In this document: positions 1 to 24,820 of the stretch, one piece after another
How positions within the stretch are numbered: the stretch's first letter is position 1
Layout of the letters: every line of letters starts with the position of its first letter
Assembly (NCBI GenBank): GCA_023135545.1
Contig: JAGLSY010000004.1
Location: 1 to 24,820 of the forward strand
Length of the DNA stretch: 24,820 nt
DNA from: Thermoplasmata archaeon
GTDB lineage: Archaea; Thermoplasmatota; Thermoplasmata; SG8-5; JAGLSY01
Direction of reading: 5' to 3'
Notes under the pieces: model-generated
Database searches by the model: none
Seen by the model: only the letters and a program-made list of their open reading frames with translations
Told to the model about the DNA's origin: nothing
Program-made: the position numbers and the translations under genes

Positions 1-312
1 GGGCTTAATCAGCTCCGTGGGCGGCGGGAACTCGGATGTGAGCACAACCACCTTGCTGCATATGCTCTTCTCGAGGCATATGGGCTTGCCGGAATATATT
101 CTGAGGGGCGGCAGGGGCACGGAATCGGAGATTATCGCGGTTGGGTAGAAATGTCTGGATGATACCAGGCCGACATACTCCAGGTTGAGCATCTTTATGA
201 GATAATTGGACACTATCGTGCTTACCATGCCAACACTCGGAAAGCCCTCGATAAGAACGGCATCCTTCATGTCAACTTCCTTCCTCTCTATTATGGCTAT
301 GTCGTCATCCAA
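1..312 (-). CDS. PAC2-family proteasome assembly chaperone (3' end runs off the window)
   Basis: Absent from the ORF track; read by hand. TTG start at 312, GGTGA RBS 4 nt upstream. Translation LDDDIAIIERKEVDMKDAVLIEGFPSVGMVSTIVSNYLIKMLNLEYVGLVSSRHFYPTAII...PPLRIY...VVVLTSEFPPP; the frame is open to position 1. GFP(G/S)VG.V..I...YL is the PAC2 signature. Confidence 0.9.
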   Translation of the reverse strand, partial: MDDDIAIIERKEVDMKDAVLIEGFPSVGMVSTIVSNYLIKMLNLEYVGLVSSRHFYPTAIISDSVPLPPLRIYSGKPICLEKSICSKVVVLTSEFPPPTELIKP

Positions 313-460
313 AATATCACCGCATCATGAATCTGAACCTGATACTTAACATTTAATACGTAATATAAAGAAACGATATAGAAAATCAGATATCAAGTGT
401 GTAGTAGAAGGACGCCAATCTTTATCTACATGTTTCCTTTTATTAGAGTCAGGTGACGAC

Positions 461-1339
461 TTGTCAGATGTCCAGAGCCAACTGTTGAGAGGAAGTTTCA
501 AGCTCACAAGGGTGGGTGTGACCGATGTCAAAAAACCGGTCTGCGTGAAGAGGCCGGATAGAGAGATCACTCTAACAGCCACATTTAACCTTTTTGTAGA
601 CCTGCCAGCAGAGCTGAAGGGCTCCCATCTTTCCAGGAATCTGGAGGTGCTTTCACAGGTGCTGGACGAGTGCGTGCGCGGGCAGGCCGTCAGCCTCGAA
701 ACCCTTGGGGCCAGGATATGTGCCGAGCTGTTGAAGAGGCACGAGTACGCCACATGCTCCGAGGTGCAGATATCGGCAGATTACTTCATTGAGAGGGAGG
801 TCAACGGCGGAACCAGCAGCCTGGAGAGATACCTGATAAAGGCATCTGCCATCGATTACCGGGAAGGGCAGTCAAGAAAATCCATAGGTGTCGAGGTTAT
901 CGGAATGACGGCGTGTCCCTGCGCAATGGAGGAGGTTCGCGACAGGTTCGTATCAAGGCATCCGGAGCAGAATGAACTGCTGACCGCCATCCCGATAATC
1001 ACCCACAACCAGCGCAATATAAGCAGTCTGGAGGTGGAGATTCCCGGCGACCATGATGTGGAAGCCGAAGATTTGATCGACATACTGGAGGGGGCGTTGA
1101 GCAGCCCGACACGCGAGATACTCAAGCGGGAACATGAGGCGGACATCGTGGAAAGGGCCCATACCAATCCCAAGTTCGTGGAGGACGTGGTCAGGGATGT
1201 TCTCGGGGCCGTCCTGGAAAAATATCGCGATATGCCGGATGATGTGAAGGTCATGGTGAAAAGCGAGAGCCAGGAGTCCATCCACAAGCACAACGCCTTT
1301 GCCGAGAGGGTCACCACACTGGGGGAATTGAGAGAATGA
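461..1339 (+). CDS. mptA: GTP cyclohydrolase MptA (FolE2/GCH-IB-IV family)
   Basis: TTG start after AGGTGA RBS. Motifs LTRVGV..VKKP, KGSHLSR, GMTACPCA, THNQR, AHTNPKFVEDVVR and ESIHKHNA are characteristic of FolE2/MptA. Confidence 0.93.
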   Translation: MSDVQSQLLRGSFKLTRVGVTDVKKPVCVKRPDREITLTATFNLFVDLPAELKGSHLSRNLEVLSQVLDECVRGQAVSLETLGARICAELLKRHEYATCSEVQISADYFIEREVNGGTSSLERYLIKASAIDYREGQSRKSIGVEVIGMTACPCAMEEVRDRFVSRHPEQNELLTAIPIITHNQRNISSLEVEIPGDHDVEAEDLIDILEGALSSPTREILKREHEADIVERAHTNPKFVEDVVRDVLGAVLEKYRDMPDDVKVMVKSESQESIHKHNAFAERVTTLGELRE

Positions 1340-1476
1340 AGATGATGGGCACTTGCCACATATGCGGAAGGCCGGCGATGCACAGCTGTTCCAGTTGTGG
1401 AAAAACAATTTGCCGGGAATGTCTGGACATCGGTTCGGGCAGATGCAAGAGCTGCATGGCTGGGAAACAATTTTAA
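1336..1476 (+). CDS. 46-aa Cys-rich microprotein, four CxxC pairs (putative double zinc finger)
   Basis: ATGA overlap with the mptA stop. Translation MKMMGTCHICGRPAMHSCSSCGKTICRECLDIGSGRCKSCMAGKQF; pattern C-x2-C-x7-C-x2-C-x4-C-x2-C-x7-C-x2-C. Below the ORF-track size cut-off. Confidence 0.8.
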   Translation: MKMMGTCHICGRPAMHSCSSCGKTICRECLDIGSGRCKSCMAGKQF

Positions 1477-1478
1477 TT

Positions 1479-1617
1479 CAGTTGGAGAGTTTAGTAAGTT
1501 TTTGGAGTTTATAGAGTTTAATGAGTTAATCTCTGAAGGGTAAGGTCAAAGAATCTGGGCACTCACAAACTCAAGGGTACAGAACCTAGCAACCCAGAAC
1601 TCCTTGAACTCACAGAA
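1479..1617. repeat. Degenerate ~9-nt (G)AGTT tandem repeats in a convergent intergenic region
   Basis: AGTT at 1480, 1488, 1497, 1506, 1515 and 1525 on +. Mirror AACT/AACC units at 1568-1610 read as GAGTT-like on - after the TPR gene stop. Confidence 0.6.
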
Positions 1618-2112
1618 TCAATCAGAAAGAAGGCCCATGGCCTCTTTCTCATCCATGTCCAGGGCCTTCAACATGTAGGTCAAGGACTTCTTTTTTATCA
1701 TTCTCCAGGTGGTGTCATCCAGGAACTTTTCCATTACGATGGGAGCCCTGGTGAAATACGCCATGGCGAACTCTGAAAAATACATGCCGGCATTATCTTC
1801 ATCCAACTCGGTGGCCTTGTTGTAATATTCTTCGGCTTCATTGAATCTTCCGATCTCGGCGCAGAAGGAAGCCAGTGAAGTGACATAGTAAACCTCATCG
1901 GGATCCAGTTCGACGGCTTTCATATAAAGTTCCTGAATCACCTCGGCCTTGACCTTGTGAGCTCCCAGGGATGCTTCGGCCTTCCCGAAATAGGCTTTTG
2001 CGTTCTTGGGGTCCTTCTTTATCACCTCGTTGAATTTCTTCCTGGCCTTCTCGTGCTCGAATTCTGCCAGAAGGATTTGCGCCTTGACCAGTTCATCCTC
2101 GATGGTTGCCAT
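1618..2112 (-). CDS. TPR-repeat protein (164 aa)
   Basis: True start is probably ATG 2112 (GGAGTGA RBS, 4-nt spacer), not 2265. TPR-like units ARKKFNEVIKKDPKNAKAYFGKAEA, LYMKAVELDPD and AEEYYNKATELDEDN. Confidence 0.85.
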   Translation of the reverse strand: MATIEDELVKAQILLAEFEHEKARKKFNEVIKKDPKNAKAYFGKAEASLGAHKVKAEVIQELYMKAVELDPDEVYYVTSLASFCAEIGRFNEAEEYYNKATELDEDNAGMYFSEFAMAYFTRAPIVMEKFLDDTTWRMIKKKSLTYMLKALDMDEKEAMGLLSD

Positions 2113-2267
2113 TGAATCACTCCGTTGATATATTGATACGGGGTTTAAAAAAGGTTTTGGGATACCTTTATTAGCCCGAAGTGAAAAACACCTCCCGGTA
2201 GTATTGCCGAGATAGTTATCATTGATAGTTATCTGAAGTCTGGTCAGTGGTATTTTACGGCCCAATA

Positions 2268-5200
2268 TCAGACTCCGTCAGTCCCTTCGACGGATTCTGT
2301 TTCCCCAACCGCCTCTACGTCATCAACCGCTTCGGGCTCTTCGCCTCCCCCGGCATCCCCGATGCCATCTTCGGAAGGCGGCTGGGGTGCTTCGGGCTGC
2401 ATGGGCTCAACTGGTTGCTGAACATAGCCCGGCGGGGGCGGAGGTGGTGGAGGCGGCTGTTGGTACTGTTGGGGTGGTGCCTGCATCATCTGTTGCGGTG
2501 GTCCGCGGCTCCTGTTCGCTATCGCAAAGATTACTACCACAAGGACGATCACCAGCAGGACTATCAGTATCCAGCACAAGGTGGATGCTCCATCATCGGT
2601 ATCGAGTTCGATCGGGTTTAGATTGTTGGTCTGGCCATCGGAGACCAGGACCGGGACCGTGATATTGTGGTCTCCCTTTGTGACGACCATGTCATGGGTG
2701 CCGACAGGCACATCCACCAACTCGAACTCACCATCTGCATCAGTTATTTGTGAGAAGGTCTCGCCATCCACGACTATCTGTACCAGGGCTCCCTCAATGG
2801 GATTGCCATTGGCATCAACTATCTGGCCCTTTATGTCACCGGTGGGTGGAATAGGCTCATACTCGGTTGTGAAAACCTCGAATTCCATATTATCCATCCT
2901 GTTGCCGGCCAGGTCACTGACCGCGCCGCTGAGGGTAACATTGTATTCCGTGCCGTAGGCTAATGGGTCGTCCGGGCGGAAAACGACCCTTGAGCCGTCA
3001 TCATTCCAGATGAAGGTTCCGGTAACCGTGTCGTCCTCGATAAAGGTTCCTCCATTGTTTCGTAATATCTTCATGCCCGCTTCCACGCTGCCACGGTCCA
3101 TTTCCTCATTGAAGGAGAAGATTATGTCGGTCCCGACAGGAACATCCTCTCCAGATGGGCGTATCATGACGATAGGTGGTTCGGTATCCCAGACCAATGT
3201 GAACTCATCGTAGGCAGTATTGCCTGCAAGATCGATGACCGTGAGCCGGATGGTGTATGTCCTGTCAGTGTCGGCCGTGATGGTGGTCTGGGTCTGGCCA
3301 GAGGAGCCAAAGGTGATGTGGCCGGCCCCGGCAATTCTCATCCAGGTATAGTAGTCGACCCCGCTGCCTTCCTCCACCACCGTGCCGTATTGGGTGAATA
3401 TATTATTGGCCAACCTATCTGGGCCAGCATCCACGAGTGGGGCAATTGTGTCCCATACTAGAATAAATGAATCTATGGCACTGTTCCCCTCATAGTCGAA
3501 GGCCGTGAAGCTTATCTCATAGGTCCCATCAGTATCAGCCTCCACCGTGGTCTGCATGCTGTTGGGGTTACCAAAGGTAATTGTCCCCGGGCCAGATACC
3601 TGCACCCATTCATATCTTTCCACACCGGACCCGGCATCAGTGGCTGTGCCATATTGTGTGAACACAGAGTTCTCCCACGCATCTGGGCCAGCATCTACAA
3701 TCGGGTCCACATTGTCTGGAACATAGGTCGTGAAGTTCCAGGTATAGGGGGTCAGGGTCGAGGTTCCATTGGGATTGCTTCCCCCTGAAACTTCCAAGGT
3801 GATGAGTTGGGCGAAAGACCAGTCATTGTGGGTCCAGGTGGCGGTATCGTCTGTAGCATTGGTCGTGGACCAGCCCACGAAGGACCATCCACCTGGGTCC
3901 GTACCGGTTGTCTGGGAGATGGTAGGGATATCTGATGTGTCCATGGTCTCATCGAATACGACCGTGACATTCTGGTCAATTGGGATTCCAATTGAACCAC
4001 CCAATGGAATGGTTGATATGACTTCGGGAACTGGCTCACCCACATAGACATCGTCAATGTGCCAGTAATCAGTCAATCCACCACTTCCCCCTGTCTGCGA
4101 GAACCTTATTTGAAAAAGAGGATGTATGGCCTCAGCGGGAAGGAGGTAACTCCGGTCAAATATTTCTCCCGGAGTCCCTCCACCGAAAAAGGTCTCCATC
4201 AAGACCCATGCTCCGATATCGTTCATATAGTACAATTCCAGGTTCTCGCTGGCCGAGTCCGGGTACTCACTGAAAAGGCCGCCCATCCTAATCCAGGATT
4301 GCACCTCAACCACTGGAAGGCCGGATGTGTCAATGAACCAGGATTCCACATTGACCACCCCGGCTGTGGTGTACATTGACCAGGTTCCGGAATTCGAGGT
4401 CTGGGTGCTAACACCAGATCTGGATGCGTCATCCGAGGTCCAGTTGAAGCCAGTGCTTCCACCAAATACACCGAACTCGAAATCATCCAACCAGGGCACA
4501 GTGAATGATACATCTGTAGTGATCTGTACTGTGTCGTTGACCAGTGTGTCGTTCTGGGAAGTGGCGGTCACATTGGCCAGGTCGGAGTCCCCGGCAACTG
4601 CCAGGCCAGGTATAGTGACCCTGGCTATGAAATTCTCAGTAATTCCGGTATTCACAGATATATTAGTGATGGTCACAGCATCTCCAATATCGCGGAATAT
4701 GACTGGCCAGACGCTTACATTATAGAGGTCGTAAGTATCATTCATGGTTCCCAGGTTTGTTACATTGAGAATATAATCCACTGTCCCGCCAGCAGAGTCG
4801 ACCGAAGCATTGACTTCGGGTTCCAAGTCAACTTTATAGGGGGGAGGAGGACCGACATAGACATCGTCGATATGCCAGTAATCCGATGAAGCAGTTCCAG
4901 ATGTCTGCTCGAACCTTATCTGCAGATTGTCAGAGACAGCATCCGAAGGAAGAGCGTATGACCTCTCAAATATCTCACCCACTGTTCCACCGCCCAGGAA
5001 GGTATCTAGAGATTTCCAATCCCCGGTCAGGTTCTTATAATAGAGGTTCAGGTCCTCGGAATTCTCTGGCACATCGCTGAACGCGCCACCCTTTCTTACC
5101 CAAACATCCAGCTCAACCATCGTGAGGTTGGAGGTATCTATCATCCAGGAATCCAGTGTCACCGGGCCTCCGGAGGTGTACATTGAATAGGAGCCGGAAT

Positions 5201-6272
5201 TGGCTGTATCGGTGCTCACGCCGAAATAGGACGTGTCGGTCATGCTGCTGGTCCAGTTCATGCCGGTGCTGCCTCCGAAAGTGCCAATCTCGAAATTGTC
5301 AAGCCAGGGATTGGCGAAGGGCAGGGCCGTGAACAGTTTCACTGTCTCATTCACCGAGGTGTCGTTCTGTGAGATGGCAGTCACATTGGCCAGGTCAAAA
5401 TCCCCACTAAGTGCCCCACCAGGGATGCTGACCCTGGCTATGAATTGTGTAGAATTGCCCGAGCTCAATGAGATGTTCGTTATGTCCGTGGTATCTGCCA
5501 TGTCCCGGAAGGCCAGGGGCCAATTGCTCTCACCAGATAGGTTATAAGTGTCATTACTAGCTCCCTGGTTTTGGAGGGTAAGGATATGGTACACGGGTTC
5601 CCCGGCATTACCTGACTTTTCATTATAATTCGGTGAAAGGTCCATGACATAGGGAGGCGGAGGGCCAACATAGACATCGTCGATGTGCCAGTAATCATAA
5701 CCAGTTCCACTGCCCCCTGTTTGATTGAACCAGACCTGGAAGTTTGCATGATTGGCAGCCTCTGGAAGTGAATTATTCCTCCACATTATCTCTCCATTGG
5801 TTCCGCTGCCCAGGAAGGTCTCCAGCAGCACCCAGGTACTGCTTTCATTGAGATAATAAACTTCGAGATCATCTCCGGGATCCGTATCCTCGCTACCGGC
5901 TATGGTATCGGTCCCTCTCATTAACCAAAAACTGAGCTGGGTAACACCGAGAGCACTAGTGTCTATACTGGATGAGTTCACGCTCACGATCCCGCCATGC
6001 GTGTACATTGAATAACTTCCAGATTGGGATATGGCATTACTTACCCCGGAAAGCGAGGGGTTGGTCGTTGTCCAGTTGACCCCGGTACTTCCCCCAAATG
6101 TTCCAGACTCAAAATCATCCAGCCATGGTGCGGGTAATACCATTGGCACTGTATCCTGACTCCCTTGGCCGGATATTAGTGGTGAGACCACCATGGTCAA
6201 CATCGTCGCCATGACCAAAAATGAAAGAATTCTCCTTGCCTGCCCTCTATCTGGCTTCTTGAATGATATCAT
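2268..6272 (-). CDS. Large membrane-anchored surface protein (1334 aa): signal peptide, 3x jelly-roll domain interleaved with 2x NEW3/CARDB-like Ig, Big_5-like, 2x PKD-like, Big_5-like, carboxypeptidase-regulatory-like domain, C-terminal TM, Pro/Gln-rich and acidic tail
   Basis: Start ATG 6272 with GGAGG RBS (the ORF-track start 6338 spans the promoter). Hydrophobic N-terminus; repeats WLD(D/N)FE.G.FGGSTG.NWT...W(H)IDDVYVG; P.VDAGPD repeats; FRP..PL..GTEYNVTL..AVSDLAGN; G.I.G.IVDANGNPIEGA.V; TM LCWILIVLLVIVLVVVIFAIA; many N-x-S/T sequons. Confidence 0.9.
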   Translation of the reverse strand: MISFKKPDRGQARRILSFLVMATMLTMVVSPLISGQGSQDTVPMVLPAPWLDDFESGTFGGSTGVNWTTTNPSLSGVSNAISQSGSYSMYTHGGIVSVNSSSIDTSALGVTQLSFWLMRGTDTIAGSEDTDPGDDLEVYYLNESSTWVLLETFLGSGTNGEIMWRNNSLPEAANHANFQVWFNQTGGSGTGYDYWHIDDVYVGPPPPYVMDLSPNYNEKSGNAGEPVYHILTLQNQGASNDTYNLSGESNWPLAFRDMADTTDITNISLSSGNSTQFIARVSIPGGALSGDFDLANVTAISQNDTSVNETVKLFTALPFANPWLDNFEIGTFGGSTGMNWTSSMTDTSYFGVSTDTANSGSYSMYTSGGPVTLDSWMIDTSNLTMVELDVWVRKGGAFSDVPENSEDLNLYYKNLTGDWKSLDTFLGGGTVGEIFERSYALPSDAVSDNLQIRFEQTSGTASSDYWHIDDVYVGPPPPYKVDLEPEVNASVDSAGGTVDYILNVTNLGTMNDTYDLYNVSVWPVIFRDIGDAVTITNISVNTGITENFIARVTIPGLAVAGDSDLANVTATSQNDTLVNDTVQITTDVSFTVPWLDDFEFGVFGGSTGFNWTSDDASRSGVSTQTSNSGTWSMYTTAGVVNVESWFIDTSGLPVVEVQSWIRMGGLFSEYPDSASENLELYYMNDIGAWVLMETFFGGGTPGEIFDRSYLLPAEAIHPLFQIRFSQTGGSGGLTDYWHIDDVYVGEPVPEVISTIPLGGSIGIPIDQNVTVVFDETMDTSDIPTISQTTGTDPGGWSFVGWSTTNATDDTATWTHNDWSFAQLITLEVSGGSNPNGTSTLTPYTWNFTTYVPDNVDPIVDAGPDAWENSVFTQYGTATDAGSGVERYEWVQVSGPGTITFGNPNSMQTTVEADTDGTYEISFTAFDYEGNSAIDSFILVWDTIAPLVDAGPDRLANNIFTQYGTVVEEGSGVDYYTWMRIAGAGHITFGSSGQTQTTITADTDRTYTIRLTVIDLAGNTAYDEFTLVWDTEPPIVMIRPSGEDVPVGTDIIFSFNEEMDRGSVEAGMKILRNNGGTFIEDDTVTGTFIWNDDGSRVVFRPDDPLAYGTEYNVTLSGAVSDLAGNRMDNMEFEVFTTEYEPIPPTGDIKGQIVDANGNPIEGALVQIVVDGETFSQITDADGEFELVDVPVGTHDMVVTKGDHNITVPVLVSDGQTNNLNPIELDTDDGASTLCWILIVLLVIVLVVVIFAIANRSRGPPQQMMQAPPQQYQQPPPPPPPPPGYVQQPVEPMQPEAPQPPSEDGIGDAGGGEEPEAVDDVEAVGETESVEGTDGV
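4039..6125 (-). repeat. Three ~150-aa intragenic jelly-roll repeats (about 5664-6125, 4851-5306, 4039-4493), the first two each followed by an Ig-like domain
   Basis: Protein-level repeat is also visible in DNA: ACATAGACATCGTC(G/A)AT(G/A)TGCCAGTAATC occurs three times. Confidence 0.9.
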
Positions 6273-6327
6273 GAAACGTCCTCCGAGGGATAATTGCCCC
6301 GAGTATATCCTCTGCATTAGTTTTGGC

Positions 6328-6335
6328 TTATATAA
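6328..6335 (-). promoter_or_regulatory. TATA box for the surface-protein gene
   Basis: TTATATAA with purine-rich CAAATATG upstream on -, about 55 nt before ATG 6272. Confidence 0.6.
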
Positions 6336-6364
6336 CATATTTGGTGCTAATTAAGTAAGCCAGT

Positions 6365-6862
6365 TCAATCCTGGTAAAAGGTGATGGTCTGCACATCCTC
6401 GACCTTTTTTATCTTCTCTATTATCTTGGCCGGTATGGGTGTGTCGGTTATGATGTAGAGAAGCCCCGCGGAAGTGGCCGGGCACTGCGCCTGCCTGATG
6501 GATATCCCTCCCTGGCCGATAATGCTGGTTATCTCTCCCATTGTGCCGGGTTTACCGGTGTAGCAGATGTCCAATCCAATCACTCCCCAGCCCATATCGA
6601 GGGCCACATCGAAGAGGTTGCAGGTCGGCCTAAGCTTGGAATAGATACGGTATAACCTGGGGTTCTCATGGATTGTTTTTACGGTGGCCGTCACTATCCT
6701 CTTGTCCTTCCCCAGAGCATTGGCCAATTGAGAGTGCGACAGCGCAACCTTGTCAAAAAAAAGTTTCTTTCCTTCCACATGTACACCTATTTCCAACATG
6801 TATCTGGCAACCTCTGCCTGGGATGGCAGGCGTGAAAAATCATTCTCTATCTTGGTCCACAT
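6365..6862 (-). CDS. ACT-domain putative amino-acid-responsive regulator (COG2150/AF1403-like)
   Basis: N-terminus MWTKIENDFSRLPSQAEVARYMLEIG, HTH-like SQLANALGKDKRIVTATVKTI, and C-terminal ACT fold KPGTMGEITSIIGQGGISIRQA...LYIITDTPIP match the archaeal COG2150 family. Confidence 0.8.
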   Translation of the reverse strand: MWTKIENDFSRLPSQAEVARYMLEIGVHVEGKKLFFDKVALSHSQLANALGKDKRIVTATVKTIHENPRLYRIYSKLRPTCNLFDVALDMGWGVIGLDICYTGKPGTMGEITSIIGQGGISIRQAQCPATSAGLLYIITDTPIPAKIIEKIKKVEDVQTITFYQD

Positions 6863-6882
6863 GGCAGACTAATCTAAATAGA

Positions 6883-6898
6883 CGTATAAAGGATTTTC
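6883..6898 (-). promoter_or_regulatory. BRE-TATA for a probably leaderless ACT-gene transcript
   Basis: GAAAATCC-TTTATA starts 28 nt upstream of ATG 6862; no RBS is present. Confidence 0.6.
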
Positions 6899-6940
6899 TA
6901 TAAGGTACAGATAGGACAATCCAAACCCTTGTAAATTAGC

Positions 6941-7073
6941 GATAAGTATTTAATATGTTAACAATTATTATGTATGTAAGTATCTAACATTAATGTACCG
7001 AAATGATGCGAAAAATGTTTTATAGATTAACAATCATTGTATGTATTAATATCTAACATTGATGTATCAAAAT
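6941..7073 (+). promoter_or_regulatory. Tandem duplicated promoter (69-nt period) with palindromic operator-like sites
   Basis: TATA boxes TTTAATAT (6949) and TTTTATAG (7018) are each followed by a 47-nt direct repeat (6958-7004, 7027-7073) containing TATCTAACATT(A/G)ATGTA. ACATTAATGT at 6987-6996 is a perfect palindrome. Confidence 0.75.
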
Positions 7074-7107
7074 AGTACAATGAAGTTAGGAAAAAAGGAG
7101 GAATAAG

Positions 7108-9915
7108 ATGAAAGTGAAATTACTGGCAGTCACTATGACTGCCATGATGATAATGAGTGGGCTAGGGATTATGAGTGTCGGGAGCAATGTAGAAACTAAC
7201 GAAAACTATGGGGCACCAACAAAAACATATGGCTCAGCACCACCCGGCTATGTGCCGCATTCTGTACAGAGAACTGCACTTGCCGAGGATTTTACAGAGT
7301 GGGGCTGCGGCCCTTGTGCGGGTCATAACCCTCAATGGACGGGGGCCATCGATGCGGTTGGGTATGATATTGTGGCTCCGGCATATGTTCACGTATGGTG
7401 GCCGGTGGGAACCGACCCTATATACGCGTATTGCGACGGAGACGGCTCGGTGACCGAGAGGGTTAATTATTACGGGGTTTTAGGTGTTCCAGATACCTTC
7501 CTTGATGGAGGGGATATCGCTACAGGACAAACCCAAGCTGCATATGAAACAGCATTCCAGAACGCGGCAGCAATACCATCCTCAATAATTCTGGACACGT
7601 CAGGGAGCAATATAAATGATGTCTTGCTGGATGGTGTATTGAACCTGCACATAGAAGCATCAGATGCCATTGCCTCTTCAAACCTAAAGGTCTTTGTTTA
7701 CCTCTGGGAAACCAATATTATCAGAGCCCTGGACGGAGATGCACCACCATATCCCAACGGTGAAACAGAATTAGATTGGGCCGTATGGGACATATTACCA
7801 GATGGTGGAACTGGCGACCCGATTTGGCCCGCCGGTGCCAGCCCCGGAGACTGGATCGATGTTTCTTACCCCCTCACACTCGGCGCAGACTGGGTTGCCG
7901 ATGATATCGGATGCACGGTGTTCATTCAGGATACCACAACGAGGGAAGTGTACCAGGCAACTGTCGAGCTTTTCGATAATCAACCCCCGGTAGTATCTCT
8001 GGATACACCAGATTCATACCTCGCTGAACAGGTTCTGGGCGGAACCATTCCGATAACATGGACAGCTACCGATTATGAGGATGATGACACCACACTGGAC
8101 ATATCAATTGATTACAGTGCCGACGGTGGAAACACCTGGATCAACATAATGAGCGGCACGGACAATAATGTCGCGCCCTTCACATTTAACTGGGACACTG
8201 ACGGTATAATCCCAGATGGAATTGGATACAAGCTTCGGGTCAAGGCCCTTGACTCCCTAGGCAACTTCAGATTAGCTACCAGCTCTGAGTGCCTCACCAT
8301 AGACAATATAGCAGATGATGAATGGTACTTCCAGGTGGAATCCACCGGGGCTTTGCAGGACCTGAGCATACAGCCTGCCGAAACCTCCATTAATATTGAG
8401 ACCACCGCGGACATAACGGTCGCAGGCGATTACCAGGTGGGAGCCTGGGAGACCATCCAGACCTTCAGCGGCAAGAGCATCAACGGTGACTGGACCTTCA
8501 GAACATACGGAAAGACGCCTAACCCAGGTCTGGTTGCGTTGGAGGGATATCTTTACGCAAAGGTCTTCTCATCTTCAAACCTGGCAACACCGATTTACAC
8601 GACCGCCCTGGACAACGAGGACGTCGGAACCTTCCAGACATCTCATTTATTTGAATGGACCGAAGCATTGTCCGGTGATATTGTATCCGGAGACAGTCTG
8701 GTGATAGAGATATGGCTTAATGTGGTCGGCGGACCATACACCAGCGGTTACGGTGAGACACTGAACCCCGGCTTTGATACCGATGCCTCATCCTGGGCCT
8801 TCAATATTTGGGTCGATGGTGACGGAAAAGGATTAACTACTGGCAGCTACCAGGCAGCAGGTGGAAATCCCGGCGGATACGTGGATATTTATCTTCCAAA
8901 CCCCCAGGGCAAGCCCAATGATTACTATGAATATTCAGGATATTGGGAGCAATCATTCACCACTGGATTCGTGCCTTATTCCGCCACGCTGTTGGTTGAT
9001 TTCAAATACATTGTACCAAGCGCGGATACAACGACAATAACATACTTTGCATTTGTGGACACTGCACCCGGAACACCGGTATTGGGCACAGAGGTCTGGA
9101 GCACCACCGTCGAGGCCATTACCCCATGGATAACAGTGGAGCCTACTGATTTGAGCCATGTCGTCAATGCAGATACAACCTATTACCTGAAAATGGCCTT
9201 CAAACACGACTCCATAAACATGGGCGAAGGGCCCTGCATTGGCGGATACGACAATATCCAACTGGTCTGGGAGAACTCCTATCCTGTATTCGAGATGGAA
9301 TATGATTATGGCCCGTCACAATCCAATGTTGTTCCAACCATCGGAGTCGGAGTGCCGCCAATAAACTACAATATAGACACCAGCGGAGAATCGGCCAATG
9401 GCTGGGTATTCGTATCCTTCCCGATAACGGCAACTGGACCTGTTACGACGGTCTTCGATGACACATTCTGGGGCGGAGGCGGCGGTACTACATGGGACAT
9501 AATCATGTGGTACGACCCGGCAGATGTCGGTGGAGACCACTGGAAGTCCTACAACAAACTGCAAGAGGCTGCCGGAATTACCCAGGACATGCCAAATGTC
9601 AATAACAGAATGGGCGTGTGGGTGCATCTTCTGACCAATGACAATGCATTGACCATTGGAGAAGGTCAAAACCCAGCAGGTACGACAGTTGACCTGGATA
9701 TCGGCTGGAACCTGGTTGGATACCCATCCCTATCAGGGACATACAGTGCAGGAGACCTGAAGGCCGATTCAGATGATGGTGGAATGCTGATAGAGCGCTT
9801 CAACGATGCCGCAGCATACGACCTTGAATCTATGCCTGATGGAGACAACTTCCTGGCAGGAAATGCCTACTGGGTCTACGCCACTGCAGCATACGGCTGG
9901 ATAGTAGCACCATAA
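7108..9915 (+). CDS. Secreted multidomain protein (935 aa): signal peptide, Omp28-type thioredoxin domain (CGPC) with C-terminal beta-sandwich, Ig/FN3-like domain with Asp-box, beta-rich domains, C-terminal duplicated GW(N/V)xVxxP domain
   Basis: GGAGG RBS; N-terminal signal peptide; RTALAEDFTEWGCGPC...YGVLGVPDTFLDG...VFIQDTTTREVYQA resembles Omp28; SADGGNTW Asp-box at 8107-8139; NGWVFVSFP and IGWNLVGYP repeats; no C-terminal TM. Confidence 0.85.
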   Translation: MKVKLLAVTMTAMMIMSGLGIMSVGSNVETNENYGAPTKTYGSAPPGYVPHSVQRTALAEDFTEWGCGPCAGHNPQWTGAIDAVGYDIVAPAYVHVWWPVGTDPIYAYCDGDGSVTERVNYYGVLGVPDTFLDGGDIATGQTQAAYETAFQNAAAIPSSIILDTSGSNINDVLLDGVLNLHIEASDAIASSNLKVFVYLWETNIIRALDGDAPPYPNGETELDWAVWDILPDGGTGDPIWPAGASPGDWIDVSYPLTLGADWVADDIGCTVFIQDTTTREVYQATVELFDNQPPVVSLDTPDSYLAEQVLGGTIPITWTATDYEDDDTTLDISIDYSADGGNTWINIMSGTDNNVAPFTFNWDTDGIIPDGIGYKLRVKALDSLGNFRLATSSECLTIDNIADDEWYFQVESTGALQDLSIQPAETSINIETTADITVAGDYQVGAWETIQTFSGKSINGDWTFRTYGKTPNPGLVALEGYLYAKVFSSSNLATPIYTTALDNEDVGTFQTSHLFEWTEALSGDIVSGDSLVIEIWLNVVGGPYTSGYGETLNPGFDTDASSWAFNIWVDGDGKGLTTGSYQAAGGNPGGYVDIYLPNPQGKPNDYYEYSGYWEQSFTTGFVPYSATLLVDFKYIVPSADTTTITYFAFVDTAPGTPVLGTEVWSTTVEAITPWITVEPTDLSHVVNADTTYYLKMAFKHDSINMGEGPCIGGYDNIQLVWENSYPVFEMEYDYGPSQSNVVPTIGVGVPPINYNIDTSGESANGWVFVSFPITATGPVTTVFDDTFWGGGGGTTWDIIMWYDPADVGGDHWKSYNKLQEAAGITQDMPNVNNRMGVWVHLLTNDNALTIGEGQNPAGTTVDLDIGWNLVGYPSLSGTYSAGDLKADSDDGGMLIERFNDAAAYDLESMPDGDNFLAGNAYWVYATAAYGWIVAP

Positions 9916-9937
9916 GCCAAACAGGACAAGCCAAAAT

Positions 9938-9974
9938 AGGGAAGGTTAAGTGCCTTCCCTCCATTTCATTTTTG
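9938..9974 (+). terminator. Hairpin plus T-rich tract after the 935-aa gene
   Basis: AGGGAAGG-ttaagtg-CCTTCCCT (8-bp perfect stem, 9938-9960) followed by CCATTTCATTTTTG. Confidence 0.6.
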
Positions 9975-10044
9975 ATTGAACAACCATCATAAACAATATA
10001 GGAAAAAAGAATCACAGTAGCATAAACATATAGAGGGATATAAA

Positions 10045-12765
10045 ATGAAGAAAGCCATTAGCATGATGATTACTGGTATATTATTCACAGCTCTTTTAGT
10101 GAGCGGCGTTGCCCCATTTATGACAGCGCAGCCAGAACCAGAGCAAACGACCGGGATTATGCCTATATACGAGGTTTACATGACACCCGAGCACCCCATC
10201 GGCGCCAGCGACTGGATGGGCGCAACCGAAAAGGTCTCGGGGAACGATGCCGATCAAATTACGCTCCATGTTAAGGCTGACCCCATTGCGAATTGGGCAG
10301 AGGTCAGGACCGGGTTCTGTAATAACAACACCTGTGTGGATGTTTGGGATGAATTCAACCCTTGGTATGAGATGACACATCTTGGCAACGGAGAGTTCGA
10401 ATATGTCTTGCCCGGCGACCACTTAAATGAACTGGATAAATTTTATTTGGCTTCAGAAAGCGACTTGATGTACGTAACTTATCAGATATTGGTGGGAATT
10501 GATCCTAGCTGGGTTGATTATTCATATTATCCTGATTATAACGGTAATGCCCTTGACCTGCAGGACGATGAATATGTTAAATTCTACCCCACCTGGGCAC
10601 CGACCCAGACAAATGCCACCAGCCAGGTTTCCAAAGCTGTGTTGTATCCTGGAGAGACCTTCTGGGTGAACGGTACGTCCAATTACTGGAACAGCACGTC
10701 CTATCCTGGTGATTACTCGAAGCTGATTCCGGTTTCACAAACCAACGTAACTGTTTCATTCAATCCCTCCCAGACCATTAAGACCGATGATAATGGAAAT
10801 TATTCATTCCAGTTCACGGCCCCCCTGGCCCCCAGCACTTACATGGTGAACACCACCTTGACCAATAATACACCAAACTGGAACGGTAACCAAACTAGAA
10901 ACGTGCCGTGTGTTTCCCCTGAAACTCAAATTGAGGTCCTGGACTTCGATATTGAGGTCAACGCCGTGCCCAATGCCACCTACCCGAACAAGGACATTTC
11001 CGTGAATGGAGATGTGCTTTGGGGGGATGCCAGTGCAGTTACCACAGGCTCTCCGGTCAGCATATCCATTGTCGAAACTGGCGATTCCTGGAACACGAAC
11101 ACTAACGCGGCCGGCCATTATGACCAGACCATCACGGTTCCGGGCATTGCCCAAGCATACACAATTCAAGTTGAGGTTGATGACACAGCCACTGGCCATG
11201 TCAATACCAATCAGACCGAGTTGACCGTGAGAACTCCATCAATGATGCTTTCAGTTGAGGCCAGTTCCTCCACAACCCTTCCAGACCAGACCTTGACAAT
11301 GACCGGCCATGCAGAATACGGAAATAGCGATATCGCAGACAGCTGCGAGGTCAACATAACAATTGACGGAGAGACCGGATACTGGAACGGTACGACAGAT
11401 GTAAATGGCAACTATTCCATCAACATAACCACGCCATTGACCGTCGGAAACTACACGGTGAATGCCACGGTCGAAAGCACCCTGTACGGAATAAGCGACG
11501 AGGAACAAACCGATATTCAAGTGGTGGCAGTGCCCGTGCCAGATCTCACGATAGTGGCCAGTTCGGTGACCATAACCGCCCCTGATGGAATGTTCGAGGG
11601 CGAGGAAGTCAACTTCACTGCGATGGTGAAGAATGTTGGTATAGCCAACGCGACCGATGTTCTCGTCAGCTTCCTGGTGGATGGGGTTGAAGTTGATAAT
11701 GAAACAGTTGATCTTCTGATCGGCGCAAATACCACAATCACGGTAACATGGCCGGCAGTTGCAGGGAATCATACTCTTAACATATCGGCGGACCCGGAAA
11801 ACACAATTACAGAGTCATTCGAGAACAACAATGTAGCCACCAAGGCCTTCGACATAGACATGGACACGGACGGCGACGGAATAGGCGACCTTACTGACCC
11901 GGATATTGATGGAGATGGCTACAACAACACCGATGATGATTTCCCGGAGGATGCGACAGAGTGGCTGGACTCGGATGAAGATGGAGAAGGTGACAACGCA
12001 GATACCGATGACGATGGCGACGGCGTGCCGGATGTCGATGACGACTTCCCGCTGGACCCCACTGAGGACACGGACACAGATGATGATGGGGTTGGTGACA
12101 ATGCAGACACAGATGATGATGGCGACGGGGTGCTTGATGTCGATGATGCCTTCCCGCTGGATGATGCTGAAACAGCCGATTATGATGGGGATGGAATAGG
12201 CGACAATGCCGACCCGGATGATGATGAGGACGGCTACCTGGACGCTTCCGAGGACCCCGAGCTGTGGGACACGGACAATGACGGATTGACCAATGACATC
12301 GACAATGACGATGACAATGATGGGACACTTGACACCTCAGATACCATGCCCCTTGACACCGACAATGACGGCCTGACCAATGCCGAGGACGATGATGACG
12401 ATGGGGATGGGGTTCTAGATAAGGATGAGGACCTGAACTGGAACGGCATTGTCGATGATAATGAGACCAGTCCTACAAACTCGGACACGGATGGGGATGG
12501 GGTGGATGACAAGGAGGACTATGATCCACTGGACCCCGAGGTCAGCCTGAGCTCGGACGTGAATGATGGTGATGGTGGCTTGATCATCTTTGGCATTGTA
12601 GGCATAGTTCTTATAGTCGCAGCCATCTTGGGAATGATGATGATGTCCAAGGGCAAGGGCCCGGGTAATACTGGAACAGAAGAAACCGAGCCAGAAGCCA
12701 AAGAAGATACTGCTGCAACTGAATCAGCCGAGGCCCCGGAGACACCAGTCAACAAGACCGATTAA
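10045..12765 (+). CDS. Membrane-anchored surface protein (906 aa): signal peptide, C-x4-C domain, Ig-like repeats, CARDB domain, thrombospondin type-3 Ca-binding repeats, C-terminal TM, acidic tail
   Basis: MKKAISMMITGILFTALLVSGVAP signal; TDDNGNYS/TNAAGHYD/TDVNGNYS Ig repeats; PDLTI...VKNVG...ADPENTITESFENNN (CARDB); DxDxDGxGD repeats; TM GGLIIFGIVGIVLIVAAILGMMMM. Confidence 0.88.
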   Translation: MKKAISMMITGILFTALLVSGVAPFMTAQPEPEQTTGIMPIYEVYMTPEHPIGASDWMGATEKVSGNDADQITLHVKADPIANWAEVRTGFCNNNTCVDVWDEFNPWYEMTHLGNGEFEYVLPGDHLNELDKFYLASESDLMYVTYQILVGIDPSWVDYSYYPDYNGNALDLQDDEYVKFYPTWAPTQTNATSQVSKAVLYPGETFWVNGTSNYWNSTSYPGDYSKLIPVSQTNVTVSFNPSQTIKTDDNGNYSFQFTAPLAPSTYMVNTTLTNNTPNWNGNQTRNVPCVSPETQIEVLDFDIEVNAVPNATYPNKDISVNGDVLWGDASAVTTGSPVSISIVETGDSWNTNTNAAGHYDQTITVPGIAQAYTIQVEVDDTATGHVNTNQTELTVRTPSMMLSVEASSSTTLPDQTLTMTGHAEYGNSDIADSCEVNITIDGETGYWNGTTDVNGNYSINITTPLTVGNYTVNATVESTLYGISDEEQTDIQVVAVPVPDLTIVASSVTITAPDGMFEGEEVNFTAMVKNVGIANATDVLVSFLVDGVEVDNETVDLLIGANTTITVTWPAVAGNHTLNISADPENTITESFENNNVATKAFDIDMDTDGDGIGDLTDPDIDGDGYNNTDDDFPEDATEWLDSDEDGEGDNADTDDDGDGVPDVDDDFPLDPTEDTDTDDDGVGDNADTDDDGDGVLDVDDAFPLDDAETADYDGDGIGDNADPDDDEDGYLDASEDPELWDTDNDGLTNDIDNDDDNDGTLDTSDTMPLDTDNDGLTNAEDDDDDGDGVLDKDEDLNWNGIVDDNETSPTNSDTDGDGVDDKEDYDPLDPEVSLSSDVNDGDGGLIIFGIVGIVLIVAAILGMMMMSKGKGPGNTGTEETEPEAKEDTAATESAEAPETPVNKTD
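11851..12537 (+). repeat. Asp-rich thrombospondin type-3-like repeat tract
   Basis: Repeated D(T/M/Y)D(G/D/N)DG..(D/N) and D.FP.D units. Confidence 0.9.
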
Positions 12766-12774
12766 GGTAATAAT

Positions 12775-15729
12775 ATGCAGCTGGCCACCTATCGTAGGAC
12801 CTCACAGATCGCCTTCCTAGTGCTTACACTGGCCGGGATACTCTTCGGCCTCAGTGCGACCGGAATAATATATCCCTACTTCTTCTGCTACTCATGTCCC
12901 TGGGATATCGGGGCATGTCCAATCGGGATACTGGAACACTCGGTCATCGACATACAGATAGAGGGATTGTTCTGGACGGGCATGGCAATGCTGGGATTCC
13001 TTATCGGATTCATGGTCCTGATTGGCATGATATTCGGAAGAGGCTTCTGCGGCTGGGGCTGCCCGGTGGGTGCCCTGCAGGATGTGACACGAAAGACCGG
13101 CATTGGTAAGTTCCTCAACAAGAAGATAGGAGGGGAGATCGACCACCGTGTCAAGTACATCAAGTATCTGATTTTGATATCCATTCCCATCCTGTCCTAC
13201 TGGGCCAAGGACCTGTTCTATACCACCTTCTGCCCGGTCGGCGGAATAACCGGGACTGTTCCCACCCTGACATTCTACTTTTCTGAATGGACGCTAGGAA
13301 CCACCTTCCCTATCAAGATTACCTCCATCGTGCTTTTCGTGATACTTATCCTCCTGGTCGTTAGGGGATGGTGCAAGTATCTGTGCCCGGTCGGAGCATT
13401 CCTGGCCCCCTTGAATTACAAGGCTGGTGTGAACCTTTCAAGAAAGGAAGAGACATGTGCCAACTGTAATCTCTGCGAGCGGGCCTGCCCAATGGACGTG
13501 AAGGGCATGGGAAGGCATGAGGATGCGGAGTGCATTCTCTGCGGCAGGTGCGTGGATGTTTGCCGACACAAATCACTAAAACTGGGTTCGAGATTTGCCA
13601 AGGGAAGGATGGTTGGTTTCCTGCCCTGGATAATCGTAATCATACTGGCATCCAGTCTAATGATCTCCGGGGCCTATTACAGTGGATATGAAAGGGTGGA
13701 TGCAATAAACGCCATTCCCTGTCTGGGATGCCTGGCCCTTGACCCTGTCAGCCCCGATGACTGGTTCTTTTACGATGAGGATACAAACACCCATCAGCAA
13801 TTCGTGCTGGATGACCTCGAAAGCGGCCCTGTATTCCTCCACTATCGAACCATCGTGTGCGCGGCATGCGATGAGATGGAGCCTTACATCGAAGAACTTG
13901 AAGAGGACTACGGCAACCGGATAAAATTCATCCACATAAACCTGGACCTGGCACCCGAGGATGAGGTAGCCAGTTACTACGATTATGATATCCTGGGCAC
14001 GCCGGATGACACCTCCGGGGTTCCGCTCTTCGCCATCGTGACACTCAACGAGACGGCAGATGGAAATGTCCCGATTTTCAAGTCGGTCTACGGCTCGTCC
14101 AGTGATGGCGGCAGGTCCAAGAAGGGCGACCTGGAGAAAGTGATTGTGAACGCTACGGCCATGTACCAGGAGGTTGCCGGCTCCATCGTGATAATCGACT
14201 CGGAGAAGATGCCGATGGTAGAGCTCTTCGTTGATATGAACTGTGTCTGGTGCCCTTCCTCGGAGGATGCACTGGTCGAGCTGGAGCATGAGGGCATCAC
14301 GAACTACATCACCTACACAACCGATGTCGTCGGCGTGTCTGGCAATTATTCGACTTACAGGGAGATTGAACATCAGGGCTCGATTAACGGGTTGACAGCG
14401 AGCCAGGGCCATCCCTGGGCCGTGTTCAACGGCGGGCCAATCAACAACCTGGGTGGAGGAGGCGGGATAAAAGATGATTATCTGGTGGATCTGGCTGTGT
14501 CAGGTTATTCACCGGTAAATCTCTCCATCGACGGAACCCTAGGTGAGGAATCACAGAACCTCCAGGCCAGCATCACCCTTTCCAATCCTGATGAGGTAAG
14601 TCAATCGATTGATGTGAAGGCCATGCTGGTCGAAAAGATATCACAATTTCCCAACATCCGCGGAGACCCAATACCCAATGCCTTCATTGACATTCTGGTG
14701 AACCAGACCTATGATATCGGTTCCGGTGAAACCGAGGCAATCAATGTCACCTGGGATGGGACAGATGTGTTACCTTATTCGGATTTCAGGCTGAGCAATC
14801 TGGCCCTTGTGGTTTCGGCATGGGAGGATGGAGTTCTAATAAACTCGAAGACCATCGATGCCGGAATCGAGGAGGCCCTGCTCTGGGAAGTGGATGATGA
14901 CCATCTGTCAGTCCGGCCCAACACCACCGCCTATGTCGAACTCACCTTGTGGAATTATCTGGATTCTGAATTGACAGTAAACCTCTCGGCCATCGTGCCA
15001 AATGCCAATTGGGTCGTCAACCTTTCGGCGGACAATGCAACAATTCCGGCACTGGGCTCCCATACCATAACCGCAGATATAACCAACTCGGATACCGCAC
15101 TGGGCGATTTGGCAGAGATCAGGATCAGGGCCAGGGGTGTCATCGACTCGACGGTTGACATAAGCCGGAAGATTGAAATCGTCGTGAAAGACGACATACT
15201 GCCGCCTACAATAGCATCTTCGGATTACGAGCCCCGTGAGCCGCTGGCCACCGACCAGATTAACATGTCCGCCATGATTGGCGATCTGTCGCCGCTCAAA
15301 TCCGTCAAGCTACTTTACTACTCCTGCACCGACGAGGTCTGCTCCCCAACTTTCGAACTGAACATGACCACCCAGGATGGGAACACCTACACGGCCAGTG
15401 CCTTCCCTGTCGAGGTCGAGCACAACATATTCCACTACAAGATCATAGCTACTGACGAGGCCGACAATGTTCAGGAATCGGAATGGTACGATGTGGAGCT
15501 GGAGCCAGTCCTTCCGCCGGAGCATCATCAGGGCGGTGATACAGGCACTTTCAACACCTTCGGAATCGCCGGCCTTCTGATATTCGCCATGGTGGCCATC
15601 GGCCTCAATATTGCCAGGATAAAGCAGAACCCAAAGAAAAAAATTGAGAAAAAGGAAGATGAAGAAGAAATTTCCAAAGAGCCAGATGTGGAATCTTTGG
15701 AAGAAGTTGCCCCAAACACAAAGCAATGA
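12775..15729 (+). CDS. Fusion protein (984 aa): NapH/MauN/CcoG-type 4-TM polyferredoxin with 2x[4Fe-4S], TM, CxxC linker, thioredoxin domain, Omp28-type thioredoxin domain, Ig-like stalk, C-terminal TM
   Basis: CYSCP..GACPIG (C38); GRGFCGWGCPVG, FCPVG and RGWCKYLCPVGA; ferredoxin motifs CANCNLCERAC (C228) and CILCGRCVDVC (C253); TM aa ~279-302; CLGC (C316); CAAC (C362) with GVP; CVWC (C490) with GHP; TM aa ~929-947. Gap of 9 nt from the upstream gene. Confidence 0.9.
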   Translation: MQLATYRRTSQIAFLVLTLAGILFGLSATGIIYPYFFCYSCPWDIGACPIGILEHSVIDIQIEGLFWTGMAMLGFLIGFMVLIGMIFGRGFCGWGCPVGALQDVTRKTGIGKFLNKKIGGEIDHRVKYIKYLILISIPILSYWAKDLFYTTFCPVGGITGTVPTLTFYFSEWTLGTTFPIKITSIVLFVILILLVVRGWCKYLCPVGAFLAPLNYKAGVNLSRKEETCANCNLCERACPMDVKGMGRHEDAECILCGRCVDVCRHKSLKLGSRFAKGRMVGFLPWIIVIILASSLMISGAYYSGYERVDAINAIPCLGCLALDPVSPDDWFFYDEDTNTHQQFVLDDLESGPVFLHYRTIVCAACDEMEPYIEELEEDYGNRIKFIHINLDLAPEDEVASYYDYDILGTPDDTSGVPLFAIVTLNETADGNVPIFKSVYGSSSDGGRSKKGDLEKVIVNATAMYQEVAGSIVIIDSEKMPMVELFVDMNCVWCPSSEDALVELEHEGITNYITYTTDVVGVSGNYSTYREIEHQGSINGLTASQGHPWAVFNGGPINNLGGGGGIKDDYLVDLAVSGYSPVNLSIDGTLGEESQNLQASITLSNPDEVSQSIDVKAMLVEKISQFPNIRGDPIPNAFIDILVNQTYDIGSGETEAINVTWDGTDVLPYSDFRLSNLALVVSAWEDGVLINSKTIDAGIEEALLWEVDDDHLSVRPNTTAYVELTLWNYLDSELTVNLSAIVPNANWVVNLSADNATIPALGSHTITADITNSDTALGDLAEIRIRARGVIDSTVDISRKIEIVVKDDILPPTIASSDYEPREPLATDQINMSAMIGDLSPLKSVKLLYYSCTDEVCSPTFELNMTTQDGNTYTASAFPVEVEHNIFHYKIIATDEADNVQESEWYDVELEPVLPPEHHQGGDTGTFNTFGIAGLLIFAMVAIGLNIARIKQNPKKKIEKKEDEEEISKEPDVESLEEVAPNTKQ

Positions 15730-15902
15730 GTTCTGTGAGTTATTCTCCAACTCATTAAGCACCTCAACTGGCCAGCGTGGGTCCCAGTGTCAGATAGCAT
15801 GGGTCTCAGCATTATACATTATGGTGGGGGATGGTAGGAGGGCATGGATAGCACCAATGGCGGAGGTTTCAACGCACTAACCCCCAACTCCATAAACTCC
15901 CA
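15728..15902. repeat. GAGTT-type repeats directly after both convergent stop codons
   Basis: + strand GAGTTCTGTGAGTT at 15728-15741; - strand GGAGTTTATGGAGTT downstream of the stop at 15903. Confidence 0.55.
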
Positions 15903-16667
15903 TCAGATAAAGAATAAAGCCGCCATCACCAGTATCCCGCCGAAGCAGATCATCATTATACCAGAGAATTTTTGAATCCGGAGAAGCCTCGTCATCTGTT
16001 TCTCCTTGTCGGCCAGTGTTGTACTGAAGGACGCAATAAGTACGGATGGAAGGGCAGTCCCAAGGCCGAATATGAAGAAGGCCAGACCGCCTAACACCGC
16101 CCCAACAATCGGGCTGGTCGCCAACTCTGCCGTGAATATTCCGACAAAGATGGTCTCGATGGCCAGCACGGTCTCGCCGATGCAGGCGATGCTGACAAGG
16201 CCCCCCCACAAAAAAAGGCCTGTCCTGGTCTTCGGGGTAACCATGTCGAACCTGGCCAGCAATGGATGGAGCATGCCATTATCGCATGCTCCGTTTTCAT
16301 CACCTCTGGGTTCATCCGGCTCTTCCAGACGCTCGGAAATTGTTGCAAAAATGAAGGTGCCGTAGACTATCATCAAGCACCCGACTATGCCGTAGCCAGC
16401 CGCCCAGATCGTCGAGCCGACCGCGAATTCCTCCACTCCTTCGCGGATGATATAGCCTCCGGCGCCGATGGCCGCCCCCAGCAAGGTCAGCAATAACACT
16501 CTGGGCGCGTTGAACCACAGTGCTATTTTTAGTCCTTTTTTCCAAGTTCCGCGCTCCTCGACCAGTGTCGGCATAATGGATGGTATGCAGAGTGCCAGGC
16601 ATGAGCTGGCTCCCCTTCTTATCCCCCATAAAAAGCCGATTGACAGGGCGCCGAGTATCGTTAACAT
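15903..16667 (-). CDS. DsbD_2/TauE-SafE-like (CcdA-related) polytopic membrane protein
   Basis: AGGAGA RBS; about 6 TM helices; C-x3-C (SSCLALCIP) in TM1, FNAPRVLLLTLLGA..G..G, SIACIGE in TM4, and GLGTALP motifs fit the DsbD_2 family. Confidence 0.75.
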   Translation of the reverse strand: MLTILGALSIGFLWGIRRGASSCLALCIPSIMPTLVEERGTWKKGLKIALWFNAPRVLLLTLLGAAIGAGGYIIREGVEEFAVGSTIWAAGYGIVGCLMIVYGTFIFATISERLEEPDEPRGDENGACDNGMLHPLLARFDMVTPKTRTGLFLWGGLVSIACIGETVLAIETIFVGIFTAELATSPIVGAVLGGLAFFIFGLGTALPSVLIASFSTTLADKEKQMTRLLRIQKFSGIMMICFGGILVMAALFFI

Positions 16668-16689
16668 TAAATCTCCTTAGGCATCAGGG

Positions 16690-16718
16690 GTATAATTGTA
16701 TTTTCCCTGCAATTATAC
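16690..16718. promoter_or_regulatory. Perfect 9-bp inverted repeat in a divergent promoter region (operator or back-to-back TATA elements)
   Basis: GTATAATTG-N11-CAATTATAC. Confidence 0.55.
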
Positions 16719-16758
16719 ATTAATCTTTGTGCCGCTCACCAAAACATGGAAGGGATTA

Positions 16759-16882
16759 ATGAGTAAACTACCAGGCCATTTGTAATTGCGCATTGTCCCT
16801 GCATTTGTACGCGATTACAAGAGCAAACATGAATATAGGCATATTTCAAACCAAATGTTTGATCCAATCTCAGACCTAAAGG
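16759..16882 (+). other. Element E1: micro-ORF MSKLPGHL followed by serial hairpins (candidate leader/sRNA)
   Basis: ATG 16759 to TAA 16785; stems 16780-16792/16808-16820 and 16824-16830/16855-16861; shares 17 nt exactly with 22756-22772. Confidence 0.5.
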
Positions 16883-16965
16883 ACTGAGCGTTCTCTGCCA
16901 TTTTGCAGTAAGGGAAAAATATATGATTGTATATTGTTTTTCATTTGAATGGGAGAGGTACTTGG

Positions 16966-19416
16966 TTGTCAGCTGAAGAAAGTTCTATTATCGGGACATT
17001 ATCATTGCCCGAAGCTCACAAAGAGCAATTTCTCTGGCACGTCATCATTTGGTTGGAAATCCTTCTCATAATCATGGTGGTTATATCCTCTGGCTTGAAT
17101 GAATGGGCTGATATTCAATCAAAGGTCTTCAACATCGCCTTTGTGGGTGTTCTCATAATCTCTTTTATAATTGGTCTGGGGCTTTTTATGGCCTACAAAC
17201 CGAAGGTCGAAAAACAAGGGATCCTTATATTCCTCCTATTTCTTACTGGCTGTCAGATCATATCCAGTGGAACAATGCTCTACCAGCTTGGGAGATCCGA
17301 GACCGTGGAATTCATCATCATTATATTGACTGGCCTAGCGATCGCCGCCCTGGGATTGGGATTGATGATGCTCAAGCTCAAGCACACAAGCAGAATGACT
17401 GGCTTCTATTCATTGTGGTTGTTCGGCATACTGCTGATCCTTTTTATGCCCCTTCACGAACTCGAAATGCTGGAATACAGTAGCAGGGATAACTTGATGG
17501 GCTATCTTGGCCTGATAATCACAATCATTGGATCGCTATCCTTTTCCATCGAATATAGACAAAGCAAGAATTTTGAAGCTTGGGTCATCTCGGGGGATGC
17601 GAAGTACATTGCTGGGAAATACGACAAGGCAGTGGAATATTACGAAAAGGCCCTGGCCATTGATGGGGAGAATGCCCTCATATTGTCCAGCAAAGGTTCG
17701 GCACTTCTGAGATTGAGCATGTGGTCCAGAGCATTGGAATGCTTCGATAGGGCTCTGGAATTTGAGCCCGAACAGGCCCTGGCTATCGGGGGAAAGGGTC
17801 TCGCATTAAGCTATTTGAAACGATATTCAGAGGCTCTTACATATCATGATCTGTCCATCAAGGTGGGCCGGGAAGCGGTCGGGTGGAACAATAAGGGCAA
17901 TACCCTCTTCCGCATGAATGCGCCGAATGATGAGATAATGACATGTTATGAAAACGCCATTATAGCAGAGCCAGATTATTCAAATGCATGGTTTAACAAG
18001 GGTAAGTCCGAATTGAATCAGGGTTGGTATGAGAAGGCAGCGGATTCCTTCGCAAGGGTCGTGGAACTGAGGCCTGATTTCTCGGCTGCCTGGTTCCAGA
18101 GAGGTAAATCCCTTTCATTATCCGGATCAAAGGAGGAGGCCCTGTTCTGTCATGACATGGCCATACAACTCAATCCCGCAAACACCGAGGCCTGGATGGA
18201 AAGAAAGATCATACTTGTATCCTCGGTAAAGAAGAAGATGAGACCGATACCGGTCATCACCATCACGGATGGCATGCCCATCTTTGGACCGGATGGCCAA
18301 AAGAGGAAGATGATACCGGCCACACTTCCTGAAAAGGTGGATAGAGGAGTGTCTGGAGATGATACGGGACGTCAGAAGGCGATCGTCTTGGCGAGCCGAG
18401 GTAATTATGATGGGGCGATCAATATGCTCCAGAAACAAATAGCCAAAGAGCCGGAAGATACTGTTAATTACATCACCCAAGGAATGATGATGACGCGAAT
18501 GGAGAGACTGGATGAGGCTTTGGAATCATTTGAAAAGGCAATTCAGATACAGCCAGACTGGGTCGGACCCTGGTTCTGCAAGGGAATGGTACTGGCGGCA
18601 ATGAACAGGTATGACGAGGCCGTCGTGGCACTGGACAAGGCCATCTCCCTAAGGTACAACTACACAGATGCCTGGTCTGTGAAAGGATTGATATATGGGA
18701 TCCTTCGCAGATATCAAGAGGCGATTGAATGCTTTGACAAAGTTACCGAGTTACACCCGGATGATGAAGAGGCCTGGCGGTCAAAGGGAATTGCACTGAA
18801 CAAGCTGGGTCGATATGAGGAGGCCATCCAGTGCTTTGAGAATATAGTGCTCCTCAAGCCGGGCATAGACGGTATATACACATTCCTGGATGAAGAAAAG
18901 GATAAGCTCCAGGATGCCAGGGACATGTTCAAGGTTGGAGTCGAATTGGCAAAGTTAAGAGAATATGATTCTGCAATAGAATTCCTGGAGAAGGCCGTGA
19001 AACTCAGACCAAACTATATGGAAGCCCTGTATATTTTCGGTGTCGTGTACGGTGTTATAGGAGATTATGAAAATGCTATGCGTTATTTCGAGAGGGTGCT
19101 GGAAATAAAGCCGGAACATATTGAAGCTCTCTATGCAAAGGGAAATATCCTGCTCAAGGAGGGGAAGAATTCCGAAGCCCTTGAATTCTTCAAGAACGTG
19201 CTGGACCTGAAAGAAAGCCATGTGGATGCCTGGTGTGATAAAGGCCAGGCATTCGTTGGACTGGGTGAATATGATAGCGCGGTGGAGTGTTTTGATAATG
19301 CCCTGAGGCAGTCTGGAGATCATCAGAGAAGCATATCTTCAAGGGAGAGCTGTGTCAAACTAATGAATTTGATGGAAGAGAGTGGGGAAAAAGAAGAGGA
19401 TATGGTCTTACCGTAA
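16966..19416 (+). CDS. Membrane protein with ~6 N-terminal TM helices and ~15 TPR repeats in two blocks
   Basis: Likely TTG start at 16966 after GGAGAGGT (ORF track starts at 16927). Hydrophobic N-terminal ~200 aa, then repeated AW..KG..L..L..Y.EA..C(F/Y)..A....P units. Confidence 0.88.
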   Translation: MSAEESSIIGTLSLPEAHKEQFLWHVIIWLEILLIIMVVISSGLNEWADIQSKVFNIAFVGVLIISFIIGLGLFMAYKPKVEKQGILIFLLFLTGCQIISSGTMLYQLGRSETVEFIIIILTGLAIAALGLGLMMLKLKHTSRMTGFYSLWLFGILLILFMPLHELEMLEYSSRDNLMGYLGLIITIIGSLSFSIEYRQSKNFEAWVISGDAKYIAGKYDKAVEYYEKALAIDGENALILSSKGSALLRLSMWSRALECFDRALEFEPEQALAIGGKGLALSYLKRYSEALTYHDLSIKVGREAVGWNNKGNTLFRMNAPNDEIMTCYENAIIAEPDYSNAWFNKGKSELNQGWYEKAADSFARVVELRPDFSAAWFQRGKSLSLSGSKEEALFCHDMAIQLNPANTEAWMERKIILVSSVKKKMRPIPVITITDGMPIFGPDGQKRKMIPATLPEKVDRGVSGDDTGRQKAIVLASRGNYDGAINMLQKQIAKEPEDTVNYITQGMMMTRMERLDEALESFEKAIQIQPDWVGPWFCKGMVLAAMNRYDEAVVALDKAISLRYNYTDAWSVKGLIYGILRRYQEAIECFDKVTELHPDDEEAWRSKGIALNKLGRYEEAIQCFENIVLLKPGIDGIYTFLDEEKDKLQDARDMFKVGVELAKLREYDSAIEFLEKAVKLRPNYMEALYIFGVVYGVIGDYENAMRYFERVLEIKPEHIEALYAKGNILLKEGKNSEALEFFKNVLDLKESHVDAWCDKGQAFVGLGEYDSAVECFDNALRQSGDHQRSISSRESCVKLMNLMEESGEKEEDMVLP

Positions 19417-19489
19417 CTCCGATCTAGACTCAATATCATCAACCTATTGCCCAGATGAGGGATAAAATGGCTTATGGATTATTCAATGA

Positions 19490-19879
19490 TCAAAGAATTT
19501 CCACTGTGCCTTCGTCCGCGTCTATTCTCAGTCTGTCGCCGGTCTTTATCTTATCGATGTCTATGCCGTCAACACATGTGACATCGGCCAGTATAACACC
19601 TGTAGCCACTATTGTCTCGGTCTCCTTGTTGATGATGGCCGCCGGGCCGACACCGTATTTCTCAAGCCCGTAAATGACATAGGAGCCCACCGTCGAGCCC
19701 TTGCCGCACGGGAATATCAGCACCTTGCCGGTTACCGACTGGCCTTCTAATTCATGGCCTTTCTCGATAACTATTCCGGTCTTGGGATCGATGCCGCCGT
19801 AAAATCCGATAGGCTCTCTGGATACTATGGCCTCGGCCTCCACCTTTCCGGGGTTTATCATCCTGCCTTCCATCTTCAT
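19490..19879 (-). CDS. acnX: Aconitase X swivel subunit (DUF126); probable phosphomevalonate dehydratase small subunit
   Basis: FYGGIDPKTG and GKGSTVGSYV motifs; ATGA overlap with the large-subunit gene. Confidence 0.92.
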   Translation of the reverse strand: MKMEGRMINPGKVEAEAIVSREPIGFYGGIDPKTGIVIEKGHELEGQSVTGKVLIFPCGKGSTVGSYVIYGLEKYGVGPAAIINKETETIVATGVILADVTCVDGIDIDKIKTGDRLRIDADEGTVEIL

Positions 19880-21084
19880 GCCGACAACCTCCTAATTAAT
19901 TCATCCACATCTTGGAATACAACATTCTGCTGGCAGAATCCAGGCAGGTAATTTCCGGCCTTACCGGAGTTAACGCCGGTCGTTTTGTAGCCCATTTCCT
20001 CGATCGGGGAAACGACCATGCAGGTATCGGCCACGACCTTGCCGCCGGCTTTTTCGATAATCTCGACGAAGCCCATCTTCTGGGCCGCGACCTTCATCAC
20101 CCTGGAGGTGCATATCCAGATGGGGCTTTTCAGAGCCTTGCCGTCCAGCTTTTCCGCCAGGCTGGCAATCTCGCGCAGGGAGGCGTGTGGACAGCCCAGT
20201 ATCACGATGTCGGGTATCGAGCCGGTGTTCAGCTTTTCGTAGGTGGCGGCCAGCTCCTTCTTGCCGACCTCTATGGGCTCGAGACCGGACACATCCATGA
20301 GATATGCTTCGGGTGTCAGACCCTCGGCATGATAAAGAGCCACGGCCCCGGATGCGGCCATCGCGGCACCCAGCGCCTTCAGCTGGTCGGTGTTGGAATC
20401 TTTCGGAAGGCCGATAAAATAAGGAATTTTATTCTTCACTTGCTTGCCAACATGATAGCCCAGGGCTCCGAAGTCAGAATTGAAATTGAGGTCTGTATCT
20501 ACTTTCACGACGACGTCCGGCTTCCGATTTTCATCTTGATGAAGCCCATAGTTGGGAGTCACCCCGCAAATAGCTGCGGCCAGTGCCGAAGGACCTCCTT
20601 CCCTGTTGGTCCTGGCCCCGATAACCGAGTTGGAGAATGACACGGCCGAAGATTCTGACCAGGCTATGTGCTCCCCGAACCTCGGGAGGTTGCCGGCCAG
20701 GTAAGGCGTGCATGTCGCGGTCACAACTACACCCATCTTCCTGAAGGCCTCCATGATTCTTATCTGGTGGCTGGCAAAGTCCTCTGGAAAACCATATTCC
20801 TTCCAGTCCTCCATGTCCATCCCGGCCGGATTCAGGTAGGTGAGGGTTTTCACCCTGGCCCCCTTGGCCGCGAAGTCCTCCAGGAACTCCATTCCAGGGT
20901 CGCCGATTGATTTGTAAGATACCCCGGCAACCTGAACGCTGCCGACCGGTATCATCTTCCCGGCCCCGTAAATGTCTCCCAGGCGGACGAGCAATCGAAA
21001 GAGCCGCTCAACGACCTCTCCCTGCTCACCAGCCAGCATGCCCTCCTGCTCTGGTGTTAAATCGATTTTATCAACTCCCTGCAA
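19876..21084 (-). CDS. acnX: Aconitase X catalytic subunit (DUF521); probable phosphomevalonate dehydratase large subunit
   Basis: GVSYKSIG, TCTPY, WSESSAVSFSNSVIGARTNREGGPSALAAA, GCPHAS, DTCMVVSP and NSGKA motifs. Start is uncertain: TTG 21084 (no RBS) or ATC 21066 (good RBS). Confidence 0.92.
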   Translation of the reverse strand: MQGVDKIDLTPEQEGMLAGEQGEVVERLFRLLVRLGDIYGAGKMIPVGSVQVAGVSYKSIGDPGMEFLEDFAAKGARVKTLTYLNPAGMDMEDWKEYGFPEDFASHQIRIMEAFRKMGVVVTATCTPYLAGNLPRFGEHIAWSESSAVSFSNSVIGARTNREGGPSALAAAICGVTPNYGLHQDENRKPDVVVKVDTDLNFNSDFGALGYHVGKQVKNKIPYFIGLPKDSNTDQLKALGAAMAASGAVALYHAEGLTPEAYLMDVSGLEPIEVGKKELAATYEKLNTGSIPDIVILGCPHASLREIASLAEKLDGKALKSPIWICTSRVMKVAAQKMGFVEIIEKAGGKVVADTCMVVSPIEEMGYKTTGVNSGKAGNYLPGFCQQNVVFQDVDELIRRLSA

Positions 21085-21374
21085 TTCGCTATCAAAATGT
21101 CAATCTCATCCTTTGTCGCGTTGTCAACATGGACACCGCCCAGGGCAACCACCTTTGTCTGGTATTTTTCGCAGGCTTCAACAGCGATGGGCTCCAGGAC
21201 AACATGGTCATAATGGCCTTCCAGTTTCATGGTCCGGCATTCTTCCCCCGGTATCTTGAGCACCACGGAGCCGATGTGGGATTTTTCCCCGCCGCCGAGA
21301 ATGTAGACGAGCTGGTTTCCCACCTCCTCGCGCTTGAGCCAGACCCGGTACTTGCCATCACCCGCGGTAATCAT
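21057..21374 (-). CDS. lpdD: LpdD-like prenylated-flavin (prFMN) chaperone
   Basis: ILGGGEKSHIG, GHYD and GGVHVDNATKDEI correspond to the GG..PHIG / H(K/R)D / GIH(V/I)..IT..EI pattern I recall for LpdD. Overlaps both neighbouring genes. Confidence 0.7.
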   Translation of the reverse strand: MITAGDGKYRVWLKREEVGNQLVYILGGGEKSHIGSVVLKIPGEECRTMKLEGHYDHVVLEPIAVEACEKYQTKVVALGGVHVDNATKDEIDILIANCRELIKSI

Positions 21375-22671
21375 CGATGTTCACATCCTTGTATTTGACC
21401 TTCTCGTACTTGGCAGGGTCGATTCCCGCCGGAATGGTGGCATCCAGGCCCACCCTGGTAATCATGGTTTTCTTTCCCGAATGGTCGCCCGAAGGGTCGA
21501 GGGAAGAACCTGGCTGGTCGGGCATTATCATGGCATCCTTGTCGGCCTGGAACCTGGTGGCCAGCGCCCATTCCAGGGCGATTGGGTCGTAGATATCTAC
21601 GTCATCCTCTACCACGATAACATGCTTCATGCTCTTGTGGCCAAGGAAAGCCGCTTCAATTGCTTTCTTGCCATCATCCGGCCCCTTTTTGACTATCTGG
21701 ACGATGCCGTGAAGCCACGAGCCGCCGCCCATCGTAACCACGACATTCTTGCACTCGCAGACCTTGCTTACCTCATCATAGATGGTCGGCTCCTTCGGCA
21801 TGCCCATCAGAAGCTTGTGCTCCTTTCTACCGGCTAGCAAGGCCTGGTACATGGCATCCTTGCGGTGCGTGATGCAATCGACAATGAAAATTGGCTCCTG
21901 TCTTTCAAAATCGCGAGTCTCGGTAAGGTCAACGAAAGGTCCTTCCTTGTCAACATCCCTTGTCAGCCTGCCTTCAAGCACAATCTCGCTCCCGGCCGGA
22001 ACCTCCAGGTCCTTAGTAACGCACTTGACCAGGTCGGTCTTTCCCAGGGCATTGGCAATAGCCAATTCGTCATTTCCCGGGGCGGGGCCAAGGGATGCGG
22101 CCACCATCACCGGAACAGAGTTGCCGATGCAGACCGCCATCTCCAGATTCCCTTCGATCTTATCGTAAGTGGTCCGGGTCTGGCGCTTGGGGATCAACCT
22201 GGCCATGAATTTGTTTCCTCCGCTGAACATGAGACGGTGGTATGACATGTTGCGGCCGGTTTCCGGGTCCTTGATAATCGAGCAGGTGGCCGTGGCATAT
22301 TTGCCTCCATCACCCTCCAGGTGCATGAGAAAAGGAACTCTGGACAGGTCCGGGTTATGTACAACAACTTCCTGGCATGGAGCATTGGCCTTATCGACCA
22401 TGGCCGGCTCCACCGGGTCCCTCAAGGCCCCGACAAGTTTCAAAAGCAATCCTTCTTTTGTCGTGCCCAGGCCGTCGGCGATTATGTCTCTGGAGGAAGT
22501 TATACCTCCGAAGACCGGGTAATCGCTGTCCTTGACATTATCGAAGATAACTGGCTGCTCGCCCAGGGTGTTCATCACGTTGGCTATCTCGTACTCGGTG
22601 CTGACCTCTTTTGTTATTCTGATAAGTTTGCCGTCCTGTTCAAGTTGGCCCAGAAAATCACGTAGATTCAC
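21358..22671 (-). CDS. ubiD: UbiD-family prFMN-dependent decarboxylase; probable anhydromevalonate phosphate decarboxylase
   Basis: Likely GTG start at 22671 after GGAGTGA. LRDFL..LE..G.L..I, SYHRL, EIVLEG, EGPFVD and VVEDDVDIYDP..LEWALATRFQ motifs; operonic with acnX L/S. Confidence 0.93.
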   Translation of the reverse strand: MNLRDFLGQLEQDGKLIRITKEVSTEYEIANVMNTLGEQPVIFDNVKDSDYPVFGGITSSRDIIADGLGTTKEGLLLKLVGALRDPVEPAMVDKANAPCQEVVVHNPDLSRVPFLMHLEGDGGKYATATCSIIKDPETGRNMSYHRLMFSGGNKFMARLIPKRQTRTTYDKIEGNLEMAVCIGNSVPVMVAASLGPAPGNDELAIANALGKTDLVKCVTKDLEVPAGSEIVLEGRLTRDVDKEGPFVDLTETRDFERQEPIFIVDCITHRKDAMYQALLAGRKEHKLLMGMPKEPTIYDEVSKVCECKNVVVTMGGGSWLHGIVQIVKKGPDDGKKAIEAAFLGHKSMKHVIVVEDDVDIYDPIALEWALATRFQADKDAMIMPDQPGSSLDPSGDHSGKKTMITRVGLDATIPAGIDPAKYEKVKYKDVNIDDYRG

Positions 22672-22701
22672 ATATATCACTCCCGTTATGGTAGGATAAG
22701 T

Positions 22702-22724
22702 AAAAAAATCTATTTATATTTATA
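22702..22724. promoter_or_regulatory. Bidirectional TATA region between the ubiD operon and element E2
   Basis: AAAAAAATC-TATTTATATTTATA reads as TTTATA on + and TATAAATA on -. Confidence 0.55.
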
Positions 22725-22747
22725 CTATTGGATTGGGAGGTCGGCAG

Positions 22748-22951
22748 ATGTCGAATAAACTACCAGGCCATTATTTACCTGGCGTTTTTTAAATGCGCAT
22801 TTACCCTTTGGTTTCCACGCATTTATTTTATCAAACACATATCTGGATTTTATGTCTGCTTAGTGTTTGATTTTGTAGTTGCGTATTACTCAGTGTATGT
22901 ACGCGACTACAAAAGTTAGGACACATTGCTTTGATATTGCCATGTCCTAAC
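22748..22951 (+). other. Element E2: micro-ORF MSNKLPGHYLPGVF followed by serial hairpins (candidate sRNA/leader)
   Basis: GGAGGT RBS; ATG 22748 to TAA 22792; stems 22791-22797/22818-22824, 22871-22885/22900-22914 (15 bp, one G-U) and 22915-22923/22943-22951 (9 bp perfect). Confidence 0.5.
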
Positions 22952-22983
22952 TTCTGATTCTGTCCTGGAAGTTTATATTCCAG

Positions 22984-23139
22984 CAGCCATATGTCCCAAC
23001 TCGCAGAGGTTCAAGCTCTGCGTTCATTTGCTAAGAGTTGATGGACATACGGCGGTATCCTTGGCTCCGAGCAGGTGAGCAGGGAGATGGGTGCGAGCCA
23101 GCGCAGGAGCCGGGTGGGGGGGACCCCACAGAATGGGGT
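22984..23139. other. GC-rich, strongly base-paired non-coding tract (possible ncRNA or palindromic element)
   Basis: Nested stems TATGTCC/GGACATA, CAACTC/GAGTTG and GCAGAG/CTCTGC; then GGCTCC/GGAGCC and ACCCCA/TGGGGT. Confidence 0.4.
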
Positions 23140-23179
23140 GGGAGCGATACACATTTGTGCTTTCACCTAACACTCACGC

Positions 23180-23431
23180 TCATGAAAACTCTTTCCGTTT
23201 TTCATTGAGCTCCTTTCTCAGCCTTTTGGCTTTCTCCGGACTGTATATGCAGTTCTCAATGCATATTTCGATGAGCTCACGATATTTTGTAGGAGAGACG
23301 GATTCCTCGGTCTCATTCATCAGCTTGAGTTGCTGTTTAAGGACAAAACCACCAATGGGACCGGCCTCATCTACCAGTTTTCTTTTCATGTAGGATATGA
23401 AGTTCAAGCTATTCTCATCACTCATCATCAT
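23180..23431 (-). CDS. Small helical hypothetical protein (~81-83 aa)
   Basis: Clean ORF with a TATA-like TTTATA upstream. LVDEAGPIGGFVLKQQLK resembles small archaeal helical-bundle proteins; no family is firmly recognised. Confidence 0.7.
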   Translation of the reverse strand: MMMSDENSLNFISYMKRKLVDEAGPIGGFVLKQQLKLMNETEESVSPTKYRELIEICIENCIYSPEKAKRLRKELNEKRKEFS

Positions 23432-23485
23432 TCAAATAAGAGAAGTTTTATTAATAATTATTCTTAATACTATAAAGCCTACAAC

Positions 23486-24244
23486 TCACTTCCTTCCACG
23501 AACAACCAGCCGTCTTGCATTCTGGTCATATGGCACGCCTTCGAAATTGCCAAATACCTTAACATCTCTGAATCCGCAATCTTCAAGAAGCGATTTTAGC
23601 TCTATGGCCGAGTAGAGCCTGTGCGAAACCATGTATTCCTGCCTTTCACCGCTTTTAGAGATACGTATCCAGCGGTTGTCGAGCCAGCTCCAGTCCTTTG
23701 TGATTTTCCGCTCCTGCAAAAGCAAGGTTCCGTTCTGTTCCTCCCGCCAGTCCCTTTCCTGGTAGATGCGGGCGATCACTTCCTTACCGCCCATGTCCAT
23801 CAAGAAAACTCCGCCAGACTTCAAGGAATTATATACATTCATCACGACCTGTTTATCTTCCTCTGGGTCTTCGAAATATCCGAATGAAGTGAAAAGATTA
23901 ATTGCCGCGTCGAAGGTATCTGGCCTGATGAAGGTCCTCATGTCACCTTCGAGAAGTTCGAGATCCAGGTTATCATCGGCGGCCTTCTGCCGGGCAATAT
24001 CCAGATATGTTTTTGTCCTGTCCACACCAGTAACTTTGTATCCGATTCGTGCCATTTCCAAAGAATGTCTTCCGACACCACAGCAAAGGTCTAGGATGTG
24101 AGAGTCTGGCTCAATCCCTAGCATTGCAATTATATCTGCGACTTCTTTCGGAGTCTCTTCCCTTCTGGCTTCGCTGAACATAGTATCGGCAAATGTATTC
24201 CAGAATTCAGTATCTTCATGCCAAAGTTTGCCATTTTCTTGCAT
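23486..24244 (-). CDS. Class I SAM-dependent methyltransferase
   Basis: ILDLCCGVGRHS (motif I), VTGVD, EGDMR and INLFTSFGYF; GGTGTGA RBS. Confidence 0.92.
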   Translation of the reverse strand: MQENGKLWHEDTEFWNTFADTMFSEARREETPKEVADIIAMLGIEPDSHILDLCCGVGRHSLEMARIGYKVTGVDRTKTYLDIARQKAADDNLDLELLEGDMRTFIRPDTFDAAINLFTSFGYFEDPEEDKQVVMNVYNSLKSGGVFLMDMGGKEVIARIYQERDWREEQNGTLLLQERKITKDWSWLDNRWIRISKSGERQEYMVSHRLYSAIELKSLLEDCGFRDVKVFGNFEGVPYDQNARRLVVRGRK

Positions 24245-24257
24245 ATCATCACACCAG

Positions 24258-24731
24258 TCAAATCTCCAAACAATATATTAAATCTATCTCGGAATCTGAA
24301 AGAAGATTCCCAACTTCAGATATTTGCTCAAACCCATTTTTCTCAAAAACCCGCTTTGCCGCATCATGCTGGCTGCCGACAAATGCAAATATTCTTCTCG
24401 GTTTTATTTTGTTTGCGCGAAAAGTGTCTTTGACCGATTGAATTCCGTGTTCAATCAACAGCGAGCCAGTGCCTTTATTTCGATAGTCCTCCAAAACATG
24501 AAATTCCTCGAACTCGACAACACCGCAGTTCGGGTCTTCCTTGATGTGCCATTGCAGAGTTCCGACAATCCTGTTGCCGTCCTTGGCCAGTATTGTTGAA
24601 TTGTTAGAAAGGTAGCAGTCGATCCTGTTTTCGAGGATCTCTGGATTTGAATAATGTTTGAAGAAGGCCAGTAGTTGGGGTTTGTCGGATTTGGTTGCTG
24701 TGGTCATCTCTATTATCATATTATGGCTCAC
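24258..24731 (-). CDS. GNAT-family N-acetyltransferase
   Basis: FHVLEDYRNKGTGSLL acetyl-CoA loop and AAKRVFEKNGF. Start is GTG 24731 or ATG 24719; TTTATAAT box at 24749-24756. Confidence 0.88.
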   Translation of the reverse strand: MSHNMIIEMTTATKSDKPQLLAFFKHYSNPEILENRIDCYLSNNSTILAKDGNRIVGTLQWHIKEDPNCGVVEFEEFHVLEDYRNKGTGSLLIEHGIQSVKDTFRANKIKPRRIFAFVGSQHDAAKRVFEKNGFEQISEVGNLLSDSEIDLIYCLEI

Positions 24732-24820
24732 CTCAAGTCACTCAATCTATTATAAATCCCTAGAAAACTCAATCGTTCTTTCTGTGAATCCAAACTTTTT
24801 AAAAAATGCAACAGCAATGG

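Follow-up and report, generated by a model that had tools for sequence, protein, structure and literature searches.

A gene cluster of an uncultured Thermoplasmata archaeon that may couple surface thioredoxins to a membrane Fe-S protein

Introduction

What might four adjacent genes, all encoding exported or membrane proteins with conserved Cys motifs, do at the surface of an uncultured Thermoplasmata archaeon from a cold seep? A preliminary description of this locus proposed an extracytoplasmic redox system. Here, we analysed the four genes (P1 to P4) in the window (the whole stretch of DNA under study, 24,820 nucleotides) and in related genomes. All four genes and all of their Cys motifs were confirmed in place (Table 1). 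The proposal was supported as far as a conserved surface thiol-redox module is concerned, but not in its CcoG analogy or in counting P4 as a full member.

According to Meheust et al. (2021; PMC8238504), NapH-like modules serve as modular conduits for outward electron flow, and their usual fusion partner is an exterior FMN domain. In the literature searched, we found no description of an Fe-S-wired surface thioredoxin cluster of the present kind, which looks like an undescribed way of powering surface thiol chemistry, perhaps metal capture. We read the cluster as a cell-surface thiol-redox module with P3 as its engine and give this reading as a whole, including the electron path, a probability of roughly 0.5.

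Results and discussion

Table 1. Positions of genes, domains and motifs in the window
Feature	Residues	Nucleotides	Strand	Remarks
ACT-domain protein, TrpY regulator family		6365..6862	-	divergent from P1; NCBIfam TrpY_fam E 3.9e-37, below cut-off
P1		7108..9915	+	exported 935-aa protein
P1 HBP35/Omp28-like thioredoxin + beta-sandwich domain	~45-295	~7240-7992	+
P1 CGPC	67-70	7306-7317	+	within WGCGPC, residues 65-70
P1 conserved C-terminal domain	~739-935			without annotation
P2		10045..12765	+	906 aa, C-terminally anchored surface protein
P2 C92-x4-C97		10318-10335	+	in membrane-distal N-terminal Ig-like domain
P2 CARDB	499-600	11539-11844	+	Pfam E 3e-19
P2 Asp-rich thrombospondin-3-like repeats	~599-840			NCBIfam MtsC-type, E 7e-12, far under family cut-off
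P2 C-terminal TM segment	846-864	12580-12636	+	topology prediction
P3		12775..15729	+	984 aa, polyferredoxin-thioredoxin fusion
P3 NapH/MauN-like membrane Fe-S module	1-281	12775..13617	+	TIGR02163, Fer4_5
P3 fifth TM helix + P-C-L-G-C-L-A-L-D-P	282-324	13618..13746	+	motif invariant, at outer membrane surface
P3 CLGC	316-319	13720-13731	+
P3 Trx1, classical thioredoxin domain	~335-470	13777..14184	+	CAAC362-365; G-V-P cis-Pro-type loop 415-417
P3 Trx2, thioredoxin fold + beta-sandwich	~476-700	14200..14874	+	CVWC490-493; H-P loop 546-547
P3 membrane-proximal Ig-like domain + sixth TM helix	~810-947	15202..15615	+	C851-x4-C856 invariant; helix 929-947
P4		15903..16667	-	254 aa, 6-helix membrane protein; convergent with P3

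The membrane Fe-S module of P3

The N-terminal module of P3 matched the NapH/MauN family (E 1e-25, 90.7 bits against a cut-off of 213) and Fer4_5 (E 2.6e-12). Based on hydropathy and charge, its N-terminus lies inside and four TM helices follow, with two C-x3-C-P motifs (C92/C96 and C200/C204) on the cytoplasmic face, a cytoplasmic 2x[4Fe-4S] ferredoxin domain (C228-C263), and Cys-Pro motifs on the exterior face (C38, C41, C48 and C153). The additional Cys residues may bind further clusters. The closest reviewed models to that of the module (pLDDT 75.5) were MJ0750, YccM, NapH, MauN, NosR and NirI; for NapH-type membrane domains, no solved structure was found. In 24 homologues with 41-71% identity, 23 of the 24 Cys were conserved, and C41 was replaced by Asn in five. 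C153 was present in all 17 polyferredoxins with a CLGC-thioredoxin partner and was Asp in both of those lacking one, which are related to each other.

The preliminary description had compared P3 to the CcoG/FixG cupric reductases of cbb3-oxidase assembly, which are membrane polyferredoxins of the same broad Fer4_5 class and may have a DsbD_2-type gene nearby. This analogy failed. P3 scored 15.6 bits on TIGR02745 against a cut-off of 316.7, and neither COX1 nor any haem-copper oxidase was found in five cluster-carrying genomes; there was also none among the window genes, as noted before. The polyferredoxin of P3 is, judging by its sequence, NapH/MauN-like and not CcoG.

The exterior thioredoxin arm

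Hydropathy and charge place residues 305-928 of P3 outside and the 2x[4Fe-4S] domain inside. The fifth helix and its CLGC motif are likely to be the element coupling the Fe-S module to the thioredoxin arm. In six genomes in which the fusion is split, the second gene begins within the end of the polyferredoxin gene, its product opening with this TM helix and C[LI]GC.

When excised, Trx1 matched Pfam Thioredoxin just above the cut-off (E 4.2e-5, 23.9 bits; cut-off 23.5), and C362, C365, G415, V416 and P417 were invariant in 17 aligned homologues. Trx2 had no Pfam match of its own, and C490, C493 and P547 were invariant in the alignment of its homologues. It fell into the same Omp28-type Atlas clusters as P1. 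A Lys-rich cytoplasmic tail follows the sixth helix. The thioredoxin domains, whose redox inactivity would have spoken against the proposal, keep both CxxC and cis-Pro-type loops (GVP in Trx1 and P1, HP in Trx2), and conservation of the Cys motifs holds for P1, P2, P3 and P4.

The surface proteins P1 and P2

P1 has a single predicted N-terminal hydrophobic segment (residues 6-24), which is either a signal or an anchor. Its CxxC was invariant in 11 homologues and is accompanied by a cis-Pro-type GVP loop. In profile comparison its N-terminal domain matched PDB 5y1a, the 35 kDa hemin-binding protein (E 5.2e-7), and thioredoxins; Omp28 (PF11551) provided the nearest Atlas clusters, and the Pfam Omp28 match was weak (E 0.003, under the cut-off). 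Ig-like and unassigned domains lie downstream. The N-terminal domain aligned with residues 476-643 of P3 (hhalign probability 89%, E 2.4e-6), which marks it and Trx2 as paralogues.

A Cys pair was present at the C92/C97 site of P2 in all ten orthologues examined, with a spacing of x4 in eight of them and of x3 and x8 in one each. When the N-terminal domain of P2 was aligned with the Ig-like domain of P3 that carries C-x4-C (hhalign probability 93%, E 3.9e-7), the Cys pairs of both fell together; the two domains are homologues. The gene immediately before that of the polyferredoxin is P2 at all fused-form loci where the contig extends far enough to show it, and also in G208 and G172, two of the genomes with split forms.

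The P4 family

P4 carries two invariant motifs, C23-x3-C27-x-P in helix 1 and C162-x-G-E165 ... E171 in helix 4, whose three Cys did not vary among 28 close and 6 distant homologues. Its previous assignment to the DsbD_2 type was borne out by homologues and not by P4 itself, which gave only a sub-threshold DsbD_TM match. Among 18 family members, 9 matched DsbD_2 (best E 9.5e-15) and 10 matched DsbD_TM (best 1.4e-7). The nearest reviewed models to that of P4 (pLDDT 76.7) were UreH (TM 0.57/0.62), RcnA, MntP and DsbD (0.56). P4 is a member of the DsbD_2/UreH-like branch of the LysE/DsbD superfamily, and both its fold and its family are as compatible with a metal permease as with a DsbD-type electron carrier.

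Gene contexts across the family are heterogeneous. Relatives of P4 were observed in the order ArsR-CDF-P4, beside ZIP and CDF genes, and near CDF. In family f1 of the window's order, P4 comes 12 nt after the AcnX/UbiD genes of the mevalonate pathway. Within the window's order P4 is convergent with P3 and therefore not co-transcribed with it.

Distribution and gene order

The genes of the cluster were found together across several Thermoplasmata families. Seven genomes keep the order P1-P2-P3. Within the window's order, families f1, f3 and f4 have the polyferredoxin and the thioredoxin arm in a single protein; in two further families (f14 and f18) they are encoded by two overlapping genes. A distant family has a single co-directional operon that contains all the parts, with the fusion split in two and two genes permuted. 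The overlapping, co-directional genes read HTH-P4-P1-P2-polyferredoxin-thioredoxin in G208 and P1-P4-P2-polyferredoxin-thioredoxin in G172. In G031 the overlap is between the end of the Trx2-Ig gene and a P4-like gene.

Among 301 genomes of the class, which are related and not independent samples, the exterior module occurred in 20, the P4 family in 29 and both in 16. P4 was unlinked to the module in two genomes and not found in four module-bearing genomes (77-89% complete), and 13 genomes carry P4 without the module. Co-occurrence elsewhere, proposed earlier as a check by gene neighbourhood, was observed for P1-P2-P3 and in the distant operons, but linkage of P4 was only loose; P4 is an accessory member and not an obligatory one. 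Of 22 genomes searched in the window's order, 8 (two of them 92-94% complete) yielded no cluster, which makes general disulfide maintenance of surface proteins, one of the roles suggested previously, unlikely.

Comparison with known systems

The core consists of a NapH-like Fe-S membrane module, a CLGC pair at the membrane surface and two thioredoxin-fold domains, one of them HBP35/Omp28-like. NosR and PceC (RdhC) share the NapH/Fer4_5 module with two C-x3-C-P motifs, the cytoplasmic 2x[4Fe-4S] domain and a joined extracytoplasmic redox domain (Meheust et al., 2021; PMC8238504). However, their exterior carrier is FMN, whereas P3 has a CxxC cascade (CLGC and two thioredoxin-fold domains) on an arm that comes after the module, past an extra fifth helix. 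In addition, no reductase gene such as NosZ or PceA is encoded near the cluster in the window, and domain searches of the window proteins gave no FMN_bind or ApbE signal.

The conduit of DsbD/CcdA is a pure cysteine cascade supplied by cytoplasmic thioredoxin. Together with ResA, CcmG, TlpA or DsbC, these proteins likewise pass redox equivalents across the membrane to outward CxxC thioredoxin-fold domains, and their superfamily fold and the placement of Cys in helices 1 and 4 are common to P4. In contrast, an Fe-S protein is physically fused to the thioredoxins here, and P4, of the DsbD_2/UreH-like branch, carries one more invariant Cys as well as two invariant Glu, and the core can do without it.

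FtrABCD systems have FtrD as polyferredoxin, and Campylobacter-type P19/FTR1 clusters contain periplasmic thioredoxins. As is well established, the metal permease of such systems is accompanied by a membrane polyferredoxin, exterior thioredoxin-like proteins or both (see also PMC8238504), and one P4 relative lies within an FTR1/FtsX-ABC/FtrD-like cluster. On the other hand, no FTR1, P19 or cupredoxin gene is present in the window, where a DsbD_2/UreH-like protein is the permease candidate. A CxxC thioredoxin fold followed by a beta-sandwich is found in HBP35 of Porphyromonas gingivalis (PDB 5y1a) and in the Omp28 family (PF11551), as well as in the P1 N-terminus and Trx2; the differences are Pfam scores below the Omp28 cut-off, an archaeal host, and the setting of the domain, which is either part of a surface protein of great length or joined to a polyferredoxin.

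Electron path and alternative explanations

Gene content, domain identities, hydropathy topology, Cys conservation, fusion and fission, and clustering were observed directly; from here on we infer the electron donor, the order and direction of transfer, the clients and the end use. Electrons would enter the NapH-like part of P3 on the cytoplasmic face, at its two ferredoxin-type [4Fe-4S] sites and two C-x3-C-P motifs, making the system presumably ferredoxin-driven, and would pass to the outer-face Cys-Pro sites C38, C48 and C153. From there they may reach the CLGC pair just past the fifth helix and, by ordinary thiol-disulfide exchange, Trx1 and then Trx2. Candidate downstream partners or clients are the paralogous thioredoxin domain at the tip of P1 and the Ig-like C-x4-C domains of P3 and P2, which are homologous to each other. 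P4 could serve as an accessory Cys3-Glu2 protein, either a thiophilic-metal permease or a CcdA-like second electron conduit.

That flow is outward, i.e. reductive, is somewhat favoured. Cold-seep sediment is generally anoxic and sulfidic, and surface thiols would tend to remain reduced there without help; this weakens the case for a reductive system and makes the oxidative direction conceivable. P3 would in that case be a disulfide-forming machine like DsbB or VKOR, whose thioredoxin domains oxidise exported Cys pairs such as the C-x4-C of P2 and P3, with electrons leaving via CLGC and then the NapH-like module, to be taken up by a quinone in the membrane or by an acceptor in the cytoplasm. 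In reducing sediment it is disulfide making, not thiol upkeep, that needs a machine, and conserved Cys pairs of P2 and P3 are encoded alongside. VKOR-thioredoxin fusions and DsbB-DsbA use a quinone in a four-helix bundle and are oxidative. As is well known, they too join a membrane redox module with a surface CxxC to a fused or coupled exterior thioredoxin fold, although the module here is a polyferredoxin; the Val-Pro loop is also of DsbA/glutaredoxin type. NapH itself is regarded as a quinol-interacting subunit, yet the characterised NapH-like modules NosR and PceC are read as delivering electrons outward (PMC8238504). Furthermore, ferredoxin-type clusters are usually of low potential and poor acceptors for dithiol electrons, the occurrence within the order is too patchy for a general folding catalyst, and the exported proteins of the cluster contain very few Cys. 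We consider oxidation unlikely.

A similarly small chance is given to P4 as the true conduit, a CcdA-like protein that is fed by cytoplasmic thioredoxin and reduces the outside thioredoxins, the polyferredoxin then having some other role, for example sensing a metal ion or reducing one at the membrane as CcoG does with copper. The Cys in helices 1 and 4, the DsbD_TM matches in the family, the alignment of the model with DsbD (TM 0.56) and the shared operon with thioredoxin genes in G208, G172 and G031 are in line with this. However, the polyferredoxin-thioredoxin pair occurs without P4 nearby in three genomes and without a detected P4 in two others, the thioredoxin arm is fused or translationally coupled to the polyferredoxin and not to P4, CcoG membership was not found, and the structure is equally close to UreH and RcnA, with relatives adjoining metal transporters. 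Conversely, only P1-P2-P3 may be a unit and the proximity of P4 inherited synteny, P4 belonging to adjoining isoprenoid or metal-transport genes. P4 is co-directional behind AcnX/UbiD in three genomes and remains there in G003, where the P1-P3 block has moved off; its convergence with P3 and the genomes carrying P4 alone also agree. This is quite improbable in view of the four different positions of P4 (convergent after P3, first gene in G208, second in G172, overlapping the Trx2-Ig end in G031), on the strand of the other cluster genes in the last three. P4 is still next to P3 in families f3 and f4 despite different other flanks, and it occurs in 16 of 20 module-bearing genomes versus 13 of 281 others.

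For the surface module driven by P3, a tentative end use that falls just short of an even chance is that reduced Cys pairs capture a thiophilic metal and hand it over, P4 being the permease. Slightly less weight goes to the plausible alternative that the module reduces disulfides or persulfides of substrates at the surface or outside the cell, and any other use would be unlikely.

The TrpY-family ACT-domain gene adjoins P1 in four other genomes as well (G002, G003, G007 and G010), and its product is a possible regulator of the operon.

Organization of the gene cluster

The cluster comprises genes for an exported protein with a CGPC motif (P1), an anchored CARDB surface protein (P2), a polyferredoxin-thioredoxin fusion (P3) and a DsbD_2/UreH-like membrane protein (P4). 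The layout of P3 was derived from hydropathy and charge, and its helices were confirmed in the predicted model.

Features of the cluster (nucleotide positions) and predicted layout of P3 (residue numbers)
Feature	Position	Strand or side	Remarks
TrpY-family ACT-domain regulator	6365-6862	-	Divergent from P1
Segment upstream of P1	6941-7073		Apparent tandem duplication
P1	7108-9915	+	935 aa; sole hydrophobic segment N-terminal; WGCGPC at residues 65-70
Hairpin	9939-9974		Between P1 and P2
P2	10045-12765	+	906 aa; CARDB domain (E 3e-19)
P3	12775-15729	+	984 aa; start 9 nt past the end of P2
P4	15903-16667	-	254 aa; convergent with P3; C23-x3-C27 in helix 1, C162 in helix 4
Large TPR protein	16927-19416	+	Adjoins P4
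P3 N-terminus		Inside	From hydropathy and charge
P3 loop	33-68	Outside	C38, C41, C48
P3 loop	88-127	Inside	C92-x3-C96-P
P3 loop	147-177	Outside	C153-P
P3 loop	197-281	Inside	C200-x3-C204-P and 2x[4Fe-4S] ferredoxin domain
P3 fifth helix	About 282-303	Membrane
P3 exterior arm	305-928	Outside
P3 P-C-L-G-C-L-A-L-D-P motif	First exterior element, directly at the membrane	Outside	Invariant
P3 Trx1	After the CLGC motif	Outside	Classical thioredoxin domain; CAAC; invariant G-V-P loop
P3 Trx2	After Trx1	Outside	Thioredoxin fold plus beta-sandwich; CVWC; H-P loop; without Pfam match
P3 further beta domains	After Trx2	Outside
P3 Ig-like domain	Last exterior element	Outside	C851-x4-C856
P3 sixth helix	929-947	Membrane	Lys-rich tail inside thereafter

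Membrane Fe-S module of P3

The N-terminal part of P3 fits the plan of NapH/MauN proteins. Its four TM helices are accompanied by two C-x3-C-P motifs and, C-terminally, by a 2x[4Fe-4S] domain; hydropathy, charge and the model helices place all of these Fe-S motifs in the cytoplasm. Because Pfam Fer4_5 (PF12801) was passed (46.9 bits vs a cut-off of 22) but the NapH/MauN model TIGR02163 remained below its cut-off (90.7 bits, E 1e-25; cut-off 213.05), P3 was assigned to the Fer4_5 class and not to the NapH/MauN equivalog. Ferredoxin models matched as well, and PRK09477 NapH scored 84 bits against a cut-off of 234; napG, napA, napB, mauM and methylamine dehydrogenase genes were absent from the window's genes. 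The closest predicted structures to the model of residues 1-335 (pLDDT 75.5) were MJ0750, YccM, NapH, MauN, NosR and NirI, with TM values of 0.51-0.61 between the module fold and the NapH and MauN models. Foldseek with the membrane module and sequence searches against the PDB gave generic ferredoxin-domain matches only, and no solved structure of a NapH-type membrane domain was found in those searches.

Both C-x3-C-P motifs (C92x3C96P and C200x3C204P) and the eight ferredoxin Cys at 228-263 were invariant among P3 homologues, and C41 was replaced by Asn in five of 24. On the outer face, C153-P was kept in all 17 polyferredoxins with a fused or adjacent thioredoxin partner, and both standalone polyferredoxins (G022 and G025) had Asp-Pro at this position. 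Judged from sequence, this covariation suggests that the Fe-S module contacts the CLGC arm through its outer face; G022 and G025 belong to neighbouring lineages, and the change from C153 to Asp may be one single event. The standalone polyferredoxin gene of G022 is convergent to genes for a thioredoxin-reductase-like flavoprotein and a membrane-anchored thioredoxin-like protein (L022:4627-7197).

Homologues were labelled Thermoplasmata or Thermoplasmatota, and the names given to the family in databases were generic ('4Fe-4S binding protein', 'NapH' and 'thioredoxin family protein'). Many Planctomycetota proteins of about 1300 aa (P0060-P0115) combine a NapH-like Fer4_5 with FMN_bind and spermidine-synthase-like domains, an unusual arrangement; they are unrelated to the P3 cluster.

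Exterior thioredoxin arm and surface proteins

Within the exterior arm, Pfam Thioredoxin (PF00085) scored 23.9 bits on excised Trx1 (cut-off 23.5) and 20.6 bits within whole P3, and C362, C365 and G415-V416-P417 of Trx1 were invariant among aligned homologues. The profile of the P1 N-terminal domain matched the 35 kDa hemin-binding protein (PDB 5y1a, E 5.2e-7 over 225 residues) and many solved thioredoxins. With an HMM or profile match, a CxxC motif and a cis-Pro-type loop, both Trx1 and the P1 N-terminal domain are predicted to be redox-type thioredoxin folds. The CxxC and a Pro of P1 were invariant across 11 homologues, the inner dipeptide varying widely (GP, PP, PY, VP, SP, AP, GF and GY). 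Database searches gave no annotation for the P1 C-terminal domain.

Trx2 and the P1 N-terminal domain share their nearest Atlas clusters, Omp28 (PF11551), and matched each other by hhalign (probability 89%, E 2.4e-6); they are therefore regarded as paralogues of one HBP35/Omp28-like domain type. Their kinship is visible at the profile level only, as BLASTP of the P1 N-terminal domain against the P3 exterior gave no significant match. The Pfam Omp28 model itself scored 17.9 bits on P1 and 31.5 bits on the homologue in genome G172 (cut-off 34.9). Standalone Trx2-related proteins of about 280 aa with CPYC, with no polyferredoxin nearby, were found in genomes of family f12 (L045:7335-8156; L046:7723-8565; L047:9087-9926).

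P2 carries Asp-rich thrombospondin-3-like repeats (an NCBIfam MtsC-type match at E 7e-12, far under the family cut-off) and ends in a TM segment followed by a charged tail. Its C92-x4-C97 pair sits in the N-terminal, membrane-distal domain and was present in 10/10 orthologues. This domain and the P3 Ig-like domain are homologues whose Cys pairs coincide in the hhalign alignment (probability 93%, E 3.9e-7, from a '-M first' run, an inflated '-M 50 -norealign' score having been set aside).

Co-occurrence and gene order

By the terms of the preliminary description, the proposal would have failed if these genes did not occur together elsewhere or if their Cys motifs were not conserved. Locus comparison showed the contrary on the first point, as the genes travel together across Thermoplasmata families. 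The motifs are conserved as well: the CxxC of P1, the pair of P2, 23/24 Cys columns of P3 (over 24 homologues at 41-71% identity, one row being gapped at five N-terminal columns) and three Cys of P4 are all kept. The order P1-P2-P3, in some cases preceded by the regulator, was found in seven genomes of three families (G002, G003, G007, G010, G006, G016 and G020), with P3 identities of 43-70% by tblastn. P2 lies immediately upstream of P3 in all loci of relatives whose contig reaches there. P4 is convergent beside P3 in G000, G001, G002, G004, G006, G010, G021 and probably G008, is unlinked to the cluster in G003 and G007, and was undetected in G011, G013, G016 and G020 (genomes 77-89% complete).

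The strongest evidence for linkage of the gene set is the operon of f18, another family of the class. In one genome (G208), co-directional and overlapping genes encode an HTH protein, a P4-like protein, a P1-like protein (CGPC), a P2-like CARDB protein (C-x4-C), a 278-aa polyferredoxin and a protein of 636 aa. In this last protein, a TM helix and CLGC come first, followed by Trx1, Trx2 and the Ig domain with C-x4-C. The same set occurs in G172 with P1 and P4 exchanged. The system is split further in G031, where the Trx2-Ig gene overlaps at its end with a P4-like gene, and G166, G226 and G184 have the overlapping polyferredoxin-thioredoxin pair only, P4 being elsewhere in each genome. In a sample of 301 genomes of the class, which are related by descent so that the counts are descriptive, the exterior module was found in 20, the P4 family in 29 and both in 16; most of the compared genomes are incomplete MAGs. 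The core consists of a fused or translationally coupled polyferredoxin, TM-CLGC and thioredoxins, with P1 and P2 as frequent companions and P4 as a looser accessory. Since the module was undetected in 8 of the 22 searched genomes of the window's order (two of them 92-94% complete), it is an accessory trait rather than a housekeeping one.

The P4 family

P4 belongs to a small family of 48 proteins at E 1e-30 or better in a profile search of 1.84 billion representative proteins. C23, C27, C162 and E165 are invariant in this family and E171 is nearly so. DsbD_2 (PF13386) matched 9/18 members (best E 9.5e-15) and did not match P4 itself at E 0.1 or better; DsbD_TM (PF02683) matched 10/18 (best E 1.4e-7) and gave 22 bits on P4, below the cut-off of 27.1 and confined to residues 188-246. 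The helix-1 motif G-x3-C-x3-C-x-P was seen in P4 and in most of 148 profile hits, including one HMA-fused protein, and appears to be a general feature of DsbD_2 hits.

The fold and family of P4 permit a thiol-disulfide carrier and a metal permease equally. The Cys placement is of the DsbD/CcdA type: helix 1 carries C27 together with C23, and helix 4 carries C162. The predicted model (six long helices, pLDDT 76.7) had UreH of Bacillus sp. TB-90 (TM 0.57/0.62) as its top structural match, and RcnA, MntP and DsbD (0.56) were also among the nearest; searches of the PDB with the family profile and with the model (Foldseek) gave nothing significant. Gene neighbours provide a further indication. P4-family genes lie in a single co-directional run with an ArsR regulator and a CDF transporter (G023), divergent from ZIP and CDF transporters (G010, within the window's order), two genes from a CDF transporter and, in one relative, amid an FTR1/regulator/FtsX-ABC/FtrD-like cluster. 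One locus has HypF, HypA, a CobW-type GTPase and then a TPR protein, another a row of ferredoxin-like genes, and further neighbourhoods contained no telling genes. Considering the recurrent metal-transporter neighbours and the UreH/RcnA-like fold, P4 is no less likely to be a thiophilic-metal permease than a CcdA-like electron carrier.

In family f1 of the window's order, P4 comes about 12 nt after a co-directional set of mevalonate-pathway genes, those for the UbiD-type decarboxylase and for the large and small AcnX subunits (L014:2672-6614; L037:5499-9459; L026:1112-5027), and in G003 it remains with the AcnX/UbiD genes while the P1-P3 block is elsewhere. P4 relatives of G166 and G226 are 2-4 kb from a UbiD-type gene. 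A GNAT acetyltransferase gene was observed directly beside P4 or its relatives, i.e., between P3 and P4 in G010, adjoining P4 in G018 and ahead of a distant relative of P4 (L018:10653-11123; L035:4016-4486; L056:5480-5974). Large TPR proteins are recurrent neighbours of P4 or the cluster: besides the one in the window, one is encoded immediately before the G172 operon and another follows a P4 relative on a JGI contig (L043:8113-9549; L053:6855-8711; L048:2395-5460); those of the window and G172 have CcmH/CycH-type matches. Some bacterial NapH-like proteins are fused to TPR repeats (P0058, P0061 and P0102).

Proposed mechanism and alternatives

We propose that P3 acts as an Fe-S-to-thiol conduit. 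Electrons would start at the cytoplasmic ferredoxin-type clusters and cross the membrane module by way of its Cys-Pro sites, with CLGC as the next carrier. Thiol-disulfide exchange would then take them to Trx1 and Trx2, and from there to the paralogous P1 domain, to the C-x4-C domains of P2 and P3, or to both. A precedent exists in NosR and PceC, whose NapH-like module, fused to an FMN domain on the exterior, is regarded as a modular conduit for electrons across the membrane (PMC8238504); in P3, thioredoxins replace FMN as the exterior carrier. We would put the probability of outward, i.e., reductive, electron flow at about 0.6, because NapH-like modules are mostly read as outward donors and low-potential clusters suit thioredoxin reduction. 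The reverse, in which P3 would work oxidatively like DsbB or VKOR, is less likely but plausible. In its favour is the habitat: the runs listed as containing the window were all DNA runs from cold-seep metagenomes, with no RNA run among them, and cold-seep sediment is anoxic and sulfidic and should hold surface thiols reduced without help.

Several other roles were considered. The preliminary description had pointed to CcoG/FixG-type proteins of cbb3-oxidase assembly loci while noting no oxidase gene in the window, which gene annotation confirmed. The analogy itself failed, as TIGR02745 reached only 15.6 bits vs 316.7 on P3. Together with this score, the absence of detectable COX1 (PF00115) in five carriers (G000, G002, G003, G007 and G208), nine control genomes being positive, led us to reject a CcoG/cbb3 assembly role. 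The idea that P4 and the thioredoxins serve cytochrome c maturation was rejected too, since among five carriers Ccm-type genes (PF01578) occurred in the window's genus only. In that genus, CcmF- and CcmC-type genes were present without COX1 being detected, and a separate contig of G000 carries a 430-aa ORF that gives a canonical DsbD_TM match (G000:C6:2005-13573; G000:C139:490-1269). General housekeeping oxidative folding is unlikely given the patchy distribution in the window's order. The cluster resembles FtrABCD or P19-FTR1 iron uptake in function only; no FTR1 permease, P19 or cupredoxin domains were found among the window's genes.

As to the end use of the conduit, we tentatively rank metal capture and hand-over with P4 as the permease first, at somewhat short of an even chance, and a reductase role acting on disulfides or persulfides of surface or external substrates comes close behind; some other use appears improbable. 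A more specific version, which we regard as rather unlikely, is that the Fe-S 'wire' of P3 serves as a transmembrane ferredoxin:thioredoxin reductase and that reduced surface Cys pairs harvest metals for a Cys3-Glu2 permease. The reduced chain would then comprise CLGC, the two thioredoxin domains, the tip domain of the released protein and the C-x4-C Ig domains, whose Cys pairs would take thiophilic metals (Ni, Co, Zn, Cu or Fe) out of their complexes with sulfide in the seep sediment. If true, this would be a protein-based, redox-powered apparatus without described counterpart.

Implications

To our knowledge, extracytoplasmic thiol chemistry is energised either by DsbD/CcdA Cys cascades fed by cytoplasmic thioredoxin or by quinone-coupled oxidases (DsbB and VKOR). 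A polyferredoxin joined in one protein to thioredoxins that face outward would add a third route, in which the low-potential Fe-S/ferredoxin pool of anaerobes would be linked directly to thiol redox at the surface. Full-text literature searches revealed no described NapH-like protein coupled to thioredoxins and no functional work on DsbD_2-type proteins of P4's kind. New here are an archaeal form whose two thioredoxins stand in tandem (one being HBP35/Omp28-like), a C-x4-C Ig domain common to P3 and the co-encoded P2, the exported paralogue P1, and the link to the DsbD_2/UreH-like P4. The archaeal version adds a candidate metal permease and, as a defined set of candidate clients, two large surface proteins whose Cys pairs are conserved, and the purpose of the outside thioredoxin is therefore approachable by experiment. 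The cluster may bear on metal acquisition or sulfur-stress tolerance of uncultured sediment archaea in sulfidic habitats.

Flanking genes and putative regulation

The cluster is flanked by the TrpY-family ACT regulator, a 1356-aa Ig/reelin-repeat surface protein, the large TPR protein and archaeal mevalonate-pathway genes (AcnX and UbiD-type). The regulator (E 3.9e-37, under the cut-off) is kept in its place in G002, G003, G007 and G010, and may mediate a response of the operon to an amino acid. The apparent tandem duplication upstream of P1 involves an AT-rich promoter-like segment, and each copy has near-palindromes such as ACATTAATGT and ACATTGATGT. Between P1 and P2, a GGGAAGG...CCTTCCC hairpin is followed by a T-run and then by AT-rich boxes before P2; with this arrangement, transcription may end in part after P1, and P2-P3 may have a start of their own. 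In family f18, a small HTH_3 protein of 115-133 aa with two CxxC pairs, which may be a redox- or metal-sensing regulator, is encoded directly upstream of the P4-like gene (L040:2929-3276; L048:5568-5969; L049:10236-10631).

Follow-up and report, generated by a model that had tools for sequence, protein, structure and literature searches.

Gene organization and membrane topology

The window, that is, the whole stretch of DNA analyzed here (24,820 nucleotides of a Thermoplasmata archaeon), contains a gene for a fusion protein (P0001) in which a membrane polyferredoxin, a CxxC linker, two thioredoxin-fold domains, beta-sandwich domains, and a transmembrane (TM) anchor are joined in one chain (Table 1). 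The open reading frame starts with ATG, and the upstream gene ends 10 nt before it. All motifs named in an earlier note on this DNA were located in this frame.

Table 1. Features of the fusion gene and neighboring genes, with positions in the window
Feature	Position	Strand	Basis or remark
Operon gene A, secreted 935-aa protein with N-terminal Omp28-like thioredoxin-fold domain (WGCGPC)	7108..9915	+	Profile comparison
Operon gene B, 906-aa CARDB / acidic-repeat surface protein with C-terminal TM	10045..12765	+	PF07705, E 3e-19
Whole fusion gene P0001	12775..15729	+	984 aa; NapH-like / CxxC linker / Trx / Omp28-like Trx / beta-sandwich / TM anchor
NapH/MauN-like membrane polyferredoxin module, aa 1-278 (TM1-TM4)	12775..13608	+	TIGR02163, NF007013, two Fer4_5 stretches
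Outer loop 1 motif CYSCPWDIGACPIG (Cys38, 41, 48; CYSCP..CP, aa 38-49)	12886..12927	+	Cys conservation; predicted interface
First cytoplasmic Cx3CP motif RGFCGWGCPVG (Cys92/96; RGFCGWGCP 89-97)	13039..13071	+	Motif, conservation
Outer loop 2 motif FCPVGG (Cys153; FCP 152-154)	13228..13245	+	Conservation in fused, split, and mini forms
Second cytoplasmic Cx3CP motif RGWCKYLCPVG (Cys200/204; RGWCKYLCP 197-205)	13363..13395	+	Motif, conservation
Two ferredoxin-type [4Fe-4S] motifs (Cys228-238, Cys253-263)	13456..13563	+	Fer4, Fer4_7, Fer4_10 matches
TM5 and juxtamembrane helix ending PCLGCLALDP (Cys316/319), CD1871A-like segment	13609..13746	+	Invariant C-L-x-C; hhalign
Thioredoxin domain 1 (Cys362-A-A-Cys365; cis-Pro loop G415-V-P417)	13777..14184	+	PF00085; predicted fold
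Thioredoxin-fold domain 2 (Cys490-V-W-Cys493) with attached beta-sandwich, Omp28-like	14206..14874	+	hhalign; weak PDB profile match
Beta-sandwich (Ig/Fn3-like) domain	14875..15189	+	All-beta, pLDDT 84-92; Foldseek matches to Ig/Fn3 arrays
C-terminal beta-sandwich, invariant Cys851/Cys856	15208..15504	+	Separate small gene in 'mini' loci
TM6 anchor (929-947) and charged cytoplasmic tail (KKKIEKK...)	15559..15729	+	Hydropathy, AlphaFold model, charge count
Divergent DsbD/CcdA-superfamily membrane protein, 254 aa (invariant C23xxxC27, C162)	15903..16667	-	DsbD_2 / DsbD_TM in orthologues

The neighbors of the fusion gene encode surface proteins, a DsbD-like protein, a TPR protein, and enzymes of the mevalonate pathway, and no napA/napG, mau, nos, or rdh genes were found near it. 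Gene B lies directly upstream of the fusion in all fused loci that extend far enough to include this position. The DsbD-like gene is convergent and lies 174 nt downstream, and in the distant relatives L020 and L021 it lies on the same strand within the operon. DsbD_2 was matched by three of six of its orthologues and DsbD_TM by four of six, and a profile search for solved structures with this protein found none. The fusion protein itself had no match to the DsbD-type transmembrane domains PF02683/PF13386. Additionally, mcrA was not found in the source genome (74% complete), which leaves no link between the system and methanogenesis.

Hydropathy analysis gave five strong helices (residues 14-32, 69-87, 178-196, 279-297, and 929-947; KD 2.2-2.8) and a weak one (125-144; KD 0.98), which is a helix in the AlphaFold model and the counterpart of NapH TM3. 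The short outer loops contained one K/R in 69 residues versus 32 in 169 residues of the inner segments, so that the predicted topology agrees with the positive-inside rule; it also matches the experimentally determined topology of NapH. The six-helix topology of the earlier note is thus consistent with these data, with the caveat that TM3 is weak by hydropathy alone. That note had also counted about ten outer N-x-S/T sequons, and 12 of the 13 in the protein do lie in the 631-aa ectodomain; however, this enrichment is not significant (Fisher p = 0.48), and the sequons are therefore no evidence for the topology. Confidence is low in the membrane part of the AlphaFold model (pLDDT 33-80), and Foldseek with the full-length model returned only Ig/Fn3 arrays, with no information on the redox parts. 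No archaeosortase signal or PGF-CTERM was matched at the C-terminus. Small Ig-TM proteins encoded in the 'mini' loci described below showed PGF-CTERM/archaeosortase hints that were insignificant.

NapH-like module and its cysteine motifs

The N-terminal 278 residues are NapH/MauN-like, in line with the earlier note, and matched TIGR02163 (E 1e-25, 90.7 bits; curated cut-off 213) and NF007013 (E 9e-24, 84 bits; curated cut-off 234), as well as Fer4_5 twice. Judging from these profile scores, the module is a relative of the NapH/MauN family and not a member. The hallmarks of NapH are present, including four TM helices, Cx3CP motifs after TM2 and TM4, and two C-terminal [4Fe-4S] motifs of the form CxxCxxCxxxC (228-238, followed by Pro, and 253-263). 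All eight cysteines of the latter are invariant in 24 homologues, as are all 16 cytoplasmic-face cysteines, Cys153, and the three CxxC pairs of the ectodomain.

Nearly all cysteines of the protein are fully or almost fully conserved in these homologues, and the outer cysteines showed a graded pattern. Cys38 and Cys48 are nearly invariant in the 24 homologues and are retained by every relative compared, bacterial ones among them. Cys41, the second cysteine of CYSCP, is kept in most relatives, with Asn or Ser in its place in L005, L024, and L025. Cys153 is invariant across the fused, split, and mini forms and is kept wherever a CxxC-thioredoxin or TlpA-like partner adjoins, whereas five Thermoplasmatota NapH-like relatives without a co-oriented adjacent partner gene (L023, L025, L028, L030, and L032) have Asp at this position. 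Among the sequences compared, Cys153 thus covaries with the presence of an adjacent partner. The source genome also has a second NapH-like gene, which is without the outer cysteines and has unrelated neighbors.

CxxC helix and thioredoxin-fold ectodomain

TM5 with its PCLGC end had been likened to the CD1871A peptide. A direct hmmscan of residues 275-330 with the CD1871A model (NF040920; cut-off 32 bits, with true members scoring 45-68 bits) gave no match at E <= 10. In contrast, a profile-profile comparison with CD1871A peptides (hhalign) gave a probability of 86.6% (E 4.5e-6), and its score of 26.8 exceeded the maximum of 19.4 obtained in 120 column shuffles, so that the likeness was recovered between profiles but not by the direct search. 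CD1871A peptides consist of one TM helix and a short linker helix before a C-terminal C-[LMT]-E-C-[IV]-G-x-G. The TM helix, linker, and C-L-G-C-L of the fusion protein lie in CD1871A register, but here the motif is followed by further chain rather than ending it, and Gly/Ser stands where the peptides have Glu.

Of the two thioredoxins proposed in the earlier note, domain 1 matched PF00085 when excised (E 4.5e-5, 23.8 bits; cut-off 23.5), and its C362, C365, and G415-V-P417 are invariant in the 24 homologues. Its model has a pLDDT of about 90 and matched thioredoxins (TMt about 0.7) and PDI in Foldseek, and the domain shows the thioredoxin hallmarks of a CxxC at the start of a helix, a cis-Pro loop, and a beta-alpha-beta fold. 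Domain 2 had no direct Pfam or NCBIfam match and was recognized only through profile comparison and predicted fold, being paralogous to the N-terminus of gene A (hhalign 93.2%, E 3e-7, 191 columns) and giving a weak PDB profile match to 2axo. This comparison also supports the Omp28 link suggested earlier, and the L020 orthologue of gene A matches NF045500 (E 1e-16). The Omp28 models (PF11551, NF045500, and NF033782) were neither among the listed matches for pieces of the fusion protein nor among the 25 families most widely matched by the 24 homologues. BLASTP of the fusion protein against gene A gave nothing significant, and the kinship is visible at the profile level only. The C-terminal beta-sandwich matched the product of positions 3692-4162 of L027 by BLASTP (E 1e-6).

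Distribution of fused, split, and bacterial forms

At least 24 full-length homologues (41-71% identity) were found in Thermoplasmatota, and contigs of up to 956 kb from independent samples carry the same architecture. The fusion is therefore conserved in related genomes, and an assembly chimera, the concern raised at the outset, is ruled out. The single-chain form is present in the window and 10 loci, whereas in other Thermoplasmatota a split form consists of two overlapping genes (L019-L022) and a 'mini' form of three genes with 4-nt overlaps (L027 and L029). These split and minimal versions of the same parts bear out the Rosetta-stone reasoning of the earlier note.

The Firmicutes locus described there was found as well. 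In this bacterial module, a NapH-like protein with the same outer CxxCP..CPxG is encoded alongside a TlpA-like redoxin and a peptide of the CD1871A family (NF040920, E 7e-14), and the peptide adjoins this NapH-like protein in 14 of 15 loci. Bacillota fusions of Fer4_5 and Redoxin superpose on residues 1-455 of a homologue of the fusion protein (TM 0.59-0.67). As an architecture class, Fer4_5 + redoxin fusions are common in databases, where thousands are unannotated; nevertheless, our literature search found no characterized member of it and no paper describing the module. The hosts of the module are Thermoplasmatota MAGs, gut Clostridia, and Treponema.

Several candidates were set aside. In the Clostridia loci L047-L088 from a pattern scan, the match was confined to the ferredoxin motif of hydrogenase-like proteins (checked on L069), and these loci were dropped; L036 (Bipolaricaulaceae), which has a different NapH-like type, was left out. 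Short 'peptides' among the representative matches (P0176, P0150, and others) seem to be truncated gene calls, not stand-alone CxxC peptides.

Predicted complex of the split pair

For the split pair of L027, the predicted complex reached an ipSAE of 0.61 versus 0.00 for the best of three controls. Of solved complexes, 55 of 80 attain this mark, as do 3 of 110 mismatched pairs; the score is the model's own confidence, and neighboring genes pass in 7 of 44 blind cases. The predicted interface includes every outer cysteine of the NapH-like chain and the CLSC pair of its partner, and none of the cytoplasmic cysteines.

Proposed electron conduit and alternatives

Taken together, these results suggest that P0001 serves as a single-chain transmembrane electron conduit, fed by Fe-S clusters, to surface thiol-disulfide relays, and we put the probability of this reading at roughly 0.55. 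The protein unites in one chain all parts of a module that is split elsewhere, namely the NapH-like protein, the CxxC helix of CD1871A type, and the extracytoplasmic thioredoxin, and this gene set, in its fused and split forms, probably carries reducing power across the membrane. The donor, the outward reductive flow, the sequence of relay steps, and the end substrate are inferred as follows. A low-potential cytoplasmic donor, probably ferredoxin, would pass electrons to the two [4Fe-4S] clusters and two Cx3CP motifs at the cytoplasmic face, and electrons would pass through the NapH-like four-helix module to Cys38/41/48 and Cys153 at the outer face. These cysteines would reduce Cys316/Cys319 on helix 5 by thiol-disulfide exchange, and this pair would in turn reduce the CAAC of thioredoxin domain 1, which may hand on to the CVWC of the Omp28-like domain 2, the secreted CGPC protein of the operon, or surface substrates. 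Ferredoxin-type clusters have low potentials, and disulfide reduction outward is therefore thermodynamically downhill. We know of no mechanism by which one-electron Fe-S centers on one membrane face reduce cysteines on the other. Moreover, part of the system could in truth draw its thiol electrons through the product of the linked DsbD-superfamily gene, so that the DsbD-independent route of the earlier note is only a possibility. NapH-like modules have been described as modular conduits that carry electrons through the membrane to redox domains outside the cytosol (Meheust et al. 2021, PMC8238504), and the function of the Cx3CP motif is unexplained even in NapH, NosR, and RdhC (Buttet et al. 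2018, PMC5928378).

The direction of flow could also be reversed, and we regard this as unlikely. P0001 would then oxidize surface thiols, like DsbB and VKOR-thioredoxin fusions, and send electrons inward to a quinone-like or cytoplasmic acceptor, with the DsbD-like neighbor as the opposing reductive/isomerase branch. VKOR-thioredoxin fusions are a precedent for a membrane redox module joined to an outward thioredoxin, the DsbD-like gene is linked as in organisms running both branches, and the large surface proteins of the operon are possible clients. In addition, NapH is considered to be a subunit that interacts with quinol (PMC8238504, PMC5928378). However, the step from thiols (about -200 mV) to ferredoxin-type clusters would be uphill unless the cluster potential is unusually high. 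Moreover, the bacterial partners are TlpA/ResA-like and thus of the reductive class, the secreted partner has a reducing-type CGPC motif, and all the hosts named above are anaerobes.

The gathering of six conserved cysteines at the predicted outer interface speaks for another reading, similar to FTR or Hdr and in our estimate quite improbable, in which Cys38, 41, 48, and 153 bind an extra Fe-S cluster or metal ion beside the Cys316-Cys319 disulfide, which this center would reduce in one-electron steps like FTR, or in which the site reduces or handles a metal, e.g., Cu(II), as has been reported for the related CcoG. The active site of FTR also has six cysteines, the four helix-capping 'CPxG' motifs are mutually alike, suggesting a common cofactor-binding role, and the CcoG model gave a weak match in all 24 homologues (best E 9.5e-12). 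On the other hand, the replacement of Cys41 in the three loci noted above argues against a bound cofactor, the operon is without metal-handling genes, and P0001 lacks a twin-arginine signal context; no machinery is known to us for placing Fe-S clusters in the extracytoplasmic loops of a protein inserted by Sec. NosR had iron for two [4Fe-4S] clusters and no more, as cited in PMC5928378.

A purely structural linkage, with the NapH-like module as a scaffold or sensor for a surface-protein complex and the thioredoxin domains reduced by the DsbD-like neighbor or non-catalytic, would suit a locus that sits among Ig-like/CARDB surface proteins in both archaeal forms and has the DsbD-like gene within the operon in L020 and L021, but it is very improbable given redox cysteines invariant down to 41% identity, bacterial module loci without a DsbD-like gene, the covariation of Cys153 with its partner, and selenocysteine-containing relatives of the Omp28-like domain (NCBIfam family), which indicate catalysis.

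The electron conduit remains our preferred reading. To our knowledge, DsbD/CcdA-type proteins are the only established prokaryotic route by which reducing equivalents reach thiol enzymes outside the cytoplasmic membrane, and extracytoplasmic thiol redox control in archaea is largely uncharted. If the conduit is real, modules of the P0001 type would provide a second route to outward thioredoxins, tied to ferredoxin-based anaerobic metabolism, and the Cx3CP motifs of the NapH/NosR/RdhC family would gain a function. More tentatively, the CYSCP-type NapH-like module and the CxxC helix might represent a third, Fe-S-driven class of transmembrane disulfide reductases beside DsbD/CcdA, common to anaerobic Bacteria and Archaea and drawing on the ferredoxin pool, not on NADPH, TrxR, and Trx, with P0001 as its complete single-chain form. 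The archaeal single chain fixes the stoichiometry and the order of the parts, and P0001 is therefore convenient for cryo-EM and proteoliposome assays.

Comparison with known systems

NapH, NosR, and RdhC (PceC) share with P0001 the four-helix membrane core and two cytoplasmic Cx3CP motifs (PMC8238504; PMC5928378), and the two C-terminal [4Fe-4S] motifs are found in NapH and NosR. In these proteins, as in P0001, the core is joined by fusion or coupling to a redox domain outside the cytoplasm, and electrons are presumed to cross the membrane. Their outward partner is a flavinylated FMN-binding domain or NapG, whereas that of P0001 is the CxxC helix with thioredoxin-fold domains. The conserved outer-loop cysteines (CxxCP..CPxG and FCP) are an addition of P0001 relative to canonical NapH, which presumably, as in the E. 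coli sequence, has Asp/Asn-Pro in their place.

The DsbD/CcdA/ScsB proteins, which serve TlpA/ResA/CcmG, have the same job as that proposed here, namely the delivery of cytoplasmic reducing equivalents to extracytoplasmic thioredoxin-fold proteins, and DsbD likewise joins a membrane core to an outward thioredoxin-fold domain. However, the core of DsbD is a two-cysteine thiol shuttle fed by cytoplasmic thioredoxin, whereas that of P0001 has another fold and Fe-S clusters. The DsbD pathway is represented beside P0001 by the separate divergent gene, and both may cooperate rather than replace each other. Disulfide reductases of the FTR and HdrB types, in which an Fe-S center reduces a disulfide and this in turn reduces thioredoxin, are a conceptual parallel only, being soluble, cytoplasmic or stromal proteins for which no sequence or fold kinship to P0001 was found.

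A further comparison is with the bacterial three-gene module, in which the homologous NapH-like part is 30-35% identical across 80-90% of the module and, as in P0001, a single helix is followed by C-L-x-C in register and accompanied by an extracytoplasmic thioredoxin fold. In P0001, these parts form one chain in the order NapH, CxxC helix, and Trx, the C-L-x-C is internal instead of a C-terminal tail, and the thioredoxin is not of the TlpA/AhpC-TSA type. In addition, P0001 has the Omp28-like domain, the beta-sandwich domains, and a second anchor, and it belongs to an archaeal host, in a locus linked to large surface proteins.

Architecture and predicted topology of the fusion

The 984-aa fusion is encoded by a single unbroken ORF that starts 10 nt past the stop of the preceding gene. 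Five strong helices were predicted by hydropathy (residues 14-32, 69-87, 178-196, 279-297, and 929-947), along with a weaker one at 125-144, which the AlphaFold model also shows as a helix and which is the counterpart of the third helix of NapH-type proteins. With the N-terminus inside, Lys and Arg occupied 1 of the 69 residues of the two short outer loops and 32 of the 169 residues of the inner segments. In this topology, the RGxCxxxCP pair, the two [4Fe-4S] motifs, and the basic tail lie inside, and CYSCP..CP, FCP, CLGC, CAAC, CVWC, and an acidic 631-residue ectodomain lie outside. The assignment of these motifs to the two sides, proposed in the earlier note, thus agrees with the helices and the Lys/Arg distribution. 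Twelve of the 13 sequons were also located in the outer part, an enrichment that was not significant (p = 0.48).

Residues 1-278 matched NapH/MauN models (TIGR02163, E 1e-25; NF007013, E 9e-24), and Pfam identified two Fer4_5 stretches plus ferredoxin motifs. Since both model scores were far under the curated cut-offs, this module is a relative of NapH and not NapH itself. Residues ~335-470 form a thioredoxin domain (PF00085, 23.8 bits for the excised piece versus a cut-off of 23.5), in which Cys362, Cys365, and the cis-proline loop Gly415-Val-Pro417 are all invariant. When residues 325-600 were modelled separately (mean pLDDT 83), two consecutive thioredoxin-like beta-alpha-beta units were predicted, and the model matched thioredoxins, PDI b'-a', and an archaeal protein disulfide oxidoreductase.

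The second unit and its attached beta-sandwich gave no direct family match. At the profile level, this region aligned with the N-terminal domain of gene A, the first gene of the operon (93.2% probability, E 3e-7), with ELFVDxxCxxC over EDFTxWxCxPC and GHPW over GVP. Because a gene A orthologue matched the model for 'Omp28-related selenoprotein' (E 1e-16), the Omp28 label suggested earlier holds transitively. The remainder of the ectodomain is beta-sandwich, and its last domain carries an invariant Cys851/Cys856 pair followed by the membrane anchor.

Coordinates and sizes of features in the window and in the compared loci
Locus	Feature	Position	Strand	Description
Window	Operon gene A	7108-9915	+	First operon gene; secreted, 935 aa
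Window	Fusion	12775-15729	+	984 aa
Window	DsbD-like gene	15903-16667	-	254 aa; weakly DsbD/CcdA superfamily
Window	829-aa protein gene	16927-19416	+	Directly beyond the DsbD-like gene
Window	AcnX-like, LpdD-like, UbiD-like, GHMP-kinase-like gene block	19490-22680	-	Judged from syntenic locus L004
L002 (same genome, contig C84)	Second NapH-like gene	1273-2046		257 aa
L020	DsbD-like gene	3071-3781		Same strand, inside operon
L021	DsbD-like gene	4992-5705		Same strand, inside operon
L025 (Thermoplasmata)	Asp153 NapH-like gene and convergent TM-CLGC-Trx-like gene	7986-10556		
L027, L029	NapH-like protein gene			270 aa
L027, L029	TM-LCLSC-Trx protein gene			206-209 aa
L027, L029	Gene for Ig-like domain with Cys pair and TM	3692-4162 (L027), 7519-8004 (L029)		156-161 aa; fusion's C-terminal domain and anchor

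Homologues and gene arrangements

We found 24 full-length homologues of the fusion (930-1021 aa, identity 41-71%) in NCBI, JGI, ENA, and Logan assemblies, on contigs of up to 956 kb; they belong to Thermoplasmatota, as judged from species-representative genomes. Nearly all 24 cysteines of the fusion were invariant or nearly so, and Cys41 was kept only in most homologues. An assembly chimera, the concern raised in the earlier note, is ruled out by this recurrence in assemblies from independent sources.

The one-chain form was present in the window and ten other loci. Three loci (L019, L020, and L021) had a two-gene form with an 8-nt overlap, in which a 278-aa NapH-like protein is followed by a 601-638-aa chain starting with a TM helix and PCLGC; two overlapping genes were likewise seen in L022, whose contig is truncated. 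Two further loci (L027 and L029) had a three-gene form with 4-nt overlaps, and L024 and L031 had a pair of NapH-like and TM-LCLSC-Trx genes. The small Ig-like proteins of the three-gene form have an ECKGxQC pair and end in TPGYG or TPGFE, a TM helix, and basic residues; this end resembles PGF-CTERM archaeosortase signals, with matches that were not significant. The same domain is fused in the window protein, with a 37-aa tail in place of the TPGYG/TPGFE-type end.

A TM-CxxC-Trx profile search of 1.84 billion representative proteins yielded 76 clusters at E<=1e-10. Most of these were ~200 aa and stand-alone, indicating that the fusion is a rare, derived state. One such stand-alone partner follows a NapH-like gene, and its neighbours include a TlpA-like redoxin and surface proteins with Ig domains.

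Bacterial three-gene module

Bacterial relatives of the NapH-like module numbered in the hundreds (identity 30-35%). Two Clostridia loci encode, in order, a TlpA/ResA-like redoxin, a peptide of 44-48 aa, and a NapH-like protein; the peptides matched NF040920, 'CD1871A family CXXC motif-containing protein' (E 7e-14 and 5e-12), and the NapH-like protein has in its outer loop NCYSCPGALGACPIG, the motif seen in the archaea as FCYSCPWDIGACPIG. The same three genes were present in a Treponema relative (32% identity to the archaeal module by BLASTP). The Firmicutes locus described in the first reading of the sequence is therefore real. The CD1871A peptide was detected in 12 of 151 genomes sampled from one Clostridia order. 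A CYSCP-type NapH-like gene directly adjoined it in 14 of 15 bacterial loci, with a thioredoxin-like domain fused to the NapH-like protein in 3 of the 14. L104, L106, and L107 (Clostridia) showed another permutation of the parts: a membrane protein of 266-271 aa carries the CD1871A-type tail at its end, and fusion with a thioredoxin-like domain makes the NapH-like protein 484-494 aa long. In the ESM Atlas, residues 1-455 of a fusion homologue superposed on several Bacillota Fer4_5+Redoxin fusion clusters (TM 0.59-0.67).

The proposed equivalence of TM5 plus AINAIPCLGCLAL to the CD1871A peptide was upheld in part. The segment did not match the CD1871A family HMM, but when profiles of 14 archaeal segments and 15 CD1871A peptides were compared, 40 columns aligned without gaps and with the CLxC residues matched (86.6% probability); the score was 26.8, and none of 120 column-shuffled controls scored above 19.4.

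Proposed electron path and alternatives

Covariation and a predicted complex both suggest that the parts work together. Outer-loop Cys153 (FCPVGG) was conserved in every case with a fused or adjacent CxxC-Trx or TlpA-like partner. Five Thermoplasmatota NapH-like proteins had Asp instead; four of them had no partner nearby, and the fifth (L025) had only a convergently oriented one. In L025, a thioredoxin-reductase-like flavoprotein gene comes after the TM-CLGC-Trx-like gene, and this variant may be supplied by TrxR instead of an outer Cys relay. For the split pair of L027, the predicted complex reached an ipSAE of 0.61, which is the model's own confidence rather than a measurement, versus 0.00 for the best of three controls; 55 of 80 solved complexes attained this mark, as did 3 of 110 mismatched pairs. 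The predicted interface contains all outer cysteines of the NapH-like chain and the partner's CLSC pair, together with residues on either side of the thioredoxin active site; the 12 cytoplasmic cysteines all lie outside it.

The best-supported reading is an outward path from Fe-S clusters to thioredoxins. The ferredoxin-type clusters and Cx3CP motifs on the cytoplasmic side would send electrons across the NapH-like core to the outer cysteines, from which thiol-disulfide exchange via Cys316/319 would carry them to the thioredoxin domains; the operon's secreted CGPC protein or substrates at the surface are likely end points. As the function of the Cx3CP motif is not known even in NapH, NosR, and RdhC (PMC5928378), the transmembrane step is one that we infer. 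The outward direction is suggested by the low potential of ferredoxin-type clusters, the TlpA/ResA-type bacterial partners, and the anaerobic hosts; the same wire run inward, as a DsbB/VKOR-like oxidase, still stands as an alternative. So does FTR-like or metal-centred chemistry at the six outer cysteines.

In a further alternative that still stands, the association of the parts is structural only and the redox work is done by the neighbouring DsbD-like protein. DsbD_2 was identified in three of six orthologues of this protein (best E 7e-10), C23xxxC27-x-P and C162-x-G-E are invariant, and a profile of the six orthologues found no solved structure. In the window and three more fused loci the gene is convergent, some loci lack it, and L020 and L021 carry it within the operon. 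Given this linkage of a DsbD/CcdA-superfamily gene, the DsbD-independent route claimed in the earlier note is not established. No DsbD-like gene was found at the bacterial loci examined, suggesting that the NapH-like route probably does not need one; in these archaea the two may cooperate.

Other genes

Gene A encodes WGCGPC in an N-terminal domain that is paralogous to the second thioredoxin-fold domain of the fusion, and its distant orthologues match the 'Omp28-related selenoprotein' model. Its product is likely a mobile or terminal redox partner. The second NapH-like gene of the genome lacks any outer cysteines, adjoins polyferredoxin-like and flavodiiron-like genes, and is probably part of a different system. 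The 829-aa protein combines a multi-helix membrane region at its N-terminus with at least 12 TPR repeats, and no clear counterpart was found in L010, the sole syntenic locus checked downstream. The minus-strand gene block is read as the archaeal modified mevalonate pathway, not as evidence for quinone synthesis.

Comparison with known systems

A full-text literature search turned up no publication on CD1871A or on a NapH-like-to-thioredoxin system. The window contributes the archaeal branch of the module and its complete form in one chain, the Cys153 covariation, an Omp28-like second domain with a paralogue in the same operon, and a link of the module to large surface proteins. NapH-like conduits and transmembrane thiol-reducing pathways are already known in kind. 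In the published view, NapH-like proteins are modular conduits feeding extracytosolic FMN-binding domains (PMC8238504); the proposed outward path would extend this view, with the thioredoxin of the fusion replacing the flavin domain.
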